NCBI GenBank assembly: GCA_036507005.1
Contig: DASXQT010000010.1
Location: forward strand, 285-64,284
Length of the DNA stretch: 64,000 nt
Reading direction: 5' to 3'
Source of the DNA: Candidatus Eiseniibacteriota bacterium
GTDB lineage: Bacteria > Eisenbacteria > RBG-16-71-46
The notes beneath the pieces were generated by a model. It saw nothing but the letters and a program-made list of their open reading frames with translations, made no database searches and was not told the origin of the DNA. The translations under genes were made by a program, and so were the position numbers. Positions 1 to 64,000 of this stretch are shown piece by piece; position 1 is the first letter of the stretch, and each line of letters opens with the position of its first letter.

Positions 1-163
1 AGCCCTCCGCCAGGTAAAGCCTGCGCTCGTCGATCTCGGCGATGCGGGTGAGGATCACGGCGAACGACTTGCGATCGTGCGCGACGCGCTGGCCGAAGTC
101 GAGCAGCAGGGCCTGGTTGCTGAAATGGGAAGTCGCGAAGGGATTGGCTGTACAGGCATTCAT
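1..163 (-). CDS. DUF222-like protein, N-terminal part (HNH endonuclease 13E12-family N-domain); partial, continues beyond the window
   Basis: ATG at 163..161 on the minus strand gives MNACTANPFATSHFSNQALLLDFGQRVAHDRKSFAVILTRIAEIDERRLYLAEG. The I-A-E-I-D-E-R-R-L-Y-L-A-E-G segment resembles the DUF222 L-x-E-L-D-R-R-R-x-W-x-x-x-G signature. The ORF runs off the window edge. Confidence 0.4.
   Translation of the reverse strand, partial: MNACTANPFATSHFSNQALLLDFGQRVAHDRKSFAVILTRIAEIDERRLYLAEG
68..115. repeat. ~48-nt repeat; inverted copy at 28008..28055 (2 mismatches)
   Basis: CTTGCGATCGTGCGCGACGCGCTG-gc-CGAAGTCGAGCAGCAGGGCCTG here matches the reverse complement of 28008..28055. This copy lies in the 5' coding end of the DUF222-like gene. 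Confidence 0.7.
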
Positions 164-494
164 GGCCCGAAACTCCAGCGGGGGCTGGGTGTGATCTCGG
201 GGCCGCGGGGCACACACGTTGTATCACGGCATATTTCGGCGCACGCAGAGCCGCGGGGAACGCATATCAGGCAGCGCCACGAGCTTTTTCCTGCCGCGCA
301 GAGAAACACGCTGCGTGCGGGCATCCTGCGCGCGCTGGTGCGCGATGGCGACAACGGCGGCGCGCGTGGGATCCGGCGCGCGCGCAGGCCGTCAACACAA
401 GTCTTCGTCAACTCGACGGCGCTACGCGTGCCGAGCCCGAGACCATCCATCCCCCGATCCAGAAGCGTCCGAAGCTGCCCGGGGATCGCGAGCG

Positions 495-2675
495 TCAGGG
501 CTGCAGGGTCCTCACTCGCCTCAGGCGCGAGCGGAAGTACTCGAGCGCGGGCGCGACGTGGCTGGCCTCGAGGCCGTCGCGGGCGTTCGCATGCGCGCCC
601 GCGACCTGCACGAGATCGCGGATCGCGCGCAGCTCCCGTGCGATCGAGTCGGCCTCGGCCAGCGCTCCGGCCGCGTCGACCACCGCCGCGCCGCGATCCG
701 CAAGCGCGAGCCGCAGCAGCCGGTCGTAGAGCCCGAACGTCAGCTCGCCGTACCGGAAGCGCGCGGCGTCGTCCGCCATGCGCGCGGCCTCGCCCGGGTC
801 GCGGGCTGCGGCCTGGGCCCGATCGAGCGCCGCCCGCGCGCCCTTCATCGCCGCCACGATCTCGAGCCATGCGGGCGCCGCGTTCGCATCCCGGCCGCGG
901 GGCTCGTACGGCAGATGCTCGGTCACGAACAGCCGCATCTTCCGAGCGGCGAGGCGGCCAGGGGGGAAGCCCGCCACGCCGAACACTCCTCCCACCGTCA
1001 GCTCCACGGCGAAGATGTTCGCGCTCGCGGCCTCGAGCGCGCGATAGAAGTCGGCCATCTCGCGCGTCGCGTGGGGGAACGCGCGCCCGCAGTAGTCCTC
1101 GAGGAGCGAGTCGACGTCCACGCCCGGCGACCACAGGGATTCGGACAGCACGAGGTGGTCGAGCCGCCAGCTCCCCCAGCGCGACGTCGGCGGGTGCATG
1201 TAGCAGAAGAACCGCGCGCCCGCCGCACGGTAGTCCGCGATGTCCCGCGCCATCACGTGCGGGAACACCAGGGGCAGCGACTTGAACCAGCTCACGTTGT
1301 AGTACTCGCACACGCCGACCGGGCCGGCGTAATGCCGGCCCGGCGCCCGGGACCAGCCCTCCCATGCCGACTCGATGCGCCGGTTCAGCTCGGCGCAGCC
1401 CGGATCCGCGAGCGCGTGCGCGTAGCAGCGGTAGTACGGGTAGAACGTGATCATCAGATCGTCCGCGTTCACCGGGACCGGGCGCGTCGGCGGCTCAATC
1501 GTCTCCATGTAGGCGGCGGCCGACAGCACGACCTCGCGGCTCAACTCGCCGCGGCGCCGCGCCTCCGCGACCGCCGCGGCCAGCCGCCGGGCCAGGTCGA
1601 GCGCCCGGTCCGAGGGCGTGCCGAGGGCGCGGCACGCCTCGCACTCGCACCATCGCCCGCCGTCGATGGTCCACAGGTTGACGAGATCGGCGTTGCGCAG
1701 CGCTCCGCCCTCCAGGCTCGCCACCAGGTGACGGGCGAGTGTCGCGACCGCCTCCGCGTTCGACGTGCAGAAGTTGTCGCCGTGCTCCGCGGTCAGGTGG
1801 GGGCTGCGGCGGCCGCCGTGCAGGCCGTACCACTCGGGGTGCGCGTCGAAGTTGGTGCGCCGGCCGCCGTCGCTCGCGGCGCGCGGGCTCAGGTAGTCCG
1901 CCTGGAGCGAGTGTCCGCCGGCGGTGAGACGGATCCCCAGCTTGCGGAGCAGCGGGACGCCGGGCTCCGCCGCCGTCCACAGATTCATCCGCCGCCGCGC
2001 CATCCAGCGGAAGAACGCGGGGCTCCCGCGCGGCTCCCAGGCCCAGAAGCCGCGGTACTCGAACGCCGGAGCGGAGGCGATGTCGAGCTTCGCGGGCAGC
2101 TCGACCGGGTCGCGCGGCAGCACCGTCTCCGAGTCGGCCGGGCCGTAGAAGCGCACGCCCAGGCGCTCGAGCAGCGCGTAGGCGCCGTAGAGCGTGCCCG
2201 TCCGGCTCGCGCCCGACACCACCCACACGGTGCGGCCGCCGCGGCGCACGGCGCGAATCCGGAACGCGTCGCGGGAGGTCGTGTCGGCCACCGCATCTCG
2301 CAGCAGCTCGCGCGCGAGCGAGCTTCGGTTCCCGAGCACGATCGCGTCGCCCGCGGTGGGAAGGCGCCCGTCCCCGGCCAGAGTGATCGGGCGCGCTCCC
2401 ACGCCGGGGCAGTGCCGCAGCCCGCTCGCCAGCTCGAGCGCGGCGTAGGACTCGGTGCAGGCGTCGTCGTCGGCGGGGTCGGCGTCGGTCCAGATCACGG
2501 AGGACTCGGCGGCCGCAGCCGCCTCGACGCTCGCGAACGGAGCGCAGCGCGCCACGATGGTGAGCGGGGCGGGGGACCGGGGCGCGCAGCCGGCGGCGAG
2601 CCCGAGGGCGCACGCGAGCCCCGCCCATGCGACGGCCGCGAGCGCCGGGCGAGGTGGTCGGGACGAGGCTCTCAT
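495..2675 (-). CDS. DUF4838-domain lipoprotein (putative glycoside-hydrolase-like)
   Basis: Start moved to the internal ATG at 2675 (MRASSRPPRPALAAVAWAGLACALGLAAGC), which gives a lipobox LAAGC. The body matches the DUF4838 pattern (FYGPAD..AFEYRGFW..DYLSP..YMHPP). The six-frame ORF extends upstream to 2903. Confidence 0.75.
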   Translation of the reverse strand: MRASSRPPRPALAAVAWAGLACALGLAAGCAPRSPAPLTIVARCAPFASVEAAAAAESSVIWTDADPADDDACTESYAALELASGLRHCPGVGARPITLAGDGRLPTAGDAIVLGNRSSLARELLRDAVADTTSRDAFRIRAVRRGGRTVWVVSGASRTGTLYGAYALLERLGVRFYGPADSETVLPRDPVELPAKLDIASAPAFEYRGFWAWEPRGSPAFFRWMARRRMNLWTAAEPGVPLLRKLGIRLTAGGHSLQADYLSPRAASDGGRRTNFDAHPEWYGLHGGRRSPHLTAEHGDNFCTSNAEAVATLARHLVASLEGGALRNADLVNLWTIDGGRWCECEACRALGTPSDRALDLARRLAAAVAEARRRGELSREVVLSAAAYMETIEPPTRPVPVNADDLMITFYPYYRCYAHALADPGCAELNRRIESAWEGWSRAPGRHYAGPVGVCEYYNVSWFKSLPLVFPHVMARDIADYRAAGARFFCYMHPPTSRWGSWRLDHLVLSESLWSPGVDVDSLLEDYCGRAFPHATREMADFYRALEAASANIFAVELTVGGVFGVAGFPPGRLAARKMRLFVTEHLPYEPRGRDANAAPAWLEIVAAMKGARAALDRAQAAARDPGEAARMADDAARFRYGELTFGLYDRLLRLALADRGAAVVDAAGALAEADSIARELRAIRDLVQVAGAHANARDGLEASHVAPALEYFRSRLRRVRTLQP

Positions 2676-2851
2676 GCGGGCCGGCGAGACTACCCCGGCG
2701 CCGGGGTGGGCTCCAGCCCGCCGCGCCCGCGGGCCGGGCGAATCGCAGGGGTGCCGCGCCAGCCGCACCAGCGCCCGTTCCGCGAGAGCAGGCCTTTGGA
2801 GTATCCTGACGGTGCCCCTGCACCCATGAGAGCGCGCACACGGGAGATCGC

Positions 2852-3361
2852 ATGTTGTACTTCGCGTACGGATCGAACCTGGATCCCGAGCAGATGGAGT
2901 CACGCTGCCCGGGAGCGACGGTCGTCGGCCTCGCGGCGCTCCACGATCACCGCCTCTCCTTCCCGCGCAACTCCGACCGCTGGGGCGGCGGCGTCTCCAG
3001 CCTCCAGCTCGCGCACGGCCACACGGTGTGGGGGATGCTCTTCGACCTGACCGAGGAGCAGATCGCGGCGCTCGACCGCTACGAAGGCTTCGTCGGTCCC
3101 GGGAACCAGCACAACGTCTACGATCGCGAGCAGGTCACGGTCGAGCTGACGCGGCCCGACGACGGCTCGTTCCCGCGCCGGGTGCGCGCCTGGGCCTACC
3201 TCGCGCGCCCATCGAATCCTTCGCCGCCCTCGCGGCGCTACATGGAGACCGTGCTGCGCGGCGCGCGCCACCATCGGCTGCCCGAGGAGTACGTCGCGAA
3301 GCTGGCCGGGGTGACGACGGCGCCCGAGCCGACGGAGCCCGCGGGCGGCGCGACCCGGTGA
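2852..3361 (+). CDS. gamma-glutamylcyclotransferase family protein (AIG2/GGACT-like)
   Basis: MLYFAYGSNLDPEQMESRCPG...YEG is the canonical YGSNL and E-x-x-E-G pattern of the GGCT fold. The stop TGA at 3359-3361 overlaps the argJ GTG start. Confidence 0.8.
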   Translation: MLYFAYGSNLDPEQMESRCPGATVVGLAALHDHRLSFPRNSDRWGGGVSSLQLAHGHTVWGMLFDLTEEQIAALDRYEGFVGPGNQHNVYDREQVTVELTRPDDGSFPRRVRAWAYLARPSNPSPPSRRYMETVLRGARHHRLPEEYVAKLAGVTTAPEPTEPAGGATR

Positions 3362-4551
3362 CGGGCGCGATCACGGCGCCCCGCGGATTCCGGGCCGCGG
3401 GCGTCGCGTGCGGCATCAAGCCCGGCCGGCCCGATCTCGCGCTCGTCGCCGCCGAGCGCGCCTGCGCGGCCGCCGCAGTCTTCACCACCAACCTCGCGCC
3501 CGCTGCGCCGGTCGTGCTGTCGCGACGACATCTCGCTGCCGGCCGGGCGCGCGCGATCGTGGCGAACGCGGGCTGCGCCAACGCCGCTACCGGCGCGCGC
3601 GGGCTCGCCGACGCGGAGCGCATGGCGGCCCTGGTGGGCGAGGGGCTCGGATGCCCGCCCGCCGAGGTGGTGGTGGCCTCGACCGGCGTGATCGGCGTGA
3701 TGCTCCCGATGGACCGCGTCAGCGCCGGCATCGGGGCGGCGCTCGGGGCGCTCTCGAAGGACGCGGGCGGCGAGGCCGCGCGCGCCATCCTCACCACCGA
3801 CACGCGCCCCAAGGAAGCGGCCGCCGAGCTCGCGCTCGGGGGGCGGCGCGCCTGCATCGGCGCCATGGCGAAGGGCGCGGGCATGATCGCGCCCCGCATG
3901 GCGACGCTGCTCGCGTTCTTCACCACCGACGCCTCGATCGAGCCCGGGCCGCTGCGCGCGGCGCTGGTCGCGGCCGTGGGGGAGAGCCTGAACCGCGTCA
4001 CCGTGGACGGCGACACCTCGACCAACGACATGGCGGTGATCCTGGCGAGCGGCGAGGCGGGGAACGATCCGATCCGCGGGCCCGGGCCGGAGTACGACGC
4101 CTTTAGCACCGCGCTCGAGGGCGTGGCGCGCGAGATCGCCGGGATGATCGTGCGCGACGGCGAGGGCGTGACCCGCGTCTCCGAGGTGCGGGTCGAGGGG
4201 GCGCGCGACGCCGAGGAGGCCGACCGCATCGCGCGCACCGTGGCCGAATCGCTGCTGGTCAAGACTGCGCTCCACGGCGGCGATCCCAACTGGGGCCGCA
4301 TCCTGGCCGCGGTCGGGCGCTCGGGCGTCGCGGTGGACGAGAGCCGCGTGGACATCTTCCTCGGCGACGTGTGGGTGGCCGAGGGCGGAAGCGCGCGTGA
4401 CTACCCCGAGGATCGCGCCCGCGCGGCGCTGGTCTCGGAGGATCCGGTCCGCATCCGCATCCGGCTCAACGCCGGCACCGCCTCGGGCTGGATGCTGACC
4501 TCGGACCTCAGCAAGGCGTACGTGGACATCAACGCCAGCTATCGGAGCTAG
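3358..4551 (+). CDS. argJ: bifunctional glutamate N-acetyltransferase / amino-acid acetyltransferase ArgJ
   Basis: GTG at 3358 (VTGAITAPRGFRAAGVACGIK). The conserved ATLLAFFTTDA autoprocessing threonine region, TVDGDTSTNDM and a C-terminal LSKAYVDINASYRS are present. The stop/start GTGA overlaps the upstream gene. Confidence 0.9.
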   Translation: MTGAITAPRGFRAAGVACGIKPGRPDLALVAAERACAAAAVFTTNLAPAAPVVLSRRHLAAGRARAIVANAGCANAATGARGLADAERMAALVGEGLGCPPAEVVVASTGVIGVMLPMDRVSAGIGAALGALSKDAGGEAARAILTTDTRPKEAAAELALGGRRACIGAMAKGAGMIAPRMATLLAFFTTDASIEPGPLRAALVAAVGESLNRVTVDGDTSTNDMAVILASGEAGNDPIRGPGPEYDAFSTALEGVAREIAGMIVRDGEGVTRVSEVRVEGARDAEEADRIARTVAESLLVKTALHGGDPNWGRILAAVGRSGVAVDESRVDIFLGDVWVAEGGSARDYPEDRARAALVSEDPVRIRIRLNAGTASGWMLTSDLSKAYVDINASYRS

Positions 4552-4575
4552 GCCGAGGCCGGGCCCCGGAGCGGC

Positions 4576-5805
4576 TCAGCGATTCTTCCCCAGTCCCTTC
4601 ACCTCGCGTGCGATCGCGGCCTCGAGCGCGCGCCACGCCGCCGCGATCTCGCGCCCGTTGGCGCGGCAGTAGGCGAGGGCGACGCGCGGGTCGCTCGCGG
4701 CGAGCCGGGTCATGCCGCGGAAGCCGGGCCCCGAGAGCCCGCGCCGCGCGGCCGCGCCGCCCACGGTGGCGAGCGCGCGCGAGACGAGGTAGGGCAGGTG
4801 GCTGGTGCGCGCCAGCGCGCGGTCGTGGTCCGCCGCCGTGACCGTGAGGGCGCGCGCGCCGAGATCGCGCACCAGGGCGCGCACCACGGCCGGCACCGCC
4901 CCACACGCGGGGAGCAGCGCGAAGGTCGAACCGGCGAAGAGGTCGGCGCGCGCGGCGGCGATGCCGCGACCCTCGCTCCCCGCGATCGGATGTCCGCCGA
5001 CGGCGCGCACGCCGCGTGCGGCCGCCTGCGCGAGCGCCGGCGCGAGCGCTCCGCGGGCGCTCCCGGTGTCGAGCAGCGCGGCGCCGCGCGGCAGGACCGC
5101 GGCCGCGCGCTCGATCACGGCCGGCAGCGTGTCCACCGGCGTGGCGAGCACCGCCAGCGCCGCGCCGCGACACGCCGCATCCAGCGAGGGCGCGATCTCG
5201 TCGACCGCGCCCGCCGCGAGCGCGTCCCGTCGCGCCGCACGCGAGCGGTCCCAGCCGATCCGGCGCCACCCGGGACGCCGCCCGAGCGCGAGGCCGATGG
5301 ACCCGCCGATCTGCCCGAGCCCGACGATCGCGACCGGCGCGTCGTTCGCCTGGGCGGCCCGAGCGCGCGCCGGCGTCGCTCCGCGCCGCGCCGCAGGGGA
5401 GCCGGCCGCGGCCAGGTCGGGGCGCAGCGCCGCGGCGCCCTCGAGGTAGACCGGCTTGAGGCGCGCGCCGCTTCGCACTCCCTGCACCGTGAGCAGGACG
5501 CGCACCACCCGCGGCAGCGCCCCGGGCACGCCCATCTCGCGGGCGCCGAGGAGCGGGACCTCGGTCCAGCCCAGGCGGCGCGCGGCGTGCGCGGGGAAGT
5601 CGGCGTCGAGGTCGGGCGTGGCGGTGAAGACCGCGCTCACGATCTGGGCGGGCTCGAGACGGTTCGCCTCGAGCAGCGCGATCAGCAGGCGCGCCGTGGC
5701 CTCGCGGATGTCCGCGGCGTTGTTCGCCGCGACCTGCACCGCCCCGCGCACCGCCGCAACGCCCGAGCCCTGGCTGCGCGCCCTCGCCTTCGCCTCGCGC
5801 TTCAT
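4576..5805 (-). CDS. bifunctional chorismate mutase (AroH-type) / prephenate dehydrogenase (TyrA)
   Basis: The N-terminal ~115 aa resemble AroH chorismate mutase (ADIREATARLLIALLEANRL...VFTATPDLDADFPAHAARRLGW). The remainder is TyrA-like with a Rossmann VAIVGLGQIGGSIGLAL. Confidence 0.85.
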   Translation of the reverse strand: MKREAKARARSQGSGVAAVRGAVQVAANNAADIREATARLLIALLEANRLEPAQIVSAVFTATPDLDADFPAHAARRLGWTEVPLLGAREMGVPGALPRVVRVLLTVQGVRSGARLKPVYLEGAAALRPDLAAAGSPAARRGATPARARAAQANDAPVAIVGLGQIGGSIGLALGRRPGWRRIGWDRSRAARRDALAAGAVDEIAPSLDAACRGAALAVLATPVDTLPAVIERAAAVLPRGAALLDTGSARGALAPALAQAAARGVRAVGGHPIAGSEGRGIAAARADLFAGSTFALLPACGAVPAVVRALVRDLGARALTVTAADHDRALARTSHLPYLVSRALATVGGAAARRGLSGPGFRGMTRLAASDPRVALAYCRANGREIAAAWRALEAAIAREVKGLGKNR

Positions 5806-5874
5806 GCACCGTTCAGGCTAGCCTTGGCTCGAAACGGAGGTCAACGGCGGCATGGCCTGGACGTGGAGCGGAGG

Positions 5875-6420
5875 ATGAAGCCGGCGGTCGACGGAGAGCA
5901 CTTCGACGCGCTCATGGAGGCGCTGGACGGCGCCGCGGCCGAGTTGATCGCCGCCTTCGAGCGCGACGCCGCGCGCTGGACCAAGGGAAGGCCGGGGAAG
6001 TGGACCGCGGGCCAGCACACGGCGCACGTGGCCATCACCCTGGCCGTCACCGCGGACGCGTTCGAGGAGCGGCTACCGCAGGTCCTCGCCGGCACGCTCG
6101 GCCCGCCGCCGCGCCGCGGGCCGCTCCAGTGGCTGTGGGTCTCGTTGGTGGTGGGACGCGCGACGCTGCCGCGCGGCCTGCGCACGCCGCGCCGCTTCGA
6201 GCCCGGCCAGGGCCCCGAGCGCGCGGCGACGCTCGAGCGCGTGCGCCGCGAGCTGGAGCGCCACCGCGCCGTGGGCCGGCCGCTCACCCCGGCGCAGCGC
6301 GACCGGCTCTGGATCCGCAGTCCCTTCGTGAGCCGCTGGCACTACAGGCTCCCCGAGATTATCCGCGTCCAGGCGGTGCACGTGCGGCATCACCTCCGGC
6401 AGATCGAGGAGATCCCGTGA
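5875..6420 (+). CDS. DinB-family (DinB_2/DUF664-like) protein
   Basis: The ATG at 5875 lies in the frame of the long ORF. WTAGQHTAHVAITLAV and a C-terminal HVRHHLRQIEEI are typical of DinB-fold metal-binding four-helix-bundle proteins. Confidence 0.65.
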   Translation: MKPAVDGEHFDALMEALDGAAAELIAAFERDAARWTKGRPGKWTAGQHTAHVAITLAVTADAFEERLPQVLAGTLGPPPRRGPLQWLWVSLVVGRATLPRGLRTPRRFEPGQGPERAATLERVRRELERHRAVGRPLTPAQRDRLWIRSPFVSRWHYRLPEIIRVQAVHVRHHLRQIEEIP

Positions 6421-6433
6421 CGGACGCGCAGGC

Positions 6434-8035
6434 TCAGTCGACGGCGGCGCGCTTCCCCGCGTAGAGCTTGGCGAAGTAGTCGGTCACCATGCGATGCGAG
6501 GTGAAGCGCTCCTCCGCCATCCGCAGGCTCGCGAGCATCATCTTCTTCCAGCGCGCGCGGTCGGCCCAGGCCGGCAGGACCTCGCGCTCCAGCGTGCCGA
6601 ACAGCGCCTCGTGATCGCTCGCGTCGTCGGTGGGGCGGCCGTCGCCGATCGCCCAGCCGTTCACGCCGTGCTCGCACGCCTCGGCCCACCATCCATCGGG
6701 GATGCTGAGGTTGAGCACCGCGTTCAGCGCCGCCTTCATGCCCGAGGTGCCGCAGGCCTCGAGCGGCAGGATGGGGTTGTTGAGCCACACGTCGCAGCCG
6801 CGCGTGAGCAGCCGCCCCAGCTCCATGTCGTAGTTCTCGAGGAACACGACGCGCCCCGGGTACTCGGCGCGCGCCTGGGCGAGGCGCGTCAGGATCGCCT
6901 TCCCGTGAGGGTCGTCGGGGTGCGACTTGCCGCTCAGCACGAGCTGCACGCGGCTCTCGCGCAGCAGCTTCGCGAGGCGCGCGGGGTCGCGCAGGATGAG
7001 GTCGCCGCGCTTGTAGGGCGCGGCGCGGCGCGCGAAGCCGATCCACGGCCCCCCGGGATCGAGCCGGACGCCGGTCGAGCGCTCGACCGCGAGCGCCAGA
7101 TCGTCGCGGTGGGCCGCGTGCGCCGCCCACAGCGCGTCGGGGTCGTGGCGCGCCGCGCGGATCTCCTCCGACTGCCAGGTCGGCGGGTGCACGCCGTTCG
7201 TGATCGCGAGGATCGGCGGGGCGCCATCGACCCCGGCCCACATGGTGCGCGCGGTCCGGCCGTGCAGCTCGGACACCGCGTTCGCGGCGCGCGCGAGCCT
7301 GAGCCCCGCCGCGGTCATGCTGAAGGGGTCGCCGCCCAGCGCGCGCATCTCGGCGGCCGAGAGCTCGAGCGATGCCCCCATGCGCTGCAGGTCCTTGAGC
7401 GAGTGCTCCTCGTTCCCGGCCCGCACCGGCGTGTGGGTGGTGAACACGATGCGGACGCGCACATCCTCCCACGCCTCCTCGAACGACATGCCCGCCGCCA
7501 TGCGCTCCGCGATCATCTCGACGCCCGCGAACACCGCGTGGCCCTCGTTGAAGTGGTAGGTCCCGATCGGGGTGGGCAGCCAGTTGAGCGCGCGCAGCCC
7601 GCCGATGCCGAGCAGCATCTCCTGCGCGATGCGCACGTCGCTGCCCGATTCGTAGAGCCGGTGCGTGATCCAGCGATCCTCGGCGCGCAGCGGCTCGATC
7701 AGATAGAGCGGCACGTGGCCGAAGCGGTCGGTGACCCAGACCATGCACGGCACCTCCTTGCGGCGCACCCGCACCCGCACGCGCACCCGCGTGTCGCGCA
7801 GGAAGGAGTGGTCGTAGCCCGGGAACTCCTCGAAGAGCTGGCCGTCCTCGCCGATCCGCTGCACGCAGTAGCCGCGGTCCCAGCGCAGGCCCACCGCGAC
7901 CACCGGGAGATCGAGGTCATGCGCCGACTTGATGAAATCGCCCGCCAGGATCCCGAGGCCCCCCGAGTAGATGGGGAACGACTCGTGCAGGCCGAACTCC
8001 ATGCAGAAGAACGCGACGTGTGGGACTCGGGGCAT
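6434..8035 (-). CDS. glgP: alpha-glucan (glycogen/maltodextrin) phosphorylase, GT35 family
   Basis: MPRVPHVAFFCMEFGLHESFPIYSGGLGILAGD matches the GT35 N-terminus. EACGTSGMKAALNGV is the PLP-lysine motif region. Confidence 0.85.
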   Translation of the reverse strand: MPRVPHVAFFCMEFGLHESFPIYSGGLGILAGDFIKSAHDLDLPVVAVGLRWDRGYCVQRIGEDGQLFEEFPGYDHSFLRDTRVRVRVRVRRKEVPCMVWVTDRFGHVPLYLIEPLRAEDRWITHRLYESGSDVRIAQEMLLGIGGLRALNWLPTPIGTYHFNEGHAVFAGVEMIAERMAAGMSFEEAWEDVRVRIVFTTHTPVRAGNEEHSLKDLQRMGASLELSAAEMRALGGDPFSMTAAGLRLARAANAVSELHGRTARTMWAGVDGAPPILAITNGVHPPTWQSEEIRAARHDPDALWAAHAAHRDDLALAVERSTGVRLDPGGPWIGFARRAAPYKRGDLILRDPARLAKLLRESRVQLVLSGKSHPDDPHGKAILTRLAQARAEYPGRVVFLENYDMELGRLLTRGCDVWLNNPILPLEACGTSGMKAALNAVLNLSIPDGWWAEACEHGVNGWAIGDGRPTDDASDHEALFGTLEREVLPAWADRARWKKMMLASLRMAEERFTSHRMVTDYFAKLYAGKRAAVD

Positions 8036-8096
8036 GCGGGGGGCTCTCGTCGAGGGCCGGCGACGGATCGTAGGCGGACGGGCGGCTGCGGTCCGC

Positions 8097-9419
8097 TCAG
8101 TCCGCCTTCGCCGCCGGCTCCTCCACCACCCAGCGCACCGCGCGCGAGCACGGGCAGGTGCCGCCGACGCGCTTCAGGCGCGGCATCTTCATGATCGCGT
8201 CCTTCACCGTCATCTCGCCCGCCACCACCTTGCGCAGGGTCTCCACGTACATGCGCATGTCGCGAGTGGTGAGGTAGGCCTCGGGCAGGTGCTTCGCGAG
8301 GTGGCGGACGTACTCGTCGAGGTCGCGGAGCTCCTCGCCCTCGACGCCCACCATGGTCCAGGCCGGCTCGCCCTTGCGGCGGAAGAAGCGGCGGTCGGGC
8401 ACGTGGACCAGGTCCGCCCACGCCACGCCGTCGTGGCGGCCGCGGTCGCGCTCGAGCTCGTCCAGGACCTGCTCGACCTTCTCGGGGCCGTAGGCGGGGA
8501 AGCGCGCGCGCAGGTAGCGCGCGTTCAGGTCGCGCACCATGCGGCGGATCTCCTCGATGTAGAGATCCTGGGCCTCGCGGTTCTTCATGTCCTTGAAGCC
8601 GAACTTCACGTTGGTATCGCCGCCGCGCTCGTCGCCGAACATCTCGAGCCCGCGCGGCAGCCACTTGTTGATCGACTTCTGGATCACCTGCATCGTGACC
8701 AGGGGATCGCCCTTCGCGGCGCGCTGCGCCCAGCGCCGCAGCGGGATCACGCCCGCCGCGAGGTGGAACGCCTCCTCGCGCAGCATGGGCGGCATCGAGT
8801 CGGCCATCGGCTTGTAGGCGCACACCTTCTGCATGGTGAGCTGGTACTTGCCGACGCGGTCGATGATGGCGGCGAAGCAAATGTTGTCGATGAACGAGTC
8901 GTACTCGAGGTTGAACGCGTCGAGCACGTGCGAGCCGGTCTGCATGGAGAGAATCTCCTCGACCATCTCCTCGCCCTTCACGCCGCCCGAGACGTGGGTC
9001 CAGTCCTGCGACAGGAGCAGGTGGAACATCTGGTAGCCGTGGCGCAGCTCCTCGGCCATCACCCGCAGCACCCAGAAGCGGTCCTCGTCGTCGGCGGCGC
9101 GGTGCAGCGTGCCGGCGTGCTGCTGGATCGAGCCGAACTCGGTCGAGGCCTGCGCGCGGATGATGGCGAGCAGGTGCTTGGCCTGCTCCTCGGTCAGCTC
9201 GTCGGGCCGGAGCCGCTTCTTCTCGCCCTTGTGGTCGCCGATCTGCACCAGGCTCGCGGTGCCGAGCTCGAGCTTGGCGCACAGGCAGAACGGCTCGTCC
9301 TTGGGGAAGTAGCGGTCCCATTCGGAGAGCAGCGAGTCGTAGTCGGGCATCCAATGGCGGCGCCAGTGCTCGACCGCGTCGTGGTACTTCCTCTCCAGCG
9401 TGACCTGCCCGACCTTCAT
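8097..9419 (-). CDS. BoxB-like di-iron oxygenase (benzoyl-CoA 2,3-epoxidase component B family)
   Basis: Start at internal ATG 9419 (MKVGQV). VMAEELRHGYQMFHLL, LDAFNLEYDSFIDNICFAAIIDRVGKYQL and PMLREEAFHLAAG resemble the BoxB regions VNVEEGRHLWAMVYLL, FNEKTPDWL..DRDGKFQL and FMLTEEAHHLFVG. These are E-x-x-H di-iron ligands. Confidence 0.7.
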   Translation of the reverse strand: MKVGQVTLERKYHDAVEHWRRHWMPDYDSLLSEWDRYFPKDEPFCLCAKLELGTASLVQIGDHKGEKKRLRPDELTEEQAKHLLAIIRAQASTEFGSIQQHAGTLHRAADDEDRFWVLRVMAEELRHGYQMFHLLLSQDWTHVSGGVKGEEMVEEILSMQTGSHVLDAFNLEYDSFIDNICFAAIIDRVGKYQLTMQKVCAYKPMADSMPPMLREEAFHLAAGVIPLRRWAQRAAKGDPLVTMQVIQKSINKWLPRGLEMFGDERGGDTNVKFGFKDMKNREAQDLYIEEIRRMVRDLNARYLRARFPAYGPEKVEQVLDELERDRGRHDGVAWADLVHVPDRRFFRRKGEPAWTMVGVEGEELRDLDEYVRHLAKHLPEAYLTTRDMRMYVETLRKVVAGEMTVKDAIMKMPRLKRVGGTCPCSRAVRWVVEEPAAKAD

Positions 9420-9427
9420 CCCGCTCC

Positions 9428-9889
9428 TCAGCTTCCCGGCGCGATGCGCATCTCGAGCGCCTCGAGCGTGGAGGGCGCAAAGCCCAGCGCCTTCAGGAAC
9501 CCGGCGATCGCGGGATCGCGGCGATCCACCAGGGTCCGCACCGCGACGGCGCCCGAGGCCTGGAAGTGCCGGCAGATGGCCTCGAACATAAGCTTTCCGA
9601 AGTCCCGGCCGCGATAGTCGGGGTCGATCCCGAATCGCTCGATCCATCCGCTCGGCTCCTCGAGCCCGAACTCGCCCGCCCGCAGGTCGCCGAGCAGGAA
9701 ACCTACCACCCGGCCACCGACTTCGGCGACCTGGGAAGCGCCGGGGTCGCGGCGGAGGTAGTAGCCCACCCGCCGCTCCCAGACCTCCGGGCGGTAGACC
9801 CCGGTGATCCTCTCGTCGATCTTCACGATGCCGCCGATGTCCAGCTCGTCCAGCGGCCGGATGCGGGCAGGGGCTTCAACCTGGGGCAT
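9428..9889 (-). CDS. GNAT family N-acetyltransferase
   Basis: Start at ATG 9889 (MPQVEAP). The acetyl-CoA binding pattern VVGFLLG..RGRDFGKLMFEAICRHFQASG is present. Confidence 0.75.
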   Translation of the reverse strand: MPQVEAPARIRPLDELDIGGIVKIDERITGVYRPEVWERRVGYYLRRDPGASQVAEVGGRVVGFLLGDLRAGEFGLEEPSGWIERFGIDPDYRGRDFGKLMFEAICRHFQASGAVAVRTLVDRRDPAIAGFLKALGFAPSTLEALEMRIAPGS

Positions 9890-10258
9890 GGAACCGACCT
9901 CGGGCCAGGGCGAACGCAGGGGCGTCGCCAGCGTAGCAGGTTCCCGGCGCCGACGGCAGGCGAAGTGCGCCGAAGGTCCCCGCCGGCAGAGCGGATCACC
10001 GCCCGGGACCGTCGCGCTCGAGGTTGCCGGCGCTAAACCCGGTCCGAGGCGCCACAGGCCCCCGTTCAAGGCCACTTTCGGCTTGAATCGGGGCGCGTGA
10101 TCTGACATATTCCTGTGGTCGATTCCCAGGCGGGATCCCCCCCGTCTCTCCGCGAATCAGTGGTCGCCAGCCTCCGCGAAGGCGCGGCCGCTCCGCAGAG
10201 AGATGCCTGCCCGACGCATCTCAGGCCACGTCACCCAGAATGGATCGGGAGGTACCTC

Positions 10259-11185
10259 ATGGTGCGAAATCGGATACTCGGCAACGTTCTCGCCTGTGCA
10301 CTGCTCACCACGATCGCAGGCGTTGCTTTCGCGCAGGGCCAGTACGACGCTCCGTCGCTCACGCTCGTCGACCGCGGGTATTACCGACTCACCTTCAGCG
10401 TGACCGCGGGCCCGAGCGGCGCCCCCAACGGCTACGCGATCCAGTGGATGAAGAGGGCCAACTACGAGCTCTACGGCGGCTGGCCTGCGGACGGCAGCAA
10501 CGTCGTGTACTGCGACTTCGTCGGCGCGCCCACGCTCAACCTCTGGGCCGGATCCCCGCTCCTCGGTCCCAACGAGACCGCCTCCTTCCAGGCCGGCGAC
10601 CTCTTCGATGAGACCAACATCGAGGGGTACTCGAACGACACCTACCTGAGCTTCACCGACGAGCTCGCGCACCACACCGACTACGTTTTCCGCGCGTACG
10701 CGCGGGGCGACGCGAACAACGATGCGAGCGCCTTCTCGTCCACGGTCTTCGCGAGCACCCTGCTCGCCGAGTGCACCCAGGGCTTCTGGAAGAACCATCC
10801 GGAGCTCTGGCCGCCGGGCTGCACGCCCATGCTCCTCGGCACGGTGTCCTACACCCAGGCCGAGCTGCTCAAGATCTACAGCACGCCGGCGAACGGCAAC
10901 GGCCTGATCTCGCTCGCGCATCAGCTCATCACGGCCAAGCTCAATCTCTGCAACGGCTCCACGTATCCTGCGGAGGTCCAGCAGGCGGTCAACGACGCCG
11001 ACGCGCTGATCGACGGCCAGGTGGTGCCGACGGTGGGCAGCGGCTTCCTGGCTCCGAGCCAGACCAGCGATCTCACCGAGACGCTGGACGACTACAACAA
11101 CGGTCTCCTCGGCGGCGTGGCGAACTGCCCGACCTCGGTGAAGAACAACACCACCTGGGGCCGGCTGAAGGCGCTCTACCGCTAA
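10259..11185 (+). CDS. secreted hypothetical protein with C-terminal WGRLKALYR motif
   Basis: ATG at 10259 is preceded by GGGAGG. The signal peptide MVRNRILGNVLACALLTTIAGVAFAQG is followed by 6 Cys. The extreme C-terminus is CPTSVKNNTTWGRLKALYR. Confidence 0.7.
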   Translation: MVRNRILGNVLACALLTTIAGVAFAQGQYDAPSLTLVDRGYYRLTFSVTAGPSGAPNGYAIQWMKRANYELYGGWPADGSNVVYCDFVGAPTLNLWAGSPLLGPNETASFQAGDLFDETNIEGYSNDTYLSFTDELAHHTDYVFRAYARGDANNDASAFSSTVFASTLLAECTQGFWKNHPELWPPGCTPMLLGTVSYTQAELLKIYSTPANGNGLISLAHQLITAKLNLCNGSTYPAEVQQAVNDADALIDGQVVPTVGSGFLAPSQTSDLTETLDDYNNGLLGGVANCPTSVKNNTTWGRLKALYR

Positions 11186-11202
11186 GATCGGCTTTCGACG
11201 GC

Positions 11203-11237
11203 AACGGGCGGGGTCTCCTTGACCCCGCCCGTTTTGC
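11203..11237 (+). terminator. intrinsic terminator hairpin
   Basis: AACGGGCGGGG-tctccttga-CCCCGCCCGTT followed by TTTGCTGG, 18 nt after the stop at 11185. Confidence 0.7.
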
Positions 11238-11562
11238 TGGGTGCGCCCGCGACACCTGAACGCGACGATCGCGACCCGGGCTGCCTCCGGAAGCGGGGCC
11301 CTTCGGCGCGGCGCCCCCGGTCCCGACTGCGCGGATCGCGTGTCGGCCTGCGGATTGGGCTTGAGCGTGGAATCCGCCTCCTGTAGACTTCTGGACCTGC
11401 GGCGACCTGCCCTCACCCCCTCAGGGCGATCTTCCCGGGCGCGGAGCCCGGATGACGTTGCGCCGGAAGATGGTCGGACCCAGCTTGCGAAGTCGACATC
11501 GGTGCCTGCCCTGCGCGTCCACACCCCCACGGACGACCCGGGCGCAGTGAGGAGCCCTCGCT

Positions 11563-12171
11563 ATGCGCCTGACTACCCGCCTCGCCGTTGTGTCCCTTCT
11601 CCTGCTCGTCGCCGCGCCAGTTGCACGCGCCACTCCGCCGAATCCGTCCCACGGCAGCGCCAACGTGGACGGGCTCTACGGGGAGTGGGACCTGGTCAAC
11701 GACTTCTTCTCGCTCATGTACCGCGCCGGAAACCCGACCAAGCCGGTCGAGTCCAAGGCGTACCTGCGGTACGACTGCACCACGCAGACCATGTACGTGC
11801 TGGTCCTGATGGAGCCCGGCCACATCGGCTACATCGACCCGCTCCTGCAGACCGCGTGGGTCGCCATCAACACGCAGAACAACAAGGTCGTGACCGAGAA
11901 CTCGGGCGACGACGGGATCCCTCCCGACTTCCAGTGGGTGGGCCAGGGCTTCGACAGCGATCCGCAGCACGTGCAAGGCTACGAGGCCTCGTTCCCGATC
12001 GCTCCCGGGAGCTACAACATCATCTTCCACATCGACGTCATCGATGCGAGCGGCGCGCAGACGTCGGCCTCGCCTGGCTTCCCGGGCACCGGCCCGGCGG
12101 TGATCATCGACTGCAGCCCGACTCCCACGGAGCACCGGAGCTGGGGAACCCTGAAGCTGATCTATCGCTGA
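11563..12171 (+). CDS. secreted hypothetical protein with C-terminal WGTLKLIYR motif
   Basis: Signal peptide MRLTTRLAVVSLLLLVAAPVARA. The extreme C-terminus is CSPTPTEHRSWGTLKLIYR, a paralogous tail to the upstream gene. Confidence 0.7.
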   Translation: MRLTTRLAVVSLLLLVAAPVARATPPNPSHGSANVDGLYGEWDLVNDFFSLMYRAGNPTKPVESKAYLRYDCTTQTMYVLVLMEPGHIGYIDPLLQTAWVAINTQNNKVVTENSGDDGIPPDFQWVGQGFDSDPQHVQGYEASFPIAPGSYNIIFHIDVIDASGAQTSASPGFPGTGPAVIIDCSPTPTEHRSWGTLKLIYR

Positions 12172-12190
12172 GCGCGACCTCACACACGGC

Positions 12191-12230
12191 GACCACCCTC
12201 CGTCCCGGCGGGTGGTCGTCGTGTTTCGGG
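12191..12230. terminator. hairpin between convergent genes (bidirectional terminator candidate)
   Basis: GACCACCC-tccgtcccggc-GGGTGGTC then GTCGTGTTTCGGG. It lies between the + gene ending at 12171 and the - gene ending at 12292. Confidence 0.5.
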
Positions 12231-12291
12231 TCGGCCGCCGGAGAGGTGCGCTGTGCGGCGCCCGCGCGGGAAGCCCGCGGTGCCGCGCGGA

Positions 12292-13701
12292 TCAGGCCGG
12301 CTCGGCCAGGCCCGCGCCGTCGCCGCTGCGCTCGGCGGGGGCCGAGCGCTCCACCACCTCGATGCGGTCGGAGTCCGGCGACTTCCACCACCAGCGCCAG
12401 CGCGCCGGGATCGCGCCCGCGGCGGCGTGATTCCACTGCAGCTGCGGCACGTCGCCCGCAAGGGCATCGCCGAAGTCCGCATCCACCGCCTCGGCCGCCC
12501 CCCACGCCCCGTCCATCGTGGCCGCCACGTCCGGCCGGCGCGCCGCGGCCAGATGGCGCTCGAGGTTGCGTGAGAGCCAGCCCACCATCCGGGGCCTGAG
12601 ATCGGCGAGCACGTTGAAGCAGTCGTGCGCGCCGCGGGGGTAGAACACCAGCTCGCGCTCGCAGCGCGCGCCCTCGAAGATGCGCCACGCCTCGCTGCCC
12701 GGCGTGATGAGGTCGTGGCCGCCGCCCGCCAGCATCAGCGGACAGCGCAGGTCGTCGAGCACGCCCGCCAGCGTGATCTTTTCGATGGACGCGCCCATCT
12801 CGGCCTCGGTGATCTCGTAGAGCGAGGCCAGCTCGCGGCGCATGCTGGCGAGGGTGACGTTCCAGTAGATGTCGGCGGAGAAGGGCGGGCTCACGGCCGC
12901 CACCGCCTTGATCCGGTGCTCGTGGGCCGCCATCCGGATCGCGAGGTAGCCGCCGAGGCTCATGCCCATGAAGGCGACCGCCCCCGGATCGAGCTCGGGG
13001 CGGGTCTCGATCTGGTTCAGGATCGCGACCCCCACCGGGCGCGGCTCCGCCACCATGGACATGCGGTGGAACGTCTGGCCCAGTCCCGGCCCGTCGAAGG
13101 TGATGGTGGCGATGCCGCGCTCGAGCATGGCCTCGGACCACCAGTGCATCTCCTCCTTCACCGCGTTGGTGCCGTTGAACAGCACCGCGACCGGCGCCGG
13201 CCGCCGGCCGGGAGGAACCCGCAGCATGCCCTTCATCGGGCGGCGCCGGAACTCGACCTCGAACGGCACCGCCGGGGGCTGGAACAGCGGCGCCGCGAGC
13301 CGGTAGGCGCGCACGCACTCCTCGTGGAGCACGCGCTTGCGCTCGATGTCGAGGAAGATGACGTACTGGGCGAAGTTGTAGGCCGCGGAGGCGGCGAGGA
13401 ACCGGCGTCCGGCGTCCTCGCGGCGCCCGAGCGCGAGCGCGTCCCGCCCGGCCTGCTCGTGCGCGCGCCCCAAGCTCTCCCATTCGTCCGCCCACGACGT
13501 GAGCCCCGAGATCCGGCCCAGGATCCTCTCGAGGTCCGCGGGCGAGACCCCCGCGTTCGTGAACTGGAGCTTCGCCCAGGCCGGCATCTGCTGGGCGAAC
13601 CCCATCTTGAGGCTGATGCTCACGAAGCCGGGCCGCAGGAGCTGGCCGCGCAGCAGGTGCGGAGCCAGGAACTCGAGCCGGCCGCCTTTGACCTTCATCA
13701 T
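12292..13701 (-). CDS. alpha/beta hydrolase (FrsA/esterase-like)
   Basis: Start at ATG 13701 (MMKVKGG). GMSLGGYLA is a G-x-S-x-G nucleophile elbow and the ...GGGHD... region follows. The 632-aa six-frame ORF upstream lacks homology and is rejected as an extension. Confidence 0.8.
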   Translation of the reverse strand: MMKVKGGRLEFLAPHLLRGQLLRPGFVSISLKMGFAQQMPAWAKLQFTNAGVSPADLERILGRISGLTSWADEWESLGRAHEQAGRDALALGRREDAGRRFLAASAAYNFAQYVIFLDIERKRVLHEECVRAYRLAAPLFQPPAVPFEVEFRRRPMKGMLRVPPGRRPAPVAVLFNGTNAVKEEMHWWSEAMLERGIATITFDGPGLGQTFHRMSMVAEPRPVGVAILNQIETRPELDPGAVAFMGMSLGGYLAIRMAAHEHRIKAVAAVSPPFSADIYWNVTLASMRRELASLYEITEAEMGASIEKITLAGVLDDLRCPLMLAGGGHDLITPGSEAWRIFEGARCERELVFYPRGAHDCFNVLADLRPRMVGWLSRNLERHLAAARRPDVAATMDGAWGAAEAVDADFGDALAGDVPQLQWNHAAAGAIPARWRWWWKSPDSDRIEVVERSAPAERSGDGAGLAEPA

Positions 13702-14035
13702 GCGATCCCCGTCGGGCGCCAAGTGCGGCAGCCGCGCTCGGAAGAAGACGAGCCCCGGCGCGCGCCTGCAGACCAGAGTTGCGCCTCCACGCCCCTCGTC
13801 CCTTTGGAGTGCACTTCGCATGCCAAGGTTTCGAACGGATTTTGCCGCGCTCCTCTCCGCTTGGATCCGCCGGCCGCCCGTGCGGCCGTGCGGAAATGCA
13901 GGTCGCAACGCTTCCCTGCAGTGAACGGCCCGGGGCGGTGGCCGGCCGCGGGCGTGCGGCCGAGAGCCGCCATGGGGGAACCCACCCCGTTGCGCGGGTC
14001 CGCGGCCGCAGGCAGGCGCCGGCTCGGCGCGCGGC

Positions 14036-14971
14036 TCAGCCGCCGTGCCGCACCATCCGGCGGTACGCGTCGCGCAGCCTGAGCCCGATCTCCCGGCCGC
14101 GGACCGCGCGGTCCTCCACGGCCGCGACCGGGACCACCTCCTGCACCGAGTTGGTGAGGAACATCTCGTCGGCCTGCTCGAGATCGGCACGCGGGATTGC
14201 CGCCTCGCGCGCCGCGAGGCCGAGAGAGCCGCAGGCCGAAAGCACCCAGGCGCGCACGATGCCGGGCAGGATCCCGCGCGCGAGCGGAGGCGTGCGGACC
14301 TCGCCGCCCGCCACCACGAACAGGTTGCTCACGGCGCCCTCCAGCACCTCCCCGTCCGCGCCCACGAGCAGCGCCTCGTCCGCGCCCATCGCCCGTGCCT
14401 CCTCGCGCGCGAGCGAGTACGCGAGCCGGCTCGTGGTCTTGTGGCGGCCGAGCGGGCCGGGGTGGAACGGGCGCTTCGAGAAGACCACGCGCGCCCCGTC
14501 GCCCCGGGCGCCCTTCCAGAGGCGCGCCCCTTCCGGCTCCACCTCGATCCAGGCACCGCAGCGCGTGGGGCGTCCGCCCGGCACGCCGCGGGTCACGGTG
14601 ATGCGCGTGACCGCGTCCGCGAGCCCCTCGGCCTCGAGCAGCGCGGCGAGCGCGTCGCGCAGCCGCCCGGGCGCGGGCGGAACGGGAAAGCCCAGCTCCG
14701 CGGCCGAGACCACCAGGCGCTCCATGTGGCGCTCCCAGTGGAGCGGCTGGCCTCCGTAGACGCGCAGGGTCTCGAACAGGCCCTCGCCGTCGCGCGCCCC
14801 GCGGTCGAAGAGCGAGAGCGCAGCATCGTCGCCGCGGCAGATGCGCCCGTCGATCCACAGCGCGCGGGCGTGCCCCCGCGGGGGCGCCGGCTCCGGGAGC
14901 GCCGCCCCGCCGCGCCCGCTCAGCTCCGCCATCCCTGGCTCCGCTTCGCTCCTCGCGACGCGCTCCGCCAT
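14036..14971 (-). CDS. pabC: aminodeoxychorismate lyase / class IV aminotransferase (PabC-like)
   Basis: LWIDGRI...EGLFETLRVYGG...FSKRPF..GRHKTTSRL..EALLVGADGEVLEGAVSNLFVV is the class-IV PLP fold. It lies directly downstream of pabB. The start was chosen at the internal ATG 14971 (MAERVARSEAEPGMAEL), after the pabB stop. Confidence 0.75.
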   Translation of the reverse strand: MAERVARSEAEPGMAELSGRGGAALPEPAPPRGHARALWIDGRICRGDDAALSLFDRGARDGEGLFETLRVYGGQPLHWERHMERLVVSAAELGFPVPPAPGRLRDALAALLEAEGLADAVTRITVTRGVPGGRPTRCGAWIEVEPEGARLWKGARGDGARVVFSKRPFHPGPLGRHKTTSRLAYSLAREEARAMGADEALLVGADGEVLEGAVSNLFVVAGGEVRTPPLARGILPGIVRAWVLSACGSLGLAAREAAIPRADLEQADEMFLTNSVQEVVPVAAVEDRAVRGREIGLRLRDAYRRMVRHGG

Positions 14972-15056
14972 CGTGCCTCTCGCGCGTCGCGAGAGCGCGG
15001 CGGGGCGGCGCTCCCGGAGCCGGCGCGAGCGTGGCACGGGTCGCCGCGCCCGGCGC

Positions 15057-16535
15057 TCATCGCGCGTGGACGGCGCCTGGTTCGAGCACCACGGGGCCGA
15101 GGAGATCCCCGAGCGCGAGCCGCACGCCCTCCGCCTTGTGCAGCGTCTCCAGGAATTCGGCCTCGGGGTCCGAGTCGGCGGTGATCGCCCCGCCGGCGGC
15201 GAAGTGGAACGCGCCCGGCGTGACCAGGGCGGTGCGGATCGCGATGTTCCAGTCGGCGTCACCGCGCCAGTCGAGGTAGCCGAGGCTCCCGGTATAGATG
15301 TGCCGCCTCACCGGCTCGAGCGCGTCCAGGATCTCCATCGCCCGGATCTTGGGGGCCCCAGTAATGGATCCGCCCGGGAACGCGGCGTTGAAGAGGTCGA
15401 TGGCGTCGAGCCCGGGCCGCAGCGTCCCGATCACGGTCGAGGTGAGGTGGTGGACCTGGGCGAAGGTCTCGAGCTCGCACAGGGACGAGGTCTCGACCGA
15501 CCCCGTCTCGCACACCCGGCCGAGGTCGTTGCGGAGCACGTCCACGATCATCACGTTCTCCGCCCGATCCTTCTCGCTCGCCAGCAGCTCGTCCATTCGC
15601 GCGCGGTCCTCGGCGGGGTCCGCGCCGCGCGGGCGCGTGCCCTTGATGGGCCGGGTCGTCACGGTGCGGCCGCGCACGGTGAGGAAGCTCTCCGGGCTCG
15701 CGCACGCGATCGCGTGGTCGCCGGCGTCGAAGCAGCCCGCGAACGGCGCAGGCGAGCGGCGCGCGAGCGCTTCGTGGAGCGCAAAGGCGATCGCGCCGGG
15801 CGATTCGGGCGCCACGCCGGCGCGGCCGCCCGCGCCCGGCCGCGCGGGCGCCACGGTCCAGCGCTGCGACAGGTTGGCCTGGAAGATGTCGCCGCGCCGG
15901 ATGTGCTCCTTCACGCCTTCGACCGCGCGCAGGTAGCCGTCGGGGGAGAAGGTCGAGACCGCGTGCGTTGCCACCCCCGGCTCCACGGTCCGCGGGGAGG
16001 CGCGCACGGGGCGCGCGAGCAGGCGCGCGACCTCGTCGAGCCGGGCCTCGGCGCGCGCGCGCCCCGCCTCGCCGTCGAGCGGCAGCCCGCTCGAATACAG
16101 CGTGGCGCGACCTGCGACGTGGTCGAACGCGCCCACCACGTCGTAGAGCCCGAGCACGAAGTCCGGCAGCCCGAGGTCGTCCCGCGCGACCGAAGGGATG
16201 CGCTCGAGCCGGCGCCCGAAGTCGTAGGACCAGTAGCCCACCATGCCGCCGGTGAAGGGCGGCGCCGCGGCCTTCGCCGCTCCGCGCCGCACCCGGCGCG
16301 CGATCCGGCGCCACTCGGCCGCCGCCTCCTGGTAGCGCTCGCCGCGAAACACCGCGAACGGATCCGCGCCGAAGAACGACCAGCGCCCGCGGGCGTCCTC
16401 GATCGCGGAGTGGAGCAGGAAAGCGTGGGGCAGGCCGGCGAGCGCGCGCAGCGCCTGGAGCGGATCGGCGGTGTCGACCGGGCGCTCGATCGGCGGGTCG
16501 GGGGGGATGGGCATGGGAAAAGGGTAGGAGCGCAT
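15057..16535 (-). CDS. pabB: aminodeoxychorismate synthase component I (anthranilate synthase component I family)
   Basis: Chorismate-binding signature FPGGSITGAPKIRAMEILDALE..RRHIYTGSLGYL. The N-terminal domain is typical of TrpE/PabB. Confidence 0.85.
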   Translation of the reverse strand: MRSYPFPMPIPPDPPIERPVDTADPLQALRALAGLPHAFLLHSAIEDARGRWSFFGADPFAVFRGERYQEAAAEWRRIARRVRRGAAKAAAPPFTGGMVGYWSYDFGRRLERIPSVARDDLGLPDFVLGLYDVVGAFDHVAGRATLYSSGLPLDGEAGRARAEARLDEVARLLARPVRASPRTVEPGVATHAVSTFSPDGYLRAVEGVKEHIRRGDIFQANLSQRWTVAPARPGAGGRAGVAPESPGAIAFALHEALARRSPAPFAGCFDAGDHAIACASPESFLTVRGRTVTTRPIKGTRPRGADPAEDRARMDELLASEKDRAENVMIVDVLRNDLGRVCETGSVETSSLCELETFAQVHHLTSTVIGTLRPGLDAIDLFNAAFPGGSITGAPKIRAMEILDALEPVRRHIYTGSLGYLDWRGDADWNIAIRTALVTPGAFHFAAGGAITADSDPEAEFLETLHKAEGVRLALGDLLGPVVLEPGAVHAR

Positions 16536-16859
16536 CCGGGCAGGGTCAATCGCGAAGGCGCGGGGAGGCGCGAGCCGCAGCCTGGTCCGGGTTTCCCCCG
16601 TGGGGCGTTTGAGGGATTCGCCTGATTGCCCGGGGCCCGCCCCCTCCTGAATATCGGGTCCCGTGTGGTCAGGCCGCGCCCATCCCGGAGGCGTGACCCT
16701 CGCGGCTCACGTCGCCCGGAGGGTGACTCCTCGGACCCAGGGAGAATCCAAGGCGCGTGGTGTCGACCATGGGTACCCTGGGCGCGGCATCGCGACCCCA
16801 CCCGCTCCGGGTGGCGCGCGGTTCACGCCGCCCGACCGGGCTCCCGCTCGGGGCGGGCA

Positions 16860-18438
16860 CGGCGGCTCCTCGCCGGGGACCGAGCCATCGCGGCCTATCT
16901 CTCGGCGAGCCTCCTCGCCTGGTCGGGCACGCCGGCGCCCGCCGCGACGTTCTACGTCGACCGGTCCAGCGTGAGCTGCTCCAACTCCGGCACCGGCACC
17001 GAGGCGCAGCCCTATTGCACGATCTCGGCCGCGCTCTCGGCCCGCGCCGGTCCGGGCAACACGATCGTCGTCAAGACCGGCATCTACCCGGAGCAGGTTT
17101 CCGTTCCCGCCTCCGGAGCTTCGGGCAGCCCGCTGATCGTCCAGGCCCAGGGCAGAGTGCTGGTGGATGGCGCCGCCGACTTCACCTCCGCCGGCCAGTG
17201 GGTGCATGACGGGCCCGGCTTCGACGGCCGGATTCGGCATCGGAGACAGCCCGAACTGGATCGCCGGCACCGCCCCCGGCGCCGCCTACCGCTTCAGCGC
17301 CTGGGTGCGCTCGGACAGCTCGCAGGGAGTCGCGAAGATCAAGGTCCGCGAGTACGTGGGCGGGAACCGTGTGGGCGAGATCGATTCGCCCGGGGCGACG
17401 CTCACGCCCGCCTGGCAACGGCTCGAGGTGGACTACGACGCGATCGAGAGCGGATCCACCATCGACATGACCGTGAAGGATGCGCCGCTCCAGCCGTCGG
17501 AGTCCTTCGACATCGACGATGTCTCGATCTGCGAGATCTCAGGCCCCTCTTCCCCCGGGGTCCACGCGGCGCTCGCCGTGATCCCCGCGAGCGTGCGCGT
17601 CACCGACGACCGGGGCGCCGTCGATTCGGCATCGGTCGCGGTCACCGTGGCCGGGTCCTGCGAAGCGAACCTGGTCCACAACCCGTCGTTCGAGACCGAC
17701 ACCTTGGGCTGGAAGGGCGTCGGCTGCACTCTCGCGATCGTCCCGGGCGGCCGGGCCGGCTCCTTCTCGTGCCGGATGACGAGCCCGGACTCGACCGCCG
17801 GCTTCGGGCTCGAGGACAGCCCCAACGTGGTGGGCGGCGCCCTCCACGGCGCGGTCTATCGCTTCCGCGCCTGGGTTCGTTCGGACGCCGCCCACGGGCC
17901 CGCCGAGATCAAGGTGCGCGAGTACCTGAACGACGTCCGGGTCGGAGAGAGGAGCTCGCCGCCGGTGACGCTCTCGCCCGGCTGGCAGCTGCTCGCGGTG
18001 GATTACGTCGCGGTGGAGGACGGATCCACGATCGACCTGACGGTGAAGGAGACGCCGCTCGGCCCGTCGGAATCGTTCGACGTGGACGACATCGAGGTGT
18101 GCGTCCTCTACGGCACCACGGACGTGAGCGGGGAGTACGACCCCGGGAGCGAGCCGCCGGGTGTGATCCGCGCGCAGGTGGCGCCCAACCCGCTCGTCCG
18201 CCGGGGCATCCTGCGCTTCTCCACCGGCCGCCCCGGCCCCCTCCACGTCGCGATCTACGATGCCGCCGGGAGCCGGGTGCGAAGGCTGCTGGACGCCCCG
18301 GACGCGCCCGCCGGCCCCCACGTGCTCTCGCTCGACGACCGCGACGACGACGGCGCACCCCTGACCTCGGGCATCTATTTCTATCGCATCCGTTCCGCCG
18401 CGGGCTCCGACCACGGGCGCTTCCTGATCCTGAGGTGA
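16860..18438 (+). pseudogene. secreted beta-helix + 2x CBM4_9 protein with T9SS-type C-terminal domain; frameshifted near 17190-17200
   Basis: Frame 0 (16860-17200) encodes ATFYVDRSS..NTIVVKTGIYPEQV, a right-handed beta-helix N-terminus. From ~17195 frame +1 encodes two CBM4_9-like repeats (STAGFGIGDSPNW..YRFSAWVRSD..FDIDDVSI, then again STAGFGLEDSPNV..YRFRAWVRSD..FDVDDIEV). It ends in a Por-secretion-type CTD (PNPLVRRGILRF...IYDAAGSRV..SGIYFYRI..GRFLILR). Copy 2 reads uninterrupted across the point where copy 1 switches frame. No clean start or signal peptide is visible upstream. Confidence 0.5.
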
Positions 18439-18648
18439 CCGCCCGCCGCGCGGCGGCGTTTCGGGGCGCGGGCGAGCACGGCCGCGCGAGCGCAGCCGGG
18501 CGAGCACACCCTTGACACCTCCGGCGCGGGATGCCACGGTCGGCCCGAGCATCATGGAGCCGCGCCGAGTGCCCCCCGCACGGATGACGGCGCGCGCGCG
18601 CAGGGAGGCGCACGCCTGAGCACGTTCCTGATCCATTCCGGCACCCTG

Positions 18649-19971
18649 GTGTGCATGGACGCCGCGGGCACCGTCGCGCGCGGCGACCTGCTCACGCGCG
18701 ACGGCGTCATCCAGGCACTGGGCGAGGTGGTGGCCCCCGCCGTCGCGGCGCTGCCCCGCGGCCGCGCCGACGAGAGCTACGACGCGGGCGGCGCCTTCGT
18801 CCTGCCCGGGCTCGTCCACGGACACTTGCATCTGTGTCAGACCCTGTTCCGCGGCCTGGCCGAGCAGAGCGACCTGCTGCGCTGGCTGCGCGAGAGCATC
18901 TGGCCGCTCGAGGCCGCGCACACCGAGTCCTCGATCGCCGCCTCGGCGCGCCTCGGGCTCGCGGAGCTGATCGCGGGCGGCGTGACGAGCGTGAACGACA
19001 TGGGCACCGTGCGCCACACCGAGGCGATCGGCGCGGTGCTCGAAGAGAGCGGCGTGCGCGCGGTCTTCGGGCCGGCGCTCATGGACCAGGGCGCCGGCGT
19101 CCCGCCCGGGCTGCTCGCGAGCCGGCGCGACGCGCTCGAGGGCGCGCTCGCGCTGGCCCGGCGCTTCCACGGTGGGGCGGGGGGCAGGCTCTCGGTCTCG
19201 CTCGCGCCCCGCTTCATCCTGTCGTGCAGCGAGGGCTTGTGGCGCGACGTCGCCGAGGCCTCGCGCGAGCGCGGGCTCATGGTGCACACCCACCTGGCCG
19301 AGAGCCCGGCCGAGGGCCGCGAGGTCGAGGCGGCGGTGGGCGCCAGCGCGGCGCGCTACTTCGCCGCCCACGACGTGCTGGGGGTGCGCTTCGTGGGCGC
19401 CCACGGCGTGTGGCTCGAGGGCGACGAGCTCGCGCGGCTCGCGCGCGCGGGCGCGGCGCTGGTCCACTGCCCGGGCTCGAACCTGAAGCTCGGCTCGGGA
19501 TTCGCGCACGTGCGCCGCTGGAGGGACGCCGGCCTCCGCTGCGGGATCGGCTCCGACGGCGCGGCCTGCAACAACCGGCTCGACACCTTTCACGAGATGA
19601 GCCTCGCGGCCGGGATCGCGCGCGCGCTCCAGCCCGACGACCCGCTCTCGAGCCGCGAGATCCTGGCGCTCGCGACCTCCGACGGCGCGCGCGCGATCGG
19701 GCTCGGCGATGCGACCGGGTCGCTCGAGCCCGGCAAGCAGGCGGACGTGATCGTGGTGGGCGCCGCGGCGCTCCACCACGAGCCGAGCGCTGCGGCCGAC
19801 CCCTGCGCCACGCTGGTGCACGCGAGCCGCGCGGGCGACGTGCGGCTCACCATGGCCGCGGGCCGCGTGCTCTACCGCGACGGCGCCTTCACCACGCTCG
19901 ATCCCGCGCGGGTCGCCGCCGATGCGCGCGCCGAGGTGCGCGGCCTGCTCTCCCGCGCCGGGCTCCGATGA
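18649..19971 (+). CDS. amidohydrolase (MtaD/guanine-deaminase/SsnA-like metal-dependent deaminase)
   Basis: The HGHLHLCQT metal-binding HxH, HTHLAES, and CPGSNLKLGSG..IGSDGAACNN(R) are hallmarks of the amidohydrolase/chlorohydrolase family. Start is GTG at 18649 and the N-terminus is uncertain. Confidence 0.8.
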   Translation: MCMDAAGTVARGDLLTRDGVIQALGEVVAPAVAALPRGRADESYDAGGAFVLPGLVHGHLHLCQTLFRGLAEQSDLLRWLRESIWPLEAAHTESSIAASARLGLAELIAGGVTSVNDMGTVRHTEAIGAVLEESGVRAVFGPALMDQGAGVPPGLLASRRDALEGALALARRFHGGAGGRLSVSLAPRFILSCSEGLWRDVAEASRERGLMVHTHLAESPAEGREVEAAVGASAARYFAAHDVLGVRFVGAHGVWLEGDELARLARAGAALVHCPGSNLKLGSGFAHVRRWRDAGLRCGIGSDGAACNNRLDTFHEMSLAAGIARALQPDDPLSSREILALATSDGARAIGLGDATGSLEPGKQADVIVVGAAALHHEPSAAADPCATLVHASRAGDVRLTMAAGRVLYRDGAFTTLDPARVAADARAEVRGLLSRAGLR

Positions 19972-21188
19972 TCATCGGGCCCTGCACCGTGATGACCGGA
20001 GGTGCTACGCCCCGCGTGATCGAAGGCGCGGCGGTGCGCGTGGTGGGCGCGCACATCGCGCAGGTCGGCCCGGCGGGGGAGGTCGCGGCCGCCCACCCCG
20101 AGGACACGCTGTGGCCCGCGCGCGGCCGCGTGCTGATGCCGGGCTTCGTCAACACCCACGCCCACCTGGCGCGCCACCTGGCGCGCGGCCTCGGGCTCCG
20201 CGGGACGGCGGCGTGGCGGCGCTACGACCGCGCGCTCTCGGCCGAGGACGTGCGCTGGGCGGCGACCGCCGCGCTCGCCGAGGGCGTGCGCCACGGGGTC
20301 ACCACGGTGTGCGACTTCCATCGCTCCGAGTCCTGCCTCGAGCTGTCGCTTTCGGAGATCGCGGGCGCGGCGCGCCAGGTGGGCGTGCGGGTCGCCACCT
20401 GCTACGGGGCCGCCGAGCACGATCCGCCGGCGGAGCGGCGCGCGGCGTTCGAGGAGAGCGCGAGCCTCGCCGCCGAGAGCGCACGCGGGCGCGAGGGGCG
20501 GCTGCGCGGGACGATCGGCGTCCACGCCGCGACGCTCGCCGGCCTCGACGCGCTCGTGGATCGCGCCCTCGAGCACGCGGACGGGCGGCTCGCGGTCCAC
20601 GTCGAGCTCGGGCTCGACCTCACCCCCGGCGAGCGCTGGCGCGGTGGGCGGCAGTGGCGCGAGAGCCGGCCGCCGGCCCTGTGGGCGCATGCCGAGGCGG
20701 CGCCGCGCGGCCTGCTCGGCACGGCGCGGGAGCGCGGCGACGCGCTGTGCGCCATGGGCGCGGTCGCGGCGCTGGTGCGCGAGGCGGAGATCGCGTGGGG
20801 GAGCGACGCCTCGGTGAACGCACCGCCGCTCGCGGACGCGGCCGGCGGCTGGGCGACCGGCGAGCGGGCGCGGCTCCACTACCGGCGCCTGTTCGTGAAC
20901 GGCCCGCGCTGGGCCGCGCGCCATTTCGGCGAGGGCCTGGGAACCATCGAGCCCGGCGCCCCCGCGGACCTCGTGCTCGTGGACTACCGGCCCGCGACCG
21001 AGTTCTCGACCCGCACCCTCTTCGACCACCTCGGGTCCGGCCTGCTGCGCGCCCCGATCGCATGTGTGATGGTGGCGGGCGAGCCGGTGGTGGACAACGG
21101 CGTGCTGGTCACCGCCGACGAGGGCGAGATCGCCGCCCGCGCGCGCGCGAGCGCGGCGCGGGTGTGGGAGAGGATCGCGCGCTCCTGA
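19968..21188 (+). CDS. amidohydrolase family protein (SsnA/chlorohydrolase-like), second tandem copy
   Basis: ATG 19968 overlaps the upstream TGA (ATGA). FVNTHAHLARHL (HxH), VHVELG and GSDASVNAPP are amidohydrolase motifs. Confidence 0.8.
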   Translation: MIIGPCTVMTGGATPRVIEGAAVRVVGAHIAQVGPAGEVAAAHPEDTLWPARGRVLMPGFVNTHAHLARHLARGLGLRGTAAWRRYDRALSAEDVRWAATAALAEGVRHGVTTVCDFHRSESCLELSLSEIAGAARQVGVRVATCYGAAEHDPPAERRAAFEESASLAAESARGREGRLRGTIGVHAATLAGLDALVDRALEHADGRLAVHVELGLDLTPGERWRGGRQWRESRPPALWAHAEAAPRGLLGTARERGDALCAMGAVAALVREAEIAWGSDASVNAPPLADAAGGWATGERARLHYRRLFVNGPRWAARHFGEGLGTIEPGAPADLVLVDYRPATEFSTRTLFDHLGSGLLRAPIACVMVAGEPVVDNGVLVTADEGEIAARARASAARVWERIARS

Positions 21189-21250
21189 GGCGGCGGGCGC
21201 CCGGGCCCGCGACGAGCGCTGCGGAGGGGGGGGTGCTCGCGGCGGAACGA

Positions 21251-21610
21251 TCAGCCCTCCGGCCGCTCCCAGCCGTACTCCCGCTCCACCCGGGTCACGC
21301 GGATGCGGTAGCGGCGGTACCACCTCTCCCGGCCCATCGCCTGCACGAGCCGGTGCTCGGCCACCTGCTTCCACGCGCGGACCGCCTCGAGGCTCGCCCA
21401 GTAGGAGACGGTGATGCCCGCGCCGTCCGCGGCGCGCGCGGTCTCCATGCCGAGATAGCCCGGCTGTTGCGCGGCCAGACGCTCCATCTCGGCCGAGGCG
21501 TGGCCGTACCCCTCGGCGTCCGCCCCGGTGCGGAGCGAGGTGAAGACCACCGCGTAGTAGGGCGGCTCGGGGGTTCGCGCGATGGGGCCCGAGGGCTCGG
21601 AATCGTGCAC
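21251..21610 (-). CDS. antibiotic-biosynthesis-monooxygenase (ABM) domain protein
   Basis: [39 protein letters not shown]...[14 protein letters not shown] fits the ferredoxin-like ABM fold pattern. Confidence 0.65.
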
Positions 21611-21677
21611 GGCGGGTTCCTCCAGTCGGGACCGGGAATCTAGGCGCTCGCCCCGGGTTCCGCTACTCTCGCGGGGC

Positions 21678-22163
21678 GTGCTGCGAGTGGACCCTGCGGT
21701 TTCGCCCGAGGACCTGTCGGAGGTCCGCGCCCTGTTCCGCGAGTACGCGGACTCGCTCGGGATCGACCTCTCCTTCCAGGACTTCGATCGCGAGCTGGCC
21801 GGGCTGCCTGGCGACTACGCGCCGCCCGCGGGGCGGCTGCTGCTCGCGCGCGTGGAGGACCGGGTCGCGGGCTGCGTGGCGCTGCGCGCGCTCGAGCCCG
21901 GAGTGTGCGAGATGAAGCGCCTGTACGCGCGCCCCGAGTTCCGCGGCCGCGGCGTGGGCCGCGGGCTGGCGCAACGCTGTGTTCGGGCGGCGCGTGCGGC
22001 GGGCTACGAGCGCATGCGCCTCGACACGCTGCCCATGATGGCCGAGGCGATCGCGCTCTATCGCGCGCTGGGCTTTCGGCCGGTTGCGCCGTATCGTTTC
22101 AACCCGGTCCCGGGTGCGATGTTCCTGGAGCTGAACCTCAGGGCCGGCGGCGCGGGGCGTTGA
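21678..22163 (+). CDS. GNAT family N-acetyltransferase
   Basis: GTG start at 21678. [52 protein letters not shown] is a classic GNAT motif A/B. Confidence 0.7.
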
Positions 22164-22200
22164 ACCCGCGCCGGAGTCCGCAGGCCGCGAAGGGAGCCTC

Positions 22201-22980
22201 ATGCGCATTCCGCTCTATCAAGTGCACGCCTTCGCCGCCCGCGTGTTCGCGGGCAACCCGGCGGGCGTCTGCCCGCTCCCGCGCTGGCTCGACGACGCCA
22301 CGATGCAGTCGATCGCGGCCGAGAACGCCCTGGCCGAGACCGCCTTCTTCGTGCGCGAGGACGGAGGCTACGACATCCGCTGGTTCACCCCGGTGCAGGA
22401 GATCGACCTGTGCGGGCACGCCACGCTGGCCTCGGGCTTCGTCGTGTTCCACCACCTCGATCCTGCCGCCCGCGCCGCGACCTTCCGCTCGAAGAGCGGG
22501 CCGCTCACGGTGACCCGCGACGGCGAGCGGCTCACCCTCGACTTCCCGGCCCGGCCGCCCGCCGCCTGCGAGCGGCCGGCCGCGCTCGACCGGGCGCTCG
22601 GGCACGCGCCGCGCGAGGTGCTGCGCGCGCGCGACTACCTCGCGGTGTACGGGAGCGAGGACGAGGTGCGCTCGCTCGACCCACGCATGGATGAGATCGC
22701 GGCGCTCGACGCGCTGGGCGTGATCGCCACGGCGCCGGGGAAGGCTTCCGACTTCGTGTCGCGCTTCTTCGCGCCGCGCGCCGGCGTCCCCGAGGATCCC
22801 GTCACGGGCTCGGCCCACTGCACGCTCGTCCCCTACTGGTCGGCCCGGCTCGGCCGGAAGAAGCTCCACGCGTTCCAGGTCTCGCGCCGCGGCGGCGAGC
22901 TGTGGTGCGAGGATCGCGGCGCGCGGGTCCTGATCGCCGGGCGCGCGGTGCCCTACCTTGAAGGCACGATCGAGGTCTAG
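22201..22980 (+). CDS. PhzF-family phenazine-biosynthesis-like isomerase
   Basis: MRIPLYQVHAFAARVFAGNPAGVCPL...TAFFVRE..DIRWFTPVQEIDLCGHATLA...FFAPRAGVPEDPVTGSAHCTLVPYW matches the PhzF/DAP-epimerase-like fold. Confidence 0.85.
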   Translation: MRIPLYQVHAFAARVFAGNPAGVCPLPRWLDDATMQSIAAENALAETAFFVREDGGYDIRWFTPVQEIDLCGHATLASGFVVFHHLDPAARAATFRSKSGPLTVTRDGERLTLDFPARPPAACERPAALDRALGHAPREVLRARDYLAVYGSEDEVRSLDPRMDEIAALDALGVIATAPGKASDFVSRFFAPRAGVPEDPVTGSAHCTLVPYWSARLGRKKLHAFQVSRRGGELWCEDRGARVLIAGRAVPYLEGTIEV

Positions 22981-23929
22981 CCGGCACCGCGCCGGCACCT
23001 CTCTGCTCGCGCTCGGGGCGCTCGCGGCGGGGGGCGGGTGGGGCGCGCGCGATCCCGGCCCCGTCCTGCGCCGCTACTACGCCCCGCTCGCGCGCGTGGA
23101 GCGCCGCGCGGCGCCCGCGTTCGGCGCCGGGGTCGAGCGCTGGAAGCTGATCACCGCGCGCGGCGACACCGTGAGGGCGCTGTGGCGCGCCGCCCGCCCC
23201 GGCCTCCCGCGCCCGTGGACCGCGGTGATGATGGGCGGGCTCCAGACCGGCGATCGCGCCGCGCTGCTCCTGCCCCCGGAGGCCCCGTTCCACGTGCTCG
23301 CGGTGGATTGGCCGTGGCCCGGGTCGCGCACGCTCACGCCGACGGAGTTCGCGCTCCAGCTCCCGGCGATCGAGCGCGCGGCGCTGCGCTCGCCGTCGGT
23401 GCTGGCGCTCGCCGCCGAGGCGGTGGCCCGCGCGCCGGGCGTTGACCCCGCGCGCATCGTGCTCGTGGGCGCGAGCCTCGGCGTTCCGCCGGCGCTGGCC
23501 GCGCTGCGCCTCACCGCCGTGCCGGACGCGCTGGTGCTGGTGGACGGCGCGGCCGACCTCGAGCTGCTGATGCGCCTGGGGCTCGAGCGCCACGGCTGGC
23601 TGCACGCCCCGGCCACGGTCACGGCGGCGCTCGCCTATCAGGCGGCGTGGCCGCTCGAGCCCGCGCTCAACGCGCGCGCCGCCTCGGGCCTGCCGGTGCT
23701 GCTGATGAACAGCGTGCGCGACGAGCGCACGCCGCGCTCGGCGGTGCTCGAGCTCCACGCCTGCCTGCCGCGCGCCACCGTGCGCTGGCGCGGGGATCCG
23801 CACCTGCACCCGAGCCAGGGCGACGTGATCTCGCGACTCGCGGGCGACGCGGACGCGTGGCTCAGAGCCCGCGATCCGGGGCGTGCGGCGGGCCCCGAGC
23901 CGCGCGCAGCGCCGTCCGGCCCGCGCTGA
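22958..23929 (+). CDS. alpha/beta hydrolase (dienelactone-hydrolase-like)
   Basis: The VLVGASLGVPPA G-x-S-x-G motif lies with the surrounding hydrolase topology. The start is uncertain because the ORF overlaps the PhzF end by 23 nt. Confidence 0.55.
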   Translation: MKARSRSSRHRAGTSLLALGALAAGGGWGARDPGPVLRRYYAPLARVERRAAPAFGAGVERWKLITARGDTVRALWRAARPGLPRPWTAVMMGGLQTGDRAALLLPPEAPFHVLAVDWPWPGSRTLTPTEFALQLPAIERAALRSPSVLALAAEAVARAPGVDPARIVLVGASLGVPPALAALRLTAVPDALVLVDGAADLELLMRLGLERHGWLHAPATVTAALAYQAAWPLEPALNARAASGLPVLLMNSVRDERTPRSAVLELHACLPRATVRWRGDPHLHPSQGDVISRLAGDADAWLRARDPGRAAGPEPRAAPSGPR

Positions 23930-24277
23930 TCGTTGCCCCTTCCGGGTCACCCGCGGGCGCTCGGGCTGCACCTTCCGGAACAGATGGCCGCTCGCGCGCG
24001 GCCCCGCTCCCGGCGCGGGTTTCGGCCCCAACTCGTTGGTGCGCAAAGCGCTGTCCGGCAGCCCCCGGCCCACGGCACGCCGCCTGCTCATTGGGCCGCC
24101 GTGAAGCGCGTCGTGTTCGTACGCTCCACCAGTCACCGAGGAGAGAGCCGTGTCGGGTCGGATCCGAAGCTCGTGCGACAAGGCTGGCTGGTAGGGCTCG
24201 AGAACGACGCGCCGCGTCGAACGCGGACCCAGGGGTCCGCAAACGCAGAACCCCGGCTCCTTGTCGTGGAGGAAACC

Positions 24278-24607
24278 GTGAAACGCATCATCGGGATGGG
24301 ACTCATGCTCGCCACGCTGCTGGCACTCACCGCCGGCCTCGCGTCGGCGGGCACCGCGACGCCGCGGGTCAACCGACGTGAGACCCGGCAGCACGCGCGC
24401 ATCCGCCAGGGAGTGGAGAGCGGCCAGATCACGCCGCTCGAAGCCGCGCGGCTCCGAGAGATGCAATGGCACCTCCGCCGCATGGAGCTGATCGCGAAGG
24501 CGGACGGCATCGTGACGCCGACCGAGCGCCTCATGCTCCTGCGGGCGCAGAACCGGCAGAGCCGGCACATCTACTGGCTCGAGCACAACGCGAGGACGAA
24601 GACGTAG
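24278..24607 (+). CDS. small secreted/periplasmic hypothetical protein
   Basis: GTG 24278 is preceded by GGAGGA. The signal peptide is VKRIIGMGLMLATLLALTAGLASAGTA. A strong intrinsic terminator follows. Confidence 0.55.
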   Translation: MKRIIGMGLMLATLLALTAGLASAGTATPRVNRRETRQHARIRQGVESGQITPLEAARLREMQWHLRRMELIAKADGIVTPTERLMLLRAQNRQSRHIYWLEHNARTKT

Positions 24608-24669
24608 AGATCCCGTCGCACCAGCTCGTCGTGTGCCAGGGCAAGGGACTGAGCGAGGTGCGGCGTTGA

Positions 24670-24711
24670 GCCCCCGGCGGAGCGATCCGCCGGGGGCAGT
24701 TTCTTTTGGGG
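24670..24711 (+). terminator. intrinsic terminator
   Basis: GCCCCCGGCGG-agcgat-CCGCCGGGGGC followed by AGTTTCTTTTGGGG. Confidence 0.75.
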
Positions 24712-24751
24712 CGGGCGCGAGGGCATACTCCGGGCGCCCCGGAGGCTTCCC

Positions 24752-25240
24752 ATGAGCTTCGCCGAATCCCTGCTGCCCGAGTTCGACCTGGAGATGGCCA
24801 CGACCCGCCGGCTGCTCGAGCGCGTGCCGGGTGCCAAGGGCGAGTGGAAGCCGCATCCCAAGTCGTTCGCGCTCGCGCACCTCGCGCAGCTCCTGACGTG
24901 GATGCCGGGCTGGATCGCGAACAGCCTGCGCGAAACCGAATACGACTTCATGAAGGCTCCGCGCTACAGCTTCGAGACCACCGAGACGCTGCTCCGCGAG
25001 TTCGACCGCAACGTGCGCGAGGCGCGCGCGGCGATCGCCGCCACGCGCGACGCCGACCTCGGCGTGGCGTGGTCGCTCAAGCGCGGCGACCAGGCCGTGT
25101 TCACCGCGCCCCGCGGGACGGTGGTGCGGAACCACATCAGCCATCTCGTCCATCACCGCGGCCAGCTCTCGGTCTACCTGCGCCTGATCGACGTGCCGCT
25201 CCCGCCGATCTACGGTCCTACGGCGGACGAGAGGCCGTAG
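24752..25240 (+). CDS. DinB-family (DinB_2/YfiT-like) protein
   Basis: LAHLAQLLTWMPGW...HISHLVHHRGQLSVYLRL shows the H..H..H metal triad spacing of the DinB_2 fold. In characterised members (YfiT) this fold supports thiol S-transferase chemistry. Confidence 0.8.
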   Translation: MSFAESLLPEFDLEMATTRRLLERVPGAKGEWKPHPKSFALAHLAQLLTWMPGWIANSLRETEYDFMKAPRYSFETTETLLREFDRNVREARAAIAATRDADLGVAWSLKRGDQAVFTAPRGTVVRNHISHLVHHRGQLSVYLRLIDVPLPPIYGPTADERP

Positions 25241-25257
25241 CTCCGGCCCGGCGCCGC

Positions 25258-25935
25258 GTGGACTTCGAGGTCCGGGTCAAGCTCGCGATCTACGGCATCA
25301 CCGCGCGTCGCGGGCTCCCGCCGCGGCCGGACGAGCTGGCGAGCGAGCTGGGTGCCAGCGCCGACGAGATTCGCGCGGCCTGCGAGGGGCTGGCGCGGCG
25401 CCGCCTGCTCGTGCTCGATGCAGACGGCCGAGGCATCCGCATGGCCCCGCCGTTCTCCGGAATTCCCACCCCGCACCGCGTGCGCGTGGACGGGATCGAC
25501 TACTTCGCCAACTGCGCCTGGGACGCGCTCGGGATCCCCGCGGCGCTTCATCGGCCGGGCCAAGTGCGCTCGTCGTGCGCGCGGTCGCACCAGCCCCTGC
25601 GTCTCGAGATCGGCCTGCGGGGCCCGGCGCGCTCTCCCTGGCTCTTCCACTGCCTGGTGCCCGCCGCGCAGTGGTGGAACGACATCGTCTTCACCTGAAG
25701 CACGATGCTCTTCTTCCGGTCGGAAGCCTTCATCGACGCATGGTGCCGCGAGCGCTCGGTCCCGCGCCGGCCGGCGGTGACCATGGATCAGCTCTGGACG
25801 CTCGCCGTCACGTGGTACGCGACGCGCCTCGAGCCCGAGTCGCGCCGCCCGGCTCCCGACGAGATGCGCGGGATCTTCGCGGGCATCGGCCTCACCGGCG
25901 ACTTCTGGGATCCCAAGGCCGACACGTTCGGCTGA
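25258..25935 (+). CDS. merB: organomercurial (alkylmercury) lyase MerB homolog, interrupted by an in-frame TGA at 25696-25698 (candidate selenocysteine codon, or a pseudogene)
   Basis: GTG at 25258. The MerB N-terminal helix region and the catalytic C-x-x-D (GIDYFANCAWDALGIPAAL, vs R831b MerB ..YAWCALDTLIFPAL with Cys96 and Asp99) are present. After IVFT-TGA-STMLFFRSEAFIDAW the segment aligns to MerB SFCC(159/160)HVHFFASVPTAEDW, so the TGA falls on the Cys159/160 position. Both pieces are in the same frame (25258 and 25705 share a frame; total 226 codons vs 212 in MerB). Hairpin CUUCC-GGUC-GGAAG at 25713-25726, 14 nt after the TGA. Confidence 0.6.
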
Positions 25936-26201
25936 GGCGGGCTCGGGCAAGGCAGCCCGCGGCGGCCACGGCGGCCGCAACCTATTCCACAAAATTTCCC
26001 ACAACTCGTTCTTGCCGCGTTCACGGGCATCGCGGTAGCGTCGATCGCACGAGGAGAGGAAGGGCCGCGCAATCCCGGCCGGGTCGCGCGAAGGAGTCGC
26101 CGATGCGCCGTGCCCTCGACGCCGCTGCAGCCGCCCGTCCCCCGTGCCGCCCCCGCGATCGATCCCCCCGCCCATGGTGGCGTCCGCGCGCCGCCGCGCG
26201 C

Positions 26202-27917
26202 ATGGCGCCGGTTCTCGCCGCGGCGCTGCTCGCGGCGGCCCCCGCCACGGCCGCCCCGGGCGACCCGGGTCACACCGTCACGATCTGGGTGCACGGCTTC
26301 GACACGAATGGCGCGGGCCGTCACGGGACCTACGGCGACGATCTCGCGCTCCGCTCCGCCACGGACAGCCTCGCCGCGCTGGTGGGCCTGCCGACGATCG
26401 AGCCCGGAGAGGCCGCGCCGCCTCCCGACGTGGTCGCGGCCACGACCTACTACGGCGACACGCCTCCGGCCTACTACTCCGCCGCGGACGTCGCCGACGT
26501 CGATGGGATCACCGCCCAATACGGCGGCGGCGTGCCGCGCTACGCCCTGATCGTGGCCAAGTACGCGCGCCAGCTGCTCCGGCGCTCGGGCGCATCGCAG
26601 GCGAACCTCGTGAGCGCCAGCTTCGGCTCGCTGGTCGCGCGCTGGATGATCGAGAAGGACGTCGAGGGGCTCGCGAGCGAAGGCAGGATCGCGCGCTGGC
26701 TGACCGCCGAGGGCGTGCTGTGCGGCAACTGGGCCGCGAGCCGCCCCGAGACCATGAAGCTGCTCGACCTCCCGGGCATCGATTTGATCGACCTGGTCCA
26801 CATGAGCTACGGCTGGATCGAGGCGAACCTGCACTCCCCGCGCACCGAGGCCGACAACCCGCTGCTCGCGGGCATCCTGATCGGGCAGATGGGCTCGACC
26901 GATGACCGCGCGCGCAGCGCGTCGCTCAGCGTGGCCATGGCCGCCTACGGCGAGTTCGCGCCCAACGACGGCGTGCAGGCGCTGCCGGATGCGTACTTCC
27001 ACGACGTGACCGCCGCTTCGCGGCTGCTGGGCCTGCCGCCGACCCTGAGCCTCTACCATGTTGGCCACTTCGACCTCGCGGGCGAGCGCGGCGCGTGGGT
27101 CCAGCTCGCGAGCTTCCTCACCCAGCGGCGCCGCGTCACGGTCACGATGACCTCGGCGCAGGTCTTCGACCTGCACGAGATCGCGCTTCCGTTCTGGGAC
27201 TGGAGGCCGGCCGAGATCACGTTCGAGTCCCGCGTCTACTCGCCGCTCGCGCAGGCGTTGTGGGGAATCTCCGAGCCGCTCTCGACCTGCGAGAAGGACG
27301 GGGCCGCCGCGCCGCTGCGGCTCTATCGCCAGAAGGGCGAGACCCGGAGCTTCCGCCAAGTGGTGTACGACGACTTCGTGATGGAGGGCGAGAGCGATCT
27401 CGTGCTCGAGCTTCACGCCGACGAGATCGATCACGACTGGCGCTACGGCGTCTTCGAGACCACGCAGACGCCCTCCTACGACGCCATGGGCGCCGGCACG
27501 ATCCGGGTCTCGACCCGAACGCCCGGCACCTATGCGTTCAACGCAGGCGATTGGGCGTGCACGCTCGAGGTCGGGGTGGTCGAGTATCCGTTCGGCACGC
27601 TCGCGCACGCGGTCGGCGTGGGTGAGGCCGCAGCGCCCGGCGGGCCGGTGGCGCTCGCGCTCTGGCCGAATCCGTTTTCCTCGAGCGTTCGCATCGCGGT
27701 TTCCGGTCTTGCCCCTTCGGTCGGGCTCTACCCCGCGCGGTTGACGATTCGCGACCTGTCCGGACGATCGATCCGGCGCATGGAGGGAGACGCGGGAGCG
27801 GGCTTCGTCTGGGATGGCCGCGACGACAGCGGCCGCCCCGTCCCGCCGGGCGTATACCTGCACCGCCTGGAGACGGAGGGCCGCGCGCTCGACGGGAGGA
27901 GCCTGCTGCTGCGCTGA
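26202..27917 (+). CDS. secreted alpha/beta-hydrolase-like lipase/esterase with T9SS-type C-terminal sorting domain
   Basis: Signal peptide MAPVLAAALLAAAPATAAPG. The TIWVHGFD oxyanion-hole-like motif and SASFGSLVARW lie in the body. The C-terminal ~85 aa carry the Por_Secre_tail pattern (WPNPFSSSVRIAV...IRDLSGRSIRRM...FVWDGRDDSGRPVPPGVYLHRLETEGRALDGRSLLLR). An alternative start is ATG 26103. Confidence 0.7.
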   Translation: MAPVLAAALLAAAPATAAPGDPGHTVTIWVHGFDTNGAGRHGTYGDDLALRSATDSLAALVGLPTIEPGEAAPPPDVVAATTYYGDTPPAYYSAADVADVDGITAQYGGGVPRYALIVAKYARQLLRRSGASQANLVSASFGSLVARWMIEKDVEGLASEGRIARWLTAEGVLCGNWAASRPETMKLLDLPGIDLIDLVHMSYGWIEANLHSPRTEADNPLLAGILIGQMGSTDDRARSASLSVAMAAYGEFAPNDGVQALPDAYFHDVTAASRLLGLPPTLSLYHVGHFDLAGERGAWVQLASFLTQRRRVTVTMTSAQVFDLHEIALPFWDWRPAEITFESRVYSPLAQALWGISEPLSTCEKDGAAAPLRLYRQKGETRSFRQVVYDDFVMEGESDLVLELHADEIDHDWRYGVFETTQTPSYDAMGAGTIRVSTRTPGTYAFNAGDWACTLEVGVVEYPFGTLAHAVGVGEAAAPGGPVALALWPNPFSSSVRIAVSGLAPSVGLYPARLTIRDLSGRSIRRMEGDAGAGFVWDGRDDSGRPVPPGVYLHRLETEGRALDGRSLLLR

Positions 27918-28007
27918 CGGGACGCGCGAGGCCCTGGGCGCCGGCGGTCTCCGCGCCCGCCGGGGCGTCTCTCGCGGCGCCGCGCTGCCCGCGGCGGATG
28001 CATTCAG

Positions 28008-28055
28008 CAGGCCCTGCTGCTCGACTTCGATCAGCGCGTCGCGCACGATCGCAAG
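28008..28055. repeat. inverted copy of the 68..115 repeat (degenerate duplicate of the DUF222-like gene 5' end), intergenic
   Basis: 48 nt with 2 mismatches to the reverse complement of 68..115. Weaker homology extends over ~27999-28090. No in-frame start codon lies upstream. Confidence 0.7.
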
Positions 28056-28071
28056 CTCGCTCCGGCGTGCT

Positions 28072-28091
28072 CACTCGCTCCGGAGCGAGTG
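28072..28091. repeat. perfect 20-nt palindrome CACTCGCTCCGGAGCGAGTG
   Basis: Self-complementary 10+10 nt. A second near-identical copy lies 81 nt downstream. Confidence 0.8.
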
Positions 28092-28152
28092 AATGCAATC
28101 ATGCCTGACGAACGCATGCATGCCGAAGCGCCTTCGTGGGCCGCCACGCGCC

Positions 28153-28172
28153 CACTCACTCCGGAGCGAGTG
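28153..28172. repeat. near-perfect 20-nt palindrome CACTCACTCCGGAGCGAGTG (1 mismatch)
   Basis: Second copy of the palindromic unit. Both sit in the 27918-28301 intergenic region upstream of a DinB gene. Confidence 0.75.
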
Positions 28173-28301
28173 GATGCGTGCGGGCCGCGCTCGAGCGTGA
28201 CGCCGCTCGCGCACCGCCGCGGCCCGGGGCGCACGATGCCGGCCGCCTGAGATCGCGGCCGGCGTGGCGCCGCGGCCCTGCGCGGCGTATCGTGCCCGCC
28301 G

Positions 28302-28784
28302 ATGATCGCTCCGCTCCCCTACGCGGACCTCGTGGGCTCTCGGGACACGCTGGCGCTCCTCGCCTCCACCCCGGGACGGATCGCCGGCCTGGTGCAGGGC
28401 TGGGACGCGCGGCGCTGGTCCCGCACCTACGCCCCCGGCAAGTGGACCGCGGCCCAGGTCGTGCTCCACCTGGCGCACGACGAGATCGGCTGGGGCAAGC
28501 GCGTGCGCCTGGCGCTCGCCGATGACCACTACGTGGTCCAGCCCTACGACGGCGCGCGTTGGGTGGACGCGGAGCCCGCGACCGATCCGCATGCGGCGCT
28601 CGAGGCGTTCCTCGCGCTCCGGCGCCTCAACCTGAAGCTCTTTGCAGGCATTCCGACGGAGCGGCGGGCGCGGCCGTTCCGGCACCCCGAGATGGGCGAG
28701 ATCTCGATCGACTGGATCCTCCAGACCCTGGCCGGCCACGACCTCCATCACCTCCGGCACCTGGAGGCGATCGCCGCCACGTGA
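28302..28784 (+). CDS. DinB-family protein
   Basis: WTAAQVVLHLAHDEIGWG ... LAGHDLHHLRHLEAI shows the DinB_2 histidine triad pattern. Confidence 0.8.
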   Translation: MIAPLPYADLVGSRDTLALLASTPGRIAGLVQGWDARRWSRTYAPGKWTAAQVVLHLAHDEIGWGKRVRLALADDHYVVQPYDGARWVDAEPATDPHAALEAFLALRRLNLKLFAGIPTERRARPFRHPEMGEISIDWILQTLAGHDLHHLRHLEAIAAT

Positions 28785-28798
28785 CCGGGCCCGCGGCG

Positions 28799-29269
28799 AT
28801 GGATCCACCCGGGATCGACCACCCCGCAAACGCCGCGCTGTGCCGCTGGCTCGCGGGCCGCGCGCGGCCGGGGACGCCCGCCATCGCCCGTCCCGATCGG
28901 TTCCCGCGGCCCTACGAATCGCTCGGCACGCACCCCGATCTAGTCGCGCGGCTGTGGGACGAGATCGCGGCGGTGCTCCCGGTCGACTGCCGCTTCGTGG
29001 TGTTCGGCGCGCCGGCCCTGGTTCGCCCCGACACGGGCATCGTGTTCGGCTTCGCGTGCGGCACCCACGCCTACGCGCTCCGCCTGCCCGAGAACGTGCG
29101 CCGGCAAGCCGTGCTCGCCGGCGCCGGGCGCGTCATGACCTACCCGCGCCAGCCGCCGCTCGATCTCGAGATCATCGGTCCCGAATGGGTGTTCTGTCGC
29201 TGGCTCGCGGGCGAAGAGCTGTGGTGCCGGGCGGCCTTCGAGTTCGCAACAGTCGCCGCGCCCGTGTAG
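28799..29269 (+). CDS. hypothetical protein
   Basis: ATG 28799 follows the DinB stop. An alternative GTG at 28781 overlaps that stop as GTGA. The sequence is cysteine-containing and has no recognised family. Confidence 0.5.
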   Translation: MDPPGIDHPANAALCRWLAGRARPGTPAIARPDRFPRPYESLGTHPDLVARLWDEIAAVLPVDCRFVVFGAPALVRPDTGIVFGFACGTHAYALRLPENVRRQAVLAGAGRVMTYPRQPPLDLEIIGPEWVFCRWLAGEELWCRAAFEFATVAAPV

Positions 29270-29315
29270 GATCGCCTCGCTCCCATCCAAGCCCCGCTCC
29301 TCGAGGAGAGACCCC

Positions 29316-30290
29316 GTGTCCCACCGGGCCGTCACTCTCGTCGTGCTGCTCGTTTCCCTCGCCGCGCCCGCCCTTGCCGCCGACCCGCCTCAGGTGGAAG
29401 AAGGCGTGCGCCTGTTCCAGCAGGGCCGCTACGACGAGGCGCGCGCGGCGCTCACGCCCGCCGCCACCGCCAAGCCCGCCAACCCGACCGCGGTCTTCTA
29501 CCTGGGGCGCGTGGCGCTCGTCACCTCGGACTACAAGGAGGCCGAGCGATGGTTCGAGACCGCAGTCGGCCTCGACGGCGGGAATTCCGCCTATCACATG
29601 TGGCTCGGCCGCGCCTACGGCTCGCGGGCGCAGCGAACGGGCAAGCTGAGCCAGATGTCGCTCGCGGGCAAGACCCGCACCGAGTTCGAGCGCGCGGCGG
29701 CGCTCGATCCTGAGAACCTCGACGCGCGCGATGGCCTGATCCAGTACTACCTCGCAGCCCCGGGCTTCATGGGCGGCAGCGTCGAGAAGGCGCGGGCGCA
29801 GGCGGAGGAGATCCGGAAGCGCGATCGCCTGCGCGGCGCGCTCGCGTTCGCCGCGATCGCCCAGGATCAGCACGACCCGGCGGGCGCGGAGCGCGAGTAC
29901 CGCTCGGCCGCAGCGGCCTTCCCCGAGAGCCTGAGCGTGCGCTACGCGCTCGGCCTGTTCTTCGCGCGCGGCGAGAGGTACGACGAGGCGTTCGCGGTCT
30001 TCGACAGCATCCTCGCCGCCCGGCCTGGGGAGGCGAACGCGCTCTACCAGATCGGGCGCACCGGAGCGCTCTCCGGCCGGCGCCTCGAGCGCGCGGAGCA
30101 GGCGCTGAAGGACTACATCGCGGCGCCGCCGCGCGAGAACGCGCCGCGCCCGGCGGCCGCGCACTGGCGGCTCGGCATGGTCTACGAGAAAGAGGGGCGC
30201 AAGGATCTCGCGCGCGAGGAGTACGGCAAGGCGCTGGCGCTCGAGCCGGAGTTCGCCGAGGCGAAGAAGTCGATGGCCAAGCTGAAGTAG
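29316..30290 (+). CDS. secreted tetratricopeptide-repeat protein
   Basis: Signal peptide MSHRAVTLVVLLVSLAAPALAADP. There are multiple TPR-like units (AVFYLGRVAL..YKEAERWFETAV; AYHMWLGRAYG; ALYQIGRTGA..). Confidence 0.8.
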   Translation: MSHRAVTLVVLLVSLAAPALAADPPQVEEGVRLFQQGRYDEARAALTPAATAKPANPTAVFYLGRVALVTSDYKEAERWFETAVGLDGGNSAYHMWLGRAYGSRAQRTGKLSQMSLAGKTRTEFERAAALDPENLDARDGLIQYYLAAPGFMGGSVEKARAQAEEIRKRDRLRGALAFAAIAQDQHDPAGAEREYRSAAAAFPESLSVRYALGLFFARGERYDEAFAVFDSILAARPGEANALYQIGRTGALSGRRLERAEQALKDYIAAPPRENAPRPAAAHWRLGMVYEKEGRKDLAREEYGKALALEPEFAEAKKSMAKLK

Positions 30291-30293
30291 CGG

Positions 30294-31427
30294 TTACAGG
30301 CCGTCGTACTTCGAGTAGCCGCGCTCGTTCCAGTAGTCGGGCGGCTCGCCCGCAGTGTAGGCGATGCCGGTCACGGCCTTGATGTTCTTGAGCCCAAGCT
30401 TCATGGGCACGAGCAGCCGGAGCGGCGCGCCGTGCGCGAGGGTGAGAGGCCGGCCTCCCTGGTGCGTGGCGAGCAGGGTCTGGGGGTGGCGGGCGGTCTC
30501 GAGGTCGATCGAGACGTAGTAGGGGTGGGGTCGTCCGCGGCCGTCCAGGTTGACCGCCGAGCGCATCGCGGCCCAGCGCGCGCCGGGCGCGGGCGGATAC
30601 GCGGCGAGGAAGTCCGCGAACCGGATGCCGCCCCACCAGGCGACCGCGCTCCAGCCCTCGACGCATACCAGCCGCGTGACCTGCCCGTGGAGCGTGAAGC
30701 GGCCGAGCAGCTCGCCAATGGTGAGGCGCTCGGCGCGGCCGGAGGCGAGCCCGGTCAGCTCGAGCGTCCAGGTGGGCAGGTACTCGGGCCCGGGGGTCTG
30801 CCCGTCGTAGTTGTTGGGCAGCGCGGTCACCTCGGAGCGGGAGTAGGTGCGCACGCGTCGGCCCTTCGAGTAGAGCGCCTCGGCCACGTCGTCGTCGAAG
30901 GTGAGCGCGCGGTCGAGGGCGCTCTCGCGGCGCGCGCGCGAGAGACCCACGCGCGAGGCCATCGAGTCGAGCGCGTCGAACGCCTTGCCCGGCGCGAGCC
31001 GCATGCGTGCGCGGTCGGGGAGCAGCCACCAGGCGCCCGCGGCGGTGGCGAGGACGCCGGCCCCGAGCAGCAGGAAATCGCGCCGCGATTGCGCGGCGAG
31101 CCGCCGCCGCGGCACCTCGATCACGGTCTCGGGGCGCTCGCGCACGGCCTCGAGCCACGGGCTCGGCGCCTGGCGCGGCGCGGGAGCGGGCTCAGGAGCC
31201 GGTGCCGGCGCGGGCTCGGCCGCCGGCGCTGGCGGCGGCCCGGGCTCTGCGGGCGCCGGCTCGGCGGGGGCGGGCGATGCGGGCGTTGTTGCGGCCGCCT
31301 CCGCCGGCGCCGCGGCGTCCGCCTTCATCGGGGCCGGCGCCGGCGCGGCCGGCCGCGCCTGAGCGGGCTCGCCCGCCGCGGGCTCGCCCGGTGCAGGCGG
31401 GGGAGCCTGGTCCTCACGCTCGCTCAC
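30294..31427 (-). CDS. molybdopterin-dependent oxidoreductase, sulfite-oxidase/MsrP(YedY)-like, TAT-secreted
   Basis: The twin-arginine motif SRRDFLLLGAGVLATAAG is followed by the SO-family Moco domain (VCVEGWSAVAWWGGIRFADFL...LLVPMKLGLKNIKAVTGIAYTAGEPPDYWNERGY). A ~95-aa Pro/Ala-rich segment precedes the TAT motif. An alternative GTG start at 31145 (VRERPETVIEVPRRRLAAQSRRDFLL) would give a normal TAT signal. Confidence 0.75.
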   Translation of the reverse strand: MSEREDQAPPPAPGEPAAGEPAQARPAAPAPAPMKADAAAPAEAAATTPASPAPAEPAPAEPGPPPAPAAEPAPAPAPEPAPAPRQAPSPWLEAVRERPETVIEVPRRRLAAQSRRDFLLLGAGVLATAAGAWWLLPDRARMRLAPGKAFDALDSMASRVGLSRARRESALDRALTFDDDVAEALYSKGRRVRTYSRSEVTALPNNYDGQTPGPEYLPTWTLELTGLASGRAERLTIGELLGRFTLHGQVTRLVCVEGWSAVAWWGGIRFADFLAAYPPAPGARWAAMRSAVNLDGRGRPHPYYVSIDLETARHPQTLLATHQGGRPLTLAHGAPLRLLVPMKLGLKNIKAVTGIAYTAGEPPDYWNERGYSKYDGL

Positions 31428-32208
31428 GCGATTCCCCCTTCACCCGGACCGACCAGCCGGTCACCATCGAGCGCAGCGTGTCCCAGCCGTCGGCGATCGC
31501 CAGCACTACGTGCGGGACGATGAACCCCCCGAGCCCGACCATGCACGCGAAGTGGACGATGCGCGCGCCGTCGTAGCTCACGAACATGCGTTCCAGCCAG
31601 CCGAGCTGTACCGGCTTGTGCATGGCCCATCCCGAGAGCACGACCAGCGTGCCGAAGAGCGGCATCGAGAAGTAGGCGGCGCGCTGCAGCGCGTTGTACT
31701 TGCCGCACACCGGAGGGTGCGGCCAGGGCCGCCGCAGGATCGCCATCGGGATCACGCCCAGGTAGTAGCGCATCATGCGGAGCGCGTCCCCGATGTCCGC
31801 GCCGCGCGGCAGCAGGGCGCGCCATCCGCCTCCCGCGATCAGGCCCACCGCGTAGAGCGCGCCGTTCAGCATGAACAGGTAGGCGAGCGCCCAGTGGAGG
31901 CGGAGCCCGGCCGCGAGGTGCCGGGGCCCAAGCCCCAGGTGCTCGTAGACCCACATCCGCGGGTCGCCGCCCCGGTCGTGGAGCAGGGCCGCGATCGCGA
32001 CCCCGAGGTCGCGCAGGTAATCGCGGCTCTGGGTCACGGGGTCCGGCGGATGATGGAACACCGGCGCCGCCCAGTAGATCGAGAGCCCGCTCGCGATCAG
32101 CCCGAGGAGAAGCGGCACGTTGAGCCAGTGGGAGAGGCGCACCAGCCCGTGGTGCTTGCGCACCACGCGCACCGGCGTGTCGCTGCCCGCCTGCCCGCCC
32201 TTCGTCAC
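31414..32208 (-). CDS. cytochrome b / b561-type di-heme membrane subunit (PhsC/MsrQ/HydC-like)
   Basis: Four to five TM helices with conserved His (HWLNVPLLLGLIASGLSIYW..., HLAAGLRLHWALAYLFMLNG..). It overlaps the downstream molybdoenzyme gene by 14 nt, or is separated from it if the GTG start is used. Confidence 0.7.
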   Translation of the reverse strand: MTKGGQAGSDTPVRVVRKHHGLVRLSHWLNVPLLLGLIASGLSIYWAAPVFHHPPDPVTQSRDYLRDLGVAIAALLHDRGGDPRMWVYEHLGLGPRHLAAGLRLHWALAYLFMLNGALYAVGLIAGGGWRALLPRGADIGDALRMMRYYLGVIPMAILRRPWPHPPVCGKYNALQRAAYFSMPLFGTLVVLSGWAMHKPVQLGWLERMFVSYDGARIVHFACMVGLGGFIVPHVVLAIADGWDTLRSMVTGWSVRVKGESRERA

Positions 32209-32290
32209 GGCTCGTTCCTCCAGATCACGTCGGCCAGCCGCCGCGCAACAAGGCTACGGACAACGAGGTCATGGGTGACACCGCCGATCT

Positions 32291-32674
32291 TCAGCCGATG
32301 CGGCCTCCCAGCATGCCGAGCATGACGAAGTGCGCGACCACGGCCGCGAACGCGGTGCCGATCGCAAGCAAGGCCCACTGCCACTGCACCCACGCCGCGC
32401 GCGTCCCCGAGAGCTGGACGAAGATGTCGACCGCGTAGGCCGCGCAGAAGACGACATTGGCGAGCACCGCGAGGCCGAACAGGAAGAGCACCGGGTCCCG
32501 CCCCAGCAGCTCCTTCGAATCCGGCCACGACGCAGCGAAATGAGCCAGCACCACCCCGAGCAGCACCAGGTTGTACAGCGGCCGGCGCCGTTCCCAGTAG
32601 CGGATCGCATCGGACGCCAGGTCCGCGAAACGCGGGCGCTCGCCGGGGGCGGGCGCCTTCAGCTCGTCGGGCAC
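32291..32674 (-). CDS. small integral membrane protein (hypothetical)
   Basis: 127 aa with four predicted hydrophobic helices (LVLLGVVLAHFAASW; VLFLFGLAVLANVVFCAAYAV; WALLAIGTAFAAVVAHFVMLGML). Confidence 0.4.
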   Translation of the reverse strand: MPDELKAPAPGERPRFADLASDAIRYWERRRPLYNLVLLGVVLAHFAASWPDSKELLGRDPVLFLFGLAVLANVVFCAAYAVDIFVQLSGTRAAWVQWQWALLAIGTAFAAVVAHFVMLGMLGGRIG

Positions 32675-32692
32675 GCGGGGGCCACGGGCGGC

Positions 32693-32848
32693 TCAGAAGC
32701 TGATGCCCAGCCAGGAGACGAAGACCAGGCAGAACATCAGCAACTGGAGGCCGAGCAGAAAGCGGGAGAGGACGGACAGCCGCTTGAACTCCAGCGCGAG
32801 GACGACCAGCGAAAGCAGCATGCAAAGGCCGGTGAACACCAGGATCAA
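32693..32848 (-). CDS. very small 2-TM membrane protein (hypothetical; start uncertain)
   Basis: Hydrophobic C-terminal 51 aa (ILVFTGLCMLLSLVVLALEFKRLSVLSRFLLGLQLLMFCLVFVSWLGISF). A possible TTG start lies 6 nt after GGAGG. The longer ORF to 33025 has no support. Confidence 0.25.
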   Translation of the reverse strand: MILVFTGLCMLLSLVVLALEFKRLSVLSRFLLGLQLLMFCLVFVSWLGISF

Positions 32849-33043
32849 GGTCCACCTCCGGTAGTCGGCGGCGCGATCGCGAGCCCGCGGGCGACCGGCG
32901 GCCGGTCGCGCGGGCGCCCAGTTTAGACTCGACCGCGCGGGCGATTCCAGCCCGTGGAGCCTGCGCGCCCGCTGCCGCCGCTGCGGCGGGAACTCTACCG
33001 ACCTCCCATTCGCCCCGGGGCGCAACGTCCCCGCGTGACGTGC

Positions 33044-34090
33044 TTACAGGCCGGCGTCTGCCACGGGCTGGACCGGATCGTGTCTTCCCCGCCCCACGTC
33101 GCGAATGGAACGGCCGGCGCAGTCGAGCCCGGTCTTGATGTTCTCCACCGACTCCATGATGTAGAAGGCTTCCGGCGCGGCGAATCCACTGCCGTTTCGG
33201 AATGCGGAGTCCACGTCGTCGATGATTGCGGAGAGCACGGGGCAGGCGGACCTGTCGTTGCCGGGATTGTCGTCCTTCACGATGTCTTCGGCCCGCTGCA
33301 GGCGGCCGAGCAGGGTGGCCTTCATGCCCGCCGGAAGAACCTGCCCCTCGATCATTCCCTCGATCATCCCCTCGAGGTGACCGATCGCGGCCGGGACGGT
33401 CGTGATGACCTCGATGACGACGCCGGCCGGGGTCGAGGAGCCGCCGAACCCCGAGCCCAGAAACCCGGTCCCGGTGTACGTCGGATCCGCCTCCAGCTTC
33501 ACCCGGAGTCCGAGCCCCGCTCCCCGCAGCCCGGAGACGAGGTCCGATACGTCGAAGGTGAACGTCCGCACGTCTTCGTTGGCGTCCGTCTCGAACGTCC
33601 CGAGCGGAGACGTGGGCCGGTCGATCTCGCTCGTGCTCACGGCGAAGTCGACGTCGGTGTAGGCGGACAGCTCATGGCGATCGGGCGGAAGGGAGTACGC
33701 GGTCCAGGCTCGCGATTCCCGGAGAACGACCCGGGCGCCGAAGAAACCTTCCGAGAACTCGGGGATCGCGAACTCGGCGAAACCCCGCCGGAATTGGCGG
33801 TTGGCTCCCGTCGTCCTGAAGTAGTCCGAAATCATGTCGCCGCGGATGCCGCCGCCGTCGAGAACGCCCATCTCCGGCATGCGCCGGATGGAGGCCATGG
33901 CTTTCGGAAGCAGGATCGTGACGGCGCGGCCGGGCCTGCCGATTCCATCCGTGGCGGAAGGGCCGACCGCCGCGGTCTTGCCGGCCACCGCGGAGGACGA
34001 CGAAGTCGGCAGATCGCGGGAACAGCCGGCCAGGAACAGCGCGAGACTCGTGACGACGGCGGCCGCTCGGCAGACTCGCGGAAGCACCAT
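33044..34090 (-). CDS. lipoprotein, hypothetical
   Basis: Lipobox SLALFLAGCS after MVLPRVCRAAAVVT. There is no recognisable domain. An EGMIEGMIEG micro-repeat is present. Confidence 0.65.
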   Translation of the reverse strand: MVLPRVCRAAAVVTSLALFLAGCSRDLPTSSSSAVAGKTAAVGPSATDGIGRPGRAVTILLPKAMASIRRMPEMGVLDGGGIRGDMISDYFRTTGANRQFRRGFAEFAIPEFSEGFFGARVVLRESRAWTAYSLPPDRHELSAYTDVDFAVSTSEIDRPTSPLGTFETDANEDVRTFTFDVSDLVSGLRGAGLGLRVKLEADPTYTGTGFLGSGFGGSSTPAGVVIEVITTVPAAIGHLEGMIEGMIEGQVLPAGMKATLLGRLQRAEDIVKDDNPGNDRSACPVLSAIIDDVDSAFRNGSGFAAPEAFYIMESVENIKTGLDCAGRSIRDVGRGRHDPVQPVADAGL

Positions 34091-34348
34091 GGAGGTCTCC
34101 CTTCCCCGCGGTTTGCTTGTGCGCGGCGGGAACGCTACACCCGGCCGCGCTCCCGTGACAGCGCGAAGATCAGCGCCAAATCCGGGCTAATCGCGGGCGG
34201 CGCCTCGCGCGTCGTGGGCGATGAGGCCGCCCGGGGGAACTCGCGCGCGACAAGGATTTCACAGACGCCGGACCACCCCCTGAGGTATCCTCCCGCCCCG
34301 CCGCAGATATGCACCACCAGCAAACCTTCGTTCCGAGGGGGATCCCAC

Positions 34349-35776
34349 ATGACGGCTGTGAGCTTCAAGACCAGTTCCGGCGCCGCGACCCCACTCTCCT
34401 CTGAAGCGCTCGACCTGGTGCGCGGCCGGCTGCGCGGGGCGCTGTGCCTGCCCGGCGAGCCCGGCTACGAGCAGGCGCGCACCATCTGGAACGCCATGAT
34501 CGACCGGCATCCGGCGGCGATCGTGCGCGCCGCGGGCGCCGCGGACGTGATCGCGGGGGTCGACTTCGCGCGCCAGCACGGGCTCCTGCTCGCGGTGCGC
34601 GGCGGCGGCCACAACATCGCGGGCAACGCGGTGTGCGAGGGTGGCCTGATGATCGACCTCACGCCCATGAAGTCGGTGCGCGTGGACCCCGCGGCGCGCA
34701 CCGCGCGCGTCGAGCCCGGCGTCACTCTGGGCGAGCTCGACCGCGAGACCCAGGCCTTCGGGCTCGCCACGCCGGTCGGCGTCAACTCCACCACCGGCAT
34801 CGCCGGCCTCACGCTCGGCGGCGGCTTCGGCTGGACCAGCCGCAAGTACGGGCTCGCGATCGACAACCTGCTCGCGGCCGACGTGGTGACCGCAGCCGGC
34901 GAGCTGCTGCACGCGAGCGAGAAGGAGAACCCCGACCTGTTCTGGGCGATCCGCGGCGGCGGCGGCAACTTCGGGATCGTGACCTCGTTCGAGTTCCGCC
35001 TGCACCCGATGGGCCCCGAGGTGCTCTCGGGGCTCGTCGTCCACCCGATCGCGAAGGCCCAGGAGCTGCTCCGCGCCTACCGCAAGCTCGCGGCGGACGC
35101 GCCCGACGAGCTCGCGATCTGGTTCGTGCTCCGCAAGGCGCCCCCGCTCCCGTTCCTCGCGCCCGAGTGGCACGGCAAGGAGATCGTGGCCTTCGCCGCG
35201 TGCTACAACGGCAACCTGGAGGCGGGCCAGAAGGCGCTCCAGCCGCTGCGCTCGCTGGGCAAGCCGGTCGCCGACGTGATCGCGCCGCATCCGTTCACCG
35301 CCTGGCAGACCGTGCTCGACCCGCTCCTCACGCCCGGCATGCGGAACTACTGGAAGTCGCACAGCTTCACGGCCGTGAGCGACGGTGCGATCGACGTGCT
35401 GATCGACTCCGCGATGAAGCTGCCGTCGCCCGATTGCGAGATCGCGTTCGCCCAGCTCGGGGGCGCGATCAACCGCGTGCCCGCGGGCGCGACCGCGTAT
35501 CCCCACCGCGACCTCCAGTTCGCGCTCAACGTCCACACGCGCTGGGGCGACCGTTCCCAGGACAAGGAGTGCGTCGCCTGGGCGCGCCAGCTCTTCGACC
35601 GCATGGCCCCGCACGCCACCGGCGGCGTCTACGTGAACTTCATGCCCGAGGACGAGACCCAGCGGGTGCGCGCGGGAGCGTACGGGCCGAACTACGATCG
35701 GCTGGCGAAGATCAAGGCGAAGTACGACAAGAACAACCTGTTCCGTCAGAACCAGAACATCCAGCCCGCGGCCTGA
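34349..35776 (+). CDS. FAD-binding oxidoreductase (BBE/vanillyl-alcohol-oxidase-like, FAD_binding_4 + BBE)
   Basis: ATG 34349 lies after GAGGGGGA. AVRGGGHNIAGNAV.. and GGGFGWTSRKYGLAIDNLL..AIRGGGGNFGIVTSFEFRLHP form the PCMH-type FAD domain. The C-terminal NYDRLAKIKAKYDKNNLFRQNQNI is the BBE tail. Confidence 0.85.
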   Translation: MTAVSFKTSSGAATPLSSEALDLVRGRLRGALCLPGEPGYEQARTIWNAMIDRHPAAIVRAAGAADVIAGVDFARQHGLLLAVRGGGHNIAGNAVCEGGLMIDLTPMKSVRVDPAARTARVEPGVTLGELDRETQAFGLATPVGVNSTTGIAGLTLGGGFGWTSRKYGLAIDNLLAADVVTAAGELLHASEKENPDLFWAIRGGGGNFGIVTSFEFRLHPMGPEVLSGLVVHPIAKAQELLRAYRKLAADAPDELAIWFVLRKAPPLPFLAPEWHGKEIVAFAACYNGNLEAGQKALQPLRSLGKPVADVIAPHPFTAWQTVLDPLLTPGMRNYWKSHSFTAVSDGAIDVLIDSAMKLPSPDCEIAFAQLGGAINRVPAGATAYPHRDLQFALNVHTRWGDRSQDKECVAWARQLFDRMAPHATGGVYVNFMPEDETQRVRAGAYGPNYDRLAKIKAKYDKNNLFRQNQNIQPAA

Positions 35777-35834
35777 GGCCGCGGCGCTGCGGCGACGTGG
35801 CCGCGACCCTCAACGCCTCGAAAGGAGATAATCC

Positions 35835-36119
35835 ATGTACGTGATTCGCGAGACGTTCACCGCCAAGCCCGGGATGGCCTCGAAGCTGGCGGCCAAGTTC
35901 AAGGAGGTCATGGCGGGGGAGAAGAACGCGAAGGTGCGGATCCTGACCGACGCGGTCGGGACGTTCAACACCGTCGTGATGGAGACCGAGGTCCGGGAGC
36001 TCGGCGAGTACGAGCAGCGCATGAAGGAGTACTCCGAGCGCAAGGACATGGGCGAGCGCATGAAGGGCTACACCGAGATGTACCAGTCGGGGAAGCGCGA
36101 GATCTACAAGGTGATCTGA
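35835..36119 (+). CDS. small hypothetical protein (possible ferredoxin-like/ABM-type fold)
   Basis: A strong SD AAAGGAGATAATCC precedes the ATG. The 94-aa ORF has locally lower GC than its surroundings. Hairpins GCCCGC-ttcc-GCGGGC and GGGGTCGCGCC-tcgg-GGCGCGGCCCC follow the stop. Confidence 0.6.
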   Translation: MYVIRETFTAKPGMASKLAAKFKEVMAGEKNAKVRILTDAVGTFNTVVMETEVRELGEYEQRMKEYSERKDMGERMKGYTEMYQSGKREIYKVI

Positions 36120-36218
36120 GCCCGCTTCCGCGGGCGACGGGCCACGGTGGGGTCGCGCCTCGGGGCGCGGCCCCGCCTTCTCGCTTCCGGGCCGGCCGCG
36201 CGGCGCCCGCCGCGGCGG

Positions 36219-37238
36219 TCAGGGCGCGCTGACCGGGAACGGATCGGCGATGACCAGCAGGCGGCCGCGCGCGGGGTCGGCCACGTAGACCTTGCCCCGC
36301 GCCGCGACGCAATGCGAGGCCGCAGCGCCCGGGTAGGTCCCGAGCAGCGTGAGGGCGCCGCGCGGCGAAACGCCCACGATCGCGAGCTTCGCGGTCCGGG
36401 CGCTCGGCACGTAGAGGTGCCTGCGCTCCGGGTCGTAGGCGATGATGTCGATGCCGCCGCCCGCGGGCAGCGCGCCCAGAGTCTTTCCGGTCCTCACGTC
36501 GAGCGCCGCCACCTTGCCCTCGGCGCATGCCACGAACAGGAACCCGCACTCCACGTCCAGGGCGATCCCGGTCGCCCCCGCACAGCCGTTGGGCCAGCTC
36601 GCGAGCACGCGGTGGGTGCGCGTGTCGAACGCCACGGTCCACGACGCGAGGTGGGTGTAGGCCCGCCGGCGCCTCGGGTCGAACACCAGCGACTCGGGCC
36701 CGCCCGCGGTCGGGATGGTCGAGACCGCCGTGAGCTGTGGCGGCGGGCCGGCCTCCAACCGGAAGATCTCGATGCGCTGCGAGTCCGGCTCCGTCACCCA
36801 CAGCTCGCGGCCGGCCTCGAGCCAGCGCACGTAGTCGGGGCTCGCGCCGAGCGCGGTCTCGCCGACGATCGAGCGCGTCGCGGGATCCACCACGAAGAGC
36901 CGGAGCGCGGTGCGGTCGGTGACGAAGAGCAGGCCCGCCCCTTCCGTCACCGACGTGATGCCGACGTCGTGGCGTCCGGAGAATCCCTCGCGGGCGCTGA
37001 AGCCGGGGATCTCCACGACCTTGCCGGTGGCCGGATCCACCAGGTCGAGGCGCCCGGTGCGACCCGCGGGCACGAGCACGCATCCCAGCGCGGGCGAGTA
37101 CCCGAGGTCGTCGAGGCCGACGCCACCTTCGCCGCCGGGCAGGGCGATGGTGGAGGGCGCGCGGCGCGCCGCGAAGGTCGGGCCGGCGGCGAGCAGCGCG
37201 AGGGCGAGCGTCGCGAGACCGCGGCGGAATCCGATCAT
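36219..37238 (-). CDS. secreted YVTN/YncE-like beta-propeller repeat protein
   Basis: Signal peptide MIGFRRGLATLALALLAAGPTFAA. Repeated G..LYV(A/P)..(D/S)..V.V(I/V)D motifs (LFVTDRTALRLFVVDPATR; LYVPSARTAKLAIVGV; VYVADPARGRLLVIAD) indicate a beta-propeller. Confidence 0.7.
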   Translation of the reverse strand: MIGFRRGLATLALALLAAGPTFAARRAPSTIALPGGEGGVGLDDLGYSPALGCVLVPAGRTGRLDLVDPATGKVVEIPGFSAREGFSGRHDVGITSVTEGAGLLFVTDRTALRLFVVDPATRSIVGETALGASPDYVRWLEAGRELWVTEPDSQRIEIFRLEAGPPPQLTAVSTIPTAGGPESLVFDPRRRRAYTHLASWTVAFDTRTHRVLASWPNGCAGATGIALDVECGFLFVACAEGKVAALDVRTGKTLGALPAGGGIDIIAYDPERRHLYVPSARTAKLAIVGVSPRGALTLLGTYPGAAASHCVAARGKVYVADPARGRLLVIADPFPVSAP

Positions 37239-37272
37239 GGAGCGAACGCTACACCTGGAGAGGACACCGGTT

Positions 37273-38661
37273 CTACTCCCCGAATGGCCCCACCAGATCG
37301 ATCGCGCGCGACCAGGAGAGCGTGAAGCGGGCGGGCTCGCGCCCAGGGCCGAGCGGCCACGCGTAGCTCGCGCGCACGAACCCGGTGGGATCGGGCAGGC
37401 CCGGACGCCAGAGCAGCGACGCCCCGGCCTCGAGCGCCCAGTGCTCGGCGTCCGGCCAGTCCACGCCGCCCCGCCGCGGGCCGCCGTAGGGATCGGCGCC
37501 CCACGCCGAGCCCGCGGCCGCGAATGCCGCGGCCTGGAGCGGGAGCCAGGCGGGATGCGGTAGGCGCGCGAGCGCGAGCAGGTCGTGGGCCTCGATCGCG
37601 TCGAGGCGCGCGAGCGCCAGCCCCTCGCCGCCCCGCGATCCGCCGGGGATCGAGCGCAGGGTGTGCGCGCCGCCGAGGAAGAACGCCGCCTGCGGCACGG
37701 GCTCGCCCGAGAGCCTCCCGTACGAAAGCTGGGGCACGATCGCGAGCCAGCGTCCGGCCGCGAGGTCGGCGGCGAGCGAGACCCGCGTGCGCCGGTACTC
37801 GAAGTCGCTCCCCGCGGCGCGGCTCGAGCTGGCGTGCTCGATCTCGCTCCGCACCGGGAGCCGCGGCCAGCGCGCCGCGGCCTCGATCGCGAACTCGTGG
37901 TTGCGGCCGCGCGCGGCGGCGAGGTTGTCGCGCACCGCGGGTGTGGCGCCCGCGAGGTTCCAGGTGACGCGGGTCGCGAGCGGCGACTCGAGCAGGTCGC
38001 GGAAGCCCGCGGCCGCCCGCCAGGACCGGGCCTCGCGCGCGAGCCGGACCTCGAAGCCGTCGCGGCGCAGGTAGCGCTGGTAGTCCTTGCCGGTGACGAA
38101 GGCGTCCAGCATCGCGAACTGCAGGTCGCCGAAGTCGCGGTCCATGCCGTCCGTGCGCCGTCCGGCCGCGAGCCGCAGCGACCAGGTCGCGTCTCCGCGG
38201 CTCAGCGATCGCAGGAAGGCCGCCCCGCCGAGGAGGTCGTTCGGGCCGCTCGCCCAGCCGATCCGGCCCTCGAGCCGGCCCAAGCCCGAGGCTGCGCCGA
38301 TCGCGGCGGCGGCGCCGTAGCTCGGCCCGTCCACGCGGTTGAATCCGAGCTCGGGGCCGAGCGCGGGCCGGCGACGAGCGCGGGGGCGTGCCGCCCCGCG
38401 GGCGAGACCGGAGGCCAGCGCGCTGTCCAGGCCCGCGGTGTCGGTGGGCGCGGCCGAGAGGCCGAAGTAGGCGTCGGTCGAATCGGAGAGGGTCCCGAGG
38501 AAGCGGTCGAGCGCGGTGTCGGGCGGCGCGGGCTGGGCGATGGGCGCGAGCGCCGCGGGCGCCGCGCCCTCCGCGCGGGCGCCGCACGCGAGCAGCGCGA
38601 GCACCGCCGCGGCCGGCGCGAGTGCGACCGCCGCCGCCCGCGCAATCGGCCGGCGGATCAT
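37273..38661 (-). CDS. secreted/outer-membrane hypothetical protein
   Basis: The ATG at 38661 overlaps the upstream stop (ATGA). The signal peptide is MIRRPIARAAAVALAPAAAVLALLACGARAEG. The sequence is Gly/Ala-rich with alternating-pattern segments that suggest a beta-barrel. Confidence 0.6.
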   Translation of the reverse strand: MIRRPIARAAAVALAPAAAVLALLACGARAEGAAPAALAPIAQPAPPDTALDRFLGTLSDSTDAYFGLSAAPTDTAGLDSALASGLARGAARPRARRRPALGPELGFNRVDGPSYGAAAAIGAASGLGRLEGRIGWASGPNDLLGGAAFLRSLSRGDATWSLRLAAGRRTDGMDRDFGDLQFAMLDAFVTGKDYQRYLRRDGFEVRLAREARSWRAAAGFRDLLESPLATRVTWNLAGATPAVRDNLAAARGRNHEFAIEAAARWPRLPVRSEIEHASSSRAAGSDFEYRRTRVSLAADLAAGRWLAIVPQLSYGRLSGEPVPQAAFFLGGAHTLRSIPGGSRGGEGLALARLDAIEAHDLLALARLPHPAWLPLQAAAFAAAGSAWGADPYGGPRRGGVDWPDAEHWALEAGASLLWRPGLPDPTGFVRASYAWPLGPGREPARFTLSWSRAIDLVGPFGE

Positions 38662-39494
38662 CGCCCGCCCCCGTGCGCCACGAAGATCGAGTCGTCGAGC
38701 CCGGCGTTCACGCGGTACTCGTCGAGCCGGAGCGCGAGGTCGAAGGAGCTGCCGAGGACGGGAATCGGCAGGCTGGTCGCGGCGCGCAGCACCACGCGCT
38801 TCAGCACCCAGTACCCGTCCACGCGCTGGCGCTCGATCACCATGCGGTCCACGCTCTTCAGGAACAGCGGCACCGGCGAGCGGTCGAAGCTCACCTCCTG
38901 GCGCACGATCACGAAGTCGTTGGTGTCCACCCACACCAGCCCGCTCGGCAGCGTGGGATCGAGCGAGGAGCGCGGCTGGAACGCGATGCGGTAGACCAGC
39001 CGGTTCCCGAGCAGGTCGCGCCCCACGATGCGGTAGCGGAAGTCGCGGCGCGCCTCGGGCCGGAACGCAAAGTTCACGATCTCCTCGTCCATGCGCGGGC
39101 GGACGTCGATGCTCATGTCCGCGCGCTGCTTGGGGCGCGGGCTCCAGTCGCGCAGCGTCACGCTCCGCACCTTGTCCGGGCGCTTCTTGTAGACGCGCTC
39201 CACGTGCTCGCGCAGCAGCTCGGGCGGGCGCGCGCCGGCCGGGTCGCGCGTCAGGCGCAGGGTGAGGGTGAACGCCTGGTCGCGCATCATCGAGTCGCGC
39301 CGCGCCTCACCGCGGGCCACGCGGTCCAGGATCTCCTCGAGCGTCACGCGCGGCGCGCGCACCAGGATCTCCGGCACCTCGGTGTGCATCGTGTCCTCGA
39401 CCGCGACCGTGGGCAGCGTCGGGCCGGCGCCGGGTGCGGGGGCCCCGGCGGCGAGCGCGGCCGCGAGCAGCATGGGGATGGGGATGAGGAGCAT
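38658..39494 (-). CDS. secreted hypothetical protein (LolA-like/DUF-type), translationally coupled to the downstream gene
   Basis: Internal ATG 39494 gives the signal peptide MLLIPIPMLLAAALAAGAPAPGAG. The stop overlaps the next start. The upstream ORF extension has no support. Confidence 0.6.
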   Translation of the reverse strand: MLLIPIPMLLAAALAAGAPAPGAGPTLPTVAVEDTMHTEVPEILVRAPRVTLEEILDRVARGEARRDSMMRDQAFTLTLRLTRDPAGARPPELLREHVERVYKKRPDKVRSVTLRDWSPRPKQRADMSIDVRPRMDEEIVNFAFRPEARRDFRYRIVGRDLLGNRLVYRIAFQPRSSLDPTLPSGLVWVDTNDFVIVRQEVSFDRSPVPLFLKSVDRMVIERQRVDGYWVLKRVVLRAATSLPIPVLGSSFDLALRLDEYRVNAGLDDSIFVAHGGGR

Positions 39495-39712
39495 GAGAGC
39501 CTCGAGAAGGGGCGGGACACTAGCACGCGGTGCGGCGGCCCCGCCACGCGCCGCGACATCTCCGCGACGGCCGCGCACCAGATCATGGGACCGGGGCGCC
39601 CGTGTGGGCTATTCTTTCCCGCGCCCGAGCAAGATCCCTTCCGGCACGCTGCGTGCGAAGGAACGCACGTGCTCGCACTTCGAACCCACGCAGCTCGAGC
39701 ACGGAGGTCACC

Positions 39713-40546
39713 ATGAAGCCCAGCCGGATCGCCCTTGCCGCGTTCGCGGTTCTCCACGTCGCCGCGCGCGGTGTGCTGGCCCAGGACTCGCCCGCATCCC
39801 AACCCCTCGATCCCTTCGCCGCCGTGCGCCTCGAAGGCCCGGCCGTCGCGGCGCCCGCCGAATTCTCCGCCGCCCCCGCGGCGCCGGCCGCCTACCGTGG
39901 CGGGCCGCGCCTCGACGCGGTGCGCTATCGCCCGCGCTATCGCGATGGCTACCGCGAGCGCTCGGGCGGGTACGTGCACTCGTCGCCCGCGCAGATCCAC
40001 GCCGGATTCTTCGACCCCGAAGGGAACGGCGCCACCAGCTTCGCGATCGGATTCCGTGGCGGGCCCGCGGTCGACGAGCACATCCAGCTCGGCTTCGGGG
40101 CCGACTGGTATCACAAGTCGGAGAGCCGGCGGGAAGTGCAGGGCACGACGTTCCAGGGCGGGCAGCCCGTCACCGTCACCCGTGTGCTCGCGCGCGCCTC
40201 CTCGAACCTCTTCCCGTTCCAGGCCTACCTGCAGGTGAGCGGCGGCGACAACCTGTCCGTCATCCCCTACTTCGGGGTCGCGGGCGAGTACCAGGTGCTG
40301 CTGCTCTCGGCCACCGACTACCAGACCGGAGCGGACTTCGACGCCACGTTCGGCGGCTGGGGGTGGCAGGTGTGGGGCGGAGCGGCGCTGCCGCTCTCGG
40401 GGCGGTCGCGCATGTTCGGCGAGGTGTTCGTGAACAACGGCGACGTCGAGCGCGACGTCGACGACCCCGCGAGCGGCGTCACGTTCCGCGAGAGCGTGAA
40501 CGCCGACGGCGTCGGAATGCGCTTCGGCCTGAGCTGGGGGTTCTAG
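39713..40546 (+). CDS. outer-membrane beta-barrel protein (OmpA-N/OmpW-like barrel)
   Basis: SD ACGGAGG. Signal peptide MKPSRIALAAFAVLHVAARGVLAQD. The C-terminal aromatic residue (...GMRFGLSWGF) is typical of OM barrels. Confidence 0.7.
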   Translation: MKPSRIALAAFAVLHVAARGVLAQDSPASQPLDPFAAVRLEGPAVAAPAEFSAAPAAPAAYRGGPRLDAVRYRPRYRDGYRERSGGYVHSSPAQIHAGFFDPEGNGATSFAIGFRGGPAVDEHIQLGFGADWYHKSESRREVQGTTFQGGQPVTVTRVLARASSNLFPFQAYLQVSGGDNLSVIPYFGVAGEYQVLLLSATDYQTGADFDATFGGWGWQVWGGAALPLSGRSRMFGEVFVNNGDVERDVDDPASGVTFRESVNADGVGMRFGLSWGF

Positions 40547-40704
40547 CCCCAAGCCGCGCCGGCACGTCCCGCGCCGGCACGTCCTGCCCGCCGACTCAGT
40601 CCTGCGCCGCCGCCGACATTGCCAAATCTTGCCGGCGCCGGTTTTGCCCTATCCCGAACTCGTCACGCTCAAGGCTCGCGAACGCCCGCTTCCGGTCAAT
40701 TCCA

Positions 40705-40735
40705 TTGACAGACATGGGGCGGCTGCTAGCGTTTT
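40705..40735 (+). promoter_or_regulatory. candidate promoter: TTGACA-N16-TAGCGTTTTG
   Basis: TTGACA at 40705-40710. TAGCGT at 40727-40732 is followed by TTTG. A near-identical arrangement occurs at 61034-61064. The intergenic region is lower in GC. Confidence 0.3.
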
Positions 40736-40841
40736 GCGTTCGGCAGTGCGGCGCTCGGGGCGTTGCAGGCATCCAAGTTAGTTCGAGGGGGGGCATCGGT
40801 CCGGCCCAATGCAGCGCGCGAGTCCGGAAGGAGGGACAGCC

Positions 40842-41309
40842 ATGAGGAAAGACATCATCGCGGGTTTCTCGATCATGCTCCTCGCGGGAGTTCTCGGAGC
40901 GAGCGTGGCCATGGCAACAACCGCAGTTCACCGGGCGTCCGGCGGCGGCACGGTGGACTGGCCGCTGGCCCGCGTGACTTACGGGTTCACGGCGGAGATC
41001 GACGCCGATGGAGTCGTCACCGGCGAGGCGGAGTTCCAGCATCGCGACCTGGGCGTCCACAACCACGTCGAGATCACGTGCCTGACCGTGATCGGCAACG
41101 ACGCCTGGATCGGCGGAGTGATCCGGGAGTCGAACATCCCCGAGCTGGTGGGAGTGCAGATCGTGTGGCGGGTCCAGGACAATGGCGAGGGAACTGGGAA
41201 CGTCGACAAGACCAGCATCGTGGTGCCCAACACCACGCTGGGCGACTGCAACCTGATGCCGGCTCTCGGCCTGATTCCCTGGACCAGCGGCAACGTGCTG
41301 GTGAAGTAG
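40842..41309 (+). CDS. secreted hypothetical protein
   Basis: SD GGAAGGAGGG. Signal peptide MRKDIIAGFSIMLLAGVLGASVAMA. Confidence 0.6.
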   Translation: MRKDIIAGFSIMLLAGVLGASVAMATTAVHRASGGGTVDWPLARVTYGFTAEIDADGVVTGEAEFQHRDLGVHNHVEITCLTVIGNDAWIGGVIRESNIPELVGVQIVWRVQDNGEGTGNVDKTSIVVPNTTLGDCNLMPALGLIPWTSGNVLVK

Positions 41310-41412
41310 CGGGCGCGCGCTCGCGGCACCCGCAGTCGCCGAGCTGGCGCCGCCCGCGCACGCGTGGGCCGCGTGTTGCCGGGGGCCGGGGGCTCCGCTA
41401 CGCTCGCGCGCC

Positions 41413-42285
41413 ATGGCTCGCAAGTCTCCGCGCGCGCGACGCAAGTCCGAGTCCCCGCGCATGCCGGGCACCGGCCGGCCGCGCGCCACGCCCGGACGGA
41501 GCCGCTCGAGCGCCAAGCGCACCGCCCGCCGCAAGCGCGTGGCGCATGCGATCCAGGGCGCGCGGCCCGCCGCCCGCCGGACGCAGCGCCGGGCGCGGCT
41601 GGTCGAGGTGCGGGGCCGAAGGCGGGCACGCCCGCGGTTCATGCCGCCCGATCCCGCGCGCGTCGCCGCGCTGCTCGACATCCTCGAGCGCACCTATCCG
41701 GAAGCCACCACCGCGCTCTCGTTCGGCAATCCCCTCCAGCTCCTGGTCGCCACGATCCTCTCCGCGCAGTGCACGGACGAGCGCGTGAACTCGGTCACGC
41801 CCGGGCTGTTCGCGCGCTATCCGGATGCGGCCGCGTTCGCCGCGGCCCCCCAGGCCGAGCTGGAGCAGGCGATCCGCTCCACCGGGTTCTTCCGCAACAA
41901 GGCCCGCTCGATCCGCGAAGCCAGCGCGGACATCGTCGGCAAGCACGGAGGCCGCGTGCCGAGCTCGCTCGAGGCGCTGACAGAATTGCGCGGCGTGGGG
42001 CGCAAGACCGCCAACGTCGTGCTCGGGAACGCATTCGGCATCCCCGGCATCGTCGTGGACACGCACGTGCAGCGCCTGTCCCGGAGGCTGGGGCTCACGA
42101 ACGAGACCGATCCGGTCAAGATCGAGTTCGCGCTCATGCCGATCGTGCCGCGCGAGCGCTGGACCCGGTTCTCGCACTGGCTCATCCTGCACGGACGGAG
42201 GGTGTGCGTGGCGCGCAAGCCGCGCTGCTCGATCTGCCCCCTCGCACCCCACTGCCCGCGCGTGGGGGTGACCACCTCGCAGTAG
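41413..42285 (+). CDS. nth: endonuclease III (DNA glycosylase/AP lyase) with basic N-terminal extension
   Basis: HhH-GPD motif LTELRGVGRKTANVVL.., catalytic D in VVDTHVQRL, and the [4Fe-4S] cluster loop CVARKPRCSICPLAPHC. Confidence 0.9.
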   Translation: MARKSPRARRKSESPRMPGTGRPRATPGRSRSSAKRTARRKRVAHAIQGARPAARRTQRRARLVEVRGRRRARPRFMPPDPARVAALLDILERTYPEATTALSFGNPLQLLVATILSAQCTDERVNSVTPGLFARYPDAAAFAAAPQAELEQAIRSTGFFRNKARSIREASADIVGKHGGRVPSSLEALTELRGVGRKTANVVLGNAFGIPGIVVDTHVQRLSRRLGLTNETDPVKIEFALMPIVPRERWTRFSHWLILHGRRVCVARKPRCSICPLAPHCPRVGVTTSQ

Positions 42286-42305
42286 CGCGCGCCCGGCCCC
42301 GCACG

Positions 42306-44192
42306 ATGAAGCGCAAGCGCAGCGAGCCGGGCGATCCGGAGCGCGGCCCGGCCGCGGACCGCGCGGCGGGCACGGAGCCCCGCGCTGCGGCTCCGGCGCC
42401 CGTGCCGGGCGCGGGGCCGGCGCCCGTTCCACCGACGGCCGCGGACCGCGCGGCGGGCGTGCTGGCCGCGGCGCTCGCGCTGCTCGCGGTCGCGCGCCTC
42501 GCGCTCGGGCTGCGTCCCTCGATGTGGCTGTGGGGGCTCGACGCGCTCGCGTTCGTGCCCCCGGTTCCGGGCTGGCTGCTGTGGGCGCTCGCCGCGCTCG
42601 CGCTGGTCCCGGCGCTCGCGCGCCCGGCGGGCGCGGCGCTCGCGCGCGCCGGAGACGCGATCGCCGACCGGCCCGCGCTCGCGAGCTTGGCACTCGGCGC
42701 GTTCCTGGCTACGACCGTGCTCCTGCTTCCCGATCGGCTCGAGCTGGTGGGTGACTACCTGCTGCGGGTCGGGACCGCGCGCGGCCAGATCCCGACCGAC
42801 ACGGTGTTCCCCCAGGCCCTGCCGCTCGACCTCGCCCTCCACTACACCGTGCCCAGCCTGTTCGCGCACGGCTTCACCGGAGATCCCAACGACGTTTCGC
42901 GCGTCCTCGGCGCGATCGAGGCCGCGATCCTGGCCGCGCTCGCGGTCGCCTTCGCGCGCGCGCTCCGGCTGCGTGGGGCGGCGGCGGCCGCGGCGGTCGC
43001 GACGGTCACCTTCGGCGGGGCGCTCGGCATGTTCACGGGGTTCGCCAAGGTATTCGGCGAGCTGTGCCTGGTCGCCACCGCCTTCGGCGCCTTCGGCATC
43101 ACCGCCGTGCGCGACGGGCGCGGGCTGCTGCCGCTCTCGCTCGCCGTGAGCGCGGGCCTCGTGCTCCACCGCTCGGCGCTCGCGTTCCTGCCGCCGCTCG
43201 CCGTGGTGTGGGCGGCGTGGCTCCGCGCCGACGGCGCGGGCGGAGCGTGGCGGCGCCCGGCCGCGATCGCGGCGCTCGCGCTCCCGCCCGTCACGCTCGC
43301 CCTGATGCTGCCGCGCATCCGCGCGGCGATCGAGAGCACCGACCGCCTGCACTTCGCGCGCGCGGGCGCGGGGCCGGCGCAGATCCTGGGCGCGGCGTTC
43401 CGCGGACTCCACCTCGCCGACCTCGGGAACCTCCTGCTTCTGCTTTCGCCGCTCGCGCTCGCCGGGATTCCGCTCGCGCTCGCGCTCCCGCCCGCGCTGC
43501 GGCGGCGGCCCGAAGCCCTGGTGCTGCTCGCGCTCGCCGTTCCGTTCGCGGGGCTCCTGCTCTTCGTCCACCCGCGCCAGGGCCAGTTCCGCGACTGGGA
43601 CGTGTTCACGCCCGCCGCGGTCGCGCTCTCGCTCCCCGCCGCCTGGCTGATCGGCGAGACGCTGCGCGCGCTGCGCCACGCCTGGCTCGCGGCCGCCGTG
43701 GTGCTCGGAACGCTCGCGCCCGCGGTGCAATGGCTGATGCACAATCACGACCTCGACCGCGGGATGGCGCGGGTCGAGGCCTACATCGCGGGCCCGCCCG
43801 CGCGCGGGGACGACGAGCGCGCCACGCTCCACAACTTCCTCGCGCTGCGCGACGAGGAGTACGGGCGGCTGGACGCCGCGGCGGAGAGCTACGCGCGGGC
43901 CGCCGCGCTCGCGCCGAGCCCGCGCATCCTGCTCGAGTGGTCGCTGGCCGAGACGAATCGCGGGCAGTACGCGAAGGCGCAGGGCATCCTGCGCGGGCTC
44001 GTGGAGCGTGCGCCCGGCCTGATGATGGCGTGGTCGCAGCTCGCCTACGTCTCGTATCAGCTCGGCGACACCGCCGAGTGCGTGCGCGCGGCGCGCGGCG
44101 CGCTCCGCATCGACCCCGGCCTGGCCGAGGCCCGGGGTCTGCTGAGCCGCCTCGCGCCCCCGGAGAGCGCGCATGTCGCGCCCGCTCGCTGA
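42306..44192 (+). CDS. polytopic membrane protein with C-terminal TPR domain, paralog 1 of 3 (unassigned family; glycosyltransferase-like architecture)
   Basis: About 10 hydrophobic helices are followed by TPRs (YARAAALAPSPRILLEWS..; AWSQLAYVSYQLGD). Motifs shared by all three paralogs: SMWLWGLD, VGDYLLR, FPQALPLDLALHY, LHRSALAFLP, GQFRDWD. Confidence 0.75.
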   Translation: MKRKRSEPGDPERGPAADRAAGTEPRAAAPAPVPGAGPAPVPPTAADRAAGVLAAALALLAVARLALGLRPSMWLWGLDALAFVPPVPGWLLWALAALALVPALARPAGAALARAGDAIADRPALASLALGAFLATTVLLLPDRLELVGDYLLRVGTARGQIPTDTVFPQALPLDLALHYTVPSLFAHGFTGDPNDVSRVLGAIEAAILAALAVAFARALRLRGAAAAAAVATVTFGGALGMFTGFAKVFGELCLVATAFGAFGITAVRDGRGLLPLSLAVSAGLVLHRSALAFLPPLAVVWAAWLRADGAGGAWRRPAAIAALALPPVTLALMLPRIRAAIESTDRLHFARAGAGPAQILGAAFRGLHLADLGNLLLLLSPLALAGIPLALALPPALRRRPEALVLLALAVPFAGLLLFVHPRQGQFRDWDVFTPAAVALSLPAAWLIGETLRALRHAWLAAAVVLGTLAPAVQWLMHNHDLDRGMARVEAYIAGPPARGDDERATLHNFLALRDEEYGRLDAAAESYARAAALAPSPRILLEWSLAETNRGQYAKAQGILRGLVERAPGLMMAWSQLAYVSYQLGDTAECVRAARGALRIDPGLAEARGLLSRLAPPESAHVAPAR

Positions 44193-46020
44193 GACGCGGC
44201 CCGGCGCCGCGCGCGCGCGGGCCGCGGGCGCGCGCGGGGCGCTGCCCGCCGAGCCATCGCGACTCGATTCCGCGGCCGCCGGGCGCGCCGCGCTCGCCGC
44301 ATGGGCCGCGCTCGTCGCGCTCGCCGGGGCGCGCGCGGCGCTCGCCTTCGCCCCCTCGACCTGGGCGTGGAGCCTGGCGCTGCTGCGCTTCCTGCCGCCC
44401 GTGCCGGGCTGGGGACTGTGGGCGCTTTCGGCCGTGACGCTCCTGCCCGCCGTCGCGCGGCTCGCCGCTCCGGCGGGCGCGCGCTTGGGCGACGCGGCGG
44501 CGCGTGCGCCCGCGCTCGCGGCTGCGGCGTGGGCCGCGGGCGGCGCGGCGTTGGCGTGGAGCCTTCCCGACCGCGCCGGGTTCGTCGGCGACTTCCTGCT
44601 GCGCGAGAACACCCTCGCCACCCAGGGCGTGTCGCTCGCGGAGTGGTATCCGCAGGCGCTCCCCCTGGACCTCGCGATCCACCACCACTTCGCCCGCGCG
44701 CTCATGCTCGCGACCGGCGCGACCGCGGCCGACGCGGGGCGGCTGATCGGCGCCGGCGACGCCGCGCTCATGGGCTGGCTCGCCGCGCTCTTCGCGCGTG
44801 AGCTCGCGCTGCGCGGGGCGGCCTCGTTCGCCGCGAGCGCCGCGGTGTTCGGGACCGGAGCGCTCACGCTCTTCACCGGCTACAACAAGGCGTTTGCCGA
44901 GATGACGCTGCTGGTCGCGGCGATCGGCATCCTCGGCCTCGGCGCCGCGCGCACCGGGCGCGGGCTCGTGCCCCTGCTCGCCGTCGCGGCCGCGGGCCTC
45001 ACGCTCCACCGCTCGGCGCTCGGCGTCCTGCCCGCGCTCGCGCTCGCGTGCGGGTGGGCGCTGCGCGCGGGCGGCCGCGCGGCGCTGAGGCGGCCCGCGA
45101 CCTGGGTCGCGCTCGCGCTGCCCATCGTGTCGCTCGCGTTCATGGTGCCGCGCATCGTCCACATCGTGCGCCACGTGGACCCGATCCACTTCACGCCCGC
45201 CGAGCCGGGACGGAGCGCCCTGGCCTCCGCGTTCGCGGGCGCGCGCCCCGCCGACATGCTGAACCTGATCGTGATGCTGGCGCCGCTCGCGCCCGTGGCC
45301 CTGGCCGCCGCCTTTGCGCTCGGCCCCGCGCTGCGCCGGCGCGAGGTCGCGCTGCTCGTGGCACTCGCCGCTCCCTTCGTTGCGCTCATCCCGTTCCTCC
45401 ACGCGCAGCAGGGCCTGTTCCGCGACTGGGACGACTTCGCCGCGGGCGGCATGGGCGCAACGCTGCTCTCCGCGTGGATCCTGGCCGAGACCCTGCGCGC
45501 CGCGCGCGCGCGTTCGTGGCTCGCGGTGCCGCTCGCGCTCGCGGCGCTCGCCCCCAGCGCGCAGTGGCTCGTGCACCACACCCAGCCGGAGCGCGCGCTC
45601 GCGCGGGTGCGCGCGTTCGTGGAGGAGCCGCCGTCGCGCACCTCGTTCGAGCGCGCGATGACCTGGCAGTATCTCGGCATGACCTACCTCGCCATGCACC
45701 GCGGCCCGGAGGCTGCGGACGCCTACGCGCACGCCGCCGAGCTGCTGCCGAGCCCGTACATCCTGCGCCAGCTCGGCATCGCCCAGTCGCTCGCGCGCCG
45801 CTACGGGAGCGCCGTCCGGACGTTCCGCACGCTCCTCGAGCGCGTGCCCGGCGACATCACCGCGCTGCGAGGGCTGATGCTGATGAGCCTTCCCGGCCAC
45901 GACACCGCCCAGGCGCGCGCCGCCGCCGAATCGCTGCTGCGCGTCTCGCCGCGGGATCCGCAGGCGATGGAGTTGCTGCGCCAGCTCGAGCGCGGGATCG
46001 GCAATGCGCGGCCGCGGTAG
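44173..46020 (+). CDS. polytopic membrane protein with C-terminal TPR domain, paralog 2 of 3
   Basis: The start overlaps the upstream gene by 20 nt. The same motif set is present (STWAWSL, VGDFLLR, YPQALPLDLAIHH, LHRSALGVLP, GLFRDWDDF). Confidence 0.75.
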   Translation: MSRPLAETRPGAARARAAGARGALPAEPSRLDSAAAGRAALAAWAALVALAGARAALAFAPSTWAWSLALLRFLPPVPGWGLWALSAVTLLPAVARLAAPAGARLGDAAARAPALAAAAWAAGGAALAWSLPDRAGFVGDFLLRENTLATQGVSLAEWYPQALPLDLAIHHHFARALMLATGATAADAGRLIGAGDAALMGWLAALFARELALRGAASFAASAAVFGTGALTLFTGYNKAFAEMTLLVAAIGILGLGAARTGRGLVPLLAVAAAGLTLHRSALGVLPALALACGWALRAGGRAALRRPATWVALALPIVSLAFMVPRIVHIVRHVDPIHFTPAEPGRSALASAFAGARPADMLNLIVMLAPLAPVALAAAFALGPALRRREVALLVALAAPFVALIPFLHAQQGLFRDWDDFAAGGMGATLLSAWILAETLRAARARSWLAVPLALAALAPSAQWLVHHTQPERALARVRAFVEEPPSRTSFERAMTWQYLGMTYLAMHRGPEAADAYAHAAELLPSPYILRQLGIAQSLARRYGSAVRTFRTLLERVPGDITALRGLMLMSLPGHDTAQARAAAESLLRVSPRDPQAMELLRQLERGIGNARPR

Positions 46021-47800
46021 AGGCGCGGCGCCAGCCCGCGCGACGCCGGCCGCCGCGCCCGAGGCGGCCGCGCGCGCCGCGTCGGCGCTCTGGTGGGTGC
46101 TCGCGATCTCCGCGGTCGCGCGGCTCGCGCTGGCGTTCGTTCCCTCGATGTGGCTCTGGGGCCTCAACGTTCAGCGCTTCCTCGCGACGGCGGCGGCGTG
46201 GGCGCCATGGGCGGCCGCCGCGCTGGCGCTTCATCCCGCGGTCGCCCGGGCGCTCCTCCCCGCGCTCGCGCGCGCGGGCAATGCGCTCGCCCGCCCGCGC
46301 GGAGTGGTGGTGGCGGCGCTCCTCGCCGCGATCCTCGTGCTCGCTCTGCCGGACCGCGTGCGGTTCGTCGGCGACTTCCTGCTGCGTCAGGGTACCGTGG
46401 AGCAGGCGGGGCGGCCCGCCGTGCTCTTCCCCCAGGCGCTGCCACTCGACGTGCTCCTCCACTACACGCTGCCGCGCACGCTGGTCGACATGCACCTGCT
46501 CGCCGCCAACGGCGCCGCGCGCGCGCTCGGGGCGCTCGAAGCCGCGCTGCTCGCCGCGCTGGCTGTCGCGTTCGCCCGGGGGCTGGCGATGCGCGACGCG
46601 GCGGCGCTCGCCACCGCCGCCGTCGTGTTCTTTGGTGGCACGCTCACCATGTTCACCGGGCTCGGCAAGGCATTCACCGAGATGGTGCTGCTGGTCGCCG
46701 CTCTCGGCGTCTTCGGCCTGCGCGTGCTGCGTGAGCGGCGGGGGCTCCTGCCGCTGGCCGCGACCCTCGCCGCCGGGCTCGCCCTCCACCGCTCGGCGCT
46801 CGGGCTCGTGCCCGCCGCGGCCCTCGCGTTCGCCTGGGGCGCGAGGCCGCATGCGGCCGAGGGCGAGGCGGTCCTCCGCCATCCGAAGGCGGAGTGGCTC
46901 ACCGCCGTCTCGATCGCGGTCCTCGCGCTCGCCGTGATGCTGCCGCGCATCGTCGCCACCATCCTGCGCTGGGACCCGATCCATCTCACTCCCCCCGAGG
47001 TGCGGGAGCAGGGCGTGGTGCGCGCCGCGTTCGCCGGCACGCGGCCCGCCGACCTGCTGAGCCTGGTCACCGCGCTCTCGCCGCTCGCGCTCGCGATCCC
47101 GCCGGTCGCGATCCTGCTCGGGCGCATCCCCGGTCGCGGGCGCGAGCTGGCGCTGCTCTCGGCGCTCGCCGTGCCCTTCGTGCTCAGCATGCCCCTGCTT
47201 CATCCCGCGCAGGGGCTGTTTCGAGATTGGGACGACTTCGCCGGCGCCGGGGAGGCGCTCTCGCTCGTCGCCGCGTGGCTCGTGGCCGAGACCCTGCGCG
47301 CGGCCCCTGGCCGCGCGTGGCTCGCGAGCGGCGTGACGCTCGCGGCCACCACCGCCGCGCTTCAGTGGCTCGCGCACTTCACGGACATCGAGCGCGGGCT
47401 AACGCGGGTCGAGGCGTTCATGAGCGAGCCGCCGCGGCGCACCGACGTCGAGCGCGGCAAGACCTGGGACTACCTCGGCATCCGCAACTTCCGTCTCGAG
47501 CGCTGGGACGCCGCCGCCCGCGCGTTCGCCCGCGCCGCCGAGACCTCGCCCAGCCCGCGCATCCTGCTCGAGTGGGGCACCGCCGAGCTGCGCCGGGGCG
47601 ACTTCCGCGCCGCGCAGCCCCTGTTCCGGCGCGTGATCGCGGCGAACCCGAAGGACGTCCACGCCTGGTCCGGGCTCGCCGCCGCCGCCATGGCGCTCGA
47701 CCAGCGCGACGAGGCGCGGCGCGCGGCCGAGGAGGTGCTGCGGCTCAGTCCTGGCGATGCGTTCGCGCGGCGGACGCTGGAGCGGCTCGGCGCGCCGTAA
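46004..47800 (+). CDS. polytopic membrane protein with C-terminal TPR domain, paralog 3 of 3
   Basis: The start overlaps the upstream gene by 17 nt. Motifs SMWLWGLN, VGDFLLRQGT, FPQALPLDVLLHY, LHRSALGLVP, GLFRDWDDF. A hairpin CGCCCCCG-n13-CGGGGGCG follows at 47830-47859. Confidence 0.75.
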   Translation: MRGRGRGAAPARATPAAAPEAAARAASALWWVLAISAVARLALAFVPSMWLWGLNVQRFLATAAAWAPWAAAALALHPAVARALLPALARAGNALARPRGVVVAALLAAILVLALPDRVRFVGDFLLRQGTVEQAGRPAVLFPQALPLDVLLHYTLPRTLVDMHLLAANGAARALGALEAALLAALAVAFARGLAMRDAAALATAAVVFFGGTLTMFTGLGKAFTEMVLLVAALGVFGLRVLRERRGLLPLAATLAAGLALHRSALGLVPAAALAFAWGARPHAAEGEAVLRHPKAEWLTAVSIAVLALAVMLPRIVATILRWDPIHLTPPEVREQGVVRAAFAGTRPADLLSLVTALSPLALAIPPVAILLGRIPGRGRELALLSALAVPFVLSMPLLHPAQGLFRDWDDFAGAGEALSLVAAWLVAETLRAAPGRAWLASGVTLAATTAALQWLAHFTDIERGLTRVEAFMSEPPRRTDVERGKTWDYLGIRNFRLERWDAAARAFARAAETSPSPRILLEWGTAELRRGDFRAAQPLFRRVIAANPKDVHAWSGLAAAAMALDQRDEARRAAEEVLRLSPGDAFARRTLERLGAP

Positions 47801-47829
47801 GCCCGCGCGTCACCGATTCCAAACAGGGA

Positions 47830-47859
47830 CGCCCCCGAGTCCTTTCAAGCCCGGGGGCG
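47830..47859 (+). terminator. terminator-like GC hairpin
   Basis: CGCCCCCG-agtcctttcaagc-CGGGGGCG, 30 nt after the stop at 47800. There is no U-tract. Confidence 0.4.
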
Positions 47860-48094
47860 CCTGGTGATCGAGTCCAGCTCTAGACCGCAGCGGCCGGCTG
47901 CTCGGCGCCGTCCTCGATGGTGTGGTGAGGGAGCGCGCGAAGCTCGACCTCGGTCAGCTCGAGGCCGAGACGCCGCTGGGGGTCGAATCCCGGGGGACCT
48001 TTCAAGGCGGGAAGATGTCGGGGCCGGAGTAGAAGGTGCTACGCTCCGTAGCGCAATCGTAACACCCACGTTGAGTCTGTGCAGGAGACCGAGC

Positions 48095-48904
48095 ATGGCC
48101 CCATCGGTGATTGATTCGCTTCAGGGAGTGGTCGTCCATCAAGAGGCCCTGATTCTCGCCCTCAATCATCGTGTCGACTCGCTGCTGGCCGCCGTTCCCG
48201 ACACCGTGCGAGACACCATCTGGGCTGGTTTCATGGACCAGCGACCACATGGACTCGGAATCGCGCCAAAGGACGTGATCGGATGGGTGGTGACTGCTGC
48301 CGGCATTTTCGCGGCAGGCTGGGTCGCGCGGACTGGCTGGAATCGATCAGACAGTGCGGGACGCCGTTTGCAGAAGGATCGTCACGAAACCGAAGAACGG
48401 AGGATGCGCGAGCAACTCGTGCTTCGGATCCGCGGAACACTGGAGACGATGAGAGCCACCGCCGCGTCGACGCTGAAGAAGGACGCCACTCACCCGATCA
48501 ATCCAGAGACCATGAACAACATCCTCGTCGCCTGGAAGCGCTTCGACCGCGTGTCGGACAACTTGTGGCTGCTCAATGACCTCGTGATGCAGGACCGGAT
48601 CGAGACAATCACGGAGTTCGGGCGCATGACTGCCGAAAAGATCAGGGAGGACGAGCAGCGGTTCCGCGAGACCCGCGTACTCCTAGGGCAGAGGTCTCCG
48701 GAGGCGTTGATTGTCCACCCCTCGCTCGTCACGCGGGCCGTGGACCAGCGCACAAAGCTGCTGACGGTCGTGACGAAGCTCCGTGACACGACAGCTGGGC
48801 TTCTGATCGATTTCAACGCCAAATGGCCGCCGGTGGCCGGGCACACTGAGCGCACCGAACCCGAAACTAGCAGCGACGAAATGCCTCCGGTCAATCCGAG
48901 CTAG
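48095..48904 (+). CDS. hypothetical protein (one predicted TM helix), islet gene
   Basis: SD GCAGGAG before ATG 48095. TM segment VIGWVVTAAGIFAAGWVA. No family recognised. The 3' end overlaps the convergent gene by 4 nt. Confidence 0.55.
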   Translation: MAPSVIDSLQGVVVHQEALILALNHRVDSLLAAVPDTVRDTIWAGFMDQRPHGLGIAPKDVIGWVVTAAGIFAAGWVARTGWNRSDSAGRRLQKDRHETEERRMREQLVLRIRGTLETMRATAASTLKKDATHPINPETMNNILVAWKRFDRVSDNLWLLNDLVMQDRIETITEFGRMTAEKIREDEQRFRETRVLLGQRSPEALIVHPSLVTRAVDQRTKLLTVVTKLRDTTAGLLIDFNAKWPPVAGHTERTEPETSSDEMPPVNPS

Positions 48905-49473
48905 CGCCGGACCCCGCGTGAGCGTGACCGTCGGGGAAACCATTGAAGAAAGAGAGGGCCACGGTAGGCGTCCAACTTTCGGCGCAGCGTGTAGAGATCC
49001 CCGATTGCCGTGAGGAACGGCATCGTGCCGAGGGACGAGATGCCCGCTGGAAGCAACGACGTCGGGCTGCCCTCGGGCACAAATGGCAGTTGGGCGGGCT
49101 TGTAGTTCTGCTGTTGCCAGTAGGCGGTCGAGTAGGCGCTCTTGATCTTGTCTCGGATCTCCATCTCGAGCGGCGGGTTCTCGAGTTCAGAGACGCGGGC
49201 TTCCGAATCGACAAGTTCCTTTAGCCACGTAACGCACTGAGACAGGTGCCAAGGCTGGTAATACTGAGCCTGCATCTTCTGTTGGTTCTCAGCTTCCTTC
49301 AATCCGTCGGAGATCTTTCCGAAGTAGTGGTGCAGGTGGCGAGCTGTAGTCTGACGCCTTACGGCTCGTTGAAACCAGTGCCGGAAGTAGATGGCGTACA
49401 CACTCACGGCTGCGCCACCGATGAACGCTGTGATCGTCTTTGGCGTTATCCAAGCGGATAGCCACGACGGCAT
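48901..49473 (-). CDS. hypothetical membrane-anchored protein, islet gene
   Basis: N-terminal TM helix (ITAFIGGAAVSVYAIYF). Lower-GC codon usage. No family recognised. Confidence 0.55.
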   Translation of the reverse strand: MPSWLSAWITPKTITAFIGGAAVSVYAIYFRHWFQRAVRRQTTARHLHHYFGKISDGLKEAENQQKMQAQYYQPWHLSQCVTWLKELVDSEARVSELENPPLEMEIRDKIKSAYSTAYWQQQNYKPAQLPFVPEGSPTSLLPAGISSLGTMPFLTAIGDLYTLRRKLDAYRGPLFLQWFPRRSRSRGVRR

Positions 49474-49794
49474 TGTGTTCGCTCCTCCTTGATCGCATAC
49501 GCCCCCTTTCCCACTGAGAGCGCAGCTTCGAAAGATGGCGGCGAATGAGCCTCGTTAGTTGGCGTTCCAGAGCAGGCCGTAGACCAAGTCGACTGAGCGT
49601 GGGTGGGCCTGGCTTTTGTCTACCCTCGAACTTCAGCCGGTTTTGGTGACGCGGACTCGCTGACGACCGCTAGAGACTGTTTGGGCAACAAGAGTCGGCC
49701 GCGGGATGCAGCCGCGACCAGCTTCTGGCTTCGAAACGGAGTTTTCGTGCTCTGCATCAGCATGCGTTCAGCGTGGCAGGTCCATGGGCGTCGT

Positions 49795-50496
49795 CTAGGG
49801 TGACTTGTCCACAGGCGCCCGTGAGTCCACGATCGACAGCAGATGGCTCGCGAGGATGATCATCTCAACCGACTCCTTCGGTTGAAGGTCGATCGGACGA
49901 TGACTGTGTGGGTTCTTGTACGATCCGATTGCCCCGACAAAGAGGTCTCGCAGCGCCTGTCGCTCGCCACCCTCGCGATCCATGTTAGTCAGCGGACCGC
50001 CTTCGGGATTGAACGCCGCCTTCATAAGGGCGACACCGATGTCCTTGTCATGGAAACCGCCGGCCGCGCGCACCGAAATCTCGACCTCCCGGAACGCCTC
50101 AAACACCGCGTTCTGGTAATCCCCGCGAGCAAATGCCTTCCAAACACGACTCAGAAGCTTCGGATGGAGCAGGTCTTTCGAAAGGAGGGTCGCGAGGCGC
50201 ATATCAGCAAACGACCCCGCAGCAGCGGCCTTGCCTTTCTTCGAGACGGAGTACCAGTCGTCAGTGGACCTCGTGAGGAAGCCCTGGGCTTCGAGAATGC
50301 TCCAAGCTCCCAGGAAGAGCTGCTCGACCCACTCTTCGCGGCCGAATGCTCTCCAACAGTCTCCCCGGAAGTTGTAACGGTTGAGCTTGGCCCTGTTCTC
50401 TTCGCTGGTCACGAGGAAACGTAGCAGCGCTTCGGAAATGTCCTCAGGCGCCAGTTCACGTACCACGGCGACTGGAAAGCTCACTTGCAAGGTCAT
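49795..50496 (-). CDS. TIGR02391 / Hypoth_Ymh (PF09509) family protein
   Basis: The C-terminal region LHPKLLSRVWKAFARGDYQNAVFEAFREVEISVRAAGG...IGVALMKAAF...LRDLFVGAIGSYKNPHSHRP...EMIILASHLLSIVD fits the Hypoth_Ymh consensus (AVFEAFK.VE..VR, G..LM..AF, G.....RNP.AH, ASHLL..VD). The start is taken at the internal ATG 50496. The longer ORF to 50604 would overlap the integrase start head-to-head. Confidence 0.65.
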   Translation of the reverse strand: MTLQVSFPVAVVRELAPEDISEALLRFLVTSEENRAKLNRYNFRGDCWRAFGREEWVEQLFLGAWSILEAQGFLTRSTDDWYSVSKKGKAAAAGSFADMRLATLLSKDLLHPKLLSRVWKAFARGDYQNAVFEAFREVEISVRAAGGFHDKDIGVALMKAAFNPEGGPLTNMDREGGERQALRDLFVGAIGSYKNPHSHRPIDLQPKESVEMIILASHLLSIVDSRAPVDKSP

Positions 50497-50596
50497 CTCT
50501 AGGGCCTTCCTGACACCGACCCTCCTTCGGGGGGGCCCTGTACCGGTTCGTGGAGGCTCGGGAAGGATAGTTCCGATGCCGAAACGACCAAAAAAC

Positions 50597-51150
50597 ATGG
50601 TCAAACACGGGAGAATGTACTACTTCCGCGACAAGGCCGGCGGGCGTGATCGCCGCGTCTCCGCCCCCGGAACGATTACGGCGAAGCACTCGTCCGGTTT
50701 CGATCTTTGAAACGCGGTCGCCGTTCCCGCGGCGACTGCCGAGGATTCAGGAGCGACCGCCGGATCGACTGAGCGACGGCGAGATCGAGCGGGTGTTCTC
50801 GCTCGAGGATCCGTACGGGTTCATCGGACGATTCCTGGTCGGCACTGGCCTGCGGTGGGGCGAGCTGACAAGGGCCCGGTCTTCTGATGTCTCGGGCAGC
50901 CGGCTCCGCCCCTTGCGGAACGCGGACGGCTTCAATGTCCAGATTCGCGGGCGGGCAGGGATTCCGGGCTTCAATGCTCACCAGCTTCGGCACACATTCG
51001 CGTGCGGGTAGCTGGATGCTGGCGGAAGTCTGGCCGCTCTTCAGGAAATCCTCGGGATCGCCTCGATCGTGACGACGCAGCGTTACGGCCGTCTCGGCGA
51101 GGCGCACGCGCAGGCCGAAGCAGCACGATTGCAGGGGACGGCACCTCTCT
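50597..51150 (+). pseudogene. tyrosine recombinase/phage integrase remnant (fragmented: frameshift plus in-frame TAG)
   Basis: Frame 2 encodes the integrase N-terminus (MVKHGRMYYFRDKAGGRDRRVSAPGTITAKHSS). Frame 0 encodes the catalytic-domain pieces (LSDGEIERVFSL, FLVGTGLRWGELTRARSSDV, HQLRHTFACG), then a TAG at 51013-51015, then LDAGGSLAALQEILGIASIVTTQRYGRL (the conserved LLGH.S..TTQ.Y.H tail). The total is far shorter than an intact ~350-400-aa integrase. Confidence 0.7.
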
Positions 51151-51171
51151 AAGTCGTGTACCTACGGCCCC

Positions 51172-51220
51172 GGAGAGGTGCGAGAGCGGCTGAATCGCGC
51201 GGTCTCGAAAACCGCCCAAG
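51172..51220 (+). tRNA. tRNA-Ser(CGA) 5' fragment (acceptor 5' strand, D-arm, anticodon arm); no T-arm or 3' acceptor, so probably a pseudo-tRNA or att remnant
   Basis: GGAGAGG-TG-CGA-GAGCGGCTGAA-TCG... GCGGT-CTCGAAA-ACCGC. U8 and the D-loop GG are present. AGCGGCTGAA and GGTCTCGAAAACC are near-identical to E. coli tRNA-Ser(CGA). Downstream sequence lacks GGTTCGAATCC or the acceptor complement. Confidence 0.5.
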
Positions 51221-51294
51221 AGGACAGATTCGTTCGCCCATGGCCTGCCGACGCCTCCGCCTGCTCGCCGACGCCGCGCCTAGCGGCGGGCGCC

Positions 51295-51978
51295 TCACCA
51301 ATACAAGCTGAGCCCCAGCGTGTACGTCATCAGGTTCCCGCCGATGTGCGCCGCGACCACGCGCGCGTACTCGGCCTCGAGGCCCAGTCCCAGCGACTGC
51401 CGTATCCTGAAGTCGTAACCCGCGGCCGCGGTGGCGGCGAACCCGGCGTCCTGTTGCCATACCCCTCCGGAGCCGGCGGGCGCGAGGGTCTCCACCCGCT
51501 CCTCGCACACTCCGCCGCCGCCGCGCACGTAGAAATGGCGCGCGCTTGGGTACGCCGTGGCGGTCGCGGTGATGATCTCGAGCCGGCGGTCGAGGCCCGA
51601 CTGCGAACCAGTCCAGCCCCTGGCCTGGAACCCCGCGAGCACGCCGGGCGCCACAACGTGTCCGACACGAAACTGCGTCATGGTTCCGGACTTGCGGCCG
51701 AGCGGATCGCCTTCCATGTCCAGGCTGCCGGCGCCCATGTTCAGGCCCAGCACCCAGGCGCTCGGCTTCAGCGGCGTGCGCTCCTTCGGGGCTTTCGGCG
51801 CCTTCGCGACCTTGGGTGCCTTCTCGGCTTTCGGCGCCTTGGGCGGCTTCGGCGCCTTCTCGTGCTTCTCGGCCGCGGGCTTCGACTCTTTCGGGGTCTT
51901 CGACTTTGCCGCCGCCGGCGAAGGAAGCGCGAGGGCGGCGCACAGGAGGAGCAGCAGGGGCAGCGGAATGCGCTTCAT
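51295..51978 (-). CDS. outer-membrane beta-barrel protein with N-terminal Lys/Pro/Ala (KAPK) repeat linker
   Basis: Signal peptide MKRIPLPLLLLLCAALALPSPAAA. KAPKPPKAPKAEKAPKVAKAPKAPK repeats. The C-terminus ...YTLGLSLYW has the terminal aromatic of an OM barrel. Confidence 0.7.
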   Translation of the reverse strand: MKRIPLPLLLLLCAALALPSPAAAKSKTPKESKPAAEKHEKAPKPPKAPKAEKAPKVAKAPKAPKERTPLKPSAWVLGLNMGAGSLDMEGDPLGRKSGTMTQFRVGHVVAPGVLAGFQARGWTGSQSGLDRRLEIITATATAYPSARHFYVRGGGGVCEERVETLAPAGSGGVWQQDAGFAATAAAGYDFRIRQSLGLGLEAEYARVVAAHIGGNLMTYTLGLSLYW

Positions 51979-52111
51979 CGGATTCTCCATGGATCGACGA
52001 TGCCGTGCGCGGCCGGCCGTGGATGCGATAGGATGCGCCGTCCGCCAGTGGTCCGGGAACGTTAGCCCGTGCGGCCCGAGACCTCAAGAAGCCACCGGCC
52101 GAGCGCTCCCC

Positions 52112-53491
52112 ATGCACGATCTCACCACCGGCTCCGTCTCCCGTCACCTGCTCAAGACCACCAGCTTCATGCTGGTGACCATGCTTCTCCAGACCCTCTA
52201 CTACCTGGTCGACCTCTACTGGGTGGGCCGGCTCGGCAAGGAGGCGGTGGCGGCGGTCGGCGTGAGCGGCAACCTGATGTTCCTGGTGCTCGCGCTCTCG
52301 CAGATGCTGGGGGTCGGGACCACCACGCTGGTCTCCCACGCCGCCGGCCGCAAGCAGCACGAGCGCGCGCTGCTCGTCTTCAACCAGGCGCTGGTGCTCG
52401 CCACGATCTCGGGCGTCCTGTTCTTCCTGCTCGCGATCGCGCTGCGCATGCCGTACGTGCACGCCCTGAGCGCCGACACGGAGTCGGCGGGGCTCGCGGC
52501 CGACTACCTCAAGTGGTTCCTGCCGGCGATGGCGCTCCAGTTCCCGATGGTCGCGATGAGCGCGGCGCTGCGCGGCACGGGGAACTTCAAGCCCGGCGTG
52601 GTCGTCCAGGCGGCGACGGTGATCCTCAACATGATCCTCGCGCCGATCCTGATCTTTGGCTGGTTCACGCACCGCCCGCTGGGGGTGGCGGGCGCGGCGC
52701 TGGCCACGCTGATCGCGATCACGGTCGGCTCGCTGTGGCTCACCCTCTACTTCCGGCCGAAGGACGCCTATCTCCGCTTCGTGCCCGCCGACTTCCGGCC
52801 CGACGTCGGCCTGTGGGGGAGCCTGCTCAAGATCGGCCTGCCCGCCGGGGCCGAGTTCGCGTTGATGGCGGTCTACCTCTTCGCGGTCTACATCCTGAGC
52901 CGGCCGTTCGGCGCCGCGGCGCAGGCGGGCTTCGGCATCGGCATGCGCATCCTGCAGGCGGGGTTCATGCCGGTAGTAGCGCTCGGGTTCTCGGTCGCCC
53001 CGGTCGCGGGCCAGAACTTCGGCGCGCGCCGCCCCGAGCGCGTGCGCGAGACCTTCCGCTCCGCGATCCTCATGTCGGTGGGCGCGATGCTGGTCTTCGG
53101 GGCGCTCTGCCAAATCGCGCCCGCGGCCATGATCCGGTTCTTCTCGCCCGACCCCGAGGTGATCGGGGTGGGCGAGGAGTACCTGCGGATCGTCTCCTTC
53201 AACTTCGTGGCCTCGGGCGTCGTGTTCGTGTGCTCGAGCACGTTCCAGGCGATGGGCAACACGATCCCGTCGCTGATGACCTCGCTGGCGCGTGTCACGG
53301 TGGTCATCGTGCCGGCGTTCCTGCTCTCACGGGTCCCGGGCTTCGCGCTGCGCTGGGTCTGGTACCTGACCGTGGTCTCGGTCGCGCTCCAGATGACGCT
53401 GAGCCTGCTGCTCGTGCGCCTCGAGTTCAGGAAGCGGCTGGCGTTCGAGCCCGTGCCCCAGCCGGCCCCCGCGCCCGCGCCCGCGAGCTGA
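52112..53491 (+). CDS. MATE family multidrug/toxin efflux transporter (NorM/DinF-like)
   Basis: 12 TM helices in the duplicated 6+6 MATE pattern (LYWVGRLGKEAVAAVGVSGNLMF..; GLPAGAEFALMAVYLFAVYIL..). Confidence 0.85.
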   Translation: MHDLTTGSVSRHLLKTTSFMLVTMLLQTLYYLVDLYWVGRLGKEAVAAVGVSGNLMFLVLALSQMLGVGTTTLVSHAAGRKQHERALLVFNQALVLATISGVLFFLLAIALRMPYVHALSADTESAGLAADYLKWFLPAMALQFPMVAMSAALRGTGNFKPGVVVQAATVILNMILAPILIFGWFTHRPLGVAGAALATLIAITVGSLWLTLYFRPKDAYLRFVPADFRPDVGLWGSLLKIGLPAGAEFALMAVYLFAVYILSRPFGAAAQAGFGIGMRILQAGFMPVVALGFSVAPVAGQNFGARRPERVRETFRSAILMSVGAMLVFGALCQIAPAAMIRFFSPDPEVIGVGEEYLRIVSFNFVASGVVFVCSSTFQAMGNTIPSLMTSLARVTVVIVPAFLLSRVPGFALRWVWYLTVVSVALQMTLSLLLVRLEFRKRLAFEPVPQPAPAPAPAS

Positions 53492-53534
53492 TCCACAGCG
53501 CGGGCGTCGCGGGCGGGCGCCGCCGCCCGCCGCG

Positions 53535-54290
53535 TCAGCGCGGCTCGAGCCGCGCGGCGAGGCTCTGCGCCCAGCGACTGCGGCCGTCGGCGCGCAGGTA
53601 CTCGCGCGCCCAGCGCTCGGCCTCGGCGCGGCGGCCGAGGCGCTCGAGGAGCGTGGCGCGGTCGTAGAGCGCGTGCAGGTGCACCGGGTCGCCGGCTGCG
53701 ACCGCCGCGAACTGGGCGACCGCCTGCAGCCGCAACGCGCGCTGCTCGAGCAGGTCCGCATCGCCCTCGGCGCGCAGCGCGAGCGCGACGCCGAGGCCCA
53801 GGCGCGCTTCCCCGAAGTGCGGCGCCAGCACCACCGCGCGGCGGTAGCGGCGCTCGGCGTGCACGTACATGTGCCGCGCCAGGTTGAGGTGGGCGCGCGC
53901 GGTGAGGATGCGGGCGTCCGCCGGGCTGCGGGCCTGGGCGCGCGCCAGCAGCTCCTGGGCCTCGGCCGCGGCCGCCGGGTCCGGCTGCGCGATCCCGGGC
54001 TCGGCCTCGCCGGTCAGCTCGGAGCGGAAGCGCAGCTCGCCCAGCCCGATCGGCCTCTGGCCGCGGATCCGCGCGAAGGCGGCCTGCACGTCGGCATCCC
54101 CGGGGATCCCGGCGACGGTGCGCGGCGGGGCGAGGAGCGAGATTGCCGCCACCGCCCCGAGCCCGAGCATCATCGCGGCGAACACCAACAGCGGCACGAA
54201 CCGCCAGCGCAACCGGTGCTCGATCTCCTCGAGGGTGCGCGGCGGGGCCTGGACGCGTGCAGGTTCCGGGCCGGGGCTCACGGCGCGCAT
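53535..54290 (-). CDS. membrane-anchored TPR-like protein
   Basis: TM helix FVPLLVFAAMMLGLGAVAAISLLA, then TPR-like helices (ARAHLNLARHMYVH..; GLGVALALRAEGD..). The start is ambiguous between 54317 and 54290. Confidence 0.5.
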   Translation of the reverse strand: MRAVSPGPEPARVQAPPRTLEEIEHRLRWRFVPLLVFAAMMLGLGAVAAISLLAPPRTVAGIPGDADVQAAFARIRGQRPIGLGELRFRSELTGEAEPGIAQPDPAAAAEAQELLARAQARSPADARILTARAHLNLARHMYVHAERRYRRAVVLAPHFGEARLGLGVALALRAEGDADLLEQRALRLQAVAQFAAVAAGDPVHLHALYDRATLLERLGRRAEAERWAREYLRADGRSRWAQSLAARLEPR

Positions 54291-54432
54291 CCTATCCGCG
54301 GCCGCCGCACCCCACAACTCTTTGCCGGACTAAAGGCTTGCTGCTATTTTGCCGATGATTTGACGAAGCTCGGTGCGGTGCCGGCTTCTGCCCCGGCCCG
54401 ACCGGGACCTTCGTCCGGGAGTTCCTCTCGAC

Positions 54433-55707
54433 ATGGCAGTCGTCCGCTTCCTCCAGGTCTCCGACCTCCATCTCGGCCGCCCGTTCGGCTGGCTCTCGCC
54501 CGAGCGCCGGGCGGAGCGGCGCGCCGACCAGCGCCGCGCTCTCGAGCAGGCGGTGCGCGAAGCCATCGAGCGCGGCACCCACGCCATCCTCCTCCCCGGC
54601 GACCTGTTCGACGTCGAGGGCGCGGACGCGGCGACCATGGCGTTCGCGCTCAACGTGTTCGGCATCTCGGGCTGTCCCCCGGTGTTCATCGCCCCCGGCA
54701 ACCACGATCCGTGGTCCGAGGCGAGCCACCTGTGGAGCCCGCGCCTCCTCAAGGCGCGCGGCTGGGCATGGCCCCCGCACGTGCACGTCTTCACCACCCC
54801 GGGCTGGACCGGGAAGCGCCTGCCGGGGCTCCCGGCGGTGCGCATCTGGGGGCGCGCCTTCACCTCGCACGCCCAATCGAGCGAGCGGCCGCTGCGCGAG
54901 GGCTCGGTGATCCTCGCGGACTCGGCCGACGCCATGGGGCTCGAGGTCGCGGTCTTCCACGGCTCGCGCGAGGGCCTGTGCCCGCCGGGGCAGACGGTGA
55001 CCGCGCCGTTCTCGGACCGCGAGCTGACGAACTCGCCGTTCGGCTACCACGCGGTCGGGCACTACCACGTGCCATCGACCATCGAGCAAAGAGCCGCCGA
55101 GACGAGCGTCTCGACCTCGGGACGGGGCGTGGCCGGCGCCGCCTCGGCCGGCGTCCGCATGGCGTACGCGGGCTCGGCGATCGCGCTCGACACGGGGGAG
55201 ACCGGCGTCCACGGCGCGCTCGAGGTGCGGGTCGAGTACGAGCTGCGCCAGCCCCTGATCGAGATCCGGCCCGTCGAGCTCGACCCGCGCCGCGTGCACG
55301 CGCTCGAGGCCGACGTGACCGGAGCGGCGAGCGCCGAGCAGGTGGACGCGCGCGTCCAGCGCGCGATGGAGGAGGCGGGCGTGACCGAGCGCGACATCGT
55401 GACCGTGCGCCTCACCGGGCGGCTGGTGCACGGCGTGCGCTACGCCGGCCCCGGCGTAGCACTCAGGCCCCATGCGTTCCACCTGCGGGTGGACCTGCGC
55501 GCGGTGCGGCCGGACTACGACCTCGACGCCTACCGGCGGGCCGATCCCACCACCACCGAGGAGCGGTTCGCGGCCACCCTGCTCGCGAACCTCGAGGCCG
55601 AGCCGGATCCCGAGAAGCGGGCGCTGCTCGAGAGCGCCCTCTACTACGGGCTCGACGCGTTCCGGCTGCGCGAGGTGGTCCCGGGCTACGAGGAGCTGGG
55701 GGCGTGA
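54433..55707 (+). CDS. SbcD/Mre11-family DNA-repair exonuclease (YhaO/SbcF-like calcineurin-fold phosphoesterase)
   Basis: Metallophosphoesterase motifs VRFLQVSDLHLG, LLPGDLFD and APGNHD. The stop overlaps the ATPase start (GTGA). Confidence 0.8.
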   Translation: MAVVRFLQVSDLHLGRPFGWLSPERRAERRADQRRALEQAVREAIERGTHAILLPGDLFDVEGADAATMAFALNVFGISGCPPVFIAPGNHDPWSEASHLWSPRLLKARGWAWPPHVHVFTTPGWTGKRLPGLPAVRIWGRAFTSHAQSSERPLREGSVILADSADAMGLEVAVFHGSREGLCPPGQTVTAPFSDRELTNSPFGYHAVGHYHVPSTIEQRAAETSVSTSGRGVAGAASAGVRMAYAGSAIALDTGETGVHGALEVRVEYELRQPLIEIRPVELDPRRVHALEADVTGAASAEQVDARVQRAMEEAGVTERDIVTVRLTGRLVHGVRYAGPGVALRPHAFHLRVDLRAVRPDYDLDAYRRADPTTTEERFAATLLANLEAEPDPEKRALLESALYYGLDAFRLREVVPGYEELGA

Positions 55708-58622
55708 AGATCCACGCGCTCAAGGCCGACGGGTTCGGTGCGCTGCGCGGCGAGTTCCGCTTCGATCCCTCGCGCCTGAACCTGGTGGTGGGCGAGAACG
55801 AGCGCGGCAAGTCCACGCTGCTCGCCGCCGTGACCGCGGCCCTCTACGGGCTCGAGGTCGACCGCCGCAGCCATCGCGTGCTCACCCCGGCCGAGCGCTG
55901 GCGCCCGTGGGACGGCGGCGCCTACCGCCTCGAGCTCGAGGTCGAGCACGCAGGCGAGCGCTACACCATCCGCCGCGACTTCGAGTCGGGCACGGTCGAG
56001 GTGTGGACCGCGGACGGGCAGGAGGTGTCCGAGCGCTTCCGCAGCGGCAAGGAATCGTGGCCGATCGGCCAGCACCTGTTCGGCCTCAACGTCTGGGAGT
56101 TCGAGAAGTGCGCCCTGGTGCGCCAGGGCGAGCTGGAGTCGGTGGTGCCCTCGGACGAGAAGGGGCGCCGCAGCTCGACGCTCCACGCGCGCCTCGAGAG
56201 CGCGGCCGACACCTCGGTCGGGGACACCAACGCGGTCGAGGCCGCGCAGGTGCTCGAGGCGGCGGCCCAGGCCTACAACTGCGTGGAGCTCGGGAGCACG
56301 ATGAGGGTCGAGACCGCGATCGCGCGGCTCGAGCAGAAGCGCCTGGCGCTCGAGGGCGAGATCCAGGCGCTGGAGCGCGACTTCGAGAAGCTCTCGGGCC
56401 CGTTCGACGACCTGGTGCGGCTCGGCGAGAAGGAGGACGGCGCGCGCGAGGCCCTGGCCCGCATCGACAGCGAGCGCCGCGAGACCCTGGCCGCCGACGT
56501 GCGGCGCAAGCTCGCCGACAACGACGAGCGCCGGCGCGAGCTGGACGAGCTGCGCGCCGAGGCCGCGAAGCTCGCCTCGGCCGCGAAGATGCCCACCAAC
56601 GCCGAGGCCGAGCTGCGCGAGACCGTGGCGCGCCACGAGGAGGCGCAGCGCAATCTCGAGCAGCTCGAGACGCGGCGCGACGAGGAGCAGGCGCGCGAGC
56701 GCGGCAGCCTCGCGGCCGAGCTCGAGAGCCTCAAGGCGTACGCCTCGTGCGCGCCCGAGGACGCCGACCGGCTGGTGGCGATGGCGTCCGAGATCCGCCG
56801 CATCGCCGAGGAGGACGGCCGGGCGCGCACCGCGGTGTTCGAGTTGCGCGACTCGCTGGCCGGCCAGGGCCACGTCCCGGAGCGCCTCCAGTTCCTGAGC
56901 GGGCGCTTCCGCACGCTGCCCGAGGCCAAGCAGAAGCTGCTGCGCGGGCAGTTCGACATGCAGCTCCAGTTCCAGACCGAGGTCGCGGAGCTCGAGAAGG
57001 CCCGCACCGAGAGCACCGAGGCGCTGCGCGAGATCGAGGCGATGCGCAACGCCCGCCGCAGCCCGGGCTGGCTGCTGCTGGCGTTCGGCCTGGGCTCGAC
57101 GATCGCCGGCATCGTGCTGCTCGGGCTCCGGCTCCAGCCCGCGGTGTGGATCTCGCTGCTCGCGAGCGGCAGCGTCGTGCTCGGCACCGGCATCTGGCTG
57201 CTCAAGACCGGCGCCAACCTGCGCGAGGCCGATCGCGAGAACGCGTTGAGCCGCCTGGGCGACGCGCAGCGCCGGCTCAACCAGATCCGCATCCAGCGCA
57301 CCGAGAGCGAGAAGACGCTCAACGAAACCTCGCGCGCCCTCGGCTATCGCGACGCGATCGAGCTGATCCGCGACTGGAACGAGTACGTGCGCCTCACCGA
57401 GGAGAGCACGCCGGTGATGCGGGCCCAGGAGACGCTCGCCACCCTCGAGACGCAGCGCAAGCAGGTGCTGCAGGACGCGGGCGCGCTGCTCGCGCGCGCC
57501 GGCGGCGGGACGCCCGACCCCGCCCACCTCGAGCGCGCCGCGGCCGGCATCCGCCACCACCTCGCGGTGCGCCAGCGCCTCGCGGAGATGGAGAAGAGCT
57601 GGGGATGGATCGACCAGGAGAAGGGCGCCAACCAGGGCGCCGCCGCCGGGCTCAAGGAGCGCGCGATCCGCATCCTCCAGTCCGCCGGGATCACCTACGA
57701 CGCCGCGCGCGGCTGGCCCGAGCACATCGCCGAGCTGAGCCAGCGCTCGCGCGGGCGCTCGCGCCACACCACGCTGGTCGACGAGCTGATCCCGCAGGCC
57801 CAGCGCCGGCTGCTGCCCGAGCCGACCGTCGAGGAGCTGAAGAGCCAGCTCGACCTCCTGCTCGCCGAGCGCGGCAAGGGCATCGCCCCGGCCAAGGGCG
57901 CGGCTCCGCCGGCGGCGCGCGCGCAGGCCGAGATCGAGGTCGAGACCCGCAAGAATCGCGAGGAGCTGGAGGAGCTGCAGCGCAAGCGCTCCGACCTCAG
58001 GCTCCAGGTCGAGGAGGCGTGGCGCAAGCACCACGCCGAGCACCCGGAGAAGGTCGCCGAGCTCGAGCGCGTGGGCCGGGCCCTCGAGCGCGCGCGGCGC
58101 TTCAAGCACGCGATCGAGATCGCGCGCGAGACGATCCAGCGCGTGGCGCACGAGACCCACCGGCGCTGGGCCGAGTACCTGAACCAGCGCGTCACCCGGA
58201 TCCTCGCCGACCTCGGCGCGCAGGTCGAGGAGCTGCGCTTCGGCGAGGACCTCGACTTCTCGGTGCGCTTCGCGAACAGCCAGCCCGCGACGCGCGCGCG
58301 CGCCATGCTCCAGCTCTCGACCGGGGCGCGGGACCAGCTCTACCTGGCGCTGCGTCTCGCGATCAGCGAGTACCTGTCGCGCGGTGCCGACCCGCTGCCG
58401 CTGCTCGTGGACGACGCCTTCGCCACCAGCGACGACGAGCGCGCGCGCGAGGGCATGCGGCTCATGCTCGAGCACCTGTCGAAGAGCCACCAGATCATCT
58501 TCGTGACCTGCCACCGCCAGCGCTACGTGGGCTTCGCCGAGCAGGACGCGGCGCTCTACGGCGAGCGCGTCCACTGGCTGGATCCGGTCGCCACCTCGGG
58601 CGTGGCGCCGGAGCAGGGGTAG
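55704..58622 (+). CDS. SbcC/Rad50-like AAA ATPase with central membrane hairpin (YhaN/SbcE-like)
   Basis: N-terminal Walker A NLVVGENERGKSTLL. Long coiled coils flank a 2-TM insert (WLLLAFGLGSTIAGIVLLGL...ISLLASGSVVLGTGIWLL). The C-terminal signature/Walker B/D-loop is LSTGARDQLYLALRLA...PLPLLVDDAFATSDDER. Confidence 0.8.
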   Translation: MKIHALKADGFGALRGEFRFDPSRLNLVVGENERGKSTLLAAVTAALYGLEVDRRSHRVLTPAERWRPWDGGAYRLELEVEHAGERYTIRRDFESGTVEVWTADGQEVSERFRSGKESWPIGQHLFGLNVWEFEKCALVRQGELESVVPSDEKGRRSSTLHARLESAADTSVGDTNAVEAAQVLEAAAQAYNCVELGSTMRVETAIARLEQKRLALEGEIQALERDFEKLSGPFDDLVRLGEKEDGAREALARIDSERRETLAADVRRKLADNDERRRELDELRAEAAKLASAAKMPTNAEAELRETVARHEEAQRNLEQLETRRDEEQARERGSLAAELESLKAYASCAPEDADRLVAMASEIRRIAEEDGRARTAVFELRDSLAGQGHVPERLQFLSGRFRTLPEAKQKLLRGQFDMQLQFQTEVAELEKARTESTEALREIEAMRNARRSPGWLLLAFGLGSTIAGIVLLGLRLQPAVWISLLASGSVVLGTGIWLLKTGANLREADRENALSRLGDAQRRLNQIRIQRTESEKTLNETSRALGYRDAIELIRDWNEYVRLTEESTPVMRAQETLATLETQRKQVLQDAGALLARAGGGTPDPAHLERAAAGIRHHLAVRQRLAEMEKSWGWIDQEKGANQGAAAGLKERAIRILQSAGITYDAARGWPEHIAELSQRSRGRSRHTTLVDELIPQAQRRLLPEPTVEELKSQLDLLLAERGKGIAPAKGAAPPAARAQAEIEVETRKNREELEELQRKRSDLRLQVEEAWRKHHAEHPEKVAELERVGRALERARRFKHAIEIARETIQRVAHETHRRWAEYLNQRVTRILADLGAQVEELRFGEDLDFSVRFANSQPATRARAMLQLSTGARDQLYLALRLAISEYLSRGADPLPLLVDDAFATSDDERAREGMRLMLEHLSKSHQIIFVTCHRQRYVGFAEQDAALYGERVHWLDPVATSGVAPEQG

Positions 58623-58761
58623 GGCAGGCGCGTTCTCGGCAAGGCCGCCGGAGCGGGACTTGCCCGCCAGCAGCACTCACGCCCACACCGGTCCGTCTTT
58701 CTTCATGGTGCCCCGCCCGGGTAGACTGCGCGCCCCACGCGATCCCATGTGGAGGAGAACC

Positions 58762-60957
58762 ATGCGCGCACGCTGGATCCCCGGCTTCTGGTTGCTCGCC
58801 GCCCTCATCGTGGCGCCCGCGCCCTGCGCGAGCGCGGCCGCCACCGGCGCCGACGCCATCTCGGGCTTCCGCGCCGCCGACGCCGCGACCGAGCGCGCGC
58901 GCGAGGCGACGCTCGCGGCCTCGATCCGGCCCGACACGCTGCGCCGCCACCTGCGGGTGCTGAGCGAGGTGCCGCACGTGGCGGGGACACCCGCCGACCT
59001 CGCCACCGCCGAGTACGTGCGCGGGCGGCTCGCTGTCTACGGCTGGGACGCCCGGATCGAGCCGGTCCCGGTCTACCTCAACTACCCGACGGTGTCGCGA
59101 CTCGCGCTGGTCGAGCCGTTCGATCAGGCGCTCGCCACGCGCGAGACCGGCCAGCCATGGGACAAGGACGCCTACGACGGCGCGGCCTTCGACGCGTTCC
59201 ATGGCTACGGTGCTTCGGGGAACGTGACCGCCCCGGCGATCTACGCGAACTACGGCGAGGTGGACGACCTGAAGAAGCTCGCCGAGCTCGGCATCGACGT
59301 GCGCGGCGCGATCGTGCTGGTGCGCTACGGCAAGATCTTCCGCGGGCTCAAGGTGCGCAACGCCGAGCGCGCCGGGGCCGCGGGCGTGGTGATCTTCAGC
59401 GACCCCGCGGACGACGGCTTTGCCAAGGGCGATCCCTACCCGCGCGGCCAGGGGCGCCCCGAGGACGCGATCCAGCGCGGCAGCGTGCAGTTCCTCTCCG
59501 AAGGCCCGGGCGATCCCACCACGCCCGGCTGGGGCTCGGCGGCGGGCGGCAAGCGCCTCAAGCCCTCCGAGGTGCGCGGCATCCCGAGGATCCCCTCGCT
59601 CCCGATCGCATGGGGCGAGGCGAAGAAGATCCTCGAAGCGCTCGAAGGCCCGGTGGTCCCCGCCGGCTGGCAGGGCGGGCTCCCGCTCACCTACCACGTC
59701 GGCCCCGGGCCCGCGAAGCTCCACCTCGAGACCGCGCACGACTACGCGGTGCGCCCGATCTGGAACGTGATCGCGACCTTGAAGGGGCGCGAGGCGCCCG
59801 ACCAGTGGGTGATGTGCGGCAACCACCGCGACGCGTGGACCTACGGGGCGGTCGATCCCAACAGCGGGACCACGACGATGCTCGAGATGGCGCGCGCGAT
59901 CGGCGCGCTCGCGAAGAGCGGGTGGCGCCCGCGGCGGACGATCGTGCTGGGCTCGTGGGACGGGGAGGAGTACGGGCTTCTGGGCTCGACCGAGTGGGGC
60001 GAGGGGCACGCCGAGGAGCTGGCGAAGAAGGCGGTCGCCTACCTCAACGTGGACGTGGCCGTGATCGGGCGGGATTTCGGCGCCTCGGGCGGCCACGCGC
60101 TGCGTGATGCGCTGGCGGAGGCGCTCGCCGATGTGCGCGACCCCGGCAAGGGCGTGAGCCTGATGAAGTCGTGGAGCGACCGGGGCGAGGGCGACCAGCG
60201 CGCCGAGTGGGCCCGCAAGAACCGCGAGCGGCGCTGGCGCGGCGAGCCCGAGCGCGCCTTCGAGATGGACGTCACTCCGCTCGGCAGCGGCTCCGACTTC
60301 ACCTGTCTCGTGGACCACCTCGGGGTGCCCGCGCTCGACTTCGGCTTCGGCGGGCTCAACGGCATCTACCACTCGCTCTACGACGACTTCGAGTTCGTGG
60401 ACCGCGTGCTCGACCCCGGCTTCGCGGTCCACTCCACGATGGTGGACCTGTGGTCGCGGCTCACGCTCAGGCTGGCCGAGGCCGAGGCGGTCCCGCTCCA
60501 CTACTCGCGCACCGCGCAGTTCGTGCTGGACGAGATCCAGTCGCTCGAGGAGCGCGCCGACGACGCCAACGCCGGGATCGCGGACAGCCTGAAGCTCAGG
60601 GCCGACCTCGCGCCGCTGCGCGCCGCGGCCACCCGGCTGCGCGACGCGGCACGCGCGCTCGAAACGCGTACGGCGGCGGCGCTCGGCGGCGGCGCGTGGC
60701 CGGGCGGGAGCGCCGCGGCGCTCAACTCCGCGCTGATCGGCGTGGAGCGCGCCTTCCTCGGCGCCGGGCTTCCGGGCCGGCCGTGGTTCCGCCACGAGAT
60801 CTACGCTCCGGGCCTCAACACCGGCTACGCCGGCACGCCGCTCCCGCGGCTCGCGCAGGCGGTGCTCGACAAGGACCCGAAGGCGTGGCGCGAAGGGGTG
60901 GCGCCGATCCGCGCCGCGCTCGAGCGCGCCGCCGCGGCGATCGAGGGCGTGAAATAG
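58762..60957 (+). CDS. M28-family peptidase with PA domain (glutamate-carboxypeptidase-II/transferrin-receptor-like)
   Basis: SD GGAGGAG. Signal peptide MRARWIPGFWLLAALIVAPAPCASA. The PA domain has AIVLVRYGKIFRGLKVRNAERAGAAGVVIFSDP. Zinc-ligand region HRDAW...GSWDGEEYGLLGSTEW. A TfR-like dimerisation C-terminus is present. Confidence 0.85.
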   Translation: MRARWIPGFWLLAALIVAPAPCASAAATGADAISGFRAADAATERAREATLAASIRPDTLRRHLRVLSEVPHVAGTPADLATAEYVRGRLAVYGWDARIEPVPVYLNYPTVSRLALVEPFDQALATRETGQPWDKDAYDGAAFDAFHGYGASGNVTAPAIYANYGEVDDLKKLAELGIDVRGAIVLVRYGKIFRGLKVRNAERAGAAGVVIFSDPADDGFAKGDPYPRGQGRPEDAIQRGSVQFLSEGPGDPTTPGWGSAAGGKRLKPSEVRGIPRIPSLPIAWGEAKKILEALEGPVVPAGWQGGLPLTYHVGPGPAKLHLETAHDYAVRPIWNVIATLKGREAPDQWVMCGNHRDAWTYGAVDPNSGTTTMLEMARAIGALAKSGWRPRRTIVLGSWDGEEYGLLGSTEWGEGHAEELAKKAVAYLNVDVAVIGRDFGASGGHALRDALAEALADVRDPGKGVSLMKSWSDRGEGDQRAEWARKNRERRWRGEPERAFEMDVTPLGSGSDFTCLVDHLGVPALDFGFGGLNGIYHSLYDDFEFVDRVLDPGFAVHSTMVDLWSRLTLRLAEAEAVPLHYSRTAQFVLDEIQSLEERADDANAGIADSLKLRADLAPLRAAATRLRDAARALETRTAAALGGGAWPGGSAAALNSALIGVERAFLGAGLPGRPWFRHEIYAPGLNTGYAGTPLPRLAQAVLDKDPKAWREGVAPIRAALERAAAAIEGVK

Positions 60958-61033
60958 GCGCGGGCGGTGCGCCGCGCACGCGGCGGAACGAGCAGGCGCC
61001 GAAAGACATGCGCGCCGCGCCCGGAGAATTGAC

Positions 61034-61064
61034 TTGACCCTCGGTCGACGGGAGCTAGCATTTT
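61034..61064 (+). promoter_or_regulatory. candidate promoter: TTGACC-N16-TAGCATTTTG
   Basis: TTGACC 61034-61039. TAGCAT 61056-61061 is followed by TTTG. The motif is shared with 40705-40735, including the GCTAGC(R)TTTTG core. It lies ~100 nt upstream of the phosphoesterase start. Confidence 0.3.
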
Positions 61065-61161
61065 GTGCGCTCGGCTCCGTGTCGAGTGGCCGCATCTGCG
61101 GCTTCACCCCACTTCGAGCCGGTCCCTACTCAGATGCGTGGCCGCGCGTCCGGGAGGAACC

Positions 61162-62301
61162 ATGTGCAAGCTCCCCTCGCTTTATCTCCTGCTGTTCGGC
61201 GCCGCGTTTTCCCCCACCATTTCTGCGGCCGCCGGCCCTCCCGCTCTCGATCACGTGATCGTGGTGGTGATGGAGAACCACACGTACGACCAGGTGCGCA
61301 CCGCTAGCTACACCGCGAGCTTGATCCGGAACTACACCTCCTTCTCCAAGTCCTACGCCCTCACCCATCCTTCCCAGCCCAACTACCTCGCGCTCTGGGC
61401 CGCCACGACGCAGGGCGTCACCAACGACAACTGTCCCGCGCCGGGCTCGCCCTACACCGACGAAAACCTCGGACACGCGATCCAGGTGGCGGGCAAGAGG
61501 TGGAAGGCCTACTCCGAGAATCTGCCGTCGGCCGGCAGCACCGCGTGCACCGCCTCGAGCTCCCTCTACACCCGCAAGCACGATCCCTGGACCAACTACT
61601 CGAACTGCAACCACGCCTGGGAGGTTCCCTATGGCCAGCTCGCCACCGACATCGCCGCCGGCACGCTCCCGGACCTGGCGTTCGTCATTCCGAACAATTG
61701 CGACAACACCCACGATTGCTCGGTCTCGACCGGCGACGCCTGGCTCGCGAGCAACCTGCCGTCGATGATCTCCGCGGTGGGCCCGCGCGGACTGGTCATC
61801 CTCACGTGGGACGAGGACGACAAGAACCACGGCAACCACATCCTCACCGTCTTCGCCGGACCGGTGGTGAAGACGAACTACGTCTCGAGCACCACCATCA
61901 CGCACTACACCCTGGTGCGTACGATCTGCGACGCGCTCGGGATCGGCGCCTTCGCCAACGCGGCGACGGAGAGCGGCGTGAGCGACGTGTGGAACACCAC
62001 CACGGACGTGCCGCCGGCGGTCGTCGCGGGTGCCAGGCTCGGCGAGCCCCGTCCCAACCCCTTCCGCGGCTCGGTCTCGGCCACGCTCGAGCTGGAGGAT
62101 GCGTCCTGGATCGAGGCCGCGATCTACGACCTCGAAGGCCGGCGGGTGCGGTGGCTCGTCTCGGGTACCCGGCAGGGCGCGGTCGAGGTCCAATGGGACG
62201 GGACGCGCGACGACGGCGGCGCGGCGCCCGGGGGCCTCTACTTCCTGCGCGTCGAGGTGGCGGGCGCGGTGCTGGAGAGAAGGCTGGTCCGCGTTCGTTG
62301 A
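61162..62301 (+). CDS. secreted phosphoesterase-family protein (PLC/acid-phosphatase-like, PF04185) with T9SS-type C-terminal sorting domain
   Basis: SD GGGAGG. Signal peptide MCKLPSLYLLLFGAAFSPTISAAAG. DHVIVVVMENHTYDQV and SQPNYLALWAATTQG are phosphoesterase-family motifs. The C-terminal CTD is PNPFRGSVSATLEL...IYDLEGRRVRWL...VQWDGTRDDGGAAPGGLYFLRVEVAGAVLERRLVRVR. Confidence 0.8.
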   Translation: MCKLPSLYLLLFGAAFSPTISAAAGPPALDHVIVVVMENHTYDQVRTASYTASLIRNYTSFSKSYALTHPSQPNYLALWAATTQGVTNDNCPAPGSPYTDENLGHAIQVAGKRWKAYSENLPSAGSTACTASSSLYTRKHDPWTNYSNCNHAWEVPYGQLATDIAAGTLPDLAFVIPNNCDNTHDCSVSTGDAWLASNLPSMISAVGPRGLVILTWDEDDKNHGNHILTVFAGPVVKTNYVSSTTITHYTLVRTICDALGIGAFANAATESGVSDVWNTTTDVPPAVVAGARLGEPRPNPFRGSVSATLELEDASWIEAAIYDLEGRRVRWLVSGTRQGAVEVQWDGTRDDGGAAPGGLYFLRVEVAGAVLERRLVRVR

Positions 62302-62364
62302 CCCGGCTGCGGGCCGGACGTGGGGGCAGGCGCTCACCGCGGACGGTGGTATCCTGATACGACC

Positions 62365-63558
62365 ATGCGTCCCGTGGCCGCCGTACTCTGCCTGCTCGCC
62401 CTCTCGGCCTCCGGCTGCGCCAAGTCGAGATCGCACCCGACTGCTCCGCAGCCGCTGGGCCAGGGCACCCCGCTCGGCGCGGCGGGCGCGTTCCTGAGTG
62501 GCAACCACTTCGTATGGTCGGCGCTCACGAACGAGATCGTAGGATCGGGGGACATTTCCACCCTCTCGCTGGTCGCGATGCACGGGACGACCGGGGCCAC
62601 TCGGGTGCTCGACAGCGCGGCCGCGCTGCTGCCGGTCGCGCCCGCGGCCGGAACGCCGGTGTACTACGAGGCGCTCCTGCTCGACCCTACGCTCACCGGC
62701 AACGACAGCGTTGCGCTGCGACGGGTGTCGCTCGGCGGCGGAGCGCCGGTGCAGCTCGACGCAATACCAGGGCTCGAATTGTATGCCCACGAGATCTCCG
62801 GCGACGGCGACTGGCTGGCCTGGGGGCGCACGATCGGCCTCTTCACTTCCGATTCCCTCGTGATCGAAGCAACCGCGACCGGCGCGCGGAGTCGCATCGA
62901 GCCCGGCTTCCCCATCCTGGTTTCCCCGGACGGTTCGCAGTTTCTCTACCGCACCGATCTCCTGCCCGGCATGAAGCTCCGGGACCGCGTCGCCGGCACG
63001 AGCGCGCCGTTCGACCTCGGATTGCCGGCAGACGCGCGCCTCGCGGGGATGCGGTGGGACGCGGGCGGCCTGCATGCGCTGTACCTCCTGGGCAAGGGGC
63101 AGCTCCACGTCCGGCACCTCGCGAGCGGCACCTCGGAGGCGCTCTATTCGGCGAGCGACAGCCTGGTATCGATTTCGGGCACCTGGTCCCCGAACGGCGC
63201 GCGCGTGGCGCTGTGGAGCGATGTCCCCGCCGTCGAACCGGCGCACACGGTGTCGCTGCACGTCGTGGACGTCGCGGCGAAGAACGGCGCCGTGGTCGCC
63301 ACGGGCAGCGTCACCGCGTCGCCCGGTTTCCCGCTCCTCCTCGGGGCGATCGCGTTCTCGCCCGACTCGAGGCGGGTCGCCTACCAGTACGCCGATCAGG
63401 TGTTCACGCACGATTTTCCGGTGGCGACGGCCGCGGCCCCGGGGTTCGTCTCGCTGGCCGGCGGCGCCGCGCTCGCGGCCCGGTCGCCGAGCGAGGTCGC
63501 GCGGCTCGCGATCGCCAGGGCGCGGGCCGTCTCCGTACGAGCGCGGCTCTCGCCTTGA
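62365..63558 (+). CDS. lipoprotein, TolB/WD40-like beta-propeller (hypothetical)
   Basis: Lipobox LALSASGCAK after MRPVAAVLCL. Repeated SPDG/SPNG/SPDS beta-propeller blade motifs (LVSPDGSQFLY; WSPNGARVAL; FSPDSRRVAY). Confidence 0.7.
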   Translation: MRPVAAVLCLLALSASGCAKSRSHPTAPQPLGQGTPLGAAGAFLSGNHFVWSALTNEIVGSGDISTLSLVAMHGTTGATRVLDSAAALLPVAPAAGTPVYYEALLLDPTLTGNDSVALRRVSLGGGAPVQLDAIPGLELYAHEISGDGDWLAWGRTIGLFTSDSLVIEATATGARSRIEPGFPILVSPDGSQFLYRTDLLPGMKLRDRVAGTSAPFDLGLPADARLAGMRWDAGGLHALYLLGKGQLHVRHLASGTSEALYSASDSLVSISGTWSPNGARVALWSDVPAVEPAHTVSLHVVDVAAKNGAVVATGSVTASPGFPLLLGAIAFSPDSRRVAYQYADQVFTHDFPVATAAAPGFVSLAGGAALAARSPSEVARLAIARARAVSVRARLSP

Positions 63559-63751
63559 CCGGCGCGGCCCCACGTCAAGCCGAGATCAAAGATAGGGCGC
63601 GCCCGCAGGATTTCGTGGTGCGCGGTGCCTCCGTGGCGTAGCTTCCCGCGCGGCCGGAGAACGCCGGGCGAAGGGATGCACGGCGCGACGAACGAGGCAT
63701 GGAAGCGAAGAACGCCGGCGCCGAATCATCGGCCGGCACGGGAGGAACATC

Positions 63752-64000
63752 ATGGCGAAGGTGAGTCCGATTCCCTCGGGGAGCCACTCGATCACCGCGG
63801 GCCTGGTGGTCAAGAACGGCAAGAAGGCGATCGAGTTCTACAAGAAGGCCTTCAGCGCCAAGCAGCTGGGCGTGATGCTCACGCCGGACGGCGGCGTCAT
63901 GCATGCCGAGCTCAAGATCGGCGACAGCAAGTTCTACCTGGGCGACGAGACCCCCGAGATGGGCGCGGTGTCCCCGCAGACGCTGGGGGGCTCCGCGGTG
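63752..64000 (+). CDS. VOC-family (glyoxalase/PhnB-like) protein, partial (runs off the window end)
   Basis: SD GGGAGGA. MAKVSPIPSGSHSITAGLVVKNGKKAIEFYKKAFSAKQLGVMLTPDGGVMHAELKIGDSKFYLGDE matches the PhnB/YecM-type VOC beta-alpha-beta-beta-beta module. Confidence 0.6.
   Translation, partial: MAKVSPIPSGSHSITAGLVVKNGKKAIEFYKKAFSAKQLGVMLTPDGGVMHAELKIGDSKFYLGDETPEMGAVSPQTLGGSAV

Follow-up and report, generated by a model that had tools for sequence, protein, structure and literature searches.

A short C-terminal tail on unrelated secreted proteins of FCB-group bacteria is probably a cell-envelope address label

Results

Two neighbouring secreted proteins end in the same tail

The window analysed here, a 64-kb stretch of Eisenbacteria DNA, carries two neighbouring forward-strand genes whose products end alike. 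Gene 1 (10259–11185, + strand; VGK89_01835) encodes a secreted protein of 308 aa with an FN3-like and a helical domain, and gene 2 (11563–12171, + strand; VGK89_01840) encodes a secreted protein of 202 aa with a CBM9-like beta-sandwich. In homologue searches, the products were 100% identical to P0001 from Candidatus Eisenbacteria and to P0121, respectively. Each begins with a Sec signal peptide predicted from the sequence, encoded at 10259–10333 (+) in gene 1 (MVRNRILGNVLACALLTTIAGVAFA, followed by Q) and at 11563–11631 (+) in gene 2 (MRLTTRLAVVSLLLLVAAPVARA, followed by T), with putative cleavage sites, that of gene 1 placed by the AxA rule. The C-terminal ends, NCPTSVKNNTTWGRLKALYR in protein 1 and DCSPTPTEHRSWGTLKLIYR in protein 2, run directly into the stop codon, and their last ten residues are TWGRLKALYR and SWGTLKLIYR. 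The extended tag of gene 1 (11126–11182, +) comprises Cys290, the linker PTSVKNNT and the core T-W-G-R-L-K-A-L-Y-R (11153–11182); that of gene 2 (12112–12168, +) comprises Cys184, the linker SPTPTEHR and the core S-W-G-T-L-K-L-I-Y-R (12139–12168). ORF analysis and a regex scan therefore bear out the first-pass annotation, which had reported one C-terminal tail on two adjacent ORFs with predicted signal peptides.

A six-frame regex scan identified these two copies of the motif and no others in the 64-kb window. Given the window's own six-frame residue frequencies, only 2.8 × 10⁻⁸ matches to [ST]WGx[LIVM]Kx[LIM]YR-stop are expected, which excludes a chance origin of the two copies. Each gene is followed by a GC-rich, terminator-like hairpin, located at 11199–11239 (+) downstream of gene 1, where UUUUG follows (−41.5 kcal/mol, z = −4.6), and at 12172–12235 (+) downstream of gene 2 (−51.4 kcal/mol, z = −5.0). 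The hairpins had been described as strong terminators; they are indeed very stable, but with only short U-tracts, and neither was called by a scan for consensus terminators. The genes flanking the tagged pair encode metabolic enzymes, and no sorting genes were found in the 64-kb window. Family-1 and family-2 genes were not seen as neighbours in other genomes, and genes 1 and 2 are therefore not a conserved pair.

The tail is detached from two unrelated folds

AF2 models reached a mean pLDDT of 87.8 for protein 1, whose FN3-like domain returned FN3 matches, and of 87.4 for protein 2, for which the CBM9 structures 7nwo and 1i82 were the best Foldseek matches. The models and structure matches show unrelated folds, in agreement with the earlier remark that the two proteins are dissimilar apart from the tail. 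In addition to a signal-peptide helix (residues 3–20 in protein 1 and 3–16 in protein 2), both models contain a confident cargo domain, then a disordered linker with pLDDT <50 (residues 294–297 and 188–191) and finally a detached short helix of low confidence (residues 300–307 in protein 1 and 194–201 in protein 2). The tail lies outside the cargo fold.

A retention peptide, as opposed to an export signal, would tether exported proteins, covalently or not, to peptidoglycan, lipid or an anchor protein, and a short helix at the end of a flexible linker, with Trp, Ile, Leu and Tyr alternating with Lys and Arg, might be expected of one. Some penicillin-binding proteins carry C-terminal amphipathic helices, and the C-terminal ...Y-R-K of Braun's lipoprotein (Lpp) is joined to peptidoglycan by L,D-transpeptidases; as a lead only, Lys at −5 and the terminal Tyr-Arg recall the ...KYRK end of Lpp. 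We nevertheless consider such a tether quite unlikely. The hydrophobic moment of the last ten residues peaks at 110–115 degrees, but 22% of shuffles match this peak, which is therefore not significant and leaves the amphipathic-helix reading as a weak lead. Ten residues would also make a weak membrane anchor. Lys(−5) is disfavoured as a covalent nucleophile because Arg replaces it in the rare orthologues P0047 and P0246, and the chain ends in Arg, sometimes His or Lys, with no fixed Lys.

The tail is conserved and almost always terminal in homologues

We assessed conservation in orthologue sets, which provide a test independent of the genome scan described below, where the invariance of W, G, K, Y and R is imposed by the DNA pattern. 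In a family-1 set that was not chosen by the pattern, W was conserved in 119/119 sequences, G in 117/119, K in 118/119, Y in 117/119 and R in 109/119. Among 65 orthologues of gene 1, C290 and W300 were invariant, and G301, K304, Y307 and R308 were each at least 90% conserved. Alignments rank the tail columns among the most conserved of both families, and purifying selection on the tail is strong.

The tail forms the exact C-terminus of 111/120 family-1 and 39/62 family-2 homologues. Among motif copies in tagged loci that lay outside the scan selection, 15 were exactly terminal, 4 had one extra residue and none was internal, which answers the concern that the motif might prove internal in homologues. 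In phage contigs, a scan without the stop codon returned 9 terminal matches and about 7 independent internal ones, the latter consisting of one unrelated family of 15 homologous phage proteins and six single matches; the bare 9-mer in phage contigs is not exclusively terminal.

Many unrelated secreted proteins of FCB-group phyla carry the tail

A stop-anchored DNA pattern scan over 185,579 species genomes recovered at least 120 loci, and about 125 of the 130 matches listed are the ends of real ORFs. Among the matches listed, 115 carriers fell into 70 unrelated BLAST clusters with 54 singletons. The taxon labels of these matches belong nearly all to FCB-group candidate phyla, mostly Eisenbacteria, Latescibacterota, Krumholzibacteriota, high-GC "Fibrobacteraceae" MAGs, Cloacimonadota and Zixibacteria. 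A single MAG among those listed holds several carriers, frequently in tandem arrays, and closed genomes with carriers include OY970173.1 (Latescibacteria) and OZ244210.1. Tagged ORFs also occur in genuine tailed-phage contigs (L004, 7893–8660; L011, 12452–12943), whose hosts are presumed, by contig composition rather than host assignment, to belong to the carrier phyla. The first-pass annotation had allowed that the tail might be confined to the two window proteins; instead, it is found on about 125 ORFs from 70 unrelated clusters, in many MAGs and several FCB-group phyla.

A strict heuristic called signal peptides in 70% of carriers, compared with 22% of the ORFs beside them, and carriers were also inspected by eye. 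These calls come from home-made heuristics, of which a looser version gave a background of 57–60%; under the strict one, the suggested enrichment for signal peptides is borne out. The Pfam domains of the 115 carriers are diverse and of surface or secreted type (beta-helix, LTD, CHRD, PMP, CBMs and cupredoxin). NCBIfam matches to their cargo include choice-of-anchor R, ExeM, ScyE/F and a myxosortase-dependent M36 peptidase, domains that pair with other anchors elsewhere.

The core consensus is [ST]-W-G-x-[IVL]-K-[AS]-[LIM]-Y-R-COOH, ending the protein. It is preceded by a short linker rich in Pro, Thr and Val, often with a Cys before it, which extends the consensus by [C]-x-[PAV]-[VTS]-[PAS]-[TVA]-[ERK]-x-[ST]. 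A position matrix of the last 24 residues of the 115 carriers contains no hydrophobic stretch and places Lys(−5) and Arg(−1) within the core. The Cys had been included in the motif as first described. It is conserved inside each window family, but many of the 115 diverse tagged proteins do not have it at that spacing: 68 (59%) have a Cys 9–13 residues ahead of the Trp, and 31 have no Cys inside 40 residues. The tag does not require the upstream Cys.

TnaC-type arrest peptides have a conserved Trp upstream of the stop, and an element that always adjoins the stop codon, with a Trp before it, could in principle be an RNA signal or a nascent-chain arrest peptide. We regard this as highly improbable: the amino-acid motif is retained across loci of 27–74% GC with synonymous codon choice free, the genes appear monocistronic with hairpins downstream, Rfam returned no match, and the tail, unlike leader peptides, sits on secreted proteins with structural or enzymatic roles that number in the hundreds.

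The tail matches no Pfam or NCBIfam model

No Pfam or NCBIfam model covers the tail in the two window proteins or the 115 carriers. The NCBIfam/TIGRFAM models of sortase-type C-terminal signals, comparison with which had been proposed at the outset, were unmatched in the same proteins at E ≤ 1, as were the T9SS models PF18962, PF13860, TIGR04183 and TIGR04131. The CTD models do pick up the window's true T9SS CTD proteins. Searching PDB sequences with a profile of the tail returned 0 matches, and a protein search with a profile of 87 forty-residue tails gave only 13 candidates, all of them short fragments. Literature searches with motif strings and with phylum and sorting terms found nothing relevant to the tail. 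The proposal of an undescribed C-terminal sorting or processing tag is thus supported by about 125 ORFs in 70 clusters, by signal-peptide enrichment and by the lack of a Pfam or NCBIfam model.

The tail takes the place of other C-terminal signals in homologous proteins

Homologues of the family-2 domain end in several ways. In the best 150 of 803, 63 close with a TM helix and a basic tail resembling PEP-CTERM, PEF/PGF-CTERM or LPXTG signals; nine are classed as similar to a T9SS CTD, to which inspection by eye adds about 3; and the WG tail is found on eleven, with close variants of it on about 5 others. Moreover, paralogous cargo domains within the same MAGs bear either the WG tail or a T9SS CTD. 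The tail occupies the slot of LPXTG, PEP-CTERM, PGF-CTERM and T9SS CTD signals in homologues, which is "choice-of-anchor" behaviour.

This exchange raises the question of whether the tail could be a minimal T9SS signal, read by the Por-type machinery that exports cargo with FlgD_ig-type CTDs. The named carrier phyla all belong to the FCB group, and cargo with a T9SS-type CTD is encoded in 37 of the 120 tagged loci listed and three times in the window. The window's three CTD proteins, as originally counted, are real: two are FlgD_ig matches by Pfam profile (17137–18435 and 61033–62298), and the third ORF (25575–27917) is a weak one of 24 bits, under Pfam's gathering threshold. The FlgD_ig-like CTD variant (PF13860) is common among FCB candidate phyla, and the genomes of carriers appear to have a T9SS. 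Homologous cargo domains bear either signal; both tail and CTD end basic and have no TM helix, and the C-terminal motif of the CTD ('motif C-t.', part of the last strand and containing a conserved Lys) is reported to be required for secretion (PMC11285876).

We nonetheless judge a T9SS signal to be unlikely. An hhalign comparison of 150 tails with 27 co-resident CTDs gave a probability of 0.4% over 1 aligned column. The T9SS CTD is a folded Ig-like beta-sandwich of about 60–100 residues (beta1–beta7), and its intact fold is reported to be essential while C-terminal extension is tolerated (PMC11285876), whereas the tail has no beta-sandwich and is almost always strictly terminal. T9SS is common across Bacteroidota, yet just one of the 120 loci listed bears that label (L114, Mucilaginibacter), and it is a 6-residue chance match.

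The same results bear on another account of the window pair, namely local paralogy or a decayed and functionless remnant, for instance of the final strand in a T9SS CTD. The two genes lie side by side in a genome with T9SS CTDs, but their folds are unrelated, their adjacency is not kept elsewhere and their tail columns are among the most conserved of both families. The tail is terminal in orthologues, recurs on 70 unrelated families in many MAGs and has no profile similarity to CTDs. These observations refute local paralogy or decay, to which we assign a negligible probability; in particular, the suggestion that the tail is a remnant of a CTD is not supported, given the lack of profile similarity to co-resident CTDs and the strong purifying selection.

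Neighbouring genes do not point to a reading machinery

We clustered 3013 ORFs from the 120 loci listed and searched the 149 immediate neighbours against Pfam. Genes for receptors, peptidases or translocons were not enriched beside tagged genes, and sortases, exosortases and rhombosortases were likewise not enriched among the immediate neighbours or the clustered ORFs. The enriched neighbours were secreted cargo with T9SS CTDs, together with kinase, TPR and ABC families of a generic kind, and a rhomboid and Rce1-like pair lies near a single family-2 gene. Missing neighbour machinery is common for sorting systems, yet it leaves the mechanism of the tail unanchored.

Discussion

The tail behaves as a generic C-terminal sorting signal does: it is terminal, it lies on proteins with signal peptides, it is found on many unrelated cargo families and it interchanges with known signals. 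On balance, we think it likely that the tail is a modular and genetically portable C-terminal tag of about 17–20 residues for sorting or retention, a function that we infer as the best reading of these observations. The tail is probably an undescribed cell-envelope address label.

In such a scheme, cargo would be exported by Sec and lose its signal peptide, after which a dedicated receptor of the periplasm or outer membrane would bind the free tail, probably reading its terminal carboxylate together with the side chains of Trp, Lys, Tyr and Arg. Candidates for this receptor are a sortase-like peptidase, an anchor protein or part of a translocon, and it may belong either to the T9SS that carrier genomes appear to have or to a separate system. 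It would send the cargo to the surface of the cell or beyond, or keep it there, and the linker with its small residues may be cleaved in the process.

A free C-terminal ligand could alternatively serve as a quality-control or chaperone handle, bound by a PDZ or TPR protein such as a DegS/DegP-like sensor or a tail-specific protease that would monitor or degrade exported proteins. The YxF-COOH ends of OMPs are recognised by the DegS PDZ domain, and the strictly free C-terminus and near-terminal aromatic residue of the tail recall them. A degron would not be expected, however, to replace sorting anchors one-for-one in homologues, to stay conserved on 70 unrelated cargo families or to appear on phages' own secreted proteins, and we find this explanation very improbable.

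More tentatively, the sorting tag may mark an undescribed envelope-sorting route, separate from T9SS and sortase-type systems and confined to Eisenbacteria, Latescibacterota, Krumholzibacteriota, Zixibacteria, Cloacimonadota and their relatives. Small folded proteins would be recognised through their 10-residue free C-terminal peptide by a receptor, translocon or transpeptidase specific to the route, and phages would have copied the label to put their own proteins in the host envelope. We hold this fuller proposal to be plausible, if somewhat doubtful as a whole.

The discovery of a secretion or anchoring machine followed from each of LPXTG, PEP-CTERM and the T9SS CTD, and these signals are routinely used for the prediction of surface proteins. 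Soils, sediments and digesters abound in the tail-bearing phyla, which are uncultured and whose cell-envelope biology is, to our knowledge, essentially undescribed. A searchable tag of ~10 residues defines a surface or secreted proteome for these phyla, spanning many hypothetical proteins, with CBM-like, beta-helix, LTD and CHRD proteins among them, and a curated HMM of the tag would improve annotation at once. The tag also offers a handle for finding its machinery through phylogenetic profiling and peptide–receptor structure prediction, and its presence in phage genomes suggests a way of linking phages with hosts in these lineages. If the proposed function is true, this would be the first bacterial sorting tag of its class without a membrane helix or a folded domain.

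Among known systems, signals that act as free C-termini (the OMP beta-signal with DegS YxF-COOH, Braun lipoprotein YRK-COOH, and eukaryotic PTS1 (SKL) and KDEL) resemble the tail in their chain-end position, near-terminal aromatic residue and basic end, but the tail differs from them in sequence and has no alternating beta-signal pattern. The basic terminal domain (BTD/FPm-1) of Fibrobacter succinogenes is likewise a basic C-terminal extension on secreted proteins of an FCB-group bacterium; it spans 45–90 residues and has since been reinterpreted as a T9SS CTD (PMC6851124; PMC3079729), which rules it out as a prior description of a 10-residue motif.

T9SS CTDs (type A, TIGR04183/PF18962; FlgD_ig-like, PF13860) share more with the tail. 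Both are C-terminal on Sec-exported proteins with signal peptides and without a membrane helix, both end basic with a conserved Lys nearby, and both occur in the same FCB-group genomes, even in the same loci and on homologous cargo domains. Unlike these CTDs, the tail spans 10–20 residues rather than 60–100, has no Ig-like 3+4 beta-sandwich in the AF2 models, is almost always strictly terminal where CTDs tolerate extension, and is carried by much smaller cargo (median 243 aa versus 681 aa for T9SS CTD cargo).

Sortase-type signals differ in having a hydrophobic TM helix and a terminal Arg/Lys cluster, neither of which the tail has, its Lys and Arg lying inside the 10-residue core; genuine signals of this type in family-2 homologues have a clearly different appearance. 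The tail linker often reads P-[VT]-E, aligning with the (V)PEP or PE[TF] of those homologues. Descent of the linker from PEP-CTERM is unsupported, as Glu is found at −13 in only 43/115 tails and no PEP-CTERM-like proteins were found among 651 ORFs of tagged loci. In family-2 domain homologues, the tail fills the exact slot that sortase-type signals occupy. Like LPXTG/sortase, PEP-CTERM/exosortase, PGF-/PEF-CTERM/archaeosortase, GlyGly-CTERM/rhombosortase and MYXO-CTERM, it is short, portable and C-terminal, and the secreted proteins that bear it are many, unrelated to one another and limited to certain lineages.

A C-terminal tail shared by two dissimilar secreted proteins

Two neighbouring genes of the window, whose parent contig (260,525 bp, ~72% GC) belongs to an uncultured Candidatus Eisenbacteria bacterium, encode proteins listed in NCBI as hypothetical: protein 1 (VGK89_01835; 10259–11185, +; 308 aa) and protein 2 (VGK89_01840; 11563–12171, +; 202 aa). 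Protein 1 opens with a typical signal peptide, read from the sequence as MVRNRILGNVLACALLTTIAGVAFA followed by Q, and ends in ...NCPTSVKNNTTWGRLKALYR; protein 2 starts with MRLTTRLAVVSLLLLVAAPVARA followed by T and ends in ...DCSPTPTEHRSWGTLKLIYR. A six-frame search of the whole window found the tail motif only in these two proteins, against a chance expectation of 2.8 × 10⁻⁸ stop-adjacent copies per window at the window's own residue frequencies. Neither protein matched any Pfam or NCBIfam family. AlphaFold2 models built with family alignments were confident (mean pLDDT 87.8 and 87.4, respectively), showing in protein 1 an FN3-like beta domain that precedes a helical domain, and in protein 2 a beta-sandwich, for which two CBM9 structures were the best PDB matches. 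In both models, a conserved Cys marks the end of the confident domain, the linker after it falls below pLDDT 50 (residues 294–297 and 188–191), and the last 8 residues form a short detached helix of low confidence. As modelled, the two proteins are unrelated as cargo and the tail lies outside their folds. The first-pass annotation had described otherwise dissimilar signal-peptide proteins with a common tail, an observation confirmed here. It had also placed strong terminators after both genes; very stable GC-rich hairpins do lie directly 3′ of both stop codons, but a consensus scan past both stops called no terminator because the U-tracts are short.

Ordinary metabolic enzymes flank the pair. 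Elsewhere in the window, a low-GC patch (48000–52000; 0.60–0.65 versus 0.72–0.77 in its surroundings) carries a Hypoth_Ymh-family protein (49798–50604, −) and ORFs without a family match; this islet was probably gained by horizontal transfer. The 340-aa ORF at 39524–40543 (+), without a Pfam match, ends in ...GMRFGLSWGF, resembling an outer-membrane beta-barrel C-terminus. Searches of the window for tRNAs and Rfam families gave no matches.

The tail is conserved and terminal

In a large protein database, protein 1 had 444 relatives and protein 2 had 62. The motif ended exactly at the C-terminus in 111 of the 120 listed family-1 relatives (of 444) and in 39 of 62 family-2 relatives, the remainder being mostly truncated or carrying close variants; the motif is therefore not internal in homologues, a possibility raised at the outset. 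Tail columns rank among the most conserved in each family, with W in 119/119, G in 117/119, K in 118/119, Y in 117/119 and R in 109/119 family-1 sequences, where the last position, when not Arg, is His or Lys. Family-1 and family-2 genes were not seen adjacent in other genomes; therefore, their adjacency here is incidental.

We then examined copies outside any stop-anchored selection by six-frame translation of ~1 Mb of fetched loci. Among 19 unselected strict copies, 15 were exactly terminal, four had one extra residue and none was internal. A second pattern scan, of a viral collection with the stop codon omitted, returned 32 matches: nine exactly terminal, three followed by 1–5 further residues (at least one of these three resembling a genuine tail), five single internal matches, and 15 from one unrelated phage protein family with internal ...TWGEMKQIYRELKK.... 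The motif is thus terminal in carrier genomes, but elsewhere the bare 9-mer can also lie within a protein, as in that family. The look-alike proteins (viral contigs L138–L140, L142, L145–L150, L153, L156, L158 and L159) read ...GYNA[IL]PGV[IM]AQD[IV]N[TS]WGEMKQ[IV]YRELKKPEV..., without the tag's linker context, ~55–75 residues from the N-terminus.

The tail occurs on unrelated cargo across candidate phyla

A degenerate DNA pattern for [ST]-W-G-x-[LIVMF]-K-x-[LIVMF]-Y-R-stop matched at least 120 loci in a 185,579-species collection. About 125 of the 130 matches listed close sizeable ORFs whose upstream sequences differ widely; a handful of those listed, in Lachnospiraceae, Nocardia and Mucilaginibacter, are chance matches, among them the sole Bacteroidota-labelled one (L114, Mucilaginibacter). 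With their last 16 residues trimmed, 115 listed carriers fell into 70 BLAST clusters, 54 of them singletons, which disposes of local paralogy between two carriers. By a strict home-made test, 70% of carriers have signal peptides versus 22% of neighbouring ORFs, an enrichment that the first-pass annotation had proposed to look for; a looser test was uninformative owing to its high background. Only about 4–5 carriers are lipoprotein-like. Pfam domains among carriers are of surface or secreted type (beta-helix, LTD, CHRD, PMP repeats, CBMs, cupredoxin, NHL), the majority of listed carriers having no Pfam match, and across all listed carriers no Pfam or NCBIfam model covered the tail. The matrix of the 115 listed carriers extends the motif to [C at −18 to −20 in ~56%]-x-[PAV]-[VTS]-[PAS]-[TVA]-[ERK]-x-[ST]-[TS]-W-G-x-[IVL]-K-[AS]-[LIM]-Y-R-COOH, in which the upstream Cys is frequent, not obligatory, and the search pattern itself fixes W, G, K, Y and R, so that the orthologue sets are the sole independent test of their conservation.

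By record title, the matches listed comprise Eisenbacteria (33 loci), Latescibacterota (8), high-GC 'Fibrobacteraceae/Fibrobacter' MAGs (8), Krumholzibacteriota (6), Gemmatimonadota-labelled MAGs (3), Cloacimonadota (2), Zixibacteria (1) and unclassified MAGs (52), plus a few short contigs with other phylum labels, possibly binning errors. Several MAGs have multiple loci or tandem arrays of 2–5 tagged genes. Real tagged ORFs also occur on short contigs of non-FCB bins, namely Woesearchaeota (L064; 2.2 kb, 27% GC), Polyangiaceae (L054), Verrucomicrobiia (L088) and Elusimicrobia (L067), reflecting either mis-binning or a distribution wider than the main sample suggests. In one tandem array of five paralogues (L043:3328–6741, −), tails are intact (TWGGVKALYR), carry a single added residue (...ALYRQ, ...ALYRR) or are both lengthened and degenerate (SWGEIKTFFAEHDKTGRP, SWSVIKSIYMSQPD), which may represent successive natural stages of tag loss.

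The tail exchanges with known sorting signals

A family-2 domain profile, searched against 1.84 billion representative proteins, found 803 homologues, and the C-termini of the best 150 were classed. Of these, 63 end in a hydrophobic helix plus basic tail (VPEP...RRR PEP-CTERM-like, VPE[TY]... archaeal PEF/PGF-like or LP[EKFR]TG sortase-type), nine in a T9SS-type CTD (~3 further by eye) and 11 in the WG tail (with ~5 close variants, e.g., SFGAIKALYR); the rest have another or no ending. In the alignment, the known sorting signals begin where the WG linker starts. Paralogous cargo domains in carrier MAGs are joined to the WG tail in some proteins and to a T9SS CTD in others, and carrier cargo matches NCBIfam families defined by association with varied anchors (choice-of-anchor R, ExeM, ScyE/F and myxosortase-dependent M36 peptidase). 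This choice-of-anchor behaviour is the strongest functional clue: because the tail replaces known sorting signals one-for-one in proteins with signal peptides, it would most simply be another sorting signal.

The protein 2 domain, CBM9-like without a Pfam model (one UniRef name reads 'DUF2271 domain...'), is itself a candidate 'choice-of-anchor' domain. Its 803 homologues (P0191–P0334 among them) span bacteria and archaea. In most cases the domain lies at the N-terminus of its protein, which can reach 1881 aa, and it pairs with nearly every known C-terminal anchor class. Homologues P0194, P0195, P0201, P0209 and P0217 have a Cys-rich module (CC.P.G.C...C...W...C.PNPC) between domain and tag.

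Phages carry the tag

Tagged ORFs were present on nine IMG/VR contigs, including L004:7893–8660 (+), L007:5719–6420 (+), L003:698–1519 (−), L008:3253–4098 (−), L009:3155–3568 (−) and L011:12452–12943 (−). By PHROGs, at least two of the nine are genuine tailed-phage genomes, since L011 has genes for portal, major head, tape-measure and tail proteins, and L004 for DNA polymerase, primase and a tail protein. The N-termini of several tagged phage proteins resemble signal peptides. Phages infecting these hosts seem to have borrowed the tag from them, and such copying fits an address label read by the host; two rival readings, a degron and a fold remnant, are hard to reconcile with it. Tag borrowing could help link phages to hosts.

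Neighbouring genes and candidate machinery

Neither ORF clustering over the 120 listed loci nor Pfam analysis of 149 immediate neighbours found sorting machinery, and only other secreted CTD proteins were enriched. The protease or sortase-like gene that the first-pass annotation had suggested looking for was thus absent from the enriched neighbours, a weak negative because sorting enzymes are usually encoded apart from their substrates. In one locus, a multihaem cytochrome c554-like protein and a Peptidase_C25 (gingipain/PorU family) with a propeptide domain (L045:4422–7998, +) lie directly downstream of four tagged genes and one untagged paralogue, a single case without enrichment. In another, a rhomboid protease and an Rce1-like (CPBP) protease (L135:3277–4014, −, and 11618–12445, −) lie two genes and ~6 kb, respectively, from a family-2 tagged gene, the rhomboid keeping its position in L136. 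Rhomboid and CPBP families supply sorting enzymes elsewhere; the L135 proteases are too common to mean much, and neither the L045 nor the L135 case is evidence.

Comparison with known C-terminal sorting systems

As the first-pass annotation had noted, three window proteins bear much longer T9SS-type CTDs, here of FlgD_ig type: a CBM_4_9 protein (17137–18435, +), a 780-aa protein (25575–27917, +) and a phosphoesterase (61033–62298, +). Two or more distinct C-terminal signals are therefore in use in this genome. Carrier genomes encode many such CTD proteins, which occur in 37 of the 120 listed tagged loci; 651 ORFs of the tagged loci included no PEP-CTERM-like protein. T9SS CTDs are defined by an Ig-like sandwich and tolerate C-terminal extension (PMC11285876), whereas the tail is too short for such a sandwich and nearly always sits at the very end. 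It matched no CTD model, and profile–profile comparison with the co-resident CTDs gave a probability of 0.4%; shortness, model searches and this comparison together reject the tail as a T9SS CTD, although some component of the T9SS could still recognise it. Tagged cargo is also much smaller (median 243 aa, IQR 212–268) than T9SS-CTD ORFs of the same loci (median 681 aa). The 115 carriers (L012–L131) are Cys-rich (median 5 Cys) and unusually uniform in size despite their unrelated sequences, perhaps because the pathway sets a size limit.

Full-text literature searches with motif strings, and with the phyla plus sorting or T9SS terms, returned no description of the tail; the Fibrobacter 'basic terminal domain', considered as an earlier description, is a T9SS CTD of 45–90 residues (PMC6851124, PMC3079729). 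The motif is in no PDB chain and is covered by no model in Pfam or NCBIfam release 20 (June 2026). These searches and its spread over unrelated secreted cargo support the original proposal of an undescribed sorting or processing tag. The tag is new, short, strictly C-terminal and modular, and its carriers are secreted proteins from Eisenbacteria and allied FCB candidate phyla; from its architecture and anchor swapping, we infer that it serves in sorting or retention. Compared with TM-tripartite signals and folded CTDs, it fails the defining tests of both known structural classes; we therefore file it under the known kind of C-terminal sorting signals, but outside every existing family.

Follow-up and report, generated by a model that had tools for sequence, protein, structure and literature searches.

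The 64-kb window, by which the whole stretch of DNA analysed is meant, was found to carry a gene of the MerB (organomercurial lyase) family that is interrupted by an in-frame UGA codon. The reading frame extends from GTG 25258 to the terminator TGA at 25933-35, with TGA 25696-25698 as its sole interruption, and the start position is the same in relatives, the products of which begin with MDF. When the stop was bridged, the predicted protein matched PF03243 (Pfam MerB) with 94.2 bits (cutoff 27, E 8e-27) over profile positions 1-125 of 126; searched separately, the N-terminal part covered profile positions 1-79 and the C-terminal part positions 87-125. Both the coordinates and the match across the stop agree with the initial annotation, which had described a full-length MerB homologue in one frame broken only by the TGA. 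The features of the locus are the following.

25258 to 25935, + strand: MerB-family gene, single frame with PF03243 matching across the stop, for a predicted 225-residue protein with putative selenocysteine (Sec, U) at residue 147
25513 to 25524, + strand: codons for Cys86-Ala87-Trp88-Asp89, with Cys86 as the counterpart of catalytic Cys96 of MerB and Asp89 as that of catalytic Asp99
25696 to 25698, + strand: in-frame UGA, residue 147, at the place of the catalytic Cys159 of MerB and the equivalent Cys of MerB2; TGA in 161 of 161 loci
25699 to 25932, + strand: C-terminal 78 codons of the MerB-like protein, aligning to MerB residues ~160-210
25704 to 25734, + strand: lower stem GAUG 25704-07 with CAUC 25731-34, extending the hairpin in a predicted, window-specific fold
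25711 to 25728, + strand: SECIS-like stem-loop from the RNAalifold consensus, 7-bp consensus stem 25711-17/25722-28 with GGUC tetraloop 25718-21

The neighbours of the gene in the window encode a GNAT protein, a PhzF protein, a hydrolase, a DinB protein and a protein with a FlgD_ig domain. Among the 81 loci of the closer clade, any given neighbour family recurred in at most 6, the surroundings of the gene contained neither mer nor SAO genes, and conserved neighbours hinting at the substrate were absent among the loci examined. The DinB gene directly upstream, separated by 17 nt and not by 18 as first counted, had been regarded as a sensible functional partner, an idea that is not borne out by the 160 related loci, where no DinB homologue lies near the gene. 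The MerB-like gene is a stand-alone unit, widespread in soil phyla. A second in-frame TGA in the window (32693-95, - strand) was also considered and set aside, since it looks like a case of two neighbouring genes.

In the alignment of the family profile with solved MerB chains, Cys86 falls on Cys96, Asp89 falls on Asp99 and Cys159 is matched by the TGA, in agreement with the position originally proposed for the UGA; 'ancawda' of the family is paired with 'YAWCALDT' of MerB. In the window protein the motif is NCAWD (Asn85-Cys86-Ala87-Trp88-Asp89, 25510-25524). Cys86 shows no variation, and neither does Asp89 within the closer clade; once Cys forms with NCAWC are counted in, Asp89 is nearly invariant. 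A read-through orthologue sharing 60% identity with the window protein was modelled by AlphaFold2 with a pLDDT of 94.9, and the C-terminal part of the model, which contributes a strand and three helices, had means of 90-97 in 10-residue blocks, with 70 in the last block. Foldseek returned as sole significant matches in the PDB MerB2 5c17 (TM 0.67/0.73) and MerB 3f0o/3f2f (TM ~0.60/0.67), and on the basis of this model the read-through protein is confidently predicted to have the MerB fold.

In order to follow the UGA among relatives, 161 loci were compared, namely the window, 80 species genomes that together with it make up the closer clade (81 loci), and 80 more divergent metagenomic loci. 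The codon at the Sec position was TGA in all 161, which span no fewer than 10 phyla. At their actual ends these genes have TGA in 89 of 157 cases (57%), TAA in 32 and TAG in 36, and given this usage an internal codon that is always TGA has a probability of P ~2e-40. Homology picked up again in the same frame 3-6 nt past the TGA at every locus, so that the conserved in-frame continuation looked for in orthologues is present throughout. The residue preceding the UGA was Thr in 160 of 161 loci, the window having Phe-Thr-U. A recent nonsense mutation leaving a pseudogene, or a mistake made in sequencing or assembly, would be conceivable for a single metagenomic contig, yet the identical TGA is seen at 160 loci that are independent of one another and come from differing samples, assemblers and phyla, and the downstream coding sequence is in frame and under purifying selection; accordingly, both pseudogene and error are excluded for all practical purposes.

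JGI annotated two genes here, one of 146 aa and one of 76 aa, the latter being a separate hypothetical ORF from ATG 25705, and the output of gene callers is precisely this pair of ORFs. They might constitute a split gene, with a 146-residue N-terminal protein and a 76-residue peptide reinitiated at AUG 25705 assembling into one lyase, and the third codon past the UGA is indeed a possible start in 81 of 81 closer-clade loci (ATG in 80, GTG in one). However, 39 of 77 divergent relatives have ATC, ATT or ATA there and lack an in-frame start over the next 11 codons, so that their C-terminal part needs read-through, which rules out the split gene. Neither the constant TGA nor the constant in-frame spacing would be needed for translational coupling, no Shine-Dalgarno sequence precedes the ATG, the conserved hairpin 4 nt past the ATG would impede initiation, and a product in two pieces would leave the place of catalytic Cys159 empty. 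Two assembling pieces are, on this evidence, highly improbable, and read-through of the UGA was retained.

The stem-loop begins 12 nt past the UGA (11 nt in Escherichia coli fdhF), with zero indels across the 161 loci. The GGUC loop was found in 160 of them, the Arg codon was CGG in 159 and the Ser codon TCG in 160. Codons +5 to +8 (TTC TTC CGG TCG) displayed zero synonymous variation in the 81 closer-clade loci, whose genomes have 52-73% GC; for other invariant Arg and Leu codons of this clade the figure was 1.8-2.2 bits. Base pairing was possible in 96.1% of stem cells, against 46-68% in slid controls, and compensatory double changes occurred at 5 of 7 stem pairs; the observed values were reached by none of 500 shuffles. 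In the window sequence only the inner 5 bp pair (CUUCC 25713-17 with GGAAG 25722-26), while relatives have a UU paired with AA or AG and an upper stem lengthened to 7 bp. Of the hairpin first drawn for the window, the upper stem and loop are therefore present as described, conserved and covarying, whereas the lower stem is confined to the window and is not conserved. As shuffled sequence folds just as stably as the window hairpin taken by itself (z = +0.89), the significance of the hairpin rests on the comparison with relatives. Comparison with Rfam, over the whole window at gathering thresholds and over 25500-25950 with E up to 10, yielded neither a SECIS nor any other credible RNA family. 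The motif consisting of TGA, spacer, stem and GGTC loop in an open frame occurred 169 times in 1.62 Mb, and 159 of these occurrences belonged to the MerB-like gene; no other selenoproteins with the same SECIS motif were found in the scan of the loci flanks.

The element resembles the SelB-binding SECIS of E. coli fdhF, which follows UGA140 and likewise consists of a short stem with an apical GGUC loop, located just 3' of the UGA and within the coding sequence. Counted from the U of UGA, the loop occupies nt 23-26 here and 22-25 in fdhF, and the SECIS-like geometry and loop content proposed at the outset hold with this offset of 1 nt. Differences from fdhF are the lack of a bulged U in the stem, the closing pair (C-G here, A-U in fdhF) and the stem length, for which the family consensus gives 7 bp and the window sequence 5 bp.

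Full-length homologues with Cys in the Sec column are rare (P0155, P0188, P0196, P0200, P0237, P0261, P0264, P0265, P0268, P0271, P0272, P0312 and others). Their DNA, gathered protein by protein, has TGC at this position and lacks the hairpin, and the Arg-Ser dipeptide is relaxed. The mixed Sec/Cys column anticipated for a selenoprotein is hence present, with TGA dominant and TGC rare. A metagenome scan seeded with the Cys-type alignment for the collection of Cys-form control loci returned 80 loci, all of which were TGA forms, so that it widened the Sec clade and gave no Cys control. One relative, L166, has a genuine TGG (Trp) codon, with the hairpin intact. Among apparently full-length database proteins, the codon of P0274 is a true TGG. 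P0002 was discarded as a full-length Trp form, its W arising only from the JGI annotation reading its TGA through, and P0003, P0007 and P0091 were set aside as full-length forms that appear to be bridged by frameshifts.

The search for the Sec machinery, carried out on the window and 1.6 Mb of flanks with protein and tRNA probes, among them authentic E. coli sequences, and with motif searches, disclosed no selA, selB, selD or tRNA-Sec in the 64-kb window and none in the flanks of 159 of 160 related loci. The sole match was a tRNA-Sec located 500 nt from the gene in L060 (Rfam RF01852, 58.6 bits). These data bear on the possibility that the same hairpin directs recoding of the UGA to a residue other than Sec, either Cys by a tRNA-Sec-like Cys tRNA or Trp by near-cognate read-through. 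Some bacteria are reported to insert Cys at UGA in a SelB-dependent manner, and together with the genuine TGG of L166 and the absence of the machinery from the window this speaks for such recoding. On the other hand, a plain Cys codon would be simpler, and the rare Cys forms do use TGC and lose the hairpin; retention of the UGA and of a costly RNA element over at least 10 phyla points to a Sec-specific benefit, the tRNA beside the gene in L060 scores as tRNA-Sec, and the homologous position of SaoL is read as Sec (bioRxiv 10.1101/2022.07.06.499078). Recoding to Cys or Trp consequently appears improbable. Judged from the comparative sequence evidence, the UGA at 25696-25698 almost certainly encodes selenocysteine, and 25258-25935 would represent one gene for a MerB-family lyase that is a selenoprotein, a reading to which a probability of about 0.9 is assigned. 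The comparative checks suggested in the initial annotation, as far as they were carried out, all favoured it.

With MerB and MerB2 (EC 4.99.1.2; PDB 3F0P, 1S6L, 5C17) the modelled protein shares the same predicted fold over ~200 residues, at a sequence identity of ~20%. The equivalents of MerB Cys96 and Asp99 are kept, the third ligand position is occupied, and the equivalent of Cys117 is Cys107. Where MerB has the thiol of Cys159, the gene has UGA; read as Sec, the selenol would be a functional analogue of this residue and not a Cys. The mer operon of MerB (merA, merR, merT, merP) is not present around the gene. Against the NCBIfam MerB equivalogs NF009710 and NF033555 the window protein scored 56.8 bits (cutoff 193) and 50.8 bits (cutoff 200), respectively, and all 21 family members tested gave weak matches to the NCBIfam MerB models (best E 1e-18).

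A Sec-containing relative of MerB has already been described. SaoL, a MerB-like 'selenocysteine-assisted organometallic lyase' (NF040728), was reported in 2022 with the Sec form dominant and Cys forms rare (Haft & Gwadz 2022, bioRxiv 10.1101/2022.07.06.499078), and with Sec at the same position it supersedes the statement in the initial annotation that no natural Sec-containing MerB was known. SaoL likewise belongs to PF03243, has an in-frame UGA as Sec at the place of MerB Cys159 and keeps the equivalents of Cys96 and Asp99. However, the window protein scored 41.9 bits against NF040728 (cutoff 140) over residues 27-118 only, and the matches of the 21 family members tested were all weak (best E 2.2e-13). 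SaoL has Cys-Sec (CU), whereas the clade described here has Thr-Sec (FTU). SaoL is encoded in a nine-gene SAO locus; here no such locus exists, nor do ABC transporter or efflux genes adjoin the gene in the window. The hosts differ as well, those of SaoL being anaerobic Firmicutes, spirochaetes and deltaproteobacteria and those of the present clade belonging to soil phyla. The clade is therefore not SaoL, from which it departs in score, in the CU motif and in the locus, and its sequences indicate a second, phylogenetically separate branch of the MerB family that is predicted to bear Sec.

The gene was found in at least 554 species genomes, the hosts being Gemmatimonadota, Verrucomicrobiota, Acidobacteriota, Eisenbacteria and Chloroflexota from soil. 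These phyla are generally regarded as largely aerobic. As for the proposed decoding, UGA 25696-98 would not be read as a stop during translation, and the stem-loop 12 nt downstream, with its stem of 5-7 bp capped by GGUC, would recruit the elongation factor SelB with Sec-tRNA(Sec), delivery by SelB leading to insertion of selenocysteine at residue 147. We infer both the dependence on SelB and the actual incorporation of selenium from the features of the gene and its hairpin. Sec147, at the place of MerB Cys159, would form the metal-binding site together with Cys86 (Cys96) and Asp89 (Asp99), and the active site would protonate the carbon of an organometallic substrate, such that the carbon-metal bond is cleaved. 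Among conceivable substrates an organomercurial, for instance methylmercury, is the most likely. Release of the product may be slow because of the selenolate-Hg bond, and for this reason a role in mercury detoxification is not guaranteed. As a tentative proposal, for which the odds are somewhat below even, the protein may be a widespread soil selenoenzyme, a stand-alone MerB-like lyase whose selenolate has very high affinity for trace organometals and which demethylates methylmercury or other organometals outside the mer operon.

No NCBIfam model claims the clade, as judged from the 21 family members tested, and the database entries examined for it are all cut at the UGA, typically into a 146-aa 'organomercurial lyase' and an orphan ORF of ~76 aa. 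Mis-calls of this kind extend to hundreds of species genomes and to thousands of metagenomic proteins, and surveys of merB diversity would therefore miss or misjudge the clade. Among the host phyla, Gemmatimonadota, Verrucomicrobiota, Acidobacteriota and Eisenbacteria are not discussed in the selenoprotein reviews consulted. Expression in a heterologous host should be feasible, given the near-invariant 18-nt element and its GGUC loop of the E. coli type. The clade is a concrete candidate for mer-operon-independent demethylation of methylmercury and might connect the cycling of selenium with that of mercury at the molecular level; if a selenolate lyase does demethylate methylmercury in these bacteria, the availability of selenium in soil would be tied directly to the cycling of mercury.

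The MerB-like gene of the window and the hairpin predicted to follow its internal TGA are located as follows.

25258-25935, + strand: MerB-like gene, frame from GTG 25258 to TGA 25933-35, interrupted only by TGA 25696-98
25704-25734, + strand: predicted hairpin, upper stem CUUCC 25713-17 / GGAAG 25722-26, loop GGUC 25718-21, lower stem 25704-07 / 25731-34

When the stop was bridged, the product matched positions 1-125 of the 126 in the Pfam MerB profile PF03243 (94.2 bits, E 8e-27). Searched separately, the N-terminal part of 146 residues matched positions 1-79 and the C-terminal part of 78 residues positions 87-125, so that MerB homology flanks the stop. The single frame, lone TGA and MerB homology described in the initial annotation were thus all recovered. 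Taken alone, the window sequence is only suggestive of selenocysteine (Sec) recoding; with its relatives considered, the observation is confirmed and the reading as a Sec-containing MerB homologue is strongly supported, with a probability of about 0.9.

When the bridged sequence was used as a protein query, 3,903 relatives were found. Among the best 120, which are 49-100% identical to the query (at most 81% except for the window's own protein), 116 stop at exactly the position of TGA 25696-98, the majority being 146-aa proteins with the ending ...IVFT. Relatives were detected in the DNA of at least 554 species (one genome per species), and the best 80 formed a first set of loci, from Gemmatimonadota (24), Verrucomicrobiota (16), Eisenbacteria (12), Acidobacteriota (12), Chloroflexota (8), Planctomycetota (2) and others (6). 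The window and all 80 of these loci carry TGA, and in every one of these closer-clade loci C-terminal homology restarts in the same frame 3-6 nt past it. More distant Cys-type homologues served as the seed for a second, divergent set of 80 loci from metagenomes, and TGA was found in 80/80 though these loci are only 37-55% identical to the Cys-type seed. True termination of these genes is by TGA in 89, TAA in 32 and TAG in 36 cases, a background at which 161 TGAs would arise by chance with P ~2e-40. Such conservation excludes both a pseudogene and a sequencing error.

The orthologue comparison proposed in the initial annotation therefore yielded TGA at the aligned position in 161/161 loci, and Cys in the rare full-length homologues. 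When the C-terminal 78 residues were searched against 1.84 billion cluster representatives, the matches were mostly orphan ORFs of 70-80 aa, while about 12 were full-length proteins, each with Cys at the UGA-aligned position. Around one such Cys form (P0200), the excess of truncated over full-length forms is again more than 10 to 1. In the closer clade, the few 'full-length' proteins in databases (P0002, P0003, P0007, P0091; L082 191-868) are artefacts: the 'W' of P0002 is a TGA in the DNA, translated by the source's gene caller, and in P0003, P0007 and P0091 the TGA appears to be bridged by frameshifted stretches.

A split gene was also considered. The third codon past the UGA, equivalent to the hydrophobic residue Val162 of MerB, is ATG in 80 closer-clade loci and GTG in one, so reinitiation would be possible there, which is the reason an orphan ORF of about 76 aa appears in gene predictions. 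In 39/77 divergent loci, however, this codon is ATC, ATT or ATA and no in-frame start occurs within 11 codons; the C-terminal domain of these loci requires read-through of the UGA, and the split gene was rejected.

Read-through as Sec would call for a SECIS, the RNA stem-loop directing Sec insertion. As a single sequence, the window hairpin did not exceed shuffled controls in stability (z = +0.89), and no Rfam family matches it. Across the 81 closer-clade loci, from genomes of 52-73% GC, the codons TTC TTC CGG TCG past the UGA display zero synonymous variation, against 1.8-2.2 bits of synonymous entropy for other invariant Arg and Leu codons of the same gene. Judged by this codon usage, the segment TTC TTC CGG TCG GAR is constrained as RNA. 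In the full set of 161, the Arg codon is CGG at 159 loci and the Ser codon TCG at 160, and 160 keep the GGUC loop. The consensus structure is a 7-bp stem with a GGUC tetraloop, starting 12 nt past the UGA, with indels in none of the loci. In the 141 distinct sequences used for covariation analysis, pairing was retained in 96.1% of stem cells, compared with 46-68% when the partner was slid by 1-3 columns, and compensatory double changes occurred in five of the seven pairs. These included C-G to U-A, C-G to G-C and U-A to C-G, as well as C-G to A-U via two synonymous changes, and the covariation values were matched by 0/500 shuffles.

The GGUC loop is shared with the SECIS of E. coli fdhF, whose gene sequence was inspected directly. 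Counted from the U of UGA it spans nt 22-25 in fdhF and 23-26 in the MerB-like family, with a spacer of 11 versus 12 nt and a stem-loop of 17 versus 18 nt. In the 1.62 Mb of window and loci, the motif of TGA, spacer, stem and GGTC loop within an open frame was counted 169 times, 159 of these being the MerB-like gene. Thus, the GGUC-loop hairpin noted earlier 3' of the UGA proved to be conserved, covarying and close to the fdhF register.

In Cys-form DNA (loci L163 and L164/L165) the codon is TGC and the hairpin is absent. Many Cys forms have relaxed the Arg-Ser dipeptide encoded by the loop (FPSA, FKNE, FDSE, FETE), showing that it is conserved for RNA rather than protein. Locus L166 (1630-2232) has a genuine TGG (Trp) at the Sec position, an intact hairpin (CUCUUCC-GGUC-GGAAGAG) and a shortened C-terminal region. 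The hairpin beside TGG indicates a recent TGA-to-TGG change; this looks like a recent Sec-to-Trp replacement, and the protein may be inactive. The element thus travels with the UGA, matching the expectation for a SECIS.

Two further features were observed. In the closer clade, Ser at the first codon past the UGA (window 25699-25701) is, where present, AGC in 41/41 loci and never TCN, and the second codon is nearly always AAC or ACN; this bias may represent a context requirement additional to the hairpin. In a subgroup of the full-length Cys forms (P0237, P0261, P0268, P0312, P0320, P0345; L164, L165), NCxWC or NCLYC replaces NCAWD. The Cys at the Asp99 equivalent gives a predicted three-Cys metal site and suggests metal chemistry unlike that of MerB.

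Alignment of the family profile to solved structures of MerB (3F2G, 3FN8, 1S6L) and MerB2 (5C17) placed the UGA on Cys159 of MerB and the equivalent Cys of MerB2, in agreement with the position first assigned to it. Family Cys86, Asp89 and Cys107 correspond to MerB Cys96, Asp99 and Cys117. The AlphaFold2 model of the read-through orthologue P0002 (60% identical) has pLDDT 94.9 and pTM 0.91; its C-terminal part forms a strand and three helices with pLDDT 90-97 per 10-residue block, last few residues excepted. Significant PDB fold matches were only MerB2 (TM 0.67/0.73) and MerB (about 0.60/0.67). In MerB, Hg is bound by two thiolates and the leaving carbon is protonated by Asp99. The most likely mechanism would be the same protonolysis, with a selenolate replacing the Cys159 thiolate, and organomercurial-lyase function is plausible. 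The strong Se-Hg bond may affect how readily product is released.

Neither the 64-kb window nor the DNA flanking related loci yielded selA, selB, selD or tRNA-Sec (authentic E. coli proteins as queries; ARAGORN), apart from one tRNA-Sec in L060, from a Chloroflexia MAG.

L060 11172-11267, - strand: tRNA-Sec (Rfam RF01852, 58.6 bits, threshold 47), about 500 nt downstream of the MerB-like gene
L060 11394-12095: tyrosine-recombinase/integrase-like ORF, immediately after the tRNA-Sec

This tRNA gene may be used as an integration site.

The surroundings of the gene in the window include two DinB-superfamily genes and, further away, a second in-frame TGA.

24752-25240: DinB-family gene, upstream neighbour of the MerB-like gene
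28302-28784: DinB_2/MST-like gene
33025-32696 and 32674-32291, - strand: small membrane-protein ORFs flanking TGA 32693-32695

The upstream DinB gene is adjacent as first described, with a gap of 17 rather than 18 nt. Its proposed role as a partner did not hold, as homologues of this gene occur near the MerB-like gene in 0/160 other loci. DinB_2 homologues lie 2-4 kb away in four other loci (L005, L007, L008, L011), a number insufficient to establish an association. Neighbouring genes in the window encode GNAT, PhzF-like, hydrolase, DinB, FlgD_ig (probably secreted) and DinB_2 proteins. The most frequent neighbours in the 81 loci are methyltransferase, SDR, DinB_2 and ArsR-like regulator, no family being common to more than 6/81. 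Neither a mer operon nor an SAO locus surrounds the gene in the window; the MerB-like gene is a stand-alone unit. Apart from the one in the MerB-like gene, TGA 32693-32695 alone among in-frame TGAs of the window has coding-like GC3 to either side. Neither flanking ORF has a Pfam match, and with a GTG start 18 nt past the TGA they are most simply two adjacent same-frame genes.

The initial annotation held that no Sec-containing MerB had been described. This was wrong, as SaoL, a MerB-like selenoprotein in which the Sec of a CU motif aligns with MerB Cys159, was reported in 2022 from anaerobes, inside the nine-gene SAO locus and truncated in databases (Haft & Gwadz, bioRxiv 10.1101/2022.07.06.499078). 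It is the sole MerB-like selenoprotein named in two reviews (PMC9312934, PMC13188914). The window clade shares with SaoL the UGA recoding and the active-site substitution, and its NCBI and JGI records are truncated. It is nevertheless not a member of SaoL: the window protein scores 41.9 bits against a SaoL cutoff of 140, the motif is T-U instead of C-U, the SAO locus is missing, and the hosts belong to soil phyla, which are generally regarded as largely aerobic. Canonical MerB is also distant (56.8 bits, far under the cutoff of 193), and 21/21 family members tested were weak matches to both models. Thus, one Sec-bearing branch of the MerB family was already known, and what is new is a second one that is very widespread and systematically mis-annotated.

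Follow-up and report, generated by a model that had tools for sequence, protein, structure and literature searches.

Glycosyltransferases of the GT-CA class, defined in PMC13503287, share a layout in which an acidic motif just past a TM helix opens a two-helix loop, loop 3 holds an arginine or lysine, a long conserved loop follows the seventh helix, the last short loop holds an arginine, and a C-terminal domain lies outside (PMC13503287; PMC6801728). The basic residues of luminal loop 3 and of the last short loop bind the donor phosphate (PMC6801728). In ALG9 and ALG12 (GT22) and ALG3 (GT58), a conserved 7-TM module bears a two-helix luminal loop 1 with the catalytic base and a loop 4 that bridges the donor groove; ALG9 and ALG12 add a 4-TM variable module and a C-terminal luminal domain (PMC13503287). 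These three are Dol-P-Man-dependent mannosyltransferases with lipid-linked oligosaccharides as acceptors. PMT/POMT (GT39), AftA/AftB/AftD and ArnT (GT83) likewise have polyprenyl-phosphate-sugar donors and periplasm- or lumen-facing active sites, and carry extracytoplasmic domains of other kinds (MIR, carbohydrate-binding, others).

The pairing of a GT-C fold with a TPR domain is found in bacteria and in eukaryotes. TfpW, the pilin D-arabinofuranosyl transferase of P. aeruginosa, is a 646 aa inner-membrane GT-C protein with a cytoplasmic N-terminus, 11 predicted TMs, an acidic DDX motif in its first periplasmic loop and a periplasmic C-terminal TPR domain, and its gene lies beside those for its pilin substrate and for D-Araf precursors. 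The eukaryotic ER enzymes TMTC1-4 (GT105) and TMEM260, which use Dol-P-Man as donor, combine an N-terminal GT-C fold of 11 TMs, with the catalytic Asp directly past TM1, and an extracytoplasmic C-terminal TPR domain thought to select protein clients; the multiple TMTC paralogs serve different clients.

Here we analysed three consecutive genes in a 64,000-nucleotide stretch of DNA from Candidatus Eisenbacteria (the window), each encoding a multi-TM membrane domain fused to a small TPR domain. The reading that we favour, with some reserve, is that they are periplasm-facing, polyprenyl-phosphate-sugar-dependent GT-CA glycosyltransferases whose TPR domain would select acceptors that are probably exported or envelope proteins.

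A tandem array of old paralogs

The array and its upstream neighbour are laid out as follows.

41413..42285, + strand: nth, endonuclease III (TIGR01083 6.4e-77, HhH-GPD, EndIII FeS domain)
42306..44192, + strand: paralog 1, 628 aa (HEY2954004.1); membrane domain ~42306-43760, TPR domain ~43761-44189
44173..46020, + strand: paralog 2, 615 aa (HEY2954005.1); membrane domain ~44173-45597, TPR domain ~45598-46017
46004..47800, + strand: paralog 3, 598 aa; membrane domain 46004-47383, TPR domain 47384-47797

The first-pass annotation had described three consecutive paralogs of ~600-630 aa directly downstream of nth, and the gene calls agree, with co-oriented genes for 628, 615 and 598 aa and only 20 nt between the nth stop and the start of paralog 1. 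GC3 in the called frame is 0.93-0.95 for the three ORFs, and the NCBI start calls match ours for paralogs 1 (628 aa) and 2 (615 aa). For paralog 3, the JGI call gives the 598-aa form; NCBI begins at GTG 46097, inside predicted TM1, a start that we consider too short. With the called starts, paralog 2 overlaps the stop of paralog 1 by 20 nt (44173-44192) and paralog 3 that of paralog 2 by 17 nt (46004-46020), as had been reported, and a Shine-Dalgarno-like GGAGA lies 6 nt 5' of the paralog 2 ATG. The three genes with nth form a well-supported operon-like array, probably one transcription unit, with no functional link between nth and the paralogs evident. In the earlier description as a translationally coupled triplication, the coupling is only plausible, since copies in relatives are separated by gaps of 4-100 nt and the overlaps are not kept there.

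The three copies are 44-48% identical, and the TPR domain is more diverged (37-45%) than the membrane domain (49-52%). A membrane-domain HMM scored 744-778 bits on each copy, far beyond chance, and matched nothing else in the window. All three carry PS[MT]W[LA]W[GS]L, PDRxxxVGD[FY]LLR, [FY]PQALPLDxxxH, LHRSAL and QG[LQ]FRDWD, so that every shared motif listed in the first pass was recovered. Positional orthologs are 59-71% identical, compared with 44-47% between paralogs; the copies are thus long-standing and have been kept. The family, which is found almost exclusively in Candidatus Eisenbacteria, numbers ~838 clusters at 50% identity, keeps the same ~600-aa architecture throughout, and so far carries no annotation beyond "TPR repeat protein" or "hypothetical".

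The proposed C-terminal TPR domain was borne out by HMM matches and by the model of paralog 3. Pfam detected it clearly above threshold in paralog 3 (TPR_2, 3.3e-11), just above the cutoff in paralog 1 (TPR_14, 24 vs 23.5 bits) and below the cutoff in paralog 2 (TPR_2, 25 vs 27 bits). In the paralog 3 model, the domain's helices lie within residues 462-594 (8 by DSSP), about 3.5 repeats, and Foldseek aligned it to the TPR domains of CTPR3 and RPAP3 with TMt 0.8-0.9 and rmsd 1-2 Å. TMTC proteins have far more TPRs than this.

Fold and topology of the membrane domain

The ~460-aa membrane domain of the three copies had no Pfam match at E <=1 and none in NCBIfam, both of which detected only the C-terminal TPR, and none in a PDB sequence/profile search. 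Scanning the membrane domains of 30 diverse members with Pfam at E <=10 gave no real match; a single TMEM260-like match in 1 of the 30 (E=3.6) was treated as noise. None of the PMT, PMT_2, TMEM260-like/DUF2723, Glyco_transf_22 and ALG3 HMMs reached the gathering threshold, and hhalign against E. coli ArnT gave a probability of 0.1%. Membership in the named GT-C Pfam families (PMT_2, DUF2723 and others) was rejected on the absence of HMM matches in the 30 members, and the caution with which the family assignment had first been left open proved right. The TMTC and TMEM260 families show no significant sequence similarity to each other either.

Structure prediction gave confident models, with pLDDT 91.7 and pTM 0.92 for full-length paralog 3 (AlphaFold, AF2) and pLDDT 87 and pTM 0.91 for a membrane-only AF2 model of paralog 1 (aa 44-485); the full-length pTM implies that the TPR domain is packed against the membrane domain in a fixed position. 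When the membrane-only model was compared with the PDB by Foldseek, GT-C proteins were the only real matches: 12 of the 50 matches listed were GT-C chains (ALG9, STT3, AftA, ALG12, ALG3, Pmt4, PIG-U, Pmt1/2, AftB and AftD) with prob 0.75-1.00 and TMq 0.30-0.49, though the best E-value was only 4e-3 and all TM-scores were <0.5. TMq was 0.49 for AftA, 0.48 for Pmt4 and 0.39-0.46 for ALG9, ALG12 and ALG3. The last three are among the best structural matches at 12-13% identity and without HMM-level similarity. The earlier suggestion of an O-mannosyl- or glycosyltransferase-like protein is supported at the level of fold; the search found GT-C enzymes and no convincing likeness to an unrelated transporter.

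Those marginal E-values (>=4e-3) and TM-scores, together with the lack of sequence support for GT-C, leave some room for the fold match being an artefact of comparing helical bundles. The proteins would then be transporters, or GT-CB/Wzy_C-type enzymes (O-antigen ligase/polymerase, SEDS-like) joined to a TPR domain; Wzy_C-plus-TPR proteins exist in bacteria. However, none of the other 38 of the 50 matches listed, transporters or similar, exceeded TMq 0.17 or prob 0.28, no WaaL, RodA or FtsW chain was among the 50, and no Wzy_C or transporter Pfam model matched any of the 30 members even at E <=10. We regard this as the least probable of the readings considered.

The first-pass count of ~10 TM helices has to be revised, as the models show ~13. 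[quoted passage not shown] Across 280 family members, the predicted short cytoplasmic loops hold 12.8 K/R vs 3.4 D/E, and the predicted periplasmic loops 9.7 K/R vs 10.3 D/E. Conservation follows the same division: 20 of the 29 membrane-domain columns conserved at >=95% in 280 sequences fall in predicted periplasmic loops, which hold nearly all conserved charged residues, and the cytoplasmic loops contain one such column only, P78. On these computed statistics, the N-terminus would lie in the cytoplasm and the conserved loops and C-terminal domain outside it, as in the GT-C pattern.

Predicted periplasmic loops and candidate active-site residues

Three predicted periplasmic segments of paralog 3 could contribute to an active site.

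46346..46504, + strand: predicted periplasmic loop, aa 115-167, putative equivalent of GT-C luminal loop 1
46784..46801, + strand: LHRSAL motif (H262-R263), predicted periplasmic turn TM7/TM8
47210..47233, + strand: QGLFRDWD motif (R407, D408, D410), short predicted periplasmic loop TM11/TM12

The first segment contains PDRVRFVGDFLLR, with D117, D124 and R128, and FPQALPLDVLLH, with D149 and H153, all of these residues being at least 95% conserved in 280 sequences; the corresponding motifs of paralogs 1 and 2 begin at 42729 and 44566. The model shows two main helices, 125-133 and 147-162, and a short turn at 138-141. D117 and D124 (PDRxxFVGD), at least 95% conserved in 280 sequences, stand at the start of this two-helix periplasmic loop past TM3. 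No acidic residue is conserved in the loop past TM1 (aa 46-61), whereas TfpW has its DDX motif, and TMTC1-4 and TMEM260 their catalytic Asp, at that point; the canonical position is therefore empty unless the proteins have two extra helices. If the two N-terminal helices are an extension, so that TM3 corresponds to GT-C TM1, then the conserved charged residues of the periplasmic loops would match the GT-C loop pattern and D117/D124 would supply the missing acidic loop. By this argument from topology, not superposition, the loop at aa 115-167 may correspond to GT-C luminal loop 1, and D124 or D117 is, by analogy, a candidate catalytic base. The first pass, which had found no GT-C acidic loop, probably overlooked one, given the >=95% conservation of both residues in this putative luminal loop 1. 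TM3-13 plus the TPR domain would then mirror the modules of ALG9 and ALG12, which, like ALG3, have neither a TPR domain nor a two-helix N-terminal extension.

LHRSAL is invariant in alignments of 54, 30 and 280 sequences, and H262-R263 is a candidate donor-phosphate ligand, by analogy with the R/K of GT-C luminal loop 3; K222 lies in the loop before it. QG[LQ]FRDWD recurs in paralog 1 (43578-43601) and in paralog 2 (45409-45432). RDWD had been put forward as a conserved acidic catalytic or metal site: conservation was confirmed, R407, D408 and D410 each being at least 95% conserved in 280 sequences, and the catalytic role was not, as the motif by analogy resembles the donor-phosphate Arg loop rather than a base. 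With H262-R263 and R407 invariant or >=95% conserved, the basic-residue pattern of GT-C enzymes (luminal loop 3 plus last short loop) can be recognised in the sequences. The Rx4-14P proline of the GT-C pattern is not conserved in these proteins.

Putting these elements together, each paralog would be an inner-membrane GT-CA-fold enzyme. Its conserved 7-TM GT-C module would be formed by helices 3-9 and its variable module by helices 10-13, helices 1-2 would be an extension specific to the lineage, and the small TPR domain would lie on the periplasmic face. If the proteins work like GT-CA enzymes of known structure, the donor, a polyprenyl-phosphate-linked sugar, would sit in a membrane-embedded groove, its phosphate held on the periplasmic side by the conserved basic residues K222, H262/R263 and R407. 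The acidic D124 or D117 would activate the acceptor hydroxyl, and the sugar would presumably be transferred with inversion. Acceptor choice probably falls to the TPR domain, and the likeliest acceptors are proteins that are exported or belong to the envelope, in line with TfpW, TMTC1-4 and TMEM260. Each of the three old copies probably has an acceptor of its own; the different substrate specificities suggested in the first pass would fit with copies that are old, retained and more diverged in the TPR domain.

A GT-C-like fold can also occur in a non-catalytic scaffold, such as PIG-U in the GPI transamidase, which was among the fold matches (rank 34). As such a scaffold, the proteins would bind or present, through the TPR domain, the substrates of periplasmic or membrane proteases encoded nearby (S49, S41, Zn peptidase). 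Peptidase genes do recur beside family members (S49 in 4 loci; S41 or Zn_peptidase_2 beside the divergent class), and the full-length model matched LbcA, the TPR partner of the CtpA protease (rank 47), a match generic to TPR domains. However, ~20 polar or charged residues are at least 95% conserved in predicted periplasmic loops in members down to 30% identity, which looks like an active site, and no peptidase gene adjoins the array in the window. We therefore find a scaffold role improbable.

Genome context, acceptors and significance

An nth-(S49 peptidase)-2-3 copies arrangement recurs in 10 loci; in 4, the S49 signal-peptide-peptidase-like gene overlaps the first copy, which hints at work on exported proteins. 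An S41 or Zn_peptidase_2 gene adjoins the divergent paralog class. Neither GT2 (polyprenyl-phosphate sugar synthase) nor a GtrA-like flippase had a Pfam match among the neighbours in the window or occurred among those in loci L001, L002, L003, L022 and L037; both may be encoded elsewhere. A clustered three-component system (GT2, GtrA-like flippase and GT-C) was rejected, its partner genes being absent from the annotated neighbourhoods. We also rejected a TfpW-type pilin glycosyltransferase, as no pilin or sugar-precursor genes lie near the array in the window or in annotated relatives and there is no DDX past TM1; the likeness to TfpW, which has 11 predicted TMs compared with 13 here, lies in size and in the predicted layout of the protein.

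No gene for a likely protein acceptor, a pilin for instance, is adjacent, which would also fit a GT-C glycosyltransferase whose acceptor is a lipid or glycan of the envelope and not a protein (for example an inositol-phospholipid-based glycolipid, the lipid A/LPS core or a polysaccharide). The proteins would then resemble ArnT, AftA/B/D, PimE and ALG enzymes, with the TPR domain docking the enzyme to partner proteins and taking no part in acceptor selection. Lipid-linked glycans are what ALG9, ALG12, ALG3 and AftA, the best matches by fold, all act on, and in 9 loci genes for myo-inositol-1-phosphate synthase and a CDP-alcohol phosphatidyltransferase stand only a few genes away from a member of the divergent paralog class. 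However, these inositol-lipid genes are surrounded by housekeeping genes (tmk, ilvC) and in several loci run opposite to the paralog, an arrangement that therefore reads as regional synteny rather than an operon, and the characterised GT-C plus TPR enzymes (TfpW, TMTC, TMEM260) use protein acceptors. A non-protein acceptor thus appears rather unlikely to us, and protein-directed GT-CA glycosyltransferases remain the reading we prefer.

Most likely, the array represents a new, phylum-specific sequence family of a well-known enzyme class, and the finding widens the known range of that class without changing it. The 460-aa core is covered by none of the sequence models in Pfam, NCBIfam or PDB; with the GT-C assignment, the family acquires a biochemical function that can be put to the test, and a new domain model or CAZy family could be built on it. 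GT-C and TPR have been joined repeatedly, in TfpW, TMTC and TMEM260, and these proteins would be a further bacterial example. More speculatively, and with doubt outweighing confidence, this could be a CAZy-level family specific to Candidatus Eisenbacteria, with at least 4 paralogs per genome, dedicated to periplasmic protein O-glycosylation with TPR-specific clients and coupled to envelope proteases. If so, it would be a bacterial counterpart of the client-specific O-mannosylation by TMTC/TMEM260, set apart by two additional N-terminal helices, an unusual feature, and by a catalytic loop that has moved. The envelope of Candidatus Eisenbacteria, an uncultured phylum, is to our knowledge uncharacterised, and a multi-paralog periplasm-facing glycosylation system would be one of the earliest definite leads on the chemistry of its surface.

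Gene array downstream of nth

Three paralogous genes lie in tandem directly downstream of nth (endonuclease III; TIGR01083, 6e-77), which ends 20 nt before the first of them. The window has a G+C content of ~73% and, judged by its best protein matches, derives from a Candidatus Eisenbacteria metagenome-assembled genome (MAG); the in-frame GC3 of all three genes is 0.93-0.95.

42306-44192, + strand, paralog 1: 628 aa; HEY2954004.1, NCBI start identical
44173-46020, + strand, paralog 2: 615 aa; HEY2954005.1, NCBI start identical
46004-47800, + strand, paralog 3: 598 aa; 598-aa form also called by JGI

The arrangement described by the first-pass annotation, three overlapping membrane-plus-TPR genes just 3' of nth, was confirmed: with the chosen starts, copies 1 and 2 overlap by 20 nt and copies 2 and 3 by 17 nt. 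Every shared motif listed in that annotation is present in all three copies, their pairwise identity is 44-48%, and a membrane-domain HMM run over the window matched exactly these three paralogs and no additional family copy. The NCBI model of paralog 3 (HEY2954006.1, 567 aa) begins at a GTG at 46097, inside predicted TM helix 1, and is probably too short. We favored the longer form because JGI calls it (598 aa, ATG at 46004), because the sequence upstream of the GTG is conserved among paralogs and homologs, and because AlphaFold2 (AF2) places a helix at residues 19-43.

The three genes look like an operon, and a GGAGA site precedes the ATG of copy 2. Since the overlaps are not kept in relatives, however, the translational coupling from copy to copy originally proposed is only plausible. 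Scanning for promoters and terminators gave signals no higher than in shuffled controls, and searching the window for tRNAs and Rfam families gave no hit. The nth reading frame itself opens with ~80 extremely Arg-rich residues (41413-41660), and its TIGR01083 match starts at residue 84; the annotated lengths of relatives are 204-299 aa. Either translation truly begins downstream of the called start, or a basic tail is part of the enzyme.

Fold, topology and candidate active site

In terms of sequence, the membrane domain is an orphan. Pfam and NCBIfam searches with the full proteins returned TPR repeats alone, in the last ~135 residues, while the N-terminal ~460 residues of the three copies had no Pfam match at E <=1, and 30 diverse membrane domains, divergent ones included, gave only noise against Pfam at E <=10. 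Membrane-domain profiles had zero relevant matches among all PDB sequences, where the full-length profile found TPR proteins only. Family alignments compared with E. coli ArnT by hhalign reached a probability of 0.1%, and membership failed for every sequence-defined GT-C glycosyltransferase family tested (PMT, PMT_2, TMEM260-like, GT22 and others).

The AlphaFold2 model of full-length copy 3, built from a 54-sequence alignment, was of high confidence (pLDDT 91.7, pTM 0.92), but its Foldseek matches were dominated by TPR structures and uninformative for the membrane domain, which was therefore modeled alone. With the resulting copy 1 model (pLDDT 87, pTM 0.91), meaningful structural agreement among the PDB matches listed was restricted to GT-C enzymes, in line with the glycosyltransferase-like architecture noted in the first-pass annotation.

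Foldseek matches of the copy 1 membrane-domain model to GT-C enzymes (TM-scores given as TMq)
ALG9: E = 4e-3, TMq 0.46
AftA: TMq 0.49
Pmt4: TMq 0.48
ALG12: TMq 0.41
ALG3: TMq 0.39
AftB, AftD: TMq 0.38 each
yeast STT3: TMq 0.35
PIG-U: TMq 0.34
Pmt1/2: TMq 0.30

The other 38 listed matches were transporters and similar proteins of low probability, with TMq <=0.17. Identity as a transporter or a Wzy-like protein finds no support, as the matches listed include neither a WaaL- or SEDS-type (GT-CB) chain nor a credible transporter; ArnT is absent from the fold matches as well. The Foldseek E-values are weak, yet the pattern of GT-C-only matches is exclusive and consistent. These models suggest that the proteins belong structurally with the GT-C (GT-CA) superfamily and would work likewise.

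Topology was derived from model helices, hydropathy and the charges counted in 280 family members. The best-supported prediction has a cytoplasmic N-terminus, 13 TM helices, rather than the ~10 counted previously, and a periplasmic TPR domain. Under this topology the short cytoplasmic loops carry 12.8 K/R versus 3.4 D/E per protein, compared to 9.7 K/R and 10.3 D/E in the periplasmic loops. Predicted periplasmic loops account for 20 of the 29 membrane-domain columns with at least 95% conservation, and a cytoplasmic loop for one. One caution is that TM2 is short, at about 16 residues.

Conserved residues in predicted periplasmic loops (numbering of paralog 3)
Group 1: W52, R58
Group 2: D117, G123, D124, R128, P147, D149, H153
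Group 3: G212, G219, K222
Group 4: H262, R263
Group 5: D324
Group 6: P401, G404, R407, D408, D410

Conservation thus extends to the RDWD motif singled out earlier as a possible catalytic or metal site, with R407, D408 and D410 each at least 95% conserved across the 280 members. That the proteins are a non-catalytic scaffold is unlikely given this dense set of conserved charged residues.

A 12-TM alternative, with helices 62-74 and 78-95 forming periplasmic LL1 and the TPR domain in the cytoplasm, was considered and rejected. It would place the Arg-rich short loops outside and the conserved acidic loops all inside, leave LL1 without an acidic residue and mismatch the GT-C loop lengths.

GT-CA enzymes share a conserved 7-TM module in which luminal loop 1 is two-helical, with the catalytic base on its first helix, and luminal loop 4 spans the donor groove; the module that comes next is variable, and in ALG9 and ALG12 it consists of four TMs and a luminal C-terminal domain (PMC13503287). 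Across the GT-C superfamily, an acidic DxD-like motif in loop 1 comes soon after a TM helix, loop 3 holds a basic residue, a big conserved loop precedes the last four helices and an Arg lies in the last short loop; a typical member has 11 TMs in an N-in, C-out arrangement (PMC6801728). The Eisenbacteria proteins would fit this pattern if their TM3 corresponds to GT-C TM1, a mapping that we infer from the predicted topology. On that mapping, D117 and D124 stand at the start of the loop at 115-167, which contains helices 125-133 and 147-162; "loop 3" is the one with H262/R263; the module's seventh helix runs into the long loop 324-346; R407-D408-W-D410 occupies the last short loop; and the periplasmic TPR domain comes after four more TMs. 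The first-pass annotation had found no GT-C DE/DD loop, which would be explained by a two-helix N-terminal extension, since the loop after TM1 is without a conserved acid.

Distribution and genomic context of the family

Of 8,000 candidates scored against copy 3, 417 are relatives at E <=0.001; nearly all of the 120 listed are ~560-680 aa long with a C-terminal TPR domain, and those that carry a name are called "TPR protein" or "hypothetical". An exhaustive search with the membrane-domain profile yielded 838 clusters at 50% identity, 260 of them below 1e-30, with the same architecture throughout. Among GTDB species representatives, the family was found at 32 loci, nearly all in Candidatus Eisenbacteria/Eiseniibacteriota MAGs. 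The few loci in unlabeled or otherwise-named bins may be mis-binned.

The order of nth followed by two to three tandem copies is common to 10 loci, and SbcD and SbcC lie downstream in many loci, as in the window. At four of the 10, an S49 (SppA-like) peptidase of ~800 aa with a signal peptide stands between nth and copy 1, and these arrays have two copies, not three. The peptidase gene (L002, 5682-8105; L003, 5769-8177; also L008 and L009, L numbers denoting loci in other genomes) overlaps the first-copy start by 14-20 nt; the N-terminal domain of its product has no Pfam match, and Peptidase_S49 matches the C-terminal part, which is SppA-like.

A neighbor-joining tree grouped window copy 1 with copy 1 of L006, window copy 2 with the second copies of L006 and L004, and window copy 3 with copy 3 of L006. 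These positional pairs are 59-71% identical, versus 44-47% between paralogs, which indicates that the copies predate the divergence of these lineages. Copy order is not always kept; the second copy of L007 pairs with window copy 1.

Dispersed and more divergent members (30-40% identical) occur in the same genomes. One divergent class (30-36% identical to the window copies; L020, L022, for example at 5366-13526, L024, L026, L028, L029, L031 and L033) is constantly in the vicinity of genes for CDP-alcohol phosphatidyltransferase, myo-inositol-1-phosphate synthase, thymidylate kinase (tmk) and an S41/PDZ (CtpA-like) peptidase. A beta-eliminating lyase and a tetrapyrrole-type methylase are further constant neighbors, and the orientation of the gene block varies between loci. 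In four loci, Zn_peptidase_2 adjoins the family member, directly upstream (L026, L029, L031) or directly downstream (L024). These neighbors may hint at a connection with inositol lipids or proteases, or may reflect regional synteny only.

Upstream of nth in the window, a conserved block (36219-41309) is syntenic with L003, L006 and L007. It encodes orphans of 339 aa and 462 aa and a 278-aa protein with weak similarity to LolA on the - strand, and on the + strand two secreted proteins, one of 277 aa ending in SWGF (an outer-membrane beta-barrel-like C-terminus) and one of 155 aa; Pfam matched none of these proteins significantly. Directly after paralog 3 lies a low-GC islet (47860-51300; GC 0.60-0.65 versus 0.72-0.78 around it) with two orphan ORFs (346 aa and 189 aa) and a Hypoth_Ymh (PF09509) protein. 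PADLOC gave only weak matches, those of the Hypoth_Ymh protein being PD-Lambda-3_B (5e-6) and HEPN-like, and no tRNA is nearby. At the syntenic loci L002, L003 and L037 the islet is missing, and different genes separate the array from SbcD/SbcC. The islet may be a horizontally acquired defense or mobile insertion.

Likely function and acceptors

The best-supported reading of the predicted fold and conserved loops is a periplasm-facing, polyprenyl-phosphate-sugar-dependent glycosyltransferase. In such an enzyme, D124 or D117 would act as the catalytic base, K222, H262/R263 and R407 would hold the donor phosphate, and the TPR domain would pick the acceptor or a partner. Characterized GT-C enzymes with an extracytoplasmic TPR domain have protein acceptors: pilin for P. 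aeruginosa TfpW, and cadherins and IPT domains for TMTC and TMEM260. The TPR domains of the paralogs are 37-45% identical versus 49-52% for the membrane domains. This divergence, the long retention of the copies and the recurrent exported-protein peptidase neighbors would be in keeping with a different set of protein clients for each paralog. That the acceptor is a lipid or glycan is nevertheless a serious rival, as the enzymes matched best in fold work on lipid-linked glycans and inositol-lipid genes neighbor one paralog class.

Elsewhere in the window, two predicted secreted proteins (17167-18438 and 26103-27917) end in a FlgD_ig-like domain, one of them also containing CBM_4_9. C-terminal Ig-like domains of this kind are a frequent mark of secreted or surface cargo in the FCB group, and these proteins could be candidate glycosylation substrates.

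Neither GT-C enzymes nor their combination with a TPR domain are new. The genomic features typical of TfpW and three-component glycosylation systems are absent around the Eisenbacteria array. The proteins are a new sequence family, probably within the known GT-C class, distinguished by a predicted two-helix N-terminal extension and by confinement to one candidate phylum. Their description fills an annotation gap and offers a testable starting point for work on the cell envelope in an uncultured phylum.
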